A stretch of 63,909 bases of DNA, filler included, from Bigelowiella natans CCMP2755 (taxonomy: Eukaryota > Protista > Cercozoa), in assembly GCA_000320545.1 (NCBI GenBank). It is 8 parts of 8 records of this genome, joined end to end, with 100 filler letters (N's around TTAATTAATTAA, not from the genome) between each part and the next. Parts side by side here need not be neighbours in the genome. Positions count along the whole stretch, not along the records: positions 11,364 to 30,079 come from ADNK01001443.1; 7 more parts are not named here. One strand, written 5' to 3'. The notes beneath the pieces were generated by a model that saw only the letters and a list, made by a program, of their open reading frames with translations, was not told where the DNA came from and did no database searches. Shown piece by piece: positions 1 to 63,909 of the stretch. The translations under genes were made by a program, and so were the position numbers. Numbering within the stretch: position 1 is the first letter of the stretch; each line of letters begins with the position of its first letter.

Positions 1-85
1 GGGAGGGGGGGATGAGAAGGATGTCTGTGAGCTGCTTCAAAGCGTGCAGTATCATGTTCGTGAGTGATGATGGACTAGGGCACTG

Positions 86-156
<71 letters not shown>

Positions 157-1660
157 AGGAGGAGGAAGTAGACAGCAAGCAAGGGAGGGATAAATACATA
201 TGATCACGACATGTGCGCGCCCACCTCCCATTGAACTCAATATCCTGTCGTTTCGGACGCAAGATTTGGCACAGAACCTGTACGACAAAGACCGCGACAA
301 CGACGGTAGCAGTAGTAGAAGATTGACGATTAACATAAGGCATGATGCACTTCACTTTCAGCTCCTCCTCCTTCCTCTCCCTCTTCCTCTTTCTCTTCCC
401 CCCCCCCTCCCACACCGCCCTGCCTTGCTCGCTTGTCAAAGAAGCGAGCGGGGAAAAAGCAATCAGCGCAGACTTGTGCCGCAACACCTTGAGAAGCGTG
501 CTCTTGCCGCTGCGATTTCTCCCGACGATAAGATACGTTTTGCCCTTCTCAATCTCGAGGGCGGGGAACTCCGGTGTGATCCTCAGCTCGTCCTTTTCTT
601 CTTCTCCACCACTGCCGTCGTAGCAGCTGTGGTTGGTATCGACGAAGCCTGTCTCCGCCTTCCGCCCCCGACTGCTTATCATGGCTGCTGCTGCTGCTTC
701 CGAGGCGGGGGCCTTCCCCTCTGCGTCGTGGGCGGGGTAGGTATAGCCTGCACCATCACTTTTGTTTTCATCATCATCATCATCATCGTCGTCGTCGTCG
801 TCGTTACTCATATGCGCCCAGGGGCTTGCTAGAGGGTCTCCTCCTCGATCCTTCGAGCTCCATTCCTTCTCATCGCCACCGTCGTTCTCCTCCCCGTCGT
901 CATCATCAGCAGCAGCGGCGCTTTCCCTTATGCTGGGGGGGGGGGAGGATAGTCTATCGTGCGGCTCTTCAGCAGGGCTTCCAGCTCCGCCCCCGCCCCC
1001 GCCCGCCCCCTCCTTAGCGTAGTTGAAGCTCACCGCGCGTATCGTGATCTTGCTGAAAACTTCGGGGCTCTCCTTAACGGCCTCTGCAATGCTACTCTCG
1101 TTGGAGAACATCTCCAGGTCAAGCAGCTGCGTGACCCTGATGGGAGGGGGGGAAATGTGCGTGGAGACAGCAAGGCGGGGGTGAGGGGGGGAACCGAAAA
1201 GAAGATTTATGGAAGAAAAAAGGGGGGGGGAGGCCTCAGAAGGGAAGGGAGACCGATCGCAAGACATGCCCGTCTCCCGACAACATACGAGCTGATACGC
1301 TTGTTGATTGACGGCTCTATGGCAGCACCGCTACTACTACAACAACAACAACTACTACTACTACTACTAATAATAATAATATTAATAATTACTCTTCTTC
1401 TTCTTCTTTTTCTATTACTAACAGCGCTCACCGGTATTGAGCATCCATGACTGATACCGCGCGTTTGATCTGCCTCCATAACCTGAACGATGGTAATGAT
1501 AATAGTGATTAATGAGGAGAATAGAGCAGTTGTTGTTGTTGTTGTTGGTGGTGGTGGCGGTGCTGCTGCTGCTGCTGCACAACACGGGATATTCTCCCAT
1601 TTATAACGAAGGACGAAAGTACGTGCTATCACTTTATGCATGTTAAATACCCAATAACAC

Positions 1661-1693
<33 letters not shown>

Positions 1694-2035
1694 GCCTCCA
1701 GCCATGACAACGTGAAGGATTTCATTGCGGATATTCGTAAAAATCTGCAGCAAACACAACAGCGACAAGAAGCATGGTAATTTTGTTCCGATGGACGTTG
1801 TGAGCTGATGGATTTCTTGAGAAATCGCCGCGCGCGCGCGTATGTGTGTGGCATCAGCGTGTGAGAAAGAGAGGGTCGGAACAGAGACAATTCTCACACA
1901 TCAATCGCATCTCACCTCATGTGTTATTCCGCGCGTCCTCATGACCCAATGAGCCACGTAGGTCTCGGTTATCTGAAGAAGCCCACGCAAATCAATCATT
2001 TCTGCCATTGCAGCACTTCCCTCCACCACCACCAC

Positions 2036-2081
<46 letters not shown>

Positions 2082-2574
2082 GCACGTGAGCAAAGTGGGA
2101 GCGCAATCATTTCTCTCGATGTGCATCAGCGTACTCTCGATAAAACCCCCTCAACCATCGTCTCTCTTTTCTCAATCGCAGTTGGGCCTTACAAAATCGA
2201 TCAAGGCCTTGTTGTCGATCGTTTCGTAGACCATATTGAGGTACTTGACCGTCCCTGCAATGAAGGATCACAGGACGGGCGGGAAGGAGGGGAAGGGGGG
2301 AGGGGGGGGGGACTTTAGAGCCAAACAGAAATAACTACTCGCTGCTACCTCGACATGCATGATCATAAGCGCGGTGCCACACCGAGAAATACGTTATTAG
2401 AGAATATATCACCATGTCTGCCCTCGACTTCTTGAGACATCAACTTATCGAGCACCTTCAATTGATATCCCTGGATGTTATTCACCTGAAGAAGAAGATG
2501 CGACGAGCGGGGAGGCAGGGGGGAGGACCAGTGCACGACCGTTTATCATTTCAAATGGACCAATATGTATTACA

Positions 2575-2651
<77 letters not shown>

Positions 2652-2991
2652 TTTTCCTTTTCCTGAAAATAAATAGAAAATAGACCTGGACATCTGAGAG
2701 GCCTTCGCACATATTCGAGATAGCTTTGCTCATGCGCAATCTATTCCGCATCCGCAATTGTTCCTGCGGTAACATCACGAAAGATACATGATTGAGTACA
2801 CGCACAGCGGCAAATGAGCGTGGCGCGCGTGCAAGGTGACGATGCACCCTCACACCTGCCGATCTTCTATAAAACGCCATCTTGCGAGATTTATTGCCTC
2901 CAGGACAGCATTGAGAGCAAAAGGCCGTCCAAGAGCGACCTGCGATGATGGGTAGGAGGGCGTTCAACATGAGTCAACGCGGGATTGAATA

Positions 2992-3047
<56 letters not shown>

Positions 3048-4045
3048 GACATACACCATCGGTAGGAAATTAATAATCGGACAATGCCCAATTTTCTACA
3101 CGCGACCAAGTCGATCTTTTCCCGCTGGACGTAGAGCTCGTAGGTCTCCCTCAGAAGCTCCGCGACGCCTCGAATAATGCTTGGAATCGTCACCTGTCAT
3201 CAAGCATTTTCGGTAAGATATTTCGGGGAGCGCTCCACAACATTGGAGAGTTCACTTGCTAGGTCACCTCAAACAGTACAACGGTGTCGCTGACATCACG
3301 GAAGACGTGCTCCTCCATATCTTCGGGCCGGACAGTCTCTCTGTTTCATGCACAGGGAATTGGGGTGGGGGGCGGGGGCGGGGGTATTGAGTATTTTTGT
3401 GCGCACTTATGATGTGCTACGACCCCTATATTACCCGAAAACAGTCTCATATCGCCTCTGCACAGCTCCAATCTGAATTGAGATGGGAAAGCAACGTCTT
3501 TAGGCGGTTGTTCAATAATACATTAGCACACTTCAACATCGGAGAAATATGACCTCTGAAAAGAGGATCTTCTCCATCACCAGCCGCCGCGTGAGAAGCT
3601 GGGATTCCAAATGGTTCCTGTTCCTGATTAGCTCTAGGAGGTTGTGAAGCACCGCATACAGCACCGTCATCCCCATCATCTCAAGTATGCGCGATTTGTG
3701 GAGGCCGCGGCCCAGCACCAGATCGTGCTCAATCCCTGTCTTCGTCAGTCTCAGTTGCTTGGAGATCCTTCGCACGCTGAAATACCAGGGGAGGAGCTCC
3801 GTGATCAGGGGCATGACATAGTTCGTGAGCACGTTGAGCGCCAGGAGCTTCTTATTCCGCCGGAACATGTACACATAAAACTGGACAATGGGAGCAGTTT
3901 GCCCCCATTTCACCATCCGGAAGGTGGCGGCCCTAAGAACTTTAACTAAGTCCTTGCCCGCATCTTTGCGCTCCCCCATCGCCCCATCCTCAGCTAGGAT
4001 GTGATCGGGCCCCGAGTCGGGGGGAGGCGGCTCCTCCTCCTCCAT
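1..4045 (-). CDS. ABC transporter (membrane region plus nucleotide-binding domain), multi-exon, 3' end not resolved
   Basis: Minus-strand exon at ~468-610 reads ELRITPEFPALEIEKGKTYLIVGRNRSGKSTLLK (Walker A), spliced to VLCQILRPKRQDIEFNG (~229-281). The first exon (ORF 3533..4168, likely ATG 4045, MEEEEPPP) has hydrophobic helices. Intervening exon boundaries were not fully resolved. Confidence 0.75.
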
Positions 4046-4485
4046 CTGGTTGGTATCCTTCGTTCGGGTTGTGTCTTTCGAGATGTCGGTCCTTCTCACG
4101 TTCACAGCCTGCGCGAATGGAGGGAAAAGGCAATTATTCAACCCAAATATATCTAATGCGTCATTCACTCCTTTTCCCTTTTGTACACTAACAAAATTTC
4201 ATGTTGAAAATGAGAAATTCCATGTAAAGGTAGATGTTTTTCGCACATAAAAAGTTCAGGTAAGTAATCACCAACTTTTCGCGCCCATTTTACCAGCCCT
4301 AACTCTAATGTCGAAAGGATCAAGATTTACACTCTTCTAAATGAAATTTTAAAGCCCGAGAATACTGAAATTGTATTACGATTTTTCGATGTCGTAGATG
4401 GAATATTGTCATGTTTTTCTTTGCATTTTTGATTATTATTAAGGATTGAAATAGCTTAACTTCGGATTCTCCGCTTCCGACTGGC

Positions 4486-5653
4486 ATGCTCCCGGCCCTC
4501 TTGCTCGCCTCAGCTGCAGCCATGCTCGTAACGGCTTGGCCAGGAATGGGTGGGCGCTTTGGAGATGGGCAATGTCCTTCGCTAGCTGGAAGAGAATCGC
4601 GAATTGGTTTCGGCCCTTTTAAATCTCGTGAGTGTTGGAAAACTTATCGGGCTGTTTGTGTGTACTCGAAGGTCCCACATGCACGGTCGGGGCGCATGGA
4701 TGGTACACCCAAATGAATTCAATCGGCGCGATGCTGGCTTACTGAAATTCTGTGGAGTAGGTTTCCAGAGCTTGGCCCATGTCCAAACATGATACAGCCT
4801 GATGCCCCAATGAATGCCACAAAGAAGGTAGTTTGTGCGTGCATTCATTCCGCATTTCGGTCTGGGTTGCGTCTCATACCCGCATGCGCACTTGTGCGTA
4901 ACCTTCTTCGCTCCCCGCCCCAATAGCATTTATGGCCGAATTCTTTTACCGTGGAGTGGACGTTCCAATTTGTTGCTGACGACAATGACGCCCCTAGCCC
5001 TTCTGGAAAATATACACCTAGTACTCCTTTCAACATTACCAAAGGAAGGTCATTTTTATAGATAAAAGAATTGTCAACCGTTTGCCAATGTCTGATTTTC
5101 CCAATGGGTTCGCAGAACTGTATACGACTCTCGTCAGGGGAGCGGCCAGCCTCGTTTGATGACTGAAATATATGATTCGTACTGCATCCCGGTGTTTGGC
5201 GACCCTGCATCTCCAATGGGGGCCAGGAACGACTTCGGGTGCCAGTTTTTGAATATAAACAACACGGCCTACGTGATTTCCTGGAAGTCAAATGACAAGA
5301 AAAGCCCCCCCCCGGCCGGGATTCCAAATTGTTGCATAATAGGCCAGCCTTTCCATCCCCCGCCCCTAAATTTTTCGCACAGAATGCCTGTGAATTGGAA
5401 CGCCCGTGTCGAAGGCGGACTTTCTGTAGACTGGAGTGCCGTTCACGATAAAGATGCTGGGATATTCGCGTATGGGTTTGAAGCTGAGTCTTCAGTTCCG
5501 CACGCCTTTTACATGAAGGGGGTTCCTTGGATCGCGAATTGGATGTATCAGCGATTCTTTGATTTCAAGCCTAATGCAAGCATTCCGGAGGATTTTTGGA
5601 CCGTACCAGAATCTTGTAATTTAGCTAAGGCTTGTCCAGGATGGTCACCATAG
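4486..5653 (+). CDS. Secreted Cys-containing protein, possibly of LolA/ependymin-related fold, multi-exon
   Basis: Signal peptide MLPALLLASAAAMLVTAWP; spliced HLWPNSFTVEWTF...NITKGR; last exon has CCIIG..PPPLNF and ends IPEDFWTVPESCNLAKACPGWSP*. The fold assignment is by resemblance only. Confidence 0.5.
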
Positions 5654-6219
5654 AGCGCCAAGACGAACACAAGCTCTTCATTTTCGTTCATTGCGCAGCG
5701 ACACGACTTAGCTGCAAACTGCGATTGGGGATAACGTATATTTGCATTCTCCGGCTATCACGCTTGTGCAAAATAGTATTTAGTGTGCGCACATGATATC
5801 TAGCTAGATGTTATTACTATCACTGCATAATGGCTACGTGCGCCTGCGACAAACATGTGGGGCAGAAAGGGCATGCGAGCTGCTGAGTCGGCTATTACCA
5901 TGTACGACACCAGATGATGCATGAAATGAATAACCCGTATTATCACGCTGCTCATATATGCGCTGTTAAAAATGTCAAGATGTATGGATCGTAGTTGGCG
6001 TAGCTGTTAAGTAAGCCTAGTTAGCGGCTGGATGCTTGTTCCAATAAAGAACACAATCTAGCAATGCCCGATGAACTTGTGCCCATCGATTGCTAGGCAC
6101 ATGATAAATAGTCGACGTCGATTGACATACGGAAACGTCAACACGACTATGTTCTCTTAAGATTATTTTGAATTAATTGGTAAGAATGGCAGGGAAATGA
6201 GAATAATCCGGGCTCTCGA

Positions 6220-7410
6220 TCAGAGTTCATCGTGAGCAGGCTCTCGGTTCAGCTCTGTCTCGATCTTCTTCCTTACTTCTTCTGAAAGAAGATCCGTGCC
6301 TGGAAAATTGTTTTGAGGATGTCACAGGAATTCGTGTTCTCGTCAAAGAATTAACACACCCGTTTTGAAGCGCTGGGCCACATGTCCGTCCTTCCCGACG
6401 AGAAAATACTCGAAATTCCATCGAATATCTCCACCAAATTGAAAGAGAGGTCGACACTGGTCGCAGCTTAAATATAAAAAGAAAGGCTGAGCACAAGAAC
6501 GATGAAGTTCGCGAAGCAAATCGTACCTGCGCTGGCAGCGGACAAGCATATATTCTGGATTCTTCGTGCATTCGCCCATGTCCGCCCATTCTGGCAAAAA
6601 AAAAAATATGCCATGAAAATACGCTTCATTCACATCGAAAGTATCTTCGCGACCTGGGCAGTTTGCGTTTTCATCTTGGCACGGGTCAGCACCCATTTTG
6701 TGCTCTCCTTTGAGGAGACGATACAGCTCGTGGGTATTAGGCCCGTTAACATTGATTTTCTGCCGATATTGAACACAAGGGTTGATGTTCTTAGAGTACT
6801 GTCATCTTTTCCAACAGGGGGGGGAGGGGGGGGGGGGTAAGAACCTCGAATATTTCGAATTCAGCTCCCTTCTCGTTGGCAAAGTCCATGATTTCTTTCT
6901 TCCCCCCTGAGGCTCAATATAATCAGATGTGGAAACAAAGACTGAGCAGTAAGCTGCTACCGGGTTCCTGCCCTCCAAACTGGTTGCATGGAAATCCAAG
7001 GATCCTTAAGCCTTGATCATTGTATTCCTTGTGCAGACTGTTCAGCTAAGCGTAGGATGATGCAAAATTCGGCGAAGACATAGATCAACGAAATGCGTTG
7101 GATTAATCGCTCAGGAGACTCGTGGGGTTTGATAAGCAATCGAACAGAGAACAACTGGCAATGGCACCTGCTTGTATCCCATGTCGGTGTACCCGCACTG
7201 AGACGCAAGGTTCGCAATTAGGAGGACGGAGCCTTTATACTTTCTGAATTCCACCATTTTCCCGTCCAGGGTCCTCACGTGCGCATCGTAGATATCTGGG
7301 ATGTGATGGGCGCGTGGCTCAGGTTCTGTGGACTCATGTCGGATCGTCGTCGCGCGTGTTAAGGCTACTGCAAACGCCACGAGGAGGGCGACGGCAGAGT
7401 GGGGTTTCAT
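6220..7410 (-). CDS. ER-luminal Cys-type glutathione peroxidase (GPx7/8-like) with an internal ShKT domain and C-terminal HDEL
   Basis: Signal peptide; [13 protein letters not shown]; [16 protein letters not shown]; [17 protein letters not shown]; [15 protein letters not shown]; last exon ends [11 protein letters not shown] (stop 6220-6222). Confidence 0.9.
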
Positions 7411-7945
7411 GGCTTCAGTGCTATCCTGGCCCTGGCGGCGAGTGGAATTATGATAAGATTTAGGAAATTTATTATCAGTAGAATATCCTATATTTCGAGG
7501 AATTTACGCACCGATCACTGGAAGATAATTCCCACTATCCTGCGTATCGGAAATACTCGACACAAACTTGTTCTAAATATCGATAGAACATCTGAAATAT
7601 TTCTATCTAAATCCGCACAGATTTTTCCCCGGCCGCGCCTCGCCCGGCGACGATCAGATACGAGCACGAAAGAAGATGCGAGATACTATTTATGCGAGCC
7701 AAATCAGTCCATTTTGATAGTAAATGGCATGGTTATGTCAGGTGCGACAACAGCATATTTTTCCGTCAAGTATAAATAGAACAGTGGCCCTCCCCGAAAC
7801 AGCGGTCCTTCTGCACCCAGCTAGCACTCAGCCGTTGGGAAGGGGAGAGAGTTCTCCCACGCACGGATCGGGAGGTAGCCGGTGTCTTTGATACATAGCG
7901 GGCATGTGATAATGAAGATACGTCTCAATTTCAGGCGAAATATTC

Positions 7946-8327
7946 TCACAAAGAGAAAAGACGTGGGGATAAAGAAGCATGGGTGTCCGTGTCAGTGTCG
8001 TAAATGACACCGAAAGTCCGGTCTCCGGTCAGGACAGCATCCTTGTCAGCCCAAGTGGGTTTTAGAGACAGTTGTTTGTGTGTTTGTACCTGTTAGGCTG
8101 CATGAAGATGCTAGGCGGAGCCAAAGTCCTCGGATGGGGATTTGAGCTGTAAGCAAGCGCTAAGACACATTCTCACTGGTTGTTTTCTCGGGTGACTAAT
8201 ATTTGTGAAACACCTGTGCTACACGTAGTTCTCCGAAGGGTCAACAAGGCGATAGGTTCGAGAAAAAGGTCGAGGATTCGTGCAGCAAATCACAGAGAAT
8301 ACTCTAATAGGAAATTTCCACATCTCC

Positions 8328-8365
<38 letters not shown>

Positions 8366-9865
8366 GCGCGTACTGTTCACACTGATCTCCGCCAGCAACT
8401 TTTGTTATTGTTAGGATGGAGGCCTGCTCAAAGGCGCGCCATATATCTGCAGAATAAAAATAGACCTTGATGGCGACGGGATGGAAGACAAGGTGTCCTT
8501 AGTGATAACGAAAAACAAAAAAGTCAAGGAGCATTGACGCCTATCCTTTCGCAATCGCTGCTGTAGCAGCACCCTGGAATAATATTTGGGTTGAAACATG
8601 CAACATACACATCGCACCGTGCTACACACAGGTGGAGTTCCGCTTCACAGCTACTAGCCAAGTGACGCTGCTCGTGTCTGAGATGCTCAAGTAAGGCACA
8701 ATCTCACTCCCCACCTGTAGCTCTCCCCAGCAAGCTTTTCGAACTCAGAACTGAGTCTCAAGGAAATTGCTACCGCTACTGCTACTACTACTGCTACTAC
8801 TGCTGCTGCTGCTGTGCTTCGATGCCTGCTATGTAGGAGCGGCGAAAATACTCGACTCACAGGAGGAGAGATTACGCTGGTGGAGACTGTGAATTGCAGC
8901 CTGAGGAGGAAGGGTAAATTGACCGTCATCCTTGCGAGGGAACATTCAACAACTCAATGCCTACTATGCTAATACATAACGTCACATGGGGTGAGCGAGT
9001 CTTTGCCATAAACGCCGTGGTGGCGCCTCCATCATCTGTGTTACTCCGAGTGAATGCTTCGAACACAAAATAGGGTTCAGCTACCACACCGGAAAGCTGT
9101 ACATCCACACCGATCGGCTCCTCTTTGACGCAAATTTCTCGCGAAAAAGGTGAGCTGCGAAAGCATTTGAAAATTGTGTGAGGGTCGGTACAAAATGGTG
9201 AAGCGTTCCTAGCGAGGTCGCGGTTATTCTCAGAATAAACACCTTGCATCTTTGATGGCACGGTCACCCCCCTCCCCTCCCCCCCTCTTTCCCTCCCTTC
9301 TCATCCCCTTCCTGCAGGGACTTCGAGTTTTCCTTATCACAGATACACGCTGTGGCCAAGAGGTAGTAGTGGTAGTGTTAGCGGGGGTGCGATACGTTGT
9401 TTAGGAGGAGGAGGAGAGATAGCATTATTACAACATTTCCTCTCTAGTATCTAACCAACCAGCGTAAAATGCCCCTCCCCCCCGCCCATCCCTTGACAGG
9501 ACAAATCTCAAGATACCAAACGCCATCAAAATCAGCGTAAAGATGAGTAACGGGTCGCACAAGGTGCAGAAGGCTTCTAGTCCTCGCCCCCCTCCCCCCT
9601 GCCACCACGACGCAGCACGCAGCATGCAGATGCAAGGACGCTTCCTGATAACATTCTTTCACACCGTACTCTGCAGGAGTATTACTTCACTGGCTTCAGT
9701 GACCGAGATCGCGTCTTCGATACGATCGCGCGCGTAATGAGCGGGGGGCAGCATAAAGAGTTTACGGAGGTAAGTCCCGAAAAGATGCGTCTGTGGTTTG
9801 CCGCCTTGGCCGGTAGGCGAGGTGGTTGACGATGTGATGTTTCACGAAGCCGGAACTGTGCATGA

Positions 9866-9900
<35 letters not shown>

Positions 9901-10118
9901 TTATAGAGATGATAAACATTGATGAACCCCCACCTCCCCCCCCTTTTTTCATTGTGTGCGTACGATTTGATTTCTTGGCGACGGTATTCACTACGACACA
10001 AGGCCTCGGCTGCATCCAAAGCAACTTCAAGTGAGAGGGGGGGAAGGGGTTTGATTAGTGAAGGGCACTCGTTTGAGGGGATAGCTTGACAGATATAATG
10101 GGTTTTTTTCAAAGATAA

Positions 10119-10165
<47 letters not shown>

Positions 10166-10591
10166 GTATAATATGTCAAGAGAACGACACGTGTAAAGAT
10201 ACATTTTCTTCGATTACAGTCTTTTCACCATTGACATTCCCCCCCCCCCCCCCCCTCCTCTTTCCCGCCGCTGGGCTCCAAACTTACGATAGCTGGACAG
10301 CTCGGAGATCATTCTTCGGTACTACCAATGCAGCTTCGAGAGGCAGGAGGGCGGAGAGGCTGCGGCGGCGGGGGAGGGAGAGAAGTCCCCCAAGTGCGCG
10401 GGAACAATGTGAGTAGTACTTCGGAGATGTAAAGTAGTCTTGTAGATATATTTATGCTACCCTTGAAGACACCCGGGCCTCTTCTTCCATGTGATCTGTC
10501 TTTGCATCTTTGTTGGCTCTTTGTAGCATGAATCCTCATTAAACTTCCATCACGGAGATGGTTCGCATAGATAAATAAAGAAATAAAATAA

Positions 10592-10638
<47 letters not shown>

Positions 10639-11200
10639 GTGTGTGTGTAAGATCGACTCTGCGTGTTGGATCGATTAGGTACTTATCGCCGAACTTCGTG
10701 TGCTTTTACTGCACGGCCCTCACTGACAAGGTAGGCGCAATGATGATGCCTGGAATGCCGGCGGCGGTGACGCTGCTGCTCACTCACCAACATCACGCTC
10801 GAAAAGTGTATTAAAATAGATGATGATGCTTTCAAGATGATGACACCCGCCCTCCCCTCTCCCCCCCCGTTGTAATCGTTCATCATCATCATCATCATCA
10901 TCATTGCCATGATCATGCACAGATCAAAGGCACGGACATCGTGAATATAAAGCCTTCCGGCAAGAACCAGATCAGAATCACCGCTCCAGATGGTGATGAT
11001 GATGATGATGACGATGATGGTGATGGTGATGATGGTGATGATGGTGATGATGATGATGATGATGACGATGATGGTGGTGGTGATGGTGGTCTAGTGCCAT
11101 GTTGATCTGCGGATCGGGCATCGTAGAGAAGAAAGGCAGATAGAAATGAGCGAATTCAAAGATGCGCATGATGCCGCGTCCTTCAATTGGCTGAGAAGGA
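7946..11200 (-). CDS. Multi-exon gene of unknown function, 5' end lost in the gap
   Basis: Coding-like GC-richer segments between microsatellite introns (e.g. ORF 8926..9267; a likely last exon VQTHKQLSLKPTWADKDAVLTGDRTFGVIYDTDTDTHASLSPRLFSL*). No family recognised. Confidence 0.35.
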
Positions 11201-11263
11201 AAATCAGATTTTTTAACATCATTCTCGCCCTCCCCCCTCCTCCCCTCCTCCTCCTCCTCCTCC

Positions 11264-11363
11264 NNNNNNNNNNNNNNNNNNNNNNNNNNNNNNNNNNNNN
11301 NNNNNNNTTAATTAATTAANNNNNNNNNNNNNNNNNNNNNNNNNNNNNNNNNNNNNNNNNNNN
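11264..11363. other. Artificial contig linker (N run-TTAATTAATTAA-N run, 100 bp)
   Basis: The same six-frame-stop spacer recurs at 30080-30179, 45402-45501, 53330-53429, 54749-54848, 57237-57336 and 62332-62431. Confidence 0.97.
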
Positions 11364-12632
11364 ACTGCCTTTCTTTCTCTTTAACTTCTCGTAGTGTTCG
11401 TTGAGCTGCCTGATCGTCATCCTGGGTCGTCCTTCTTTCCTGTCTCTGCAGTCTTTAGCGGTGTGTTTCCCTTTACGTGAGCAGTATCCGCAACGTCGGT
11501 TACCTTCCCTGTCCTTGTACCAGTCTCGCTGCGGCTTAATAGCGTTAATGTTTCCTATGCCAGGTACCTTAGGGCTGGTAAACTTGCGGTCCTGCTCCTG
11601 CTCGCGTAGGGATATAGCCTGCACTGCTGCCTCCATCGTGGTGTAGCCTTTCTCCGTAACGTAAGTGGATTCCTTTATCTTTAACTTGAACTCTTCAAAC
11701 CTTGCCTGATCATCACCTGTGTTGTAATTAAAATCATGTAGTTCGTCGATCATATCCTGGAAGCGCGTGGCAAAGTCTCTAACAGGTTCTCTCTCATGCT
11801 GCATCATTGCTCTGTATTTTCTAATAGCCTGGGGTAGGGAGTTAGCATCCTGTTCATTTACAAAAGCCTTCATTATCGCCTCAACGTCTCGTAGCCCACT
11901 AACTGTAGTGTGTATTTTCTCTAGCTGCCTGATCCGGGTCCTGCCTGTCTCGTAAAGGTCCATGGCTTGCTTTATTATAGCTAGCCATTTGAGCTTGTCG
12001 TTTTCGGTGGGGTTAGGGGTAAAGTCGCAGAGTATACTCCTAGCGTTCTTCCACCACCTCCTTGCCTCACCTCTTTTCCCGTTGTATTTCGTTATCATAA
12101 CCGGTGCTGTTTTAACAGACATGAACTGGGTGTTCCGCTGTACCGGCTGCTGCTGCTTGACGGTGCTCTGGGTCGTCCCCCGCGAGGCGCCCAGACCCCC
12201 GTCGTTCCTAAACAAAGCTGCCCACTCTGGAGGTAAGTCTGCTTCGTAATCCATGATGTCCTGCATGATAGCTGCCCAAACATCATGTGTCTGATACTTG
12301 TATTCTATCGATACTTTCAGTTTGGCGTAGTTGCTCGCCCTGGGTCGCAAGGCTCGTAATGCCATTACGACCTTCTTGCTTTCGGCGGCCACGTCCTCGT
12401 CGTCCGCCTCGTAGAAGTTCTCCAGTGCCTCTGCTGCCGCCTCGTAGAAGTTCTCCAGTGCCTCTGCTGCTGCATCTGCTTTCTTAATCCCGGGTGCTGG
12501 TCCCGGCGGTGCCTGTGGAGGTGTTCCTCCTCCTTCCTTAGCGTCCGTATCGCCCTTCCTTTCCTGTTTCTGCTCGTGCCCTTGCACGGCCTGCGAGCCA
12601 AAGTCCTGCTGTTCTTCTAGCTGCTGTGACAT
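11364..12632 (-). CDS. gag: Retrotransposon Gag
   Basis: KYNGK...RRWW, a major-homology-like QHEREPVRDFATRF segment, and zinc knuckle CGYCSRKGKHTAKDC (CX2CX5HX4C). AAAEALENFYE is tandemly duplicated (33 bp). Confidence 0.88.
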
Positions 12633-12643
12633 TGTTAGTCAAA

Positions 12644-12666
12644 TCGTTTCCCGTGTGTGGAAGCCA
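12644..12666 (-). promoter_or_regulatory. Primer-binding site
   Basis: TGGCTTCCACACACGGGAAACGA starts 5 nt inside the 5' LTR. It begins with TGG (complement of tRNA CCA) and resembles the complement of a tRNA-Asp/Glu 3' end. Confidence 0.65.
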
Positions 12667-12671
12667 AAGGT

Positions 12672-12997
12672 TGTTGCGCGTAAGGTGTTCACAGGCCGAG
12701 GCGCTACGTGCACAAGTAGGCAGGGGGGGGGAAAGGCACGTTTGCTTCCTTTTGAAGAGTTGTGTTTATTTTTATTAAAGATTATATTTTTATTAAATCG
12801 TGCACTGCGTAATCATTCGCGAAGCTTTCGCGAATGCCGCCGCACGTGGGGCAGCACACTTCCGGTGTGCTGCCATGAGTCCCGCCGGAACCCACGTGCC
12901 TATGCTGTATTAATATCTACGTTATCTATATTCTATATCCGCGACAACCCCTTTGTTGTCGCACGTGACTTGTGCCCGCGTAGTGGTACGCGCTACA
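12672..12997 (-). repeat. 5' LTR (326 bp)
   Basis: TGTAGCGCGTA...TACGCGCAACA, a 10/11 terminal inverted repeat; matches 48233-48558. Confidence 0.95.
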
Positions 12998-13519
12998 TGC
13001 TGTGCGCATGCTAGCATGCTAGCATGGCACCTTCTGGCCTTTGCTAGCTTGCGAGCAGCGCGGGCTTCGAGATGCAGCATTGGTGCGCGAAGTCTGATTG
13101 AAGTTGTGGCACACGTTGCAAGTCGAGTCGATGCATCCACAGATGCAAGTGCTAGAAGTGCCCTGTCGTTTCGCCGTGCGATGCATGCCATTCTAGCATT
13201 TGTGCATGCCAGCTAGAATGCTAGAATGCTGGAATGCTAGAATGGTGCACAGTTGAAGATGTAGACAGTCTGGCTAGCTGGATTCTTCTGGTGTTGCATG
13301 ACGACGCGTAGCAGCATGCTCCATTTTGCGCGGCTCCGATCGTTGCATTTTGTCTATATCTAGTTTATTGTCACAACGTACGCCATGATCACCGATCAGC
13401 GTTTTCAAATTGTTCGCCAACGTGTCTCGACCAGCACACATGCTATGCCCACACACATGACTTCAATCATGTTTATCAATGCTGCTGAGACACTTCATAT
13501 ATCATGGTGCATACATGAA

Positions 13520-15180
13520 TCACGTTATGTTCATTCCCCTTACACCGGGATCGAACCAGGATAGATAATCGTTGCCTCTTCTTCTCCCTCGTGCACTTCG
13601 TCCCTTGAACCTGTTCGCGCGCTGAGCTCCTGCACGTATAATCTTCTCCCTAACCACCTCGTGGCTGTCCATATAGGGGCCGAAGCGAAGCGATGATGAG
13701 GGATCTGCACCAATCTTCATCCTATCAAGAGACTCGCGCACGCTCTCCTGCAAATCAAAGTGTTGGTATGCAGAAACAATAAAAAACTGATAGCTGCAGG
13801 ATGTACTGTACTAGTTGTGCATAGTTCTGCATGTGCTTTACTATCCTTCTTCATACGCATATTGTTTTACGTTCGCTCTGAGCTTAAATGCTTCTGAATC
13901 CTTAAGGTATCTTGAAACCAAACGGGGGGGAGAGAAGGGGGTGATACAACAGTTCAGAATGGCTGTGTCGACAATTAGTCACGGTTCCACTCTCTCTCCC
14001 TAGAATTTACCCTCCATTTTACTACTTTTCGTTGTGTGTGGAGGGGGGTGGGGAAGGGGGGGGGGTTACAACTAACAATTTTGCTGCGTCGGGATTGTGG
14101 CAAAGGTTGAGCTCCTTTCCCTTCCTTAAAGCAACTGCTTTCTTGTCACAATCGTCTTTTTCAGGCCCAGCATTCTCGTCTTCAGTTTTCTTATCGCCAT
14201 CGATCTCCACACCTCCCCCCTCCTCGTCGTCTTCAAGATCGCGCCAGAACTTTTCGTGAAAGTAAAACGCCTGCCACGTTGTGCAGCAATTGTGTGTGTG
14301 CCATGCATCTTTTAATACGTCATGTAACAATTGACGCGTATGCATAGATACGTTTTATATGTGCTCGTGTATATATGATATGACTGTACGGGTTAGTTCC
14401 GGGGTTTCGGAGAGGAGACCCAACCAAAAGTAGCAGTTGTAGTAGTAGTAGTAGCAGCAGCAGCAGCAGTAGTATCACCTCTTTAATATACGTCATCAAT
14501 TTGAGAATATAGCCACCAGCAGGGCCTCCTCCAGAAGTGGGTAACTTCAAGTGTGAAGGAATTACAAAAAAGAAGCATCATCATCGGCACACATGCCACT
14601 ACGGTGCCAATATACTAACACACAATATTAAAATGCGAATCGGCCGATTTCGATTCTCCACCCTCCCCCCCCCCCCCCCGAAATTCAACTGAACAATTCT
14701 TAGCTTGGAAATACGTGTTCTATATTGTTGTTTTTCTCCTGCGTATCCTCCTCCTCATCCTTCTCCTCACCATCAGCATCATCATCATTATAATGATTAG
14801 TTTGAATCTTAACAACACGCACATTGGCCGGTTTGAGATCGAGCTGCCGGGACTTTGGGGAGATGAGCGGATGGAATATGTTTATGTCGAATACAACTTT
14901 CGGTTCTCCTTCAGTTGGATACCTTAAATAGGCAGAATCCAAGATTATATTCGCACGTAATCAGTCGCATAAAACTCTTCAAGCGAGACGTATTCGTCGA
15001 AAGGCTTTGACAAAAAGTTGTTTTTGGGTGTTCAGGAACGAATTGTAACAGTCAACAGAAGCAGGGAAGGGGAACGTAGCGCCGAGGTATTTTATGTTTG
15101 CTTGTTTGGTATCATGTTTGGTATCAATGCATTTATCGTTTATTAGCGCCATTAAAACTATTTCTCTCCTCCCCCCCTCC

Positions 15181-15227
<47 letters not shown>

Positions 15228-15602
15228 AGCAGAGACATACAAAGCCCGCACACCAAAAACAATACGATGTGTCTTATATGTGGCTGATCAGAAATTTCGA
15301 TTGAGATCTATGTTTATGCGTGCATGTTTGGTGGAGGACATTTCTGGTAGCGAGACGCAGAACTTAAACGCGCCTCCTGTATACCTGAAACAGGTATAAA
15401 CATCAATGATGGGAAATGGGTAGAGTCACCATCTGTCCGCGCTCCTACTTAATGCTTTCGTCGCCGCTCCTTCTTCTACGCGCTGCACTTACTCGCCCTC
15501 ATGGATGAAGAGCACTCCATACCACTGGTGCAATGACTCGAATCCGGGTATCACATAAACACCACTCTCCACGCGACCAATCATCGTTTTGCTGCCAGAT
15601 AT

Positions 15603-15641
<39 letters not shown>

Positions 15642-16139
15642 AATCTATTATGAAAAACAGTGTCAATCATCATATGATTTTACATATAGTACTGGTGCGA
15701 TACTCAGGCCCATTAGCATCGACCCACACTCATTCCTCACATCCCTCCTCATCTTTGACTACAATTTCTTACTATTCCATCAGGATGGCGTATTCCCTCA
15801 GCTTCTTCTGGTAGGCCTTCCCGGGTGTCTTCAAAGGGGGGGAAAGACAGTGATAGGTTCAGGAAATGAGATATGTTGGGAACAAGCAAAAATATAGATT
15901 GGGTTGAATTAAAAGGGTCAGGGAGTAGAAGAGGAATATAGCTGTTTTCCCCCTGCTTTCCGTACAGTGTGTTGCTTCATTCTACTACAGCAGGTGCAGA
16001 CCAAATTGACTTACCAATTTCTCCTCTTGATCTTTTTCCTTTCCACCGTCCGTATTCTCAACACTCTGGATAAGAAAATACAGTTAACGGTCGTTTTTGC
16101 TTCTCGTCTGTCTGGTAAACGAAGAGGTACCTCAAGCAT
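13520..16139 (-). CDS. AKTIP: AKTIP/FTS ubiquitin-conjugating enzyme variant (UEV), multi-exon
   Basis: Exons give KKLREYAILMEY, SGVYVIPGFESLHQWYGVLFIHEG, YTGGAFKFCVSLPE, YPTEGEPKVVFDINIFHPLISPKSRQLDL (HPL motif, no catalytic Cys) and C-terminal SSLRFGPY...VREKI...LSWFDPG, all matching the AKTIP pattern. Confidence 0.85.
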
Positions 16140-16565
16140 ATTTTCGTCCGAGTATTACTGTCAAAAGTGATTCAGCGTTTCTGTAAATTCCGAGGCGGAG
16201 GGATTATCAGGAAGATATCGAGGGGCCAGCACGGCCACGTCGGTTTTGAGTATGGTGGAGTTGGTGGAGGGAGGGAAGGAAGGATTGTTGATTTATTTGT
16301 TTGGAGCACGAAAGGGTTAAGATTTAAGTGGATTATATTTCCGGGTAATATTGTAACAATTCAGGCTATTCAATAATAGCGACTACGTCTATGTCGACGG
16401 AAAGGATTAGTTCCTTTTTCAGCTTCTCCAACATCGATCTAGGCTCTAGGCAGAACACAAGTGATTATACACCTACGACAACACCTTATCTTTGTTTTTT
16501 GAATAAAATATGTGCTCTTTTGATCCTCAGTTTTCGACCGGGCTTGGCCTCGACAGAAGGAGGAT

Positions 16566-17300
16566 ATGGACGGGGGCGGCGACGAGGAAGACGACCTCTA
16601 CGGTGACGTCAATGGGACCCTCCAGGATATGAGGTTACATAAGATGGGACAGGAGCTAGAGAGTGCACAGGAGGAGGTACGGATATGTAGGGAGAATGCT
16701 GAAGTCAAAGCTGCTCAGGTATGATTAAACGACAGATCGTTGATGAAGGCTCGAAAACGCGGGAAAGCAATCACAAATTCACGCACAAATCCAACGGACA
16801 AAACTGACTGTGATAGTTCAATACAGCACATTCACATTTATTCGGTCGATCACTTGATCCATCAGGTGAAGAAGCTACGCCACCGCCTCGCGATTGCATA
16901 CAGGAACATATCCATCTTGTATAAGACAGCGAAGAATGAGATTCAAAGAAAGGATAACACCATCAAAGAACTCAGGAAGGTTGCAGAATCCAGGCCGCAT
17001 CGTACGAGAAAACGATTCTCCGAGGCCAGCAATGAATCCGAGGGAAATAAACGCTATAGACAGACAAGTTCCTATTCGGAGTCGAAAAGTAGATCTAGCA
17101 AAAACACGACGGCAGCAATAACAACAACAACAACAAGAAGCACCACAACCACCATAAAGAGAAACGCACCAATCGTCACGCATGAGCGTCGAAGTGAGCG
17201 AGCTCCCGATTCAATAACTTCGCCGCATAATCGGCAACACCAAGTAGGAAGGCGCACAAATTTTGAAAAAATAGACCGAAGATCTAGGGCTCCAAGATGA
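16566..17300 (+). CDS. Short protein with a FLASH/CASP8AP2-type N-terminal coiled coil, two exons
   Basis: MDGGGDEEDDLYGDV...KAAQ, then an intron (~16719-16865), then VKKLRHRLAIAYRNISILYKTAKNEIQRKDNTI. This matches the DLY and NISxLxKTAxxEIxRKD signature; the tail is R/S-rich. Confidence 0.7.
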
Positions 17301-18170
17301 TGACGTAACGAACGTACTCGCGGGGCTCCGAACGCTTACTAGCAAATGACGACGTATATCTTAGTGTGTACATCACATCATTGTTGCGATAAAGTAAGCG
17401 CATTCATCAGTGAAATGAAGACGAAGTGCTGAAGATAGTTCAATAATCTGTCGATGTATTGGTTGTGTACCTATGTATGAGACGGATGTAATGAATCAGT
17501 TAAATATGTTCAATTGTCATCCTAACATAGCTGTGCAAAGCCGCGACTACAGCGCTTAAACTGTACTCGTTTGTTTCTGCTATGATGTCAAGCATGTAGA
17601 ATGGATCGCACATATGAGACGGATGTAATGAAATGTTTAAATTGTTTCAATGGTCATCCTAATGTAGCACATATGTCTCCATCTAGCTATAGCTGTGCGC
17701 ACAAAGTTGAAACTGTGCGTGTGACATCGATCTGCGTACGCATTACAACTAATCCTCGTTAGCTGTAAATGTAGACAAAACATCACATCATGCACATTTG
17801 ACACTCCATGCGACGTTGCGATGTCTAGCACAAGATGGCCATGTGCATGCTAGCTAGCATGTTATCAAAAAACTTCATTGCATCCGTCTCGCGTTTGCAC
17901 ACGCACGGTCGCAATTGCGGCCCGGACCAAAACAGACATCTAGTCACAATGGAGCAGCTTCAAGGTCACCAATGTGTGAGAAAATTCATCTCAGCGCGCT
18001 GCCATCGTGTTCATGACAAAACTTGTTGTTTCGAGAACTGCAAGCAAGCACGATTCTTAGCAGTTGCAGCATGCTGCATGGCTACATGCATTGCAAGTGC
18101 GCGCTCGCTACATGAGGAAGCACTAGAGCAGCCGGAATGCTAATGAATCGAGGTTTAGATGACCCATGGC

Positions 18171-18931
18171 CTAGTGATTGCGTCTGGACCGTTTGCTCGG
18201 TTCTTTTCTCGAGCTTGAAGACGAGCTCGAGTTTCGCTTTTTGTTTCTTTCCGTTGTCTCTTGAACCTCTTCTTGCCTTTGAAGAATTGTTTCAAGTTGT
18301 CCCAAGGGCTTGTCATTTTCTTTGCTATAGGGATTGCGAGCATGGTAAACTCCTGCATTATTCCATGCGATATGAGAACGTTTGTCAAAATATGAGTTGA
18401 AAGCATCCGACCTCCTGCACGAAGTTCGTCGATTCCATTGTACGTCCATATAGTTGGCACTCCCTTCTCTCTGATGTTCGAGAGGAATAGTAAGACGAAA
18501 GTTTCAGTTTCAAAATGATAGTTCCTCAGATGACTGCTAGAATCAAGTACCTGTTATTCTTTCGTATTGTTTCTGCCTCTTTTAGATTTTTGGCCACCAA
18601 ATTCATGCCTTAGTTCCATATTAGCACACCGCATAAAGTTAGAAACCATCTGGGAAAATTTGTAGCGAGTGTAAGCAGTCCCTACCACCGCATCTTGTGT
18701 GTATAAAATGCCTGACGACGGACGGCTCTGGCCCTTCCTGAGGTAAGAGAAATCGTGCTCAGTGTGAGGATATACTAGAAAGAATCAAGGTTTCACAGGG
18801 GAAAAGGACCTGCGCGTGACTGGATGATCTTTCTTTGTTCTGAAAGGAGGAAGGATTGAAAGGAGGAAGGATTAACAGGTATTTAGATTGAGAAGTGGTT
18901 GAGAAATCATTGTAACTGTCACCTTTCGCTC

Positions 18932-18970
<39 letters not shown>

Positions 18971-20362
18971 CTTTGTCATCTCAGATTCGGTGTCATGTGC
19001 TGATGCCCTGGCAGGAAGACCACCTCGAGAACGTGTATATAATCCGACACGCATGGCTGTCCCTGAATTTTAGACTCTACCCGATATCTGGGAGCCACCT
19101 TCTGATACGTACTTACACAACAAGACGCATCAAAAAGTCTCATTTCCTCAGATCAGTGCTGCGTAATTCGACAAACGATAAGACTCGAGTAATGAGCTAC
19201 CTTGTATCCCACAACACGCCTCTCCCGGATTTCCTTACCCACTTGCCCATTTTGGAGTAAAGCCCGTCCACAACGACATAATTCAAGATTTTTTTCAGCC
19301 GAATCGACAGCATCTTATGCAGCTTTGTCTTCTGATCAGCACTAAGGTCGCTTGCACGGGGAACGCGAAATGTAGCGTAGTCATTGAGGACTCCAAGGTA
19401 TCCGTCGCAGAAATTTCTGAGGAGAAACAATGAGAATGAGTCTAGTAGTGCTTAGGGCAGAGTAAAGATAGCAACAATAGTAAGGACTCCACCCCACTCC
19501 ACCCCACTCCATCCCAACGTTTGTCGCACAGGGTTGACTCTATTCGGGTCTTTCGGTCCGGTCCGACGTTTCTCCAGACAAATTGAGGAGGCGGGGGAAC
19601 AGGGCGCGGTGGAACTATTTTACCAGCAAATCTTCTCAGTATATATCTCAACTACATGCAAATTGGAATCTTTCAGAGCTTCGAAGGTCCGTCATCATTC
19701 AGGATTTGAAAATATCGACTGCTCTTCTTACTTTCTAAATTGTGGGCTGTGTGTACATAGCCAAAGGAATTAGATCAAGCTACACTCTGTTACCTTTTAT
19801 ATTGACACGTCTTTCTTTTCCGCTATAAGTCACCTTCCCCTTGAAGGTAGACTCCAACAAATCGCGCTCAACCGTGATTCTAGACGTCCCATCTTCCATT
19901 TCTTCCGTTTTAGATTTCCCACGTTGATAGTTGAAGGTCACCGTCCCGCGCTCATCAGAACACACCTCACCACAGACACAGCGAGCCTCAATATTCACAT
20001 TAAGTAAACGTTTACCGTCCTGACTAAGGTCGAGCTGTTCGGGATCCACATGCAGCTTCGTGAACGAATGTTCTACCCTCAGCTTCAGTTTGTTAGATGA
20101 GTCGAAGAATATCTCGTAATCTCCCGGGTTAAGACGTTTCATGTCTACCTTGAGCTTCCCTTTTACTACTTCTAAAGTTTGTTTATTGCTGCCCTCTCTC
20201 ATCAGTTTTGCACTTTTCTTTGCGATTGGTTTTAATTGATTTTCGTATTTGTCTTCTAACGTGAGCTGTTTTGTTCGGGTACCAGCTGATGCAAAGACGT
20301 AAATACGGTACTTGTCAATGCATACGTTATCGCATAGAAGGGAGAGATGAGAGAAAGAAAGA

Positions 20363-20412
<50 letters not shown>

Positions 20413-23400
20413 CACAGAAAATACAAATTTTGCAAAAGTAGGGGTTATTGCTAAAACAACTCTGCTCTGTGAAACCTATGTGCATGCTCTCCATACGATA
20501 ATCTCTCTTCTTTTCTCAAAACTGGAAAGCATATACACCAGCGTAGCTTAGATTTTTAAAAATGAGTGTTGTGACCACTGCAATTCCAAGAGATTTTATC
20601 ATCATCAATTTTCCACTTAAAGGGATCTCCCCGTTCCAAATTGATCTCCTTTTCGTGCGAAAAAGGCTCAACCCCATCAAAGTTGGCTTCGACTCTTACA
20701 AGGTATTTGTCATCTTTAAGATCTCCTGGTATTTTCTTTGGTATTTGAAGATTGTACGAGTAGTCTTGCTTCAGGTCGATTTTCTTCCCGTTTATGTACA
20801 CAGTAAGCCTCCCATCGTTCATCTGATCGTCCTGTGAACGTCGACGTTTTCTCCTTCGAACGAGTTCGTGTTTAATGTTGCTGTCCTTGTAAACTACAAA
20901 TTGAATCTTTTTAGGGTCTTCCCCAACCTTAACCTTGTCCGGCGCTTTTATTTCGAGGTATACGGGCTCGTTGTGCGCTTTCACGTTCATGCGGAACTCT
21001 GACTTCTTCTTACCCCACTTCAATTCCACCCTCGCGCGTAACTATGTAATCACAAGAAGAAGAATCAATATGCAATCTCAAGTCAGATTGGTATATCATC
21101 AATAGATTAGTATTGTGAATGTCAGCATTGTTCTCTTGCTGCATTCGCATTGAGTCAACAAGTTACCTTGCCCGTTTTCTCCTTCTTGTCGTCCAAGAAA
21201 TATTCTTCGCCTAGCTCTAGATGGGTTTCTTCAACTATACCAAGCCGTCCATTTTCTCTCTCCAAGGTCTTGGGTGCTTCAAAAATGTTTTTCCACTCGC
21301 CTTTTGATTTAACTTTCATCATGACCGTCACCTTCTCGTCTGGTAACTCCGTGGTAGTGTAACCATATTTATCGCAAAATTTGCCTTGCGCAATAACATC
21401 GTTGATGAAAGTTTCAATATTAGTACTGTCGCTCTTGTCAAGAAGCTTGTACGTGTTCCGAATCGCTTTGATATCGTCTGGGGGGATCCATTTGTCCGGA
21501 ACTCCGGGACTTATCTTAAATCGAAATGATGAGCCTTCTTCCAGGGAAGAGTGAGAAACGGTTGCCTCTATTTCATCCTCCCAATCCTTCGAAAGTTCTC
21601 CGTTCCCTTTATCTTTGGGAGAAATCTTGAGGATTTCGAAGCAAAACCTATATTGATCCTCTCGCGAACGCGAAAGCTTCGAAGTTTTAATCTTTAATCC
21701 GGCGTCCTTTTCAGTCTTTACAGATATGATTTCCGAAAAGATCTGTTTGAAAAGGGATTGAAAGCAAAAAAGTGAGAAGGATGAATTGGTTTTTCCAGCT
21801 AAATTCCTTTCGCAGTTGAAGCCCTTAAAAGGCGAAAGTCAAGTCATGCAAAAGCAGAAAAAGAGGCCAAACACCAAACATTTGACCTCGAAACATTTGA
21901 CCTCGAAATTCATGTCCTTAAAAAAGATACGATTGCCACGTATGTCCTGAACCTCGAATTCAAATCTGCTCCATTCAGGGTTACTTCCTAGACGAGCTTC
22001 GAGGTCGTCGTCGAATTCCACGAGCACTATTTTATAAGGGTCTCCAGGCTCCACTGTGAAATGTGCTTCGTATAGAAGCGGTTTCCAGGGTTTCTCATGT
22101 ACTTCTTTGTCCACGAAAAACTGAGCTGTGTGCGGCCCTGGGTCCAACTCTTTGAGATTCAGAGAATAACCTTTGCTTGGATATGAAAAATTGCGTAAAA
22201 ACTTCTTGTCGTTCCAGAGTTTGAAGTCTACTCTTTTTGAAGCGATTTCTTTGCCGTCTACGCCTATAACCTTTGGCTTTATGCTTGTGAAGACTCCCTT
22301 ATCGCTTCCAATCTTCCACGTTTTTTTCTCTCTGCAACGACGACAACGATCGAACGGTTCCCAAGAAAAAGATTCTGATTTTGGGTCGTCTGCCTTCTCT
22401 ACTTTTTCCAGTTCTGGGTCTACTTTTGTATCGATACCTTCGAACTTAATACCATCAGGCCAGAATTTTTTTTTTTTTAATCTTTGAATAAGTTTTGGAA
22501 CTTTTTCCGGATCTATCTTGGTTTTAATCTTAAAAAAAGGAACAGAGGTCTTTTCTTGCCTTACATCGTATCTTTCAGGTTTCGGCAAGAGAATCACATT
22601 GACATCAACTTGTGACGCCAAATATTGTCGATCTTTTTTGATTAAATGTTCAGATTTCACAACTACATGTGTGATTTCACCCTTCCTTCCCTTGTTAAAA
22701 GAGACGCAGTCGCCTTTTTTGAAATCGCTCACCTTTTTCTTTTCGCTAAGTTTGGTAGCTTTGTTGAAGGAGTATTCCTCCTTATCTGGCCCCAGATTTT
22801 GAAAAGGGAGGGATATCTGCATATCACACCTACTGCTTACCAATTGGATGAAGTCTTTTATTTTGCTTTGAAGGGTACTGCGTGTAGATCTAGGCTTATC
22901 TAAATCTTTTTCTTTTTCGATTTTTCTTCCGGTCTTTGTGTTGGACAACATCTCTGGTATCGTCTGATCCCTGATCTTTCCTAAATTGAGTTTGTTCCGA
23001 TGTGGCCTGAAGTCCTCCCCAGTAAAGAGGATGAACTGAAGTCGATCTTTTTTCAGCGGTTCTACCTGTCTTGGCCAGAAATGGGAAATACTCTTAGCAC
23101 TACAGGGTGCATTAATGAGCCTGCGTCCTTGCCAGTGCCATTCCACAGCCGGAAGGCTCCTGCCGCTAAAATCTTCCACAGTCAAACCTTCTAAAATTTC
23201 CCCACCAGTCCCATTATCTCTGAGCCATTTTTTGACTAGAGCAGGCGAACTCGGAAATTCATCATCTTCAGAGAACTCTTTGCTTTCGAATTCGACATTG
23301 CAGTCCCCTCCAACACCCTTTTCCTTAACGCATATCCATTTCTTCACACGCTTTCTCCCGGTGTTTTCCTTGCGAATCTTAATCTTCACACTCTCGTCGT

Positions 23401-23788
23401 TGACATTGATATATACACTATCCAGATGATTCTCAGGCTGATGATTTTCATGCTCACCCTCACTCTCAGTCTCTTCGTCTTCAATCTTATTTTCCTCGTC
23501 GTCTCTACCAGCATTATTGCCTCGATCGTTTAAGCGCTGTTCATTCTCATCAGAACGAAGTTTATAATACCCTTCAAACGGCCTCAAATCCGGTTCATCT
23601 TTAGCAGTCACATTCAAGCCTTCCGTAACGTAACTAGGATCCATCTCTTTCCCGTTTTTAAATGGAAGATATAGTGCCATACCCAAGATTTGTTTACCGT
23701 CCAATTCAAATTGAAAATACATTTCCCCAGCCGATCGCTCGTGGCAAAGCCAAAGATGGGACTTCTCATTTCTTAAGCTGTTTTATAC

Positions 23789-23826
<38 letters not shown>

Positions 23827-26272
23827 TGATTAGGAATAGCGTCATTGACGAAATGAATGGGTTTTACTACTACCTGTGGGATTTTTTGTTTAGATCGATA
23901 ACTTCAATGTCGAAGTCTTTAAATTTCCATGTTTCTATATCGAAGAAGCAGTTGTTGGGATACTTATCGATATCATCTTCGGGTTTTTCATCGGGCAGGA
24001 ACTTTTTCATATGTTTTTCGTTATTGGCATGCAGATAGTAATGGTATGTGTTCGCAAGCTGCCGACAAAGTTGAGGGATGTAATTCTGCAGGTATTTCTG
24101 GAGATTTGGCTTAATGTCGTAGAGAACTACTCTTGTAAATTCCTTTTCAATCTTTTCCTCTTCGAGTAACTCCTTTGCGAGCTCAGATTCCCAATACTCC
24201 TTGTAGCAAGGGTCTATTATGTCAAATTTTACCGTTTCTTCCTTGCCGGCTTGGCGCTTGATTTGCCCCAGTTCCATTCTTTGGTCATTTTTACTTTGCC
24301 TCAATCTAATGAGATCGTCAGAGCAGCTCACACATGTCACCTGATATATCATGAAGTACAAGTTTGGACCTACTACTCACAATAACTTGAAACCAATCTC
24401 CAAATCCCATGCTATTATATCCGCTTGATTGACCTCGTTGTTGCCTCTAATTCTGGAATCTACAATTCCTCCCCTCGCCACCAAAAAAATCGCATCTTTT
24501 GCCCCTTCTCCGAAGTAGTTCAATCTTCCATCGACAAAGAAAAATGATCGAGTGCCTACAGAAAGATTGTGTTCGATTAGCTCGAAAAAACACGGATTCA
24601 AATTAAAATTTCACTTCACTTATGTCGCTTTTGCTTCTTGCGCCCTTGTCTTTCTGACTATATCTTAGCATCCAGTATAGTCGAAGCTGATCTGCACTCA
24701 TTCCTGCACCGATGTTAATTATGGAAGCAGAGTACATATATCTTCCTTGCGCCTCACTGTAGTGCCTGTGAAAGCGGATTTTAATGCTAGCTTTCTCACT
24801 TTTGCTTTCAAGAGTGGGTCTTATAGCGTTGTCGATCAGTTCCATAAATGCAATGAGAAGTTTCTGAAAATCTAGAACATCATCGTAGCGCGACTGGCGA
24901 TAAATAGATACTCCAGTAGAAACGTTGATTGTTGATTGAGACATTTCATTCTGTATCGCATTGCTTCCACTTTGGTTTCTTACCCATGAACGAGCTTCAG
25001 GGTAGGCTTCAATTTTCTCTCCGTCTCTAAGATGGTCGTAGGTTTCTCGAGTAAGTTCGAGTCCCTTGTATTCCAGGGTTATAAGGGGTCGTGAATCGAG
25101 ATTTACATCCCAATGACCGCCGATCCAATTTCGCATGTCGTCGTAATTCATATAATTGGTCCGACATCTCGAAACCTTGCCATCCTTGATTTTCCCGCAC
25201 CAATTAATGCAGATTTCGTGCGAACGAGCAGTTAATTTGCTATATTGACTGATTTCCTCCCGAGAATCAACCCTTTCCCCATTGTTGAATAAGTCAATAC
25301 GAGCGTACCGTTGATGTAATCGTTGATGTAATCCGAGCCTTCTAGATTTCTTGATCCTAGATTTCTTGATCCATTCAAGCACTTTTTCCTTCATTTTGTT
25401 GAGAGAATCAATCAGAAATTTCTCTTTAATCTTATGTTTATCCTCAAATTGAAATTCAACGGTCACGAGGTTGCTTCCGGTGGTTTCTCGTAGCATGTCG
25501 AACTTGCCTTCTACTTCTTTCCAGTCAATTATGCTGAAATCGTGACACTCATGAACTGCTTTAAAGAAGTGTCTTTTTTGCTTATCATCTAAGAAGTGTC
25601 TTTTTTTATTATTATATTTCTTTCTAATAAATTCTTCAAACTTCTTTAAGTCGTTTTCCATCTTTTCCTTTACTTCATGGATTGGCAATACCTATTCAAA
25701 ACATAGGCAGGTTCGACACTGTTATTAAATACTTTTTCAAAAAGTCACTCCACCACTAGATGAAAAAAAACTTGACTTATTTGGTGAGGTATGTTAACGC
25801 TTACAATGGTGTTAATTTGCTCAAGATGTTCCTCCTTCAGTGTGTTCTGTACCATCCATGCTTTCAGTACCCTCCAGATATAGTAGATTATAATTGAGTC
25901 TTCCATCGTGAAATACTTTATTTCCGATCTCACACGAGGAACCATGAAATATGCAATGGAAGGGGCTAGCTCCCGATAATGAGCGGGACGCTCACTAAAG
26001 AATTTTGGCTGGACGCGTTTGTATTGCAGGACGCACTGAGTCAATTTATCAATATCTATACTTCCTTGTTGTTTCACGATGAATGATGATGCAGGTTCTA
26101 AAATCCTTACAACATCTTCGACGAATTTTTTTTTATTCTCCCCTTCAGGGACCGCCTCACATATTTGCAAAATACATTTTGCTCCATAATGTTTTTCTAG
26201 GAACCGGAATTCTTGAGGCACTTCGGACTTCGACCCGGATGAGTCCGAGGCATGCTTCGATGGGCGGCTCAT
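18171..26272 (-). CDS. SMCHD1: SMCHD1-like protein (UBL, GHKL ATPase, transducer, Ig-like linker, SMC hinge), multi-exon, about 2000 aa
   Basis: AFMELIDNAI; SIINIGAGMSADQL; LNYFGEGAKDAIF; FTRVVLYDIKP...QNYIPQLCRQLANTYHYYLH; EWHWQGRRLI...DRLQFILFTGEDFRPHRNKL; repeated PGxP motifs in the linker; hinge GYLGVLNDYA...LNYVVVD and NLKEAETIRK...PTIWTYNGIDELRAGG. All are in SMCHD1 order. Confidence 0.85.
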
Positions 26273-26437
26273 TAATTAAACTGAAGTTTCGAACCCTTCC
26301 AGCAGAACCAAGCCTGGATTAAATTTTATGAGTCTTGGGGCCGGCGTGAAGCTGTACTCGAACGTGGACTTCCTTAGCCTTTACTAGCCCTGAGAGAGTT
26401 CGCCAACGACCACCCTTTGGGGCATCCACGCAGAGCA

Positions 26438-28220
26438 ATGACTGACGAGAAATTGGTGTTACAAAGTCGAATCCATTGGTCATTTCTGCCGTTTTTACTC
26501 GTCGAGTCTATGTCGTAGGGACAAAACGCCATTGGAATCACTACTATCAGCATTCTAAAGCAGCGACTACGACGTTATGCCTCGATATTTCATTGGGACA
26601 TCTGTCTGCGGCCCCCGTAAGGTGGGTTAGAGAGCACGATGAGGAAGAGAAAGTACGCGCGTGGAATCGTCGCTGTGCAGAGCAAAATAGGCAAACAAGG
26701 CCAGAAACTCGTTCCCTGGTTCGAAAAATTTGATAAATTCCGAGATGAAGCAGCGAAGACGTTTGGTCTTAGGGCGGATAAGGCAAAACTCTTCAAAGAC
26801 AATAGGTTCATAAGAAAGTGAATCTTTAGACGCCGTTCCCACACTTTCCGAACATGTGTATCATCATTCATTCTTTCTCCATTGCTCGCCCATAGCTGAA
26901 TCTTCGATTTCAATTTTAGGACTGCCCCATTAAATGAGGAAGACTGGGAGGAAGTAAATATTGAGAATGATACCTTCATAATCACAGGGGAGAGGGTTAC
27001 AGATTCCAAGGAATACCTTTCTGGCAAGAGACTTGAGATTAAGGATGGTTCGGAAGTAATAAGCATCCCTCTAAACTTGAAATACTCCATCAGTGTAGAT
27101 ATGACTAGAACAGCCTATGGCTGGGATTCATGGTTTAAAGACGAAGCGAAATATTTTGAAGATCCAATCGAAGTCAAGCTAGAGAAGTTAAGGGATCACA
27201 GAAGCTGGATTGAAAATTTCTTTAAACCTCTTGAGAAACACAAAGCAATTCTTACCCTTGAGACCCGGTGCGGTAAACAACTGTATGCTTCCTTGAAGTT
27301 TACTTATAATCGTAATATTCCAGGCCGACGGAATAATATCCCAGCCTTAGAGATTTACGAGCCCCAACCCGGTTTATTTAAAGAAGTAGAACGACGAATT
27401 CGTGAGGAAAGAGATAAGCGATTTTCAAAAGCCTTTGAAAACAGGAAGCTGCGAGTGCTACTTGATTTGGACCATACACTTATATCGACCGGGACATACG
27501 ATCCGAAGACATACGATCCGAAGATTGTAGAGAAATTAAAGCATCAAAAATACATGGAGTGCTATGAAACAGATCCAAAAAATCCAACACGGCTCACCTT
27601 TCTACGACCAGAACTTATTCAGTACATGAAGAAATTAAAGGATATTGCTGAGCTGACTGTTGTCTCTGCTGGAAAGTATACATACGTGGAACGCATTTGC
27701 AAGAAGATAGAAAAAGAATGTGGAATAAAAAAGCTGTTCGAAAAGATCATTTCAGTTTGGTCGACAATTGGGAAAGAATCCGATGTTGGGACAAAAGATA
27801 TACGACGAGTTCTTACATATTTTTCGTTTCCAGGCATGAAGGATTCGGATGTTAATGACTATATGGTAAGAACAATCCTTACAATATCCATATTCTCACT
27901 TCAATTTTAATTTGACGTTATCCCTCTTTACCTCCCTGTGTACACAGACTGCAGGCCTCATAATTTTAGATGATTTGGATGTCTGGACTGGGTCAGACTT
28001 AGTAAAGAATTTCTATAAAATAGATCCATTCCATGTGAGAATTAACCCTTCCAAGTCAGTTGACGTGCAACTGAAGCAAATTCGGATGGATGATAAACTC
28101 CAAGTTATTTATGGAAGAATTAGCAAGTATCATGAGAAATTCTTCGAGGGTATGGGAAAGCAGCCAGTATTGAAATATCTCAAAAAAGGCCCATTAACAT
28201 GGTACAACTTCAAATGTTGA
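26438..28220 (+). CDS. FCP1/SCP-family HAD phosphatase with an N-terminal ubiquitin-like domain, multi-exon
   Basis: LRVLLDLDHTLIS (DxDxT), FLRPELIQYM, ELTVVSAGKYTYVERI, TKDIRRV, LIILDDLDVW. Upstream exons splice in frame; the start ATG at 26438 is tentative. Confidence 0.8.
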
Positions 28221-30179
28221 GTAAGATTCTCCAGTTAGTCGAATAATATAGTAGGTGTGAACTATCTAGATGTGTGCTGCTTATTTAACGTTAGTGCTGA
28301 ATTATAAATTATGAGATTAATGTCGCACATCCAGCTCTAGACACAGCGGCATTCGGTCATCACAGTGATCAAAGCGTGGAACACATGCTGCTTGAACGCA
28401 ACCTCTAGAAATGTCAACACTGTTATTGAAATTCCGAAACACCCCATAGTAGGCTTCAATAAATTACATGTAGTTTTCTTGATCGGTGGCACTATGCACC
28501 GCATTCAGTTCTAGAAATGTTGTCGCTCGTTATTGGCATCAATGCTGGCATGTTAGACGGATGCGATGAAGATGCCATACTTTTTCACTAGTAACCCTAG
28601 CTAATGTAGCTCTAGAGCTATGCAAGAATGTGTCTGATCTAGCTAGCTATGGGTGTGCACGTCGAACGCAACGCTGCGCATACAGGTCGAGCAGATATCA
28701 TCATGCTCGCCAACGCGCATGCAGGCCTTGCATTTACCGCAATGATCTATGTTACGCAAACCATCACTTATTGGCGGTGCAGCTGGCATGTAGCTGCGTC
28801 GTAGGAGTTATGCATGCTTACCTACCTCGCGACGGAGCACCTAGCTGTCGTTCGATCGAACATGATATATAATACGCTGTGCGCGACGCGTTATTGCATG
28901 ATGCGCGCGCGCCACATCACCCGGAGCCACGCCGAGCGGCTACCGCTAGCTAGCATGCGATGCTAATTAAGCAAAGGCACCATGCTAGCATGTATCACTC
29001 TAGCTGCACGTGGGGTTTTCCCCATTTTTTTCTCAAGTTCTATATAAAGCGCTAACAAACGAGTAGTCAAAGAAAGGCAGCGGCATCATTTTGCGCATAC
29101 ATCGATGCTATGACAAATAACTCATGAATCCTTGAGGCGGTCGTATTTTGGTGTTACACATAGCACATAGAGAATGAATCAAAGCAACAACGACGATGCA
29201 ATGCATACACACAACCACGACATAACAATCGAAGCAAAAGCGGCAGCTGCTACAAGTCTAGAAATCAAGACTGCACACGACGATGCTAGCTAGCTATGCT
29301 GCGAGGTAAGACGCCTGCATGTAGCGAACAGGAGCGTTTTTGCATGATCTACCATACTGGCCGAGGTGCTTCGGTGTGTGTGTGTGTGTGCGTGTGTGTT
29401 TACTTTTTTAATTGGCAGATACTGTTTCGACACAGCGAGCGCAGAGGACAATAATACCGCAGAAGAACATGCTCAATTCATTAATAATGATTATAGAAAT
29501 AAAACTTGAATATTAGCACGACGCGGAGGCGTAGTGAAATGCTATAAAATGTGAAATTACGAACAGAGCCAAATCCTTCATTGAATAGCATGTATGAGAA
29601 AAAATGCGACTCGTATCACTTTACATACATATTCTTCACGCTTATGTTGTGAATACAAAATATGTTTTTATATTTAATGTTGAAAACAGGCGCGTTGCAT
29701 TTCTCACATATTTAAACATAGCATTTTAAGGGCTTCATCATTCTCCTAACGAACATAGCTGTCAGATCAGATGCCCCTCTTAAGTATCTTCTCTCGCCCT
29801 CCTGCTTCCCTCCGCACTGTGCCAGCACCAATTTTATCCGCGCCATATCCAAGAATTACATAATAGAGCAGTTAACATTGCAGGCCGGATCCTAGAGTGT
29901 GAGGCGGTGGGGGGGAGGAAGGGGGGGAGGAGGGTATCATAACGATGATGAATGGTAGGATCATCCCTAGAATGTCGTGTTCAGGTTAATAAGAAAGTCA
30001 ACGAAGATAACCCACATACACACACAGTCATTCCATGTGGCAGTGCATTCGCACGACTCCTCCTCCACCCCCCCCCCCCNNNNNNNNNNNNNNNNNNNNN
30101 NNNNNNNNNNNNNNNNNNNNNNNTTAATTAATTAANNNNNNNNNNNNNNNNNNNNNNNNNNNNNNNNNNNNNNNNNNNN

Positions 30180-30213
30180 CCTAAACCCTAACCCTAACCC
30201 TAACCCTAACCCT
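30180..30213 (+). repeat. Telomeric (CCCTAA)n tract at a contig start
   Basis: About five CCCTAA units abut the gap, followed by degenerate units (CCCTCA, CCCTGA, CCCCAA). Confidence 0.8.
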
Positions 30214-31563
30214 GGTCCTGACTTGTGCTGATCCTGGTGCTCACCTCATCCCTCACCCCAACTCTGGTCCAAACTCTTCACCAGAAACGGTGACTCTGAC
30301 CCTCATCCCAGCCCTGACCCAATGCCCTCACCACTTTCCGTGACTTTGGCCCTCACTTTTGCCCTGAGAAAAGCCCTGGTCGATTTTGGCGACCAGTTTT
30401 CCTCACTTTGGCCCTCACTTCGACCGTCACCATGGTCGTCACTTTGGTCGTGGCCCAGGAGAACACCCTGACCCCACATGGCCATGTGAACATTGTCAAA
30501 CTTTGGACATTTGCCTTTTCATTGTCCACCTTTGTGACTGTTTTTTGTCACCCTGGGAATTGTCATTTTGTGTTCACACACACATTCACACAATTGCGTG
30601 TCGCAGGGCAGGCGCAGTGGCGCACAGGCTGGCAGGGCTGGTCAAAGATGACTCTCAGTGGAGAGTTTGAACTCTGATTGCTGCATGATCAAATTTTTGT
30701 CAGAAATCACTGGCACAAGTGTCGCACCAATCCAACGGCCAACCTTGGGGTTCGAGAATGCTTCCAGAACCATCGGGAAGACTGAGGCAGGTGCCAACTG
30801 CGTGACGTGGGTTGGGTTCCGACTGGATTCCGATGTGTCAGGTTCTGTCATTTGTTTGAGGAAGGAAGGCCTGCTTCGAGGTGATCGGCCTCGACAGGAC
30901 AGCCACAGCGAGCGTGCAAAAGAGTTTGGACAGGTTTTTGCTGGTTGTTTGCGTGCTGTGCGTGCCCTTTGCACACTGGCACATCAAGTTGTCCACATGA
31001 TGATTGATGCTCACGGCCGTTGACTGCACTGCGTTGGCAGTGCACAAGAGAAAATGCACACGTGCCTTCTGGTCTGTCTCAACGTCATCGCTGTCCATGC
31101 ATTGTTGAATGATGTCCGCATCACGTGAAAAATGTCACGCATGCCGCCAGCGTCAAGCATCGTGTCACATGTGAAACTGCGTTTTGGGCTGTGTCTGCAG
31201 TTGGCGTTAGGAACACCACACCAGTGATGTGCAAACAAGATTGCAGCATGTTTCGTCATTAACTTCAAAAAATCATCTCTTGCCAATAAGGCTGATGTCA
31301 TCATTATTCACTTGGATGGTGTTGGGCGTAGGCTCACTATCTCAGCAGCTTTCTCAATGTACTTAGCCTTCAACAATCCTGCATGTTGTGTGTCACACAA
31401 AGTAAGGAATAGTGAATTAAATCATTCATCAAAGGTCGTAAAAGGACAATTAGGCGCTTCTGCTGGCCTTTGTTGATAATCGTTATATTTCTCTACAAGC
31501 TCAACATGAATGAGAATCTTCCTCTCCACACATCATAGTTCTTCTATAGTAGCGATAGTCGTT

Positions 31564-32662
31564 CTACCACCTTGAAATGAAGTTCTGTATCATTTCAAAA
31601 CTCATAAAAATGATTCCTTGTCCTGGTATAACACGGCCTAGCCGCGGAACAACCCCTCTGTACAGAACACTTACTCCTTCATCTTTTACAGACTTGAGTA
31701 AACAATCCAATGTGGATGTATATTTGCGCGAACTAACGCCCTAACAGCAAAAAAGTCAATATTAGTAATCATCATATCATCTGTGTCCAATCATTAGTTC
31801 CTCCTGGCTGTTAGAGACTCTTTCAACCTGCATTCTGGTTTTTAGGAAATCAACCGGATTATTCAAAATAGTTGAGAAGCAGCCAGCACTCATCCCACCA
31901 ATAAGCGCTTCATATGAACTTAGAGAGCGTTGATTATTGGTGTCTCTTGTTCCCGTAATCACAGCTTTATACTCAGAAAACCACATGAAACGAAGCCCTT
32001 GGTTCGATCTGTATCAGTCATCCATTTTAGATTAGAATGTTGAGTAAAATAACCGCTCCCTCCTCCCATTCTCTCCTAATTAACAAAATTGCGCGCATAA
32101 TATGATATGTAAGTACCCCTGCTTAATCATTGTAGGGGTTAGGCCTTTGTAGAGACCAGAGATTCCATGCGTTGCGAGAATATACCTCAGTCCGCTCACG
32201 AACGACTTATTCATCTATAAGTAGAAGAAGCGCACAATAATTTTGTGCTGGAGATGAGTGATGATAGTAGCATGCGACTTGTGTACGGTTTATCGTTGAT
32301 ATGGCATAGACTTTCACATTCTATTGGCATGAAATGCAGTATGATGTCTTGCAAAAATGAGAAAGTAGCTCACCTCGATACATTTTGTCTTGACTGTTTC
32401 GATCGGTGTAACAGCCATGACAGCTTCAGACATGCCTGCCAGGGTTCCGGCAAGAAGTGTAGCCCCGATGGATACAGTTCCATCATCCTGACCATTGGAC
32501 CATCAGCTCCATCTTCATCATCATCATCACCATCATCATAGTTGCATCCTATTACCTTATTCCTTAGTACGTCTCTGAATGAAGCATTGCCCCCAAAGCG
32601 AATTCCAGCTTTTGGCATTGAGCCCAACTGTTGGTTGATCATATTGAGTAAGGAGAACCATG

Positions 32663-32706
<44 letters not shown>

Positions 32707-33011
32707 GTTCTATAATAGTAGTACCAGTGTTGGAATGAGGCCGCGGTAGAGAGAAACAATTCCAGTCGTTCTCACAGTGTAAGATATTCCCGAATACACT
32801 CCCGAGTAAGGTAGTGTAGCTGCCTGTTTGAGCTGCAATTGGGTCTTGATGTACTCCATTGGCCAAACACATGTTGCTTCTATCCCTCCAGCGATGCAAC
32901 CCGCTTTCGATGAAAAATAAACATTATCTTGACATATGAGAATGCTGGGTTAACTATGTTTCACAAACGACCTGAGAGTGCTACGACAGGGTTCTTAGAT
33001 TTGCGTACCAT
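31564..33011 (-). CDS. Mitochondrial carrier, citrate/tricarboxylate type, multi-exon
   Basis: MVRKSKNPVVALS; GCIAGGIEATCVWPMEYIKTQLQL; GSMPKAGIRFG; GCFSTILNNPVDFLKTRMQ; VVPRLGRVIPGQGIIFMSFE. These include PX[DE]XX[KR] carrier signatures. Confidence 0.88.
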
Positions 33012-33101
33012 TAGTAACTATTTCTATCCCTGGAAAAACATGATATTATTATTTGCGTACCATTAGTAACTATTTCTATCCCTGGAAAAACATGATATTA
33101 T
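33000..33101. repeat. About 50-bp direct duplication spanning the carrier start codon
   Basis: TTGCGTACCATTAGTAACTATTTCTATCCCTGGAAAAACATGATATTAT occurs twice. Confidence 0.9.
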
Positions 33102-34042
33102 AAATAATAACACCTATAACAGTATCTAGTACAGCATTTACAGTTTCTAAGATTCTGATCGTGGCGACGAAAGTAGGGATTGCGGGATAGTCATTTGTGC
33201 TAAGTGTGGTAGAGTGTCTGTAGATTGAAGCAGCTATACAGAACGAAAGTAAAACATCTTTTTCCATCTCTCTCTCTCGTCTCTAATCGTAGTATTTGGC
33301 TGTAATGGGGGATCTAGATTGCTACCACTACTACACCTCAACACACAATACTAATCATTTGTCACTTGCATTACCACCATCACCATCACCACCACCACCA
33401 CCACCTTATAGGCTACTGCTATCAATCACTACTGGTTCTGTTCTTCCGCGGGATAGATAATGCCCTTTCCCAGATAAATAATGGATAATTCGCCTCAAAA
33501 TCTTGGCATTTCTGAAAATATTCGTTGTCGTAATGTAAAATGGAGACTTTGCGGGAAAGTTCGCGGTACTATGGCAACGCACGGGATCTACGTGGAAGCA
33601 GACTTAGTTCGAATATTTACCGAGGTACAAACTCGGAATCTGGATTCGAAAAGCCTTCCCTTGTCTCAGTAAGCTTTTTGAAGCTAATTTGGGATTTTTC
33701 TATGGAAAATAATGCCGTTTGATAACTAGACCCTAGACTACATCATAGATCTAGTAGATCTAGATCTATATTTAGATCTGGATCTGGTTGATGAATGTGA
33801 ATTTCCGAATTGAAATTCATTCCGTTCAATTCCGATTGTGAATAATTAATAATGTTGGAGTACCCAAATCAGTACTTGTATGTGTGCACACTTTCCAACT
33901 GGATCTACTACTTAATTCAATTCAATTTCGTTGTCGTTTGTGCAAAATTACATAGGTTTTCTAGCACTTGTGACAATTGAATTACATTGTCGTTTGTGTA
34001 AAATCACATCAGTTTTCTCCTCTACCAGAGAACAAACCGAAA

Positions 34043-34365
34043 ATGGTCCTCCTCATTCTCCTCACCGCCTTGATCATTTCGATTCAAGATCATTCTGCAA
34101 TGGGTAATGGCCAGATCTTTCCGATCAGAATGAATACTCCATAAGAACAGACTTAGAGAGGTCGTGTTGTCCATTAATGTTGTCATTTTACTAAGGTTGG
34201 ATGCGATGAGAAACTACAATTCAATTTGCCCCTCCGACAGCAGCCGTCAGGCTGAGTACAACAGAAAACACGCGTAAGTAAGTGCACAATTTCTCTCTCA
34301 CTCGCCACTCGACTGAATTCGAGTCGTATGACAAGTTGAGTTCTTCTTCTCCTTCTCTTCTCCTT

Positions 34366-34397
<32 letters not shown>

Positions 34398-36513
34398 GCT
34401 ACTACTACTAATACTACTACTACTACTTACTGCTGCTGCTACTATTACTAGAGTGGCACGACTAACTTGGACATCATGGTGAGGGGTGATGATTCCCAAA
34501 CACGATTGCTGCCTCAGAAGCGAGTCAAGAAACAAGGGTCATAATACCCTTTATCCATGGTGTACTTTTCCTCTTATGGTGCAATCTATTCTCCAATTTA
34601 GGCTTCTACACCTTTCCTTGAAGCTAAAAGCGACATTAATCTTCGTACTTTCTGCTGGTATCGTAGTCCTGTCTTCCGACAAGAATGAAATTTATCGTTG
34701 GTATCATCGTAGACATCGTTGCCGCGATTGCTATAATAAAACCAGCAATATAGTCATACGCAGCTGGGATTGGCTGAACAGACAATTCGTCAGTGAAAAC
34801 CATCATGGAATTGATGGTCATAATGCTCTGTTATCTTTATCGACTGCAAGGGGACATCGTCGTGCTGCTTATACTGGTGCTACTATGCCATGCGATCAAT
34901 GGGAACGAGATGATAATGGTGATGATGATAGTGATGACGATGAGGACACTTCCCACCAACAGACATTCATCAGCAGCCACACTTCCAGCTTCGGAGAATG
35001 GGTGGAAGCAGGAATGATTGTGATAAAGATGTCCATAAGATCCGTATCTGAAGATTCTCCAGAGGATGCTTTTGCTGCTTGCCTCAAAGAGGTAGATGGT
35101 ATATGGTATCTATTTAAAAAGTAAGAGTAATAAGTGGTGCTGACTCTGCCTCCTCCTCCTCCTCCTCCCCTCTTATCTCATATGATACATCATCCCACTC
35201 ATAATTCACTGGAGCAGTAGGCTGTTCTTGTTGGTGTTGTTGTTACCTCTTAACGTGTTGTAACAATAGCCCGCATGAAATCATTATGAGCAGTCAATAA
35301 AGCAATAAATGATACTTCGTTAAAGGAGATAATCTATTTAAATTATCTCCCTACATCATCATCATCATCATCACATACTCTTTATATCGTACATGTAGAT
35401 AAAGTTGCGGCGGCGACGGTTTCTTAAGCCGTCTAATGGCAGTTCCTCATCCTCCCCATCCTCCTCATCATCATCCTTACAATCCTTATTATCGTCAACA
35501 GAGGTAAGTAGGTAGGTAGGTAGATAACTTTAATAATAATGCAGAGTATTAATATTATCATTGCTATTTATCATCTAATAGCTGCCACGGGGGGCAGGTA
35601 CTCATAGCAGTGGTAATAATGATAATAATAACTTTCTGAAACCACATTATCAGCAGCGGAACTATTACTACCAAGACAACGATGGGGGGGCCCGATTATC
35701 ATTTAGCAGTGTTCTTATCATTCAGCCACCAACAATATCTATGTCAAACTCTTGCATAGGAGAGGGGGAGAGGAGGGAGAATGTGCATTTCAAGGATGAT
35801 AGAAGAAGAAGAAGAAGGAGAACAGAGTGTTCCTCCTCTTCATCGACGTTGTCATCATCATCTTTATATCGTGCTGAATCTCGTATAATTCTTCGTGTTG
35901 CACAAGAAGTGGAAGAAGAAGGTAACCAATAGTTGAGCTGGTAGTAGTAGTGACCTAAGTAGTATTTTTTGTAAGGAGGTATTATGTAAGAAGCTCCGTA
36001 ATGATTAGTTTAAAATATATTTACTGTTGATGAATTTCATCGTGACCTTTTTAAAATGAAGTAATAAAATTTATCAACACTTTTTCGTCGTCGTTGTCGT
36101 GATGACAGTATCATTCATTGACTCATCATATGGCAGCAGTCTTGCATTACTACTATAAAGAGAACATACACCATATTGTCTGCCTGCATTACTATAAAGA
36201 GAACATACACCATATTGCCTAAAGAGAACATGCATTACTATAAAGAGAACATACACCATACTTGTCTGCCTGCAAAAAGCTCACAATCACATCTGCTGTT
36301 ACTACTACTAGAACTACCACGTTCTATGATATAATGCCAAGTATTAAACTACAATCATGATATATCTCAATGTTGCAGATGAATTTAATATCATTACTGT
36401 ACTACTTCCCATTAATATCAAAATTGTGTCTTCATTAAGAGGCGCTGCAATAAGTGCAGGGTTATAAGCATAATTAAACTCATTACGATGATGATCATCA
36501 GGAAAACCAAACC

Positions 36514-36552
<39 letters not shown>

Positions 36553-36767
36553 GTGGTGCTAGAATAATGTCGGAGATAGCTCTGGATTTAGTAAATAACT
36601 TCATGCATGGAGAAACGAAGAAGAACAAGTAACTGCTTAAATAGGCATGATCTACATCAGCGTCCATCATATTGAAAATCCCCCCTCCTTGGTGCTTGCA
36701 TGTCAATACGGAGGAGTTATGATGATGGGCAGTATAAATATGAATAATATACTAGTACCTCCAAACA

Positions 36768-36802
<35 letters not shown>

Positions 36803-39800
36803 AGTAGTAGGTAGTTGTAGCCTAACGGTGTGATAGCTATTATTAGGGTAAAAAATTGTAGCAGTAGTAGTGGTAGTAGTAGTAGTAGTAGCTTGCATCA
36901 CCCACCAGTTACCGAACAGTTAGTGCACACTATTGTAAGTCTTTCTTCTTCTTCTTCTTCTTCTTCTTTTCCTAATTCTCTTCTTCTTTTCCTTTTCCAC
37001 TCAAAATTACGACATGTTATTACTCCAGAGCTACAACAACAACAACAACAACTACTACTACTACTACTGTTGCCATTCTATCGGTCGCCTTTGGACTGAC
37101 AGGTTTTAATCAATATCAACACAAACATGTCTTCATCGACACCATCATTATTAACAACTTATCAACACAAACATGTCTTCATCGACACCATCATTATTAA
37201 CAACTTATCAACACAAACATATCTTCATCGACACCATTATTATTAACAACTTATCAACAAAAACATCATATTCACCACCATCACTATTCACATCAATTGA
37301 CTATAAAGGGACTCTGTATTAATCAATTAATTAATTATATATTTCAATATTATTAACTGATAATGCTATTGTCTCTACCTCTGTTGTAAACAAAAAACAC
37401 TGTTTTGCTTCTAACGATTCTTCTGATTATGTTATATCTATTTAGTAGTAATTAGATAATTATAATGATGACTTTAAACAATCCCTTCTGATCCTATCTT
37501 ATTCCTTCAAGATGAACAAAAAGAAGCTTTCCATTTAAATATAGCACAGAAAGCAGCATCACAAGCCGTAATTTGATAATATTAGTATATATCCAATAGA
37601 ATACTTGATCATCATGAATGATTTAGTATTAGTACGTTTTCATTGACCTCCATCATGAGTGTAGTAATGTGTAGATTGCCACTGTCATCATCACCATCTC
37701 ATAGTTACAAGACTAGTAAGAATCATTCAAAAAATATGTATTATTTGTTTATAAAAACCCTTTTGGGGTTTATTTATATGTTTGTTAGTATTCACAAGCT
37801 AGCACGCAACACTTCTTTAAACACAACGATGGAGCTGCTGCTGCTGCTTCTTCTTCTTCTTCTTCTTCTTCTTCTTCTTCTTCTTCAACTTCAACTTCAA
37901 CTTCAACTACTACCACATCAACATCTTCAACAAGACATTTATCTCCTCCTCCTCCCTCCTCTCCTCCTCTCCCAGCAACAACCCCACCACCATATCTTGT
38001 GACCTATCCTTTGGCTGCAAAGATATCTGATATAAAGTAGTACTACTACTACTAGTAGTATATCTAATGATCGATAGATGATTCATAGAGTACTCTTAAA
38101 GATGTTGTAATAGAAGTGGCAAGGGTGCTGCATGGGATAGATAATAGCTACTTACCAACAGATAATGGTTTTCAAAATATGTCATCATAAAACGATGGCG
38201 CATAGTGATGATAATGATGATGATGATGACGATGGTGATGATGATGATAGACTGATCAGTATCTATAGATGAACTTTATGTGGTTGTCGCAGATGGTGAT
38301 ACATTAACTTCAAACATGTACTACTAATCAGAGTCATTGAGAGGCAGTTTCCTGAATTTCCTCTGAATAAAGAAGCATCTAATGTTGCGCACAATTTGCA
38401 AGAAGACGAAGAAGAAGAAGAAGAAGAAGAAGAAGAAGCGGGAGACACTGGCGATATATCAAGCTATTATTCTCATAGTGGCAGGGTAAATGGACCGCTA
38501 TCATCATCATCATCGTCATCATCATTAAACGAGATGATGCGAAAAATGATTCAAAGGTGGTATACCCTTTATTATGAGTATTCCTATGAACTGGTAACAT
38601 GGTGTTTGTGATAAATTATGAGTATTCTTATGAACTGATAACATGGCGTTTGCTGATATGCGAAAAGAAGGCATCTATGTTGTTTTTTGAAGAGGCAAGA
38701 TGCAATTTATCACCATCTCTCGTAACTCTTCTTCTAGTGACATCAAATTGTTAAGCATAATACATGTTGATTTTACTATAATGAATGTGCACGCATCCTT
38801 TAGATTCGAGGGTCATCAAATATGGATCGAAGTTGAGGCAACGGTAGTAGTAAGAATTGATGGATTTATAAAGGGGGTTTGTGGTGGTGAAAGTTGTCAA
38901 GTGTGAATCATGAAAAAAAGTCCATAAAAGTAGAATTTGCCGCCTTCCTCCTCCGCCTCCTCCTCCTCCTCCTCCTCCTCCTTAAATTCTCACACTAATA
39001 TTGTGTTCATGGAAATTTCCTTCAGGTGGAAGCATTAGTATCGTACCCAACCAGCTTAAAATGCAATTATTACGACAAATGGAAAAGTGATATCAACAAT
39101 GCCAATACGAGGAAATCGAAGGTAGTAAGTAGTTATTCTAGAAGTGGTAGCTGTTCTTACTACCTACATGCATTTCCCCCCATAATCTCTTAAAAGAAAA
39201 CCACTTGGCTGATACCACTGCTATTTCTATCCACTACCACCCTTACTGCTGCTACTACTAACAACTACTACTGCTTCTTCTTCTTCTTCTTCTTCTTCTT
39301 CTTCTATATGTATGGATTATTATCGATCATCCAATGCAAAACTTTTGTAAGATACTCACTGTCAACATATGCAGCAAGTACATATACACATATATTGAAT
39401 GTTCAGCACACTACAAAAAAAAAACGACGACGAAAACTGGAAGATTCGTGGAGTGAGCGATATCGAAGACCGACACTTTCTGTAGATATAGATGTTGCAA
39501 GGTAGTAGTGATTCTCTGCTGACGGACGGCGCTTTACGCGACCTGCAAAACAGAAAACTATCGATACTAACATCATCATGAGTCCTTCATTAGAACAGAA
39601 GAATACATAAGTAGTTGGACATAATACCACCCACTAAAGCAGTAGCTAACGTAGGAAGTTACTTGGTTTACAACTTCTTGCTATCTAATGCCTCCTGTGA
39701 GTTTCTGACCGAAAACTTTATTTGTACGCAATTACATAATTAATGACAAAATATGAAAGAATAGTAGTCCAATGATCAATTGCCAAGATGAAGTAATTAA

Positions 39801-40838
39801 TCTTTCATTTATTTCAGGGAATATGAGATGATGGCAACGACGATGATGATGAACAACCAGATGCTGCTCAAGAAAAAGAAGGAATTATCGAAAACCACCC
39901 GGCATAAAACTACCACTGCAGCTATCGAATATTATGATGACAACCACGAGGATGAAAACTTTGACATATTACCTTTAAAATTAGAATCACGACGGTACAC
40001 AGCAATTCTAGAATTCGAAATCAAAACACGACATGAGGTACTACTACAGATAAATAATTCTTACTTTAGGGCAGTGTTGTACATATATGGAGGCGAAAGT
40101 TTGTGGTGTACACTGTGTACACCACCCATTTATGACCTCACAATGCTTGTTTTATCGGTTTTCATATTCTTAACACCATCCTCCATTTTTCCGACAACAG
40201 AGTTTGAAGGAAAGTCTATTATTACACAAGAAAACACTGCAAAATATTGAAGAAAGCTTGTCAAAAAAGAACGAGGCCTTAGGCTATAACGCCAAATACT
40301 GGCCGAACAAGAAGAAGGAAGGCGACTTGGGAGAAAAGTGAGTAGTTGTGTAATATTAGAATGTTGGTATATTTAGTAGTTGCGTAGCTGTCTTCACAGT
40401 AACTGTAGTAATTAGGTGGATAACAATAACATAATATGATGGATATGGAAATTTGATTCAATATATATGTAGAGACAAAGGAAGAAGACGACGCACAATT
40501 TGGAACGATTTTATTTCTCATCTCAGAAGGAGAAGAACCAGTTGGCGACGGGGGAAAACCAGAAATCCTTCCACCAACAATAAAATAAACAAGGGTAAAA
40601 ACGATAATTCAAGCAGTGAGGATGGGATAGGAGCGGCTGATTTGGATGTGGACAACGACGAGCTTCTTTTTGAGACTTTGAAAATGGTATGCACGGCGCT
40701 AGGTTGTAGCAATAATTCGATACTTCTATTTATTGATCATGACATATTAGTTAATAACATGAAGAAGATAATAATACACGAAGAGAATACACTAATACAT
40801 AACAAAGACACTAACCACACAACAGGTTCTATAGCGTT

Positions 40839-40891
<53 letters not shown>

Positions 40892-42800
40892 GCGTGCGTG
40901 TATGTAATTGTACGTATGTATGTGCACGTTCAAATTATTTTTGATTTATCCCCTTTTCTTCTTCTCTCACTATATACTGTCTCTTCCTTCTGCTTTGCCT
41001 TCTTATTCTGATGTTACAGGACGTGGATTTGCAGAATATTTATTTAACAGAAATTCCACCACTAACCACGCAGATTCAACCGATAAGATCTCCATTCTTG
41101 CATGCAACAGAGTTAAAACGATCGCTAGGAACAGAAAAATCGATCATTATGGGATCATCAAGTGCCAAGAATGATGAATTTTCAAAAGGAGATGAAGAAA
41201 ATGACGACGATGACGATGAAGATTATAATGCTGAAGGTTGATTCTAAAACATAAGCACGGTCTTATCATTACTGATTGATGGCAATGTTTCCTCTTCATT
41301 TTTCTAAAATTTTGAGTCTTGAATTTGTTCTACAAGTTGTTTCTATCGTATTCTATCTACTTGTGGTTACGGTTGCGAAGACAACAAGCCAACCTGATAT
41401 TTCAGACCTCTTTATATCGCATATTTAATACGTCATCTATCGCAACGTCATAACCATGATCATGGTTATTATCAGAAATGGAAGAATTAGAAGAACATCG
41501 GCACTACTACCAACATGGCAAATACTACTATGCTGTAGAAAGTAGGGGCTCCGTTAAGTTGTTTCAACTAAATTATGGCGACCTTCTCTTGCTTTTAAAG
41601 CGCAATGATACATCCGCTACTGTTTCATCTTCGAATCGCCATCATCATCTTGCTCGTCCTTTTGAACGGCCTGCAAGACTCCTAGGTAACTCGTAAAGAA
41701 AAGTGAATCTATGTGTAGAAGCACAATAACAAATATGCAGCAAATTCTATTCATAGTACTAGTTGGTATTTTATATTTTCCTCCAGATATAATACTCACA
41801 TACACGTCTCCTCTTCTTTTATCAACTGTAATTAATCTACTATCACAACATGACCCACCTTCCACAAATCTGCATTTAACGACACGTGTTCGTGCGTGTA
41901 TATCAATTATAGATGCATCACCAATTTATTAAACACAGGTATTCAATGGAAGGTATCTGAAGTCGAAAAAAAGGTCAAGATTTATGGAAATATAATAACC
42001 CTAATTGAAACTAATATTCTACACAATCCAGAAAATTACGCTCGAAATGAATACGAGGGTGCTACGATTTGCGAAGATTCTTGGTCTCTAAATGGAATAA
42101 AAATTTCTGAAAGAAACTTAATTCTATCGAGTCACCTAGTTTAGGGACATCTTAATATTTCGTTAATGTTCGTTCTAGTATATTTTTCTTCATAAATTTG
42201 ATCTCCACCAATTATCTGCAACGTTTTAGTGATTCTTTATCGTTTTATCAAATCTATCAGCACAAAGTGTACGTGGAACCTTGGAAAAACATATTGAATA
42301 CGATTATGATGATGATTATACTTGCAACAAAGAAGGTACCCGTATTTATTTTTATTGAATTTATCAAGAATTCTTCATTAGTCTCCTAAAAGATATCAAA
42401 TATTTTGATATTGAATTGGTCGATGAAGTATTTCTATATGATAGTGATGATAGTTATAACGATAACTTTCCATGACTGTCATCGCTGATGGAATAAAGTT
42501 ATTGGATATTTTGCAAGCAATCCATAGAGGACACCTAAGTAGATAAAAATCATTATTATTCTAAACAGCTATTTATTAAGTGTATATGTGTATAATACCC
42601 TTGAACAATGTATCTACGGTGGTGTCTTTGAACTACTGCAGTTGAATCAAGTAAGGATATAAATTGGAGATTTGACCTTAAAAAGCTTGAGGTTGTACCC
42701 AGGAATTCCATAGTTCAGGTCGATCATATTGAGAGATAAGAACTATTTTAAATTGCAGATTAATTGCTATTACAGTAGCTGCTAAATTTTAAGTTATTGA
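34043..42800 (+). CDS. Probable long multi-exon gene or genes of unknown function in AT-rich, trinucleotide-rich DNA
   Basis: Plus-strand GT..AG-bounded coding-like pieces (e.g. within ORFs 34486..35124, 39828..40250 and 40453..40944). No family recognised; gene number and boundaries are uncertain. Confidence 0.3.
36143..36272. repeat. Imperfect tandem repeat (~40 bp, about 3 copies)
   Basis: GCATTACTATAAAGAGAACATACACCATA is repeated three times. Confidence 0.85.
37115..37290. repeat. 46-bp minisatellite, 3 full copies plus one degenerate copy
   Basis: ATCAACACAAACATGTCTTCATCGACACCATCATTATTAACAACTT starts at 37115, 37161 and 37207, with a partial copy at 37253. Confidence 0.92.
38572..38654. 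repeat. Short direct duplication
   Basis: TTATGAGTATTC(C/T)TATGAACTG(G/A)TAACATGG(T/C)GTTTG occurs twice. Confidence 0.85.
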
Positions 42801-43033
42801 ATCAGTTATTATTGAATTCAATCTAAAATTTAAATTATTAGCCTCTCCGACCATGTAAACTACTGATCATATTCAATTAAATTTCTAGAATACTTTGAAC
42901 GTATCCTATAAGCTCTCTTTTGGATATCAAAGCCGTATAGATAAGGATGGTCTCTTTGATAGTGATTTTAAAACTGGTAGTTTGAACATTCACAAAGCGC
43001 GTGCACATGAACATTTGTAAAATCCTTTCAAAT

Positions 43034-43074
<41 letters not shown>

Positions 43075-43600
43075 CCGACGTCTCAGTTGCATTTGTTGCA
43101 ATTTTAGATCGAAGCGTTTCCGAGGGGCTTGAATTTCTAAGAAAATCGTCCGAATTCATTTTCCAGAATTCAAAAAATGGAGCCATCATGGTGTCTGACC
43201 AAGTAAGCTAATTTTAGGCGGACATATATACAGATTTCAATTTGTATTTTTTAGTAATTAGAAGTTGCAATTAAATGTAGGAGACTAGTGAAGATTTGAA
43301 ACATCGTAACGAAGCATACAATTGAAATATTTTTGGTGATTATATAAATATTACTTTCTAGTTTAATTTCATGCATTACTTTTTATGAAGGTAATGAAAC
43401 TTTTATCTTGGACCTACGACCAAGCAAAAGAGTAACTAGAAAAATATATTTTAGTAAATCTATATTTATTAGTTTCTGATATCTATCGAAGGACATATCC
43501 GAAAAATAATACAAATTTGTTCTTGCGCTTAAAACGAACATCATTTTACATATAAAATTAAATAAAATGTATGTTTAATTGATATGTGCATGTGCATGTG

Positions 43601-43636
<36 letters not shown>

Positions 43637-45259
43637 TGTGATGCAAATACTTTGGCCGAATGATACTTTCCTCATATCCGAATAAAATATGAAAAAATTA
43701 GCCCTTTTCTTAAATTTTAGGATTCCAAATGCCTTTGATCTTCATTTCAATGCAACGCGATGTAGTAAAAGATGGAACAAACTTATTGATGCTGCATCAA
43801 GCATAAACATTTCTACAACAGTACTTTTTAATAAGGTAATGCTTGCTAACGATACTTTTGTGTGCATACACGATGCAATTAATAGACATATGTAGATGTA
43901 AAGAAAATTAAAATGAACATAATATAAACTACTTCTCATTGAGAACATGATTTCAATAATTCACTAAGATTTTCGAAGAAATTTGCAGTCCAAAAAAGTC
44001 TAAAGTAACCATGTTTTTCTCCAAATCTTTTCTTAATGCAAAAAAGGTATAAGCATCTAAATGTTTATAATATCCCTTAAGTATAACATTAGCATTTTAA
44101 TTTACAATTGATGTGAATGCACATGGCATATATATCTAAATAAATAAATGAAACTATATATTTTGCCTGACGACACCCTGTTTGAAATGAAAAAAAATTA
44201 ATTTGTTACATATCAGATCGGCTTGAGACAATACTTTAAATATGTATGCTAAATTTAATCTTTCCCTTGTAATATTCACTTAAACGTTTAGAACGGCAAA
44301 AGATGGCTCTCAAATATCACAACCTCTTGTGGCAATAGTATAAACAATTATAAATTGAAAATATTCAATTAAAATACAGCATCTACATTCCTTTATTTTT
44401 ATTTTTCATTATTATTTTTAATTAATTTTGTAACTAATGAAATATTCTTTCACAGTTCGTGATTCAATACCTTACATTTCAAATATATCTTCTACGGTAC
44501 TTGGTGAGTATTCATGTTAAGTAATTCTTTATATTAAAAAAAAAAAAATGTTTAGGTGTAAGATTGTATTTATATGTCTACTTTTGAATTTTTAATTTAA
44601 TTAGAAAATGTATTATATATATTATAGTTGTTCGACATGATTGAAATTGTGATTCAACCAAAATGTTTTCGCAGATTGTTCTCAATATTTTTTTAAAAAT
44701 ATGTGCGTCATTATAAATGCAATATAAATCATATTAAATGATGGCACAACCTAATTGTAGATACAATATCTTGAGTTTTCACTTATAAGATAGTAGAATT
44801 AGTTGTAATTGTGACCAAACTTTCGATATACATCCAACAAAAATACCATTAAACCCTTATTAGATGCCGCTGGAAGGGCTATTAAAAGTACAAATATTCT
44901 GGCTGGAATTAAAGCAGGCGAAAACTTTGACGTTATTCTGAATTCGGTCTCTTCTAAGCGAGAATGTTTTTGCGGGATGACATTCATTCTGAATAGTTTT
45001 TTTTCTCATATGTACAATGCCATAATCAACGACTCCAAGTCCCCGGAGTTACCTTACTACGTATACTCTTATCAAATCAAATATTTTGAATACAGACGAA
45101 ATCTTTGGCAACTCATGCTGCTTCAAACCTAAAAAATAATGCGGGTAAATAGAGAATGACTACCAATGTAAAGCTAAACATTCGCCATGCTCATATTCAT
45201 CATATAGGGTTAAGGGTAAGAAGAGTTTATATATAATATGTATGTGTTTGTGTGTGTAT

Positions 45260-45296
<37 letters not shown>

Positions 45297-45501
45297 TTTT
45301 TGTCAGGGGTATTCGCGGTTGGTAAAAGGACTTATCGCGAGAGAGAGAGAGAGAGAGAGATTCACCAACAGCTTTCGATGTTAGCTCCCCCCCCCCCCCC
45401 CNNNNNNNNNNNNNNNNNNNNNNNNNNNNNNNNNNNNNNNNNNNNTTAATTAATTAANNNNNNNNNNNNNNNNNNNNNNNNNNNNNNNNNNNNNNNNNNN
45501 N

Positions 45502-48181
45502 CCATGGAACGTGAGACATGTGCTAGCTTAAGAAACCTACTTACCCTTTCTTCCGCCTGGCGCACAACTTCATCCGCCACAACCGAGTAATAAAGAGGAT
45601 CCAGACACCTACACCAAGGATAGATGACGTTATTGAACACGTCATAGGATACAAATACTACTCTTCCCTAGATAAAAATGAATCATACATGCAGACACCC
45701 ATCCACAAAACCTCCCGCCCCATTACCGCGTTCTCCAGCAGGCACAGGAAGTGGCACTTCGTCGTATTCCCTTACGGCCTAAGCATATCAGGGGATGCGT
45801 TCAGTAGTCAGAACTACAGGGCATACACACATGATGGGATGGCGTCTGTGTTGTGGGTGTTTGTGTTTGTGTATGTGGATGATGACATAATATGTACCAA
45901 CACAGTCGTCGCTCAGATCTTCCTCCTGGAAAATATATTTATTAGGTTTGCACACTTCGGTTTTACTATTAGACTGCAGAAGTGTACATTCCTAGCTACA
46001 AGAATCAAGTGGTGTGGATATTACCTGGAGCAAGGCCGCATCACCCCAAACCCCGAGAAAGTAGCAGCACTACAGCAAGCCCCTAAACCTAAGAATGCAA
46101 AGGAGTTAAAGTCATTCTTGCAGACTGCAGCTTGGATACTACGTAGGTTCTCCCCTACCTACGCTAGGACTGCAGCTGCTTTTACTACTGCTTACCGGAA
46201 GGAGAACTCTGTAGGCCTCAGCTTCGCTAAGGTGTGGGCCAAGGCTGGCCTTGATGCCCACTTCGATAACCTAATAAAGTTATGCAGCAACACCCTATTG
46301 AATGCTAAGCTAGACACTACTAGACCAGCTACCCTATGGACAGACTGGTCTAAGCTAGGTATGGCTGCTGTACTTACCCAAGACCAGCAGATCATACGGG
46401 TGTGGGGCAGGGCCTGCACAGCAGCTGAGGCCAAGTACAGCCCTACAAAAGGAGAGTATAAAGCCATGACTGAGGCGCAGAGGAAACTAAGATACTACCT
46501 GCTGTCGGTGCCCAGCTTCACCTTAATGACTGACCACAAGCCCCTCCTAGGCATCGACCGCAAGCTCGAAGCGCCTAACGATGAGTATGCAGCTATGAGG
46601 GCGGACACGGAAGAGTTTAGGGACAAGAGGACAGTGGTCTACGCACCAGGAGACAAGCAGCTTGCTGACTATTTCAGCAGGCTGTTCGAAAAGAAAGTCC
46701 CTACCCAGGTCACCCCTATGGTTAACGCGATTACCTTCGAGGACGGCGACTTCCTGCCTGAGCCAGAGGAGCTCCAGCACCTTCAAGAACACCTGGATAA
46801 ATACAAACACAAGCATGAGGTACTTAGTGATAGGATATATGTATACACTAATAATGTTAGGCGTACCTACGTGCCACGGCGGACCAGGGGAGCCCTTCTC
46901 TTTACCGCCCATGGACCTGCACACGTAGGAGAAAACCATATCACTGCTCTACTCTACCATTACTACTGGCCCTACAAGCTAAAAGAGATAAGGACATACC
47001 TGCGTGGCTGCAGGTGCTCCAGCTTGAAGGCGGCAGGCGTCGCCACCAAGGAGTCCAGCAAGAGCCGTGCATCTAAGAAAATCAAAGCAAGGAACTTCTT
47101 AGATATCGTGCAAATTGATGTTTATAAGTACGATGGCTATCACTACCTTACCTTCGTTGATGTGGCCACTGGAAAGTGCTGGGTTAAAAAGATTATCAAG
47201 GTCAACGTTGCTAAGAAGAACAAAGGCTTATATAAGCAGAGGCTTACTAACTGCTACCGTACCTGGGAGTCTGAGCTCCAGGCTATCCCTGATGAAGTTA
47301 GCATAAACAAGATACCAAAGAAGTTACATGTGGATAATGAGACCTCTCTTCTACAGCTACCACACCCTAATATTGATGCCTCACCTGTATACTATGCCCA
47401 GTCCAACTCCAAGGTAGAGCGACTCCACCGCACCTTGGCCAACCTAAGCAGGATAAATAGCACCACACCAGACAAGATACAAGGGTTAGTAAACGACACC
47501 TTCACGTCTGGGGGAGGTATCAAGGATAAGGAGAGGGAAGAAGGCGACGACAACGACGACGATACCGAGAGCGAAGACGAGAAGGTCCCGTACGATGGCC
47601 GAGTTCTAAAGGAAGGACAGTATGTTAGGGCCAAGGTAAATCTGAGATCGAGAAATAAACAAGACCCCTTCTGGGGTGGCGTTGCAAAGGTTACCGAGAG
47701 GAAGGGGAGGAAGCAGTACTACATCTATGATGGGAACAGGGTCACCTTGCGCCACATCAGTCACCTAAAGAATTATGATATCGGTGAGAAGCTCCTAGAG
47801 GATGTTAAAGTAAACCCTACTGTGTGGGAGCGAGCAATGCCTTGTTTAGGACCCCGACCTAAGTTCGATGTGGAATATGGAAACAATAAGGTCAGGGTGA
47901 ACGACGATTGGCGCATGAAGATTGTCTATCTAGGCTACCCTGGATTACGAAATATGGAGAGGGTAGCTATGAAAATAAAGGACGGAAAATATCAGCTACT
48001 CTACCTAGCTGTTCCCGACTTACCCTTTGAGCACTGGTATAAGGTCCTGGGGGACCTTGATGCAGAGGGCTGGTATGGACACGAACCTAAGGACGAAGGT
48101 GAGTTCTGGGTAAGCGACAAAGGAGATAAGGTTAGAGAGGAATCTATTACCTGGTGGTTGGTGAAGTTCCGAAAGCGATGA
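45502..48181 (+). CDS. pol: Pol polyprotein: RT, RNase H, integrase, SH3-like module and an extra C-terminal Dam-methylase-like domain
   Basis: TPRIDD...YYSSLD, PYGL, YVDD (RT); LWTDWSKLGMAAVL...TDHKPL (RNase H); HGPAH...CRC, IVQID, HVDNE, SNSKVERLHRTL (integrase); DPFWGG. The frame extends upstream of 45689, with an apparent +1 nt near 45529 close to the contig edge. Confidence 0.93.
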
Positions 48182-48232
48182 AGGTCTAAGGGAATAAGGA
48201 AGGAAGGAAGGAGCAACGTGACTTGGGGGAGG

Positions 48233-48558
48233 TGTAGCGCGTACCACTACGCGGGCACAAGTCACGTGCGACAACAAAGGGGTTGTCGCGGATATAGAAT
48301 ATAGATAACGTAGATATTAATACAGCATAGGCACGTGGGTTCCGGCGGGACTCATGGCAGCACACCGGAAGTGTGCTGCCCCACGTGCGGCGGCATTCGC
48401 GAAAGCTTCGCGAATGATTACGCAGTGCACGATTTAATAAAAATATAATCTTTAATAAAAATAAACACAACTCTTCAAAAGGAAGCAAACGTGCCTTTCC
48501 CCCCCCCTGCCTACTTGTGCACGTAGCGCCTCGGCCTGTGAACACCTTACGCGCAACA
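48233..48558 (+). repeat. 3' LTR (326 bp)
   Basis: TGTAGCGCGTA...TACGCGCAACA; reverse complement of 12672-12997. Confidence 0.95.
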
Positions 48559-49556
48559 ACGCTGGCACCCAGGGCACGTCTCCAAAGTGTTGCACGACAC
48601 TTGCAACTTGCGAAAAGCAGTCCAATGGTGCCTCGAACTGGAAACAACGAGGATTCACTGGGGTGGAAAGCATGACAAGCAGCATGACAAAAAATGGCGT
48701 GCATGGCCAATGGCAGCCGTCTGATGAGGGTGGGGAAAAGAACGACGCAGCGCATCCATCCTGAACCAGAAACTTCCCCGAATTTCGATCGCGCGACATC
48801 CATCATCTCCATGGATCTCCATGGATCTCCATCTCATTGAATCTCTGCAACTGTGTCGAAGACGAACTGAATTTCACTTGGTGCGACAAGCCGTAGTGAC
48901 CGTTCGATGCGGTGACTGTCATTGACAAACAGTGCTCCTGGTCCATTTTTGGCGTAGTTGACTGTGGAGCACGCTCGGATGATTGATGAGTTCTTGGGAG
49001 GTACTACACGTAGTCATTACAGGAGTACATGCAGCAGCCATTAGTGCACATGCTGAAAGGAACAATTGGTTCACAGTGTTCTGCAAGTTCACAAAAAATA
49101 AGAGAAAGAACAACAACGTAGAAGCACAACTCTTCACGGAAAGAAGAGCACGTGCGGTACCCACCACTGCACGTATCGGCCAGCGCGACATACGACTGAG
49201 TTGTCCAGTGTCCAAAATAGTTCCATTTGCATGCAATTCTGGCTTGTGTTCGAGCTAGCTTCAACGTGCTATTTTTCCTACTCACTTGCCATCGAAGAAG
49301 TGTTCGGTGAAGAACAAGGACAAAAGCAGGGGAACGCCAAGCTTTTTGAGCTCTTTTAGAGATATCTACAATCAAAAGGAGGCCTATAAGCGCTCAACCT
49401 CGCGTCAAAGTTCCACTGGGAGCAAGTGAAAAGCAGCAGGCAGGCAAGAGGGCGGTCCGAGAGCAAGTGCGTAGGCACGGTGATAAGAAACCAAACCACG
49501 AAACTTCCCCCAAAACCACTCGTTATCCTCCCCCTTTCGCTCTCCCCATTTTCTCA

Positions 49557-50965
49557 ATGAGAGCATCAAATTCGCCAAGAATTCCTTGTAATAACGCAGA
49601 CGACATTACTATGAGAGTGAGGTTTAAATACGAAAACCAGAGCATGAAGGACAAGGAAAGAGCGGAGGATGGTAACATCTGGCACGAATTTGACTTTCCG
49701 GATGGGCCTGAGTGTGAAGAAACAAGCATATTTTGGAACGTTGATCCCCTTCTCAACAAACCTAGTGAGACTGGCAGTGTTGAACCTCCAGGAATGGCGA
49801 ATGACAGCTCTCCTACCTCCTCCCTTCCCACCCGTGATTTTGACAAGATAACCCTGGAAGAGACAGAAACCTGCATATCACGACATTTCCGTTTCCATCC
49901 TGAAAAACTACTAAATGATGAATCACATGATCATATTTCACCTAATCACTTGTCACCTTTATATGCGAAAGAAGAGGAGAAAATAGAAGTGGACCTTGAC
50001 AATAATCCCAGCATCATTCACCATCCTGTTCGCTGCGAGGGTGGAGAGCAGCAAGCAAGTGTAAGCCAAATACGCAGGCATCTGCAAACAGATGACCCAG
50101 AGTCTCACTTGCTGGAAGGCACTGTCGCTGAGTATACCCGTGGAAAAAGTGAAAAAAAGGAGGAACTGAGATGGTCGTATACGGACTATCGATCTCGAGA
50201 TTATAATTTTAATAACGATGGTGGTGACAACATCAGGAGCAAGATATCATCAAGCGATACTACTAGTGCAACTATAGAATTACGTACCCCTCCTTCTTCG
50301 TCCCGTATTCCCTCTTCCCCGAAGCGAAAATTACTTGCTGAAGAATCTTGCTCGAAAAATCTGCCTAGCGACCAAAATATGGACTCGCCAAAGAAAAAGC
50401 GCAGAAATTGCAGTGTTGAGTTGATAGCAGAGATTTCCCCTTTCTCTTCGACTATAGCCCTTCCTGTAGTTTCACGCGGAAGCTGCCGCAAGCCTAAGTC
50501 GAACTCTGCTGCATTTCGAGCAAAGGTATCATTAGCTAATTCAACCGCGAGTGGAACTACAAAGAGGATAGCAGTAGTAGTATCACGATCATCCTTCTGC
50601 GATGTCGTGAAAAGAGAAGAACAGAAATTACATTTTATTGGCAAAAATGAAGCAGCAATACTTCACCCAGTGCGCAAGATGTCTTATCGTCCGTCGTCAT
50701 TTTCGCCGAAGAAATGCAACAGGCTAAGTTTGAGAGAAGCAGATGAAGAATGTGGCTTGAAGTTGACTGCTTCCTTCTCCTCCTCGCCTCGGTTACCGCC
50801 AAAGCAGAATCAACTTGAATGCTGGCCCAAGACCTCAAATGCCAACAATTGGGAGCTTTCCAAGTAAGAAATTGCGAAACAAATGTGTAGAGTTTAGATA
50901 TATTAAGATGGCAATAGTCTTCTCCAAACTTCGGCCTCATCACTGAAAGTGCAAAAGCTTATAGC

Positions 50966-51014
<49 letters not shown>

Positions 51015-51485
51015 GTCAGATTTCGTCGGCGTAGCCAACGGCGTGTAGCCCAAGCTGCTAGAGAGAAAGTGCGTAAAATACTGTGCTCAGAAGATGACAA
51101 ACTCGAGAAATTTCCTTCGGACGAGGAGGAAAATGAATTTTTGGGTGATGAAACTATTTCCATAGATTCAACTTCTAGCAACGTCTCGTCGCTTGTTTTA
51201 GCACGCAAAAAACCCTCAGTGAACAACTTTGGATTCATCGTTCTCACGAAGGAAACGCTAAGAAAGAAGGGGATCGTACGAGGGGGATTTGGCCGAGCCT
51301 TTGAGTGCCAATATTGCCATAAGGTCTGTACGCAGAGGAGTAACATAATCGCACATGTGCGTGTTCATACTGGTGAAAAGCCATTTAAATGTGTCAAATG
51401 CTACAAAGCATTTTCACAAAAAAGCAATTTAAAGCGTCATATCAAGACTCATAATTTGCTCTATAGAGAGTTGTACAATCACTAG
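49557..51485 (+). CDS. C2H2 zinc-finger transcription factor, two exons
   Basis: Long low-complexity exon 1; intron ~50863-51019 joins in frame; FECQYCHKVCTQRSNIIAHVRVH-TGEKPF-KCVKCYKAFSQKSNLKRHIKTH. Confidence 0.85.
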
Positions 51486-52590
51486 TTTAGGATTAGAAAG
51501 AATCCTTAGCTAAGCTACTGCTGGTCTTTAGGTAGAAATATAAATCTGTGCATGTTCAAGGGCGATATCTTAAAACTGAATAAATATCAATCGAATAGCA
51601 GTAACTAGTAAGATTAATTAAAGAGTCGTCAAAAGCAATGAAATCAGAGTACGGAATACCAATGTGATATGTGATTAAGTTTATAGATAACATGAAACAG
51701 AGATACAAAACATGTTAAACGTTATCTGTAAAAAGTGTCTATTTAATTTAATCATTATTATCACAATATATACAATCCTCTAGAAAATATTGTTAAAAAT
51801 TAAATGCGGTCGTGGTCGCAATGCACACAGTGATAGGCTTTATTTATATTCTACGGTATATTTAATTTGCTGCTAATATGGATATGTAACCTAAAAAGCA
51901 TGGCAAATCTAATGTTTAATTCGTACATGCAAGCTTGATAATTATACTTTATATCCTGCACTTGCGGATTAAGTTTGATGCAGCCACTAAATAAACAGCA
52001 AAATAGGTCAAACCTAGGCGTTTCCTAGGTTCTACCTAGAGGCTACCAACTTAGATGCTACCTAGGTATATCATGACAAATATTTTGAATACGATGTAAA
52101 CCGTTAATTATGATGCTGAATAATAAGATTTTATAAGAATACTTTTTTCATTCAATTTTCTACCTCATTAAATTGATTCAACGAGTTATTATAGAAGGAG
52201 TTTAAAATCATATTTTAAAACGAGTGTCTGAAACAAATGAAAATCTTACCTCGTATTAATTTTAAAATGAGCCAAAATTCATCGATTTCTTCTTTATTTC
52301 TCACAAATTAGGAATAGAATTTGATTTTTGTTCACGTGAATATACATATGTATAAAATCATGCTCAATGTTTATTTTTTATAAAACCTATCGTCTGCACC
52401 ACCCTCGCTACCTATTCCTTCGTTTATTCCGTATCTTATCGATGGATTGTTTCTCAAAGCCTTATTTTATAATATTAATTTTTTATCTAACAGCCATTTT
52501 TTATGAGCGAATAAATAATAGATTATTATTGCGCATATTACTGTATATTGTTGCTTCGATATATCCACAAATGATACATCTCTCTCTCCT

Positions 52591-52627
<37 letters not shown>

Positions 52628-52646
52628 ACTATCTCTTTCTGTGTGG

Positions 52647-52690
<44 letters not shown>

Positions 52691-52704
52691 ATCTCATGGA
52701 AATA

Positions 52705-52759
<55 letters not shown>

Positions 52760-52981
52760 GTATATAGATGTATTTTCAAATATTTTACAGACATTTTTAG
52801 CATTATCCGTTTATGGCCAGTCATTACTTTTTTTTTTTTTTAATATGCTCATTCTTTGTGAACAGAATGAGAGTACATCATTACGAAGGATTTTACATTT
52901 GATGCGACTAGAGTTGCTGATTAACAGCAACATATTATATACATCATACTACATTAAATTTACGATTCTTGTTATACCATT

Positions 52982-53052
<71 letters not shown>

Positions 53053-63909: not shown

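Follow-up and report, generated by a model that had tools for sequence, protein, structure and literature searches.

The gene pair described here lies on one piece (positions 11364-30079) of the window, by which we mean the whole 63,909-nucleotide stretch of Bigelowiella natans DNA analysed, several contigs joined by N-spacers. The piece carries two divergent genes, both spliced, whose coordinates are supported by RNA-like contigs and by JGI models 75047 and 75048. These contigs came from three runs presumed to be RNA, were mapped to 23830-29350 and skip GT-AG introns. One gene encodes an SMCHD1-like ATPase and the other an FCP1-like phosphatase; these family assignments of the first-pass annotation are borne out by a match to human SMCHD1 (6MW7) for the former, and by the Pfam NIF domain and Fcp1 as top match for the latter. 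No Rfam match was found in 11364-30079. The layout of the pair is as follows:

18155..26272, minus strand: SMCHD1/GMI1-type gene, 14 exons, 2,109 or 2,117 aa (JGI 75047, P0007)
26272-25805, 25691-24620, 24555-24434, 24340-23874, 23777-21902, minus strand: ATPase exons 1-5
21742-21167, 21041-20576, 20285-19794, 19614-19530, 19416-19201, minus strand: ATPase exons 6-10
19087 (or 19111)-19024, 18737-18686, 18608-18551, 18470-18155, minus strand: ATPase exons 11-14, inferred
26273..26638, no strand: head-to-head spacer of 366 nt, containing the 5' UTRs of the two genes and their probable common promoter region
26639..28220, plus strand: UBL-X-FCP1/CPL-type phosphatase gene, 3 exons, 461 aa (JGI 75048, P0001)
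26639-26805, 26920-27865, 27948-28220, plus strand: phosphatase exons

The ATPase start codon at 26272 and stop codon at 18155-18157 agree with the JGI model. ATPase introns 1-4 were taken from the RNA contigs, which in all three runs give three joints and one loose end within 23830-29350, and introns 5-9 from the transcript-derived protein P0002; introns 10-13 were inferred by scoring 96 splice models against the orthologue P0011. Both phosphatase introns are represented by joints in the contigs of all three runs. The start codons had originally been placed at 26272 (minus) and 26438 (plus), about 165 bp apart. The former stands; the latter opens a frame of 26 codons that ends at a stop at 26516-26518. 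Since both the JGI model and the transcript proteins start the phosphatase at 26639, the real distance is 366 nt. ATG 26438 also lies outside the phosphatase contigs in 3/3 runs, these contigs beginning at 26570-26601 (a weak hint of where transcripts start). Transcript contig ends of the two genes are separated by 111-201 nt, which makes co-transcription plausible, and a promoter region shared by both genes is likewise plausible. As first described, both proteins are K/E-rich (K+E is 20-21% in each) and the pair is poor in microsatellites, with 0.30 dinucleotide repeats per kb; counts in five other stretches range from 0.46 to 1.76 per kb.

SMCHD1-type proteins are ancient in eukaryotes, according to one study (PMC2292703), so finding one here is routine. 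The features of the ATPase are:

25227..26272, minus strand: N-terminal extension, ~300 aa before the UBL-like segment
24996..25226, minus strand: likely ubiquitin-like domain (UBL), aa 312-388
24005..24860, minus strand: GHKL ATPase domain, aa 434-666, matching 6MW7
24714..24716, minus strand: Asn482 codon, aligned to human SMCHD1 Asp184
22913..23158, minus strand: transducer (S5-like) domain, part
18410..19416, minus strand: likely SMC-hinge domain over five exons

The protein resembles human SMCHD1 and Arabidopsis GMI1 in its SMCHD1-type GHKL ATPase and transducer, long middle region, likely C-terminal hinge, likely UBL before the ATPase and length of ~2,000-2,100 aa. In contrast to them, it has ~300 additional residues ahead of the likely UBL, carries an acidic insertion within the transducer region and has a likely hinge so diverged that Pfam and PDB searches miss it. 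6MW7 is the sole PDB match for P0002 (E 3.2e-13; 6.9e-17 with a profile), and the orthologue P0011 has the same layout at 28% identity. The N-terminal extension belongs to no family and shares ~20% identity with the corresponding, shorter stretch in P0011. The 77-aa UBL segment sits directly before the GHKL domain, in the place of SMCHD1's UBL, and is 37% identical to P0011; the PDB alignments to 6MW7 begin after it, and its resemblance to SMCHD1's UBL is one that we assume from inspection by eye. Pfam SMCHD1_S5 matches the transducer on the exon frame (E 7.3e-6) at 26.3 bits, just under the cut-off of 27, and P0011 above the cut-off (E 1.1e-9); whole P0002 and whole P0007 gave no SMCHD1_S5 match. 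The middle region is 29-32% identical to P0011, and within it aa 1040-1160 have a look that, by eye, we take to be BAH-like. In the domain order given for SMCHD1 by a recent report (10.64898/2026.02.05.704097), the middle region comprises BAH and Ig-like domains. ATPase relatives were found in none of 228 stretches of viral contigs.

In the best splice model, the likely C-terminal hinge matches the C-terminal domain of P0011 at 41% identity and E 2e-35. That domain of P0011 scores 0.92 against Atlas SMC_hinge clusters, which make up 25/30 matches, with only 133/256 features in common; searches for the hinge gave no match in Pfam and none in the PDB at E 10. An SMC hinge is likely present and likely complete, and the hinge exons of JGI model P0007 are likely mis-predicted.

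The nucleotide site departs from the family at one position. As in human SMCHD1 and GMI1, the catalytic Glu and Mg-binding Asn (motif I, E440/N444) and the motif IV Thr (T623) are retained in P0007, together with the motif III glycine loop (FGEG, 528-531), and the same holds for P0011. Unlike in those proteins, the motif II Asp (DxGxG), Asp184 in human SMCHD1, is replaced by Asn in both (Asn482 in P0007, Asn368 in P0011). RNA contigs have no alternative letter at the Asn482 codon. Asp184 makes the adenine N6 contact, as described in PMC6620310, and the corresponding change in Hsp90 (D79N) blocks ATP binding (PMC2132952). Since both the ATPase and its single orthologue carry a change at this adenine-binding residue, weak ATP binding by the N-terminal gate, or binding of altered specificity, is likely; by analogy with Hsp90 D79N the protein would serve less as a cycling ATPase and more as a scaffold or clamp. 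Some use of nucleotide is argued for by the retention of all other catalytic positions in both orthologues. A loss of normal ATP binding in this SMCHD1 lineage is a tentative suggestion, to which we give somewhat less than even credence. ATP hydrolysis is reported to be essential for mouse SMCHD1; a full-length SMCHD1 type carrying the Asp to Asn change that blocks Hsp90 would be a natural test of SMCHD1 without a normal ATP cycle.

The phosphatase consists of three parts:

26660..26998, plus strand: predicted beta-grasp (ubiquitin-like) domain, aa 8-82, interrupted by intron 1
27020..27367, plus strand: conserved middle domain, aa 90-205
27443..28154, plus strand: FCP1/SCP (NIF) HAD phosphatase domain

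The proposal that its N-terminus is a beta-grasp agrees with the predicted fold: AlphaFold2 gives pLDDT ~80 for aa 11-80, VIA-align gives Z 6.7-7.8 to CIDE-N, PB1, ubiquitin and other UBL domains, and Foldseek matches the BAG6 Ubl at TMt 0.64. Folding of the single sequence reached a mean pLDDT of 34.6; when five rows were given, confidence was confined to aa 8-82 and to portions of the catalytic domain. An Atlas feature search with the N-terminal half gave no usable match, its structure rows all falling under the bar and being mostly ubiquitin-like clusters. The middle domain (pLDDT <40) is 18-31% identical to that of P0012-P0014; its one weak match, to Ig_GP210_15th, falls below the cut-off (E 2e-4) and is confined to P0014.

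The catalytic domain matches Pfam NIF at E 1.6e-8 and carries DLDHT at aa 238-242 and DD at aa 379-380; with these motifs retained, activity as a Mg-dependent Ser/Thr phosphatase is predicted. Fcp1 ranks first in PDB sequence and fold searches. Like Fcp1 and plant CPL4, the phosphatase has a NIF/FCPH HAD domain with DLDxT and DD motifs, and it aligns to CPL4 over aa 216-439, including the last helix, at 28% identity. Unlike them, it is devoid of a BRCT domain and has instead the N-terminal UBL and a middle domain of no assigned fold; only ~20 aa follow the phosphatase domain in the spliced transcript. P0012-P0014 share the layout at 30-35% identity, have NIF above the cut-off and carry the DxDx(T/V) and DD motifs (P0013 ends before the DD). 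Pfam found no BRCT in P0001 or P0012-P0014, and found it in the FCP1 proteins P0017 and P0018. The phosphatase and these relatives form one clade (support 99/97) outside both the BRCT-bearing FCP1 proteins and CPL4, in a small tree that includes those two groups and is without SCP, TIM50 or UBLCP1 references. Viral contigs contain distant NIF domains in 8/279 stretches (24-32% identity), outside the phosphatase family.

The two UBLs had been thought to be alike in sequence, and their likeness proves to be no greater than chance. In hhalign the pair reaches a probability of 0.65% (E 0.088, 12% identity over 42 columns) and a score of 12.9; of 51 sliding windows taken along the ATPase, the three best score 12.9, 12.6 and 12.6. 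Beta-grasp domains are very widespread and make up most VIA-align rows for the phosphatase N-terminus; at most, the two UBLs have such a very widespread fold in common.

The outer flanks of the pair have an unusual composition, poor in CC/GG and rich in CTAG/CATG/TGCA/AGCT:

17330..18150, no strand: patch at the ATPase 3' end, convergent intergenic, CC observed/expected 0.37-0.41
28250..29350, no strand: patch at the phosphatase 3' end, CC observed/expected 0.50-0.53

Further CC-poor patches lie at 5654-6229, 12998-13522, 51486-52000 and 58355-58640, every one at a gene 3' end, and the 366-nt spacer has none. The flanking patches are among the longest in the window (6/11 flagged 400-nt windows). 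Both outer sides of a divergent pair are by nature gene 3' ends, which would account for a patch on each, and the CC-poor flanks are likely the general 3'-intergenic look of this genome. Among 30 comparisons by transition-tolerant alignment, only the left-right direct one was notable (z 3.5); it is a weak direct repeat of ~120 nt (83/118 identical), and under a stricter shuffle 20/500 shuffles reach its score. No inverted match was found between the flanks (102/300 shuffles score as well), and the 25 longest of 75 inverted pairs are all microsatellite pairs. No transposase family was found by Pfam in the 15 frames scanned. The only Pfam families in neighbouring frames are retrotransposon and zinc-finger families, other matches being weak and under the cut-off; an LTR retrotransposon lies 5 kb from the pair. 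No second copy of the pair at >=88% was seen in any of the three RNA runs. The relatives lie on contigs of transcript size, and metagenome scans for linkage of the pair found it in 0/166 and 0/517 stretches.

The literature searches, which covered few subscription papers, found no name for the UBL-X-FCP1 family and no paper on SMCHD1 together with LECA and SMC complexes; they gave no useful paper on DNA methylation for this alga and none on SMCHD1 in Bigelowiella. A published note on this protein or on the Asn change may exist. The novelty is modest and consists of a small UBL-X-phosphatase family with three distant relatives and of Asn in place of Asp184 in an SMCHD1 type.

Taken together, the evidence favours two head-to-head genes with a likely common promoter region and likely separate work; we consider this probable, and prefer it to the mobile or co-regulated silencing module put forward in the first-pass annotation. 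In that proposal the module was possibly duplicated or mobile and a candidate partner of mutational marking. If the pair had recently been duplicated or were carried by a large mobile element, and a repeat-marking system had mutated the ends, the CC-poor patches on both sides, the weak direct repeat common to the flanks and the nearby LTR retrotransposon would be understandable. Yet neither inverted repeats nor a transposase was found, patches of equal type occur at the four other 3' ends, the viral NIF domains belong elsewhere, and the genes are intron-rich and expressed, with orthologues at 28-35%; such an origin is very improbable. Because each protein has diverged relatives of the same layout, old, maintained families are indicated rather than a fresh cassette. 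In a functional two-gene module, a bidirectional promoter would co-express both genes, and the phosphatase, perhaps recruited through its UBL to SMCHD1-bound chromatin, would dephosphorylate Pol II or a chromatin factor. The tight divergent layout and the likely beta-grasp domain in both proteins are consistent with this, as is the need for SMCHD1's UBL in dimerisation and chromatin localisation, stated in PMC8286825. Homology between the UBLs is, however, no better than in control windows and their fold is very widespread, which leaves adjacency as the support, and we regard such a module as unlikely; it would matter much more if true. Its most specific form is a long shot: in a co-transcribed silencing pair, control of an ATP-blind SMCHD1 clamp would lie with a partner instead of the clamp's own ATP cycle, and the phosphatase, docked by its UBL on the N-terminal gate, would remove phosphates from the Pol II CTD at the loci bound.

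In the preferred reading of two genes at separate work, adjacency is likely ordinary gene packing and separate action is the default; both proteins do come from nuclear, transcription-linked families, a counter-point to it. Judging from its family, the SMCHD1-type protein would form a long, hinge-joined dimer that likely grips chromatin for silencing or repair; silencing is the function of SMCHD1 and double-strand-break repair that of GMI1, according to PMC5651269. In the phosphatase, the UBL and middle domain likely take the place of BRCT as the docking part, and the Pol II CTD is the likeliest, putative, substrate class. UBLCP1 has a proteasome role, and the phosphatase could be UBLCP1-like: its UBL would dock it on a ubiquitin receptor such as the proteasome, and it would be unconnected with Pol II and with the neighbouring gene. 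The two share their domain order, a UBL followed by a CTD-phosphatase-type domain, and Foldseek matches UBLCP1 (3SHQ) over both parts at E 6.6e-4. Against this, UBLCP1 ranks 25th there, below Fcp1 and SCP1, and is absent from the 17 PDB profile matches; the catalytic domain is nearer Fcp1/CPL4 in every search, and the 115-aa middle domain is additional. We therefore think a UBLCP1-like role rather unlikely. The UBL-phosphatase fusion likely arose independently of UBLCP1, in which case the UBLCP1 design would have originated twice. The UBLCP1-like role is compatible with the preferred reading, the substrate being the sole difference.

The gene pair lies within one piece of the window (11364-30079; contigs are joined by N-spacers) and is listed in the database as JGI models 75047 (2,116 aa, P0007) and 75048 (461 aa, P0001) of Bigelowiella natans. 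PDB, Pfam and fold searches bear out the family calls of the first-pass annotation, an SMCHD1-like ATPase on the minus strand and an FCP1-like phosphatase on the plus strand. The main points of note are an Asp-to-Asn change in the ATP pocket of the former and the placement of the latter in a phosphatase family without a name. RNA evidence consists of contigs from three runs, presumed to be RNA, that were mapped to 23830-29350. Five GT-AG joints and a loose end recur in each of the runs, and therefore both genes are transcribed and spliced. ATPase contigs extend to 26398-26458 and phosphatase contigs start at 26570-26601, leaving 111-201 nt between the facing ends. The phosphatase had been proposed to start at ATG 26438 (+), but a stop codon follows 26 codons on; annotation and transcript-derived protein agree on a start at 26639, and the ATG-ATG distance is therefore 366 nt. 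The pair is still closely spaced head-to-head, but the spacing of ~165 nt has to be corrected. Both proteins are indeed rich in lysine and glutamate (K+E = 20-21%), and, also as described, they are poor in microsatellites at the DNA level, dinucleotide repeats being rarer than in five other counted stretches.

RNA contigs and P0002, a transcript-derived protein, define ten exons of the ATPase gene; the other four are inferred from the fit of 96 open splice models to P0011, the sole orthologue found (2,003 aa, 28% identity). The top models have 14 exons and encode 2,109-2,117 aa. JGI model 75047 goes wrong at 18471-19200, where three small exons of the probable hinge are skipped or misread; the corrected model scores 107-111 bits against P0011 versus 70 bits for the JGI version. 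The only PDB match is the ATPase module of human SMCHD1 (E 3.2e-13; 6.9e-17 with a profile), and Pfam SMCHD1_S5 matches both P0011 and, just below the cut-off, the ATPase. The C-terminal domain is probably an SMC hinge: that of P0011 scores 0.92 against SMC-hinge clusters in the Atlas, and Pfam and PDB searches gave no match. The segment preceding the ATPase module, 37% identical between the two proteins, probably adopts a ubiquitin-like (UBL) fold and is located as the UBL of SMCHD1. We are nearly certain that the protein belongs to the SMCHD1/GMI1 family, described as an ancient eukaryotic lineage (PMC2292703). A literature search reaching few subscription papers and no supplements found no publication on SMCHD1 together with Bigelowiella.

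The ATP pocket of human SMCHD1 includes Glu147, Asn151, Thr320, Lys525 and Asp184, the last of which contacts adenine N6 and sets ATP specificity (PMC6620310). In PDB sequence and profile alignments Asp184 corresponds to Asn482 of the ATPase, whose codon shows no alternative letter in the RNA contigs, and P0011 also has Asn there. Both proteins differ from human SMCHD1 at this site and share with it the Glu, the Asn, the Thr and the glycine loop. By eye, Lys 972, which falls within the transducer match, is a candidate for the switch lysine. The equivalent Asp-to-Asn change in yeast Hsp90 strongly lowers ATP binding and abolishes ATPase activity (PMC2132952), mouse SMCHD1 is reported to require ATP hydrolysis (10.64898/2026.02.05.704097), and SMCHD1 UBL dimerisation is ATP-dependent (PMC8286825). 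By analogy, nucleotide binding by the ATPase may be weak or altered, although the remaining pocket residues are conserved and the sample is small, at two sequences.

A 15-nt tandem duplication at 21876-21908 gives ATPase exon 5 a choice of two donor sites at its end. The transcript-derived proteins P0002, P0006 and P0010 reach only the middle of the hinge, ending just inside the intron at donor 19200 (-), and P0008 ends inside that at donor 19793 (-); judged by length, the contigs of RNA-like runs X17 and X19 end exactly at 19200 and those of X15 at 19793. This suggests that intron retention at these donors is frequent, perhaps giving a half-hinge isoform or simply reflecting noisy splicing (PMC6142364).

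The phosphatase (P0001) has a NIF domain above the Pfam cut-off, with motifs DLDHT and DD, and no BRCT domain. Its best PDB match, by sequence as well as by fold, is Fcp1, and SCP1 follows closely; residues 216-439 align to a plant CPL4. When 1.84 billion representatives were scanned in full with HMMER, there were eight matches: P0001 itself, three relatives of the same layout (30-35%), two CPL4-like proteins and two BRCT-bearing FCP1. The phosphatase and its same-layout relatives form one clade (support 99/97) in a 17-row tree with long branches, built without SCP, TIM50 or UBLCP1 references. The N-terminus was correctly anticipated to be a beta-grasp domain, as far as prediction goes. AlphaFold2 on five rows models residues 11-80 at pLDDT ~80; structural alignment to CIDE-N, PB1, ubiquitin and further domains of beta-grasp type gives Z 6.7-7.8, a middling range for the tool, with rmsd mostly 2.4-4 across ~70 residues, and the matches to this part agree on the fold. 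Foldseek and the Atlas also indicate a ubiquitin-like fold. The layout is reminiscent of UBLCP1, which Foldseek places at rank 25. Between the UBL and phosphatase domains lies a conserved 115-aa domain (27020-27367), which AlphaFold2 models at pLDDT below 40, with aromatic residues conserved in all four family branches. A 15-nt tandem duplication at 27493-27524 adds five residues and is missing from P0003, a 95%-identical variant.

The two UBLs had been suggested to be of one type, and the genes to form perhaps a co-regulated silencing module, possibly duplicated or mobile. Profile-profile comparison of the UBLs gives a probability of 0.65% at 12% identity, level with unrelated ATPase windows (51 windows), and 0.2% for the whole proteins; an HMM of the phosphatase UBL matches neither the ATPase nor P0011. 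These comparisons rest on shallow alignments that remote homology could escape, and the UBL fold is so common that it carries little weight for linking the genes. The UBLs thus give no sign of linking the genes. A functional module is unsupported, and we regard it as unlikely. Carriage by a mobile element is more improbable still: no terminal inverted repeats were seen around the pair, no transposase family in the frames scanned, no second expressed copy at at least 88% identity in the RNA runs and no ATPase relatives in viral sequences, where NIF domains are distant only. The flanks have in common a weak direct repeat of ~120 nt, whose score is reached by 20 of 500 shuffles. We favor, with fair confidence, the reading that a variant SMCHD1 and a variant phosphatase of CTD type form an ordinary divergent gene pair and likely work separately.

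The pair had also been proposed as a partner of mutational marking. CC is scarce and four-base palindromes abound in both of its outer flanks, which make up six of 11 flagged windows. The signature also occurs at four other sites, each a gene 3' end, and is absent from 5'-side stretches, among them the spacer between the two genes. Because divergent genes both point outward, each outer side of such a pair is a 3' end, and the bracket can therefore be explained without a marking role for either protein.

CC-poor 3' intergenic stretches
5654-6229, 3' intergenic stretch
12998-13522, 3' intergenic stretch
17301-18154, 3' flank of the ATPase gene (-)
28221-29350, 3' flank of the phosphatase gene (+)
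51486-52000, 3' intergenic stretch
58355-58640, 3' intergenic stretch

CC/GG observed/expected is 0.41-0.79 in these six versus 0.76-1.16 in six 5'-side stretches, and CTAG, CATG, TGCA and AGCT are up 2.4-4.4 fold versus 0.4-1.8 fold (rank test p ~0.005, with four of the six 3' stretches chosen post-scan and neighbour orientation taken from long frames). CG is mostly undepleted. The signature could be a footprint of CC-context methylation or deamination at terminators.

Elsewhere in the window, a multi-exon gene at 13520-16400 (-), without a Pfam match in four single frames, looks by eye like an AKTIP/FTS-like ubiquitin-conjugating-enzyme variant. The gag-like and pol ends of an LTR retrotransposon lie on two contigs (11364-12997 and 45527-48560); its 328-nt terminal copies are identical, with no visible mutation, and we judge the element to be young. 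At 30180-31300 a contig opens with telomere-type AACCCT repeats, followed by ~1 kb that is CG-poor and nearly without TA (observed/expected 0.05).

Follow-up and report, generated by a model that had tools for sequence, protein, structure and literature searches.

A Dam-like domain of predicted methyltransferase fold ends the integrase of a Gypsy retrotransposon in Bigelowiella natans

The element and its copies

The window analysed here is the whole stretch of 63,909 nucleotides, filler included, made of 8 parts of 8 records of the Bigelowiella natans CCMP2755 assembly joined end to end. A pol reading frame of 884 aa from stop to stop lies on the plus strand at 45527..48181. Its start is 25 nt from the contig edge and the middle of the element falls outside the window. 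The frame encodes a reverse transcriptase (45599..46024; RVT_1, E 1.2e-8) with YVDD at aa 116, an RNase H of the Ty3/Gypsy type (46259..46561; RT_RNaseH, E 1.1e-14 and RT_RNaseH_2, E 1.4e-10) and an integrase (46871..47476; Integrase_H2C2, E 0.0013) with an HHCC zinc finger and a DDE core. Of 22 aligned relatives, 21 have the core residue D531 and all 22 have D603 and E631, and the profile of the family matches the foamy-virus (PFV) integrase at E 5e-8 and that of Ty3-G at E 2.3e-7. The SH3-like C-terminal module of the integrase (47603..47794) has no Pfam match in the window's own sequence and was placed through the relatives, which match Integrase_p58_C (best E 6.5e-6) and SH3_Tf2-1 (E 0.003) at the same position, directly before the next domain. 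This last part of the frame is a Dam-like domain of 127 aa with a predicted N6-adenine methyltransferase fold (47798..48181, plus strand), coding in frame at 47798-48178 with its stop codon at 48179-48181. The original prediction of a Gypsy integrase with an extra C-terminal domain after the SH3-like module is borne out, since the peptide is in frame and makes up the last 127 of the 884 aa.

A polypurine tract (48225..48232) stands immediately 5' of the 3' LTR (48233..48558, plus strand), which is 326 nt long, has the form TG...CA and is 100% identical to an LTR at 12672..12997. The latter is the 5' LTR of a second copy, on the minus strand of another contig, and a primer-binding-site-like TGG stretch follows 5 nt past it. 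The two LTRs likely mark separate insertions, since their flanking 5 nt are not the same. The gag of this second copy (11364..12638, minus strand; Retrotrans_gag, E 0.048) belongs to the same family and is cut by the contig edge. It is joined to the same integrase in the gene models P0012 and P0021, the former holding gag, protease and integrase together, and the order protease-RT-RNase H-integrase is found in the relatives P0059, P0093 and P0104. With the LTRs and polypurine tract, the gag-protease-RT-RNase H-integrase order and the DDE integrase all in place, the element is a Ty3/Gypsy LTR retrotransposon. Its last 140 residues match 17 proteins, every one of them a jgi/Bigna1 gene model of Bigelowiella natans at 99-100% identity, and two clusters among these gene-model matches hold 22 and 25 members; the family is therefore young and multi-copy.

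Spliced RNA of the opposite strand was also observed at this locus. Among the contig joints over pol from two marine metatranscriptomes, 13 of 14 are GT-AG introns of 56-165 nt on the antisense strand (45609..48150, minus strand), pooled from separate contigs, and four of the 13 were seen in both studies. An RNA joint containing 17 unexplained letters was excluded. Four more introns run antisense to gag. When an antisense protein was looked for, the longest open stretch was 135 aa after splicing all 13 introns, and the transcript is likely a non-coding antisense or read-through RNA. No paper on such an antisense RNA was found in our literature search.

Fold, lost motifs and conservation of the Dam-like domain

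A profile made from the window's element and from P0022, a second Bigelowiella family 42% identical to it, spanned the core of the integrase, the SH3-like module and the tail, and a search with it returned 79 of 1.84 billion representatives at E<=1e-3. The Dam-like domain was found in 63 of the 79 with a profile built from 50 rows, a count that is partly circular because 49 of the 50 rows come from the same 79. An integrase or SH3 module is visible upstream in 36 of the 63, and 25 of the remaining 27 are fragments that start at the domain or at most 45 residues before it. P0094 and P0097 carry the domain behind unrelated sequence. In all 36 members with visible context it is the last integrase module, and in 54 of the 63 at most 10 residues follow it. 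The domain was correctly placed where a chromodomain would sit, the frame ending with it, and no Chromo match was obtained in P0001 or in the 50 aligned members. Among 30 relatives looked up, the named sources were B. natans, Amorphochlora amoebiformis (both chlorarachniophytes) and one MMETSP transcript. The MAG labels 'Nitrospirales' (P0028) and 'Bacteroidota' (P0033) were set aside as likely binning carry-over. When DNA was scanned for relatives, metagenomes yielded a single locus (L014), which breaks off within the domain and has no flank, and viral and prokaryote contigs yielded none.

The assignment to Dam was made by eye, and at the depth of one or two sequences neither searches nor shuffles confirmed that alignment. 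As a single sequence the domain had no match in Pfam, NCBIfam or PHROGs; against PDB sequences it gave no methyltransferase, only collagenase rows at E 0.4-1.9; phage tblastn reached a best E of 0.8 and the ESM Atlas gave no usable match. Our reference set was 13 phage T1-type Dam proteins, which we take to be Pfam Dam (PF05869), and an HMM was built from them. This HMM scored -2.6 bits on P0002, with 732 of 1000 shuffles as high, and 3.0 bits on the domain of P0022, with 22 of 1000 as high. A two-sequence profile compared with phage Dam had scores reached by 29/200 and 86/200 shuffles, and the two-sequence structure model was weak (pLDDT 62).

The similarity appeared once the family alignment was used. 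The 50-row family profile aligned with the phage Dam profile at E 5e-4 to 9e-4 over 86 columns, and its score of 27.3 was reached by 0 of 100 column shuffles, for which the maximum was 19.5. The AlphaFold2 model from the same alignment had a pLDDT of 96.9 and a pTM of 0.89. In BFVD, a library of predicted viral structures, it gave 11 matches at E<=1e-3 (TMq 0.57-0.69), five of them named N6-adenine methyltransferase, one methyltransferase and five unnamed or uncharacterised. Foldseek against the PDB gave none at E<=1e-3, with a list made almost entirely of SAM-dependent methyltransferases and PCIF1/CAPAM as best TMq (0.57-0.60). VIA-align against the PDB also placed PCIF1 first (Z 6.9, rmsd 3.9, 117 aligned), with none at Z>=8 and with KsgA, ErmC' and others within 1 Z of it. 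TAL-effector rows returned for the family profile were discarded, as they are summed 5-7-bit repeat matches to an integrase helix and not homology.

Rossmann methyltransferase similarity was found by both profile and structure, so the outcome of no similarity, on which the original prediction had staked its Dam-type fold, did not occur. Convergence, in which a small alpha/beta domain unrelated to Dam has come to resemble it, would fit the blank searches with the window's domain in Pfam, NCBIfam, PHROG and PDB sequences, the single Pfam Dam match among 50 members (E 0.032) and the hhalign probability, which is 24-31% for the 50-row alignment and 6% (E 0.006) for one of 20 rows. We regard it as very unlikely, given that the sequence profile and two structure libraries independently arrive at the N6-adenine methyltransferase group with the motifs in register. 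The family profile, the AlphaFold2 model and the BFVD and PDB matches agree, and the predicted fold of the 127-aa tail is almost certainly that of a Dam/N6-adenine methyltransferase.

Such enzymes hold the target adenine with motif IV and the cofactor with motif I. At the motif IV position the family reads G[YF]PG (G46 in 37/45 rows, Y or F in 29/45, P48 in 36/40 and G49 in 36/46). The window's copy has GYPG at 47933-47944, and the words DVEY and GYPG stand at 47867 and 47933 as first described. The pattern [NDS]PP[FYW] occurs in 0 of the 63 domains, which is also the yield of the proposed survey for copies with an intact NPPF, and the Asn-Pro-Pro triplet in 0 of 50 aligned rows. Asn is kept at the first motif IV position in few members (P0037, P0116). 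From the motif I Asp to motif IV the family has 21-24 residues (22 rows having both D and G) versus 32-49 in 13/13 phage Dam proteins (32-35 in 11 of them), a cofactor-binding segment shorter by some 11-12 residues. The register of the family Asp is uncertain, as hhalign places the phage motif I in a gap, yet with these lengths part of the segment is gone under either register. The original claim that the alignment fits the residue spacing throughout thus fails against phage Dam. Judged from the sequences, ordinary methylase activity has very probably been lost.

The rest of the domain is well kept. P73 (49/50), C77 (35/47), W80 (46/47), W92 (44/46), W104 (38/47) and W119 (41/45) are conserved in the family, as are D24 (28/42), N29 (27/44) and W92-x-G94. 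Such strong family-specific conservation (C77, W92-x-G94, W104, D24 and N29), together with the Asn retained in P0037 and P0116, is what one would expect if the domain were still an enzyme whose chemistry had changed to another cofactor geometry or substrate. This seems improbable to us: the domain has lost motif IV as well as part of its cofactor segment, and even canonical retroelement DAMs were without activity in E. coli (bioRxiv 10.64898/2026.05.21.726589).

With 11 close relatives the domain shares 31% identity on average, the integrase core with SH3 40% and the linker 25%. Across pairs of proteins, the identity of the domain correlates with that of the integrase (rho 0.61 for 21 proteins, 0/5000 permutations; rho 0.53 for the 11 closest, 1/5000 permutations), as expected for long co-inheritance. 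The lower identity of the domain relative to the integrase core, and the further motif loss in the more distant elements P0059, P0066, P0069 and P0076, would suit a neutral relic without function. We disfavour that reading and give it very little weight, because the domain is nearly full length and holds near-invariant residues across proteins less than 50% identical to each other. The catalytic motif is indeed lacking, as the original prediction had it, but its word degenerate falls short: G[YF]PG is a consensus shared across the family, and the domain, itself conserved, varies together with the integrase. The pattern of residues points to a pseudo-enzyme of predicted fold that has been conserved, not to decay.

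TpA erosion and the possible role of the domain

Hypermutation of TpA to TpG/CpA has been reported in B. natans (Mettrop et al., bioRxiv 10.64898/2026.01.13.699255). In the parts of that preprint we consulted, the effect is measured on integrated viruses and only suggested for transposons, and a Dam-like integrase tail is not its subject. The host flank beside the 3' LTR (48559..48893) is CpA/TpG-rich and has 0 TA in 329 nt; over 500 nt its rho TpA is 0.28, matched by 1.5% of 528 overlapping windows. The flank of the second copy (12998-13497) has a rho TpA of 0.58, with 18.6% of windows as low, and a CpA+TpG of 1.67, in the top 1.3%. In its first 303 nt (12998..13300), beside the 5' LTR and CpA/TpG-rich, nine of the first 10 TA lie in CTAG, an exclusion chosen after seeing the data. 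The claim that both insertions sit in TpA-eroded DNA thus holds strongly for the first flank and only partly for the second. At 1 kb, neither flank (0.41/1.32 and 0.72/1.41) passes both of the cut-offs of the hypermutation preprint (TpA <=0.43 and CpA+TpG >=1.52; bioRxiv 10.64898/2026.01.13.699255). The 30-nt flank of a wild variant has TpA only in CTAG and is too short to weigh. The copies themselves are rich in TpA, with a rho of 1.14 in pol and 1.16 in the LTR against a window median of 0.74, and since the adjoining LTRs are uneroded the flanks would have been eroded before insertion.

Other members of the clade are eroded themselves. P0022 has 0 Tyr in 1243 aa and P0029 has 0 Tyr in 670. 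P0035, a copy of the window's family, differs at 18 of 114 residues, 16 of which are explained by TpA changes; 17 of its 26 susceptible codons changed compared with 1 of 88 others, and 7 of 7 Tyr were lost. With edited and unedited copies of one family side by side, there is direct evidence at the protein level that LTR retrotransposons are hit by the TpA hypermutation of B. natans. Four gene models run from the element into ordinary host coding sequence, where Tyr makes up 1.1-3.5%; as the models skip the immediate flank, this content says little about flank erosion.

We propose that a Dam-type methyltransferase fold, as predicted, was captured at the C-terminal end of a Gypsy integrase, that it would have lost catalysis, and that it may now bind nucleic acid and so do the job of the chromodomains of other Gypsy elements, biasing insertion to non-genic, TpA-poor DNA in a gene-dense genome. 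This reading, a captured and likely dead fold that is likely kept as a putative DNA-binding tether of the integration complex, is the one we favour tentatively, at slightly less than an even chance. In its favour both flanks (2/2) are CpA/TpG-rich and TpA-poor, with n=2 and one of them modest; if insertions survived in junk DNA, the flanks would look as they do under targeting. Other copies, which stand next to ordinary genes in the gene models, count against targeting, and the position of the domain in P0094 and P0097 counts against a tether. The other positions of Dam domains, between RT and integrase or, in DIRS, separate from the recombinase, suggest by analogy that the fold may have had an older job unconnected with integration.

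In a second explanation, the dead fold binds the element's own RNA or cDNA in the particle, for packaging, reverse transcription or protection of intermediates, and has no part in the choice of site. The nearest solved fold, PCIF1, is an RNA cap methyltransferase. For the inactive domains of DIRS1, Iyer et al. suggest that they bind the template or mimic PCIF1 (PMC4738411), and the preprint on DAM-LTR retrotransposons, which has other positions in Pol, suggests action on RNA-DNA intermediates (bioRxiv 10.64898/2026.05.21.726589). The domain is however always the last integrase module where the context is visible (36/36), and we hold this explanation to be possible but clearly less likely than the tether.

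A third explanation links the domain to the host's A-to-G editing of TpA, either as a reader that recognises edited or marked DNA or as a shield of the cDNA from the deaminase. Hypermutation is reported in this host and strikes the clade (P0035, P0022 and P0029), the active family is TpA-rich (pol 1.14 vs the median of 0.74) and uneroded beside eroded flanks, and an adenine-handling fold is a natural candidate. It remains a poor prospect: eroded copies of the family exist, so protection would not be lasting; the residues of motif IV that hold adenine (N, aromatic) are replaced by Gly; and youth alone explains the uneroded state, the gene models being 97-100% identical. The bolder version, in which a Gypsy clade of chlorarachniophytes and relatives made a phage-type adenine methyltransferase into a TpA-editing reader or shield that steers integration into edited junk DNA, would on our estimate be a long shot as well. 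If it were true, an integrase would for the first time carry a targeting module of methyltransferase fold, and the domain would offer a handle on the host's editing machinery.

Comparison with known systems

The tether reading invites comparison with the chromoviruses, which carry a chromodomain at the integrase C-terminus (bioRxiv 10.64898/2026.05.21.726589 and PMC5408687). In both, a Gypsy integrase ends in an accessory module, which contacts chromatin or DNA in chromoviruses and would putatively do so in B. natans, but the B. natans element and the relatives scanned have no chromodomain and the frame ends with the Dam-like domain instead. With phage T1-type Dam the family shares the predicted fold and the order of the motifs. 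The phage proteins are stand-alone enzymes, however, and their invariant D...NPP...R-x-x-F is reduced in the B. natans family. With the hypermutation of Mettrop et al. it shares the signature itself, which is the same in the eroded clade copies and in the flanks.

Inactive versions of the fold were proposed for DIRS elements in a 2016 review, in which the methyltransferase-like domain of DIRS1 was placed in the PCIF1 clade and judged likely inactive, with binding of transcripts or mimicry of PCIF1 as its proposed role (Iyer et al., PMC4738411). The likeness is that a retroelement polyprotein contains an N6A-methyltransferase fold of the PCIF1 kind, which the review takes to be likely inactive; the difference is that DIRS elements use a tyrosine recombinase, whereas the B. 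natans domain ends a DDE integrase. The passages of de Mendoza 2018 that we saw mention Dam in DIRS only.

Dam-type domains in Ty3/Gypsy Pol were reported in May 2026 as DAM-LTR retrotransposons (Fernandez-Moreno et al., bioRxiv 10.64898/2026.05.21.726589). These domains conserve the Asn-Pro-Pro triplet, were found by HMM at E<1e-5 and can stand between RT and integrase. Further marks by which an element would be assigned to them are a domain nested in the DIRS-derived eukaryotic DAM clade, a host that encodes AMT1 and 6mA on the insertions. In the main text of the preprint five lineages are described (chlorophyte, chlorophyte-ochrophyte, ichthyosporean, Pyropia and Euglena) and Bigelowiella, Rhizaria, chlorarachniophytes and Cercozoa are not mentioned, though the supplements could list them. 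Our literature search found no paper on 6mA in Bigelowiella. The family described here resembles DAM-LTR elements in having a Dam-type domain in a Gypsy Pol and a small beta-sheet accompanied by a single N-terminal helix and several C-terminal ones, which here are predicted. It differs in its G[YF]PG, in having 11-12 residues fewer and in escaping Pfam (best E 0.032). Having this DAM-LTR-like architecture but no catalytic triplet, it is therefore classed as a cryptic integrase-terminal pseudo-Dam lineage.

The capture of Dam by Gypsy elements is thus already known, and inactive versions in DIRS have already been proposed. What is new is a chlorarachniophyte lineage missed by Pfam, with its own motif, whose host shows TpA hypermutation; in our literature search, outside which lay Repbase and most subscription papers, no retrotransposon of a chlorarachniophyte was described as carrying a Dam-like domain. 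Dam capture by Gypsy elements is accordingly wider than HMM screens see, and the pseudo-enzyme lineage, fixed at the integrase end, occurs in no fewer than two genera of chlorarachniophytes and in many further assemblies, marine ones among them. With a cultured alga, a young multi-copy family and mappable insertion sites, it provides a clean case for the role of dead retroelement Dam domains.

The element in other sequencing runs and its antisense RNA

The Ty3/Gypsy element of Bigelowiella natans CCMP2755 (45502-48560 plus 11364-12997) was recovered at 0.99-1.00 of its words in 14 sequencing runs (X1-X14), which had been guessed to be DNA and carry 13 coded organism labels. As spliced joints were found in run X7, some of these runs are RNA. 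In X1, X3, and X5 the element was assembled as a single contig of 5420 nt without host flank, and in X5 this contig closes on itself. As a highly abundant repeat or transcript, the element could have been carried over into these runs, or it could have spread horizontally.

Spliced antisense RNA spanning the whole element was observed in two marine metatranscriptomes. Over pol it shows 13 GT-AG introns of 56-165 nt (45609-48150, minus strand) and over gag, which lies on the minus strand of another contig, four introns (11460-12118, plus strand). A further, probable intron of 329 nt (48186-48514) is reached from a host flank. No long reading frame was found in the spliced antisense RNA of the element.

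LTR ends, copy differences and neighbouring genes

The same two bases follow the terminal CA of the LTR in the internal sequence (12670-12671) and in the 3' flank in the window (48559-48560), and apparently also in the flank of a wild variant; the observation further takes in about 339-342 of the metagenome locus L014. The LTR may extend 2 nt beyond its terminal CA. Two features of the assembled copies, one base at 45528 and a 33-nt duplication in gag (12404-12436), are each missing from three runs, the duplication being also absent from the B. natans gene model P0012; these are copy-specific differences or assembly errors near a contig edge.

Both insertions have genes as neighbours. Downstream of the 3' LTR, at a distance of about 800 nt, there is a C2H2 zinc-finger gene region (49350-51485, plus strand), and a spliced and transcribed host gene (13540-14200, minus strand) lies about 540 nt from the LTR at 12672-12997. 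Elsewhere in the window, a multi-exon host gene (19780-26275, minus strand) gave weak matches to a GHKL ATPase (E 0.03) and to an SMCHD1 S5-like domain (7e-6), and its predicted product is possibly an SMCHD1/MORC-like chromatin protein.

TpA-poor DNA in the window

At the contig end at 30180-31314, telomere-type CCCTAA repeats give way to about 1.1 kb in which TpA is nearly absent (rho TpA 0.06, CpA+TpG 1.71), a block that is subtelomeric and fully eroded. In the element's flank at 12998-13300, 9 of the 10 remaining TpA are in CTAG, inside short repeats rich in GCTAGC/GCATGC. The editing may spare CTAG, or these stretches may be intergenic motif repeats, a reading suggested by the presence of the same motifs in non-eroded DNA at 28500-29350.

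Relatives of the element and of its Dam-like domain

The G[YF]PG domain is preceded by non-integrase sequence in two related proteins, P0094 and P0097 (366 aa), and upstream of it P0097 showed a weak match, below the cut-off, to the Mom adenine-modification family (E 0.0004). The related element in L014 (1-5282) comprises an LTR and a gag-pol frame of 1434 codons, then a stop, after which the integrase continues to its end without a change of frame where the sequence covers it. Its TpA is low (rho 0.38), although Tyr codons are nevertheless present. Tyr-to-Cys/His/Arg changes at conserved sites in four metagenome relatives (P0064, P0071, P0053, and P0070) suggest that TpA editing also occurs in other hosts of the element's clade.

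Follow-up and report, generated by a model that had tools for sequence, protein, structure and literature searches.

A TpA-free, CpA/TpG-enriched flank beside a young Ty3/gypsy-type LTR in Bigelowiella natans, a likely scar of TpA-directed hypermutation

The window, the whole stretch of DNA that was analysed (63,909 nucleotides from Bigelowiella natans CCMP2755, assembly GCA_000320545.1), consists of eight unrelated contigs joined by N-linkers, and distances across the linkers are meaningless. A pol gene, an LTR and the flank that follows them all lie on the contig at 45502–53329. The pol ORF (45527–48181, plus strand, 884 aa), assigned from Pfam and composition, encodes reverse transcriptase, RNase H and the zinc-binding region of an integrase. 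Its RVT_1 and RT_RNaseH matches are above the Pfam cut-off; the near-identical proteins P0134 and P0146 have a weak, sub-cut-off Integrase_H2C2 match, and fuller near-identical proteins have weak protease and integrase matches in Ty3/gypsy order, also below the cut-off. A polypurine tract (48225–48232, plus strand) immediately precedes a 326-bp 3' LTR with TG...CA termini (48233–48558, plus strand). A 5' LTR of the same family, 100% identical to the 3' LTR, lies on the minus strand of another contig (12672–12997), with gag (11367–12632) after it on the same contig and a candidate primer-binding-like site, starting TGG, 5 nt after the LTR. The flanks of the two LTRs share no target-site duplication, and the LTRs are therefore probably separate insertions. 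Gag followed by protease–RT–RNase H–integrase, TG...CA LTRs and a polypurine tract are traits that the element has in common with Ty3/gypsy (Metaviridae) retrotransposons; it differs in being only 22–30% identical to the listed relatives outside B. natans, and in having a spliced antisense strand. Two short palindromes are present within the LTR (48356–48380 and 48394–48416).

A search with the pol protein returned JGI Bigna1 models as the best 18 of 238 matches (97–100% identity), the other 102 listed being 22–30% identical. EukProt accessions carry the name Bigelowiella natans, and an unrelated ORF of the window is 99% identical to an MMETSP protein; no pol relatives were found in viral contigs. 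Four further members of the element's cluster (P0127, P0129, P0131 and P0134) are attributed to Alexandrium andersonii and Karenia brevis; three of them align at 97–100%, and the attributions probably reflect transcriptome-library cross-contamination. In run X12 the depth of single contigs inside pol exceeded that of the flank contig 720–830-fold, which is a rough sign and not a count. The family looks high-copy, with hundreds of near-identical copies and a recent burst; no description of such a burst of this element was found in the literature, as far as the parts available go.

Both pol (rho TpA 1.17) and the 3' LTR (24 TpA, rho 1.23) are uneroded, although the LTR has a 91-bp TA-free stretch of its own. 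Alignment of 48 of the 49 family proteins to the window gave 27,049 identical residues and seven isolated substitutions, a count that omits mismatches at alignment ends; none of the seven was of the TpA type (0.28 expected without bias). The description of the LTR as young and TA-rich in the earlier note is supported by these counts. Diverged single-copy pieces of the element are also present (9–17% different), with 12 diverged pieces overall spanning 2–17%. In metagenome contigs the LTR-end pattern was found at one locus, L001, a spliced 5'-LTR/gag piece without flank, and in viral contigs at none. L001 differs from the window at four bases, three of them TA versus TG/CA (unpolarised, p ~0.03).

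The junction between LTR and flank was examined in assembled contigs. In runs X1 and X12, contig joints and loose ends fall at 48558. The LTR sequence that continues into the flank within one contig (contig 22, run X15; 31-letter bridging rule) amounts to just 23 bases, one TpA included. Given hundreds of near-identical copies, the inner letters of the local LTR may be an assembly average. Run X1 also contains LTR end-to-start joints (48558/48559 to 48232/48233) with spacers of only 25 and 37 letters, indicating that copies of the element cluster or nest; the TpAs in these spacers are also in TAG/CTA context. Nesting beside older LTRs is a general trait of LTR retrotransposons. The antisense strand of the element is spliced at many GT-AG introns in gag and pol (45606–48151; 11463–12118). 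CT..AC skips account for 12 of the 15 joints shown, in run X15 only, with 11 more joints beyond those shown; contigs give no strand, and on the antisense strand all four skips of L001 have GT..AG ends. No long antisense ORF is present in L001, the longest being 109 aa.

Immediately beyond the 3' LTR lies a non-coding, unstranded stretch of 335 bp (48559–48893) in which dinucleotide counts revealed no TA against 18.4 expected (rho(TpA) 0.0). CA occurs 33 times (25.5 expected) and TG 29 times (16.5 expected), together 62 against 42.0 (rho(CA+TG) 1.48), so that the ~20 surplus CA+TG balance the ~18 lost TA; CG is close to expectation (20 against 22.8). TpA positions leap from 48548, within the LTR, to 48894, leaving a TA-free run of 346 bp, and the edge of the TpA-free stretch is the end of the LTR. 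The TpA-free flank with a sharp boundary against the LTR, as first noted by eye, thus stands.

That this stretch arose by chance or from low complexity, in a genome mildly depleted of TpA, is most improbable. The TA-free outcome was obtained in 0 of 100,000 mononucleotide shuffles of 48550–48893 (mean 18.5, minimum 5). Markov simulations of the window's contigs, 60 at each of orders 1, 3 and 5 (180 in all), gave a longest TA-free run of 201–215 bp, none attaining the observed 346 bp. The rho(TpA) of contigs within the window spans 0.60–0.99, TA-free runs of ~215–220 bp occur elsewhere, and with a local background of 0.6 a crude every-position correction gives ~0.9 such runs per window. Since this correction permits about one run, the case against chance leans also on the matching gain of CA and TG; moreover, a tandem repeat makes up only 28 of the 335 bp, and a process with this outcome is documented in B. 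natans.

Depth beyond ~48740 is single-copy. No letter differences were found across 48571–50900 in three of three DNA runs, in contigs that drop rare variants, and the TpAs that remain there accordingly give no indication of still changing. Downstream lies a host gene (49350–51485, plus strand) that is expressed and encodes C2H2 zinc fingers (Pfam zf-C2H2); it begins near 49427 and has an intron at 50864–51019, an X15 contig covering 49427–50863 and resuming at 51020. The RNA-like contig 22 of run X15 spans 48536–48850, almost exactly the TpA-free part. With an expressed gene 530–870 bp downstream and an RNA-like contig over it, the stretch could be a regulatory or RNA element under selection to avoid TpA, a reading that we consider barely plausible. 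An Rfam scan of the flank gave no match near threshold, tRNA and promoter scans (the latter with a bacterial model) gave nothing above chance, six frames read by eye contained no credible protein, and a 215-aa minus-strand ORF spanning the flank has no Pfam match. The same signature is, in addition, found at unrelated patches.

The flank had been labelled host DNA in the earlier note, a label that probably does not fit its content. A short dispersed repeat (48567–48630, unstranded) at its start is marked by loose contig ends, two to seven contigs leaving the window at each of 48567, 48581, 48606 and 48621 in runs X1 and X12. At one site, read as TG in the window, its mixed consensus (agreement 0.54–0.66) gives TA or CA. 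At the other end, a likely older, related LTR remnant (~48850–49191, plus strand), recognised by alignment to the young LTR, is partly eroded (12 TpA, rho TpA 0.53, rho CA+TG 1.48). Its global alignment score of 34 was matched by 0 of 1000 dinucleotide shuffles, it was the best of 2370 window slices against the LTR (43, the next being 33), and a 34-bp local match was equalled in 1 of 1000 shuffles. We call it only a likely older LTR because its bounds were picked after inspection and because a first, looser local alignment of the LTR to the flanks and the subtelomere was not significant; no target-site duplication was seen around it. Rather than plain host DNA, the flank probably represents old mobile sequence, with ~220 bp between the repeat and the remnant to which no origin could be assigned.

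Within this part lies an unstranded array (48797–48832) of CATCCATC and 2.8 copies of ATCTCCATGG, a candidate eroded microsatellite, with ATCTCCATGG at 48805–48832 and CATCCATC at 48753 and 48797. An origin of these repeats from TA-bearing microsatellites had been proposed. The CA/TG repeats are indeed present; the ATCTCTATAG ancestor itself is found nowhere in the window, where shorter TA-bearing relatives of it do occur. The tandem ATCTCCATGG copies share one CA/TG pattern. Independent erosion would yield such sharing about 1 time in 8, and erosion followed by duplication explains it no less well than the opposite order. Microsatellite ancestry of the flank repeats is therefore plausible but unproven.

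Hypermutation of TpA to TpG/CpA in integrated NCLDV and virophage DNA of B. natans was described by Mettrop et al. (bioRxiv 10.64898/2026.01.13.699255). In that work silent foreign DNA mutates ~1000 times faster, almost only at TpA; two integrated viral regions mutate at ~6x10^-7 per site per generation, and 230 of 231 mutations in hypermutable regions were A->G/T->C, all on TpA. The authors list 124 TpA-poor, CpA/TpG-rich clusters genome-wide, report an enrichment of TE domains in TpA-poor CDS, and propose adenine deamination by an ADAT2-like enzyme as a hypothesis, without an assay. The main text of 10.64898/2026.01.13.699255 contains no mention of LTR, retrotranspos-, telomer-, flank, CTAG or antisense, and no other paper on the TpA signature or on this element was found in the partly available literature. 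A single heterochromatin state with H3K9me3 and H3K27me3 covers TEs and repressed genes in B. natans, according to the accessible part of 10.1101/2025.03.17.643675.

The flank agrees with this hypermutation in species, in the dinucleotide lost and in the products gained, and differs from the published clusters in being sub-kilobase, non-coding, fully erased and beside an uneroded high-copy LTR element. Its rho TpA, 0.0 over 335 bp and 0.40 over 1 kb, passes the mark for strong depletion (<=0.43), but as a cluster in the sense of 10.64898/2026.01.13.699255 it is below the cut-offs, with a rho(CA+TG) of 1.48 (<1.52) and a 1-kb window at 0.40/1.31 (rho TpA/rho CA+TG). With TpA hypermutation of foreign DNA on record for B. 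natans, the most likely reading of the flank is a sub-kilobase footprint of that known process. The process is one already reported in B. natans, and the flank adds an instance and not a system.

Repeat-induced point mutation of fungi (RIP) is likewise a hypermutation by transitions at a specific dinucleotide, and it leaves its scars on repeats and mobile DNA; it changes C to T at CpA, yields TpA and is triggered by duplication. The flank shows the opposite direction, with TpA absent and CpA enriched, and in contrast to RIP, hundreds of near-identical copies of the B. natans element are untouched (0 of 7 signature substitutions; identical LTRs). A RIP product was rejected on both grounds. UV TA-photoproducts were set aside as a cause, since according to the part of the literature available they give other changes.

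The same footprint could come from other chemistry, if an error-prone Y-family polymerase (pol eta-like) copied such patches during repair. A polymerase of this kind has an A->G hotspot at TA and would give the same TpA->TpG/CpA products; an error-prone polymerase would, however, be expected to hit ApA as well and to add transversions. ApA in the flank 48559–48893 is not depleted (rho 1.28), and in 10.64898/2026.01.13.699255 the transitions (230 of 231) all hit TpA. Although ADAT2 is the only candidate named there, and without an assay, we judge a polymerase to be very unlikely.

The earlier note had suggested checking other flanks of this LTR family, of which one is available in the window (12998–13350, unstranded). 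Dinucleotide counts and shuffles showed that this second flank is also eroded and CA/TG-rich. All 11 of its surviving TpAs are in TAG/CTA context (9 CTAG, 2 GTAG), and 6 CTAG and 2 GTAG remain when a tandem array is masked; 0 of 50,000 shuffles of 12998–13350 lacked TpA outside that context (mean 10.2). A third, partly eroded patch lies at 17863–18346 (unstranded, rho TpA 0.34). It was found through the absence of TpA outside TAG/CTA, and its context is not an independent test. Of four copies of a short repeat at 17476–17893 and 28549–28580, the two outside the patch have TA, one inside has CA and one has CG. A telomere-adjacent, unstranded stretch of 994 bp on another contig (30214–31207) has no TA against 54.5 expected and a rho(CA+TG) of 1.70, with CpG also low (0.59). 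Compared with one another, the eroded patches showed no similarity.

The telomere-adjacent stretch adjoins a CCCTAA telomere array and opens with degenerate telomere-like repeats. Telomere-variant hexamers (CCCTGA 3, CCCCAA 1, CCCTCA 5) were rejected as evidence of erosion, the commonest not being a TpA transition; such hexamers are generic variants. The proposal that erosion is a general process was correct in that it is not confined to the telomere, but it is patchy and targeted, and a single one of 59 1-kb windows combines rho(TpA)<=0.43 with rho(CA+TG)>=1.4.

The longest runs without TpA outside TAG/CTA are those of the subtelomere (1080 bp), of 17863–18346 (483 bp) and of the two LTR flanks (454 and 370 bp), both of which begin at the LTR edge. 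This result is suggestive only, since the criterion was derived from viewing the second flank. When 229 windows were binned by CA+TG enrichment alone, with 12998–13350 excluded, the top bin had an observed/expected ratio of 0.49 for unprotected TpA and 0.66 for TpA in TAG context, the corresponding ratios of the low bins being 0.81 and 0.73 (Fisher p=0.016 without correction for composition). Sparing of TAG was not seen at two other patch edges (6/13 and 7/17; background 40%), and fully erased patches have lost CTAG as well. The survival of TAG/CTA, the second eroded LTR flank and the spliced antisense RNA come from few sites and partly post-hoc tests, and are suggestive.

Erosion of the neighbourhood might instead be the work of the element itself, or of an LTR that occupied the spot before it, with read-through or antisense RNA marking the unique DNA alongside; the LTR would then look intact because of assembly collapse, gene conversion or a recent replacement. 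Erosion peaks at the LTR edge in both flanks and fades over 350–600 bp; only 1.6% of positions have a comparable run ahead (350 bp without TpA outside TAG/CTA). The RNA-like contig over 48536–48850 and the abundant spliced antisense RNA also point this way. Against it, the last TpA of the LTR (48548) is intact in the contig that runs into the flank, near-identical copies carry no TpA-type changes, and the patches at 17863–18346 and 30214–31207 have no adjoining LTR; the run criterion was, again, set after the second flank had been viewed, and the contigs give no strand. We regard erosion triggered by the element as unlikely.

Taken together, the flank is probably a finished scar of the B. natans TpA->TpG/CpA hypermutation on old mobile DNA, beside which the young element inserted later. 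Decayed repeats and an older LTR, silenced as one patch, would have been hypermutated until no TpA was left, presumably by deamination of adenine to inosine, the hypothesis of 10.64898/2026.01.13.699255. By arithmetic from the numbers in that work, full erasure of TpA would take ~1.9x10^5 generations and the regain of one TpA ~5x10^7. TAG may be a poorer substrate, in which case CTAG would be erased last. The young Ty3/gypsy-type element would then have inserted beside the erased patch, and, being transcribed, may be too recent for the process or shielded from it. As one of the 24 LTR TpAs changes per ~2,300 generations, the element should be very recent, or shielded, or the patch no longer active. 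Full silence of the flank fits poorly with the RNA-like contig that covers 48536–48850. Copy number alone seems not to trigger erosion, since a high-copy young family has no TpA-type change among its seven substitutions; unlike RIP, copy number alone is thus suggested not to be the trigger, a very high-copy element being untouched. The scar is also suggested to extend to subtelomeres and to small patches of non-coding DNA, both of which escape cluster scans at 1 kb. Should the survival of TAG/CTA be real, it would offer an inexpensive way to tell which enzyme acts, and hundreds of dated insertions would permit tests of targeting, spreading and escape.

A more far-reaching reading, which we hold to be possible but doubtful, is that the mutator spares TAG and erases CTAG last, and that the LTR burst homes to erased patches or makes them while itself escaping. 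If so, the spliced antisense RNA would be a possible guide or shield, the TAG/CTAG rule would be a fingerprint of the enzyme, and each LTR flank would be a dated test site for the targeting and spreading of the defence.

Elsewhere in the window, an ORF for a NIF-like phosphatase (26900–27910) has nearest Atlas clusters that are 86–91% viral, and is possibly virus-derived, or a host gene. Near it are long ORFs at 19780–26275 with a weak SMCHD1-like match.
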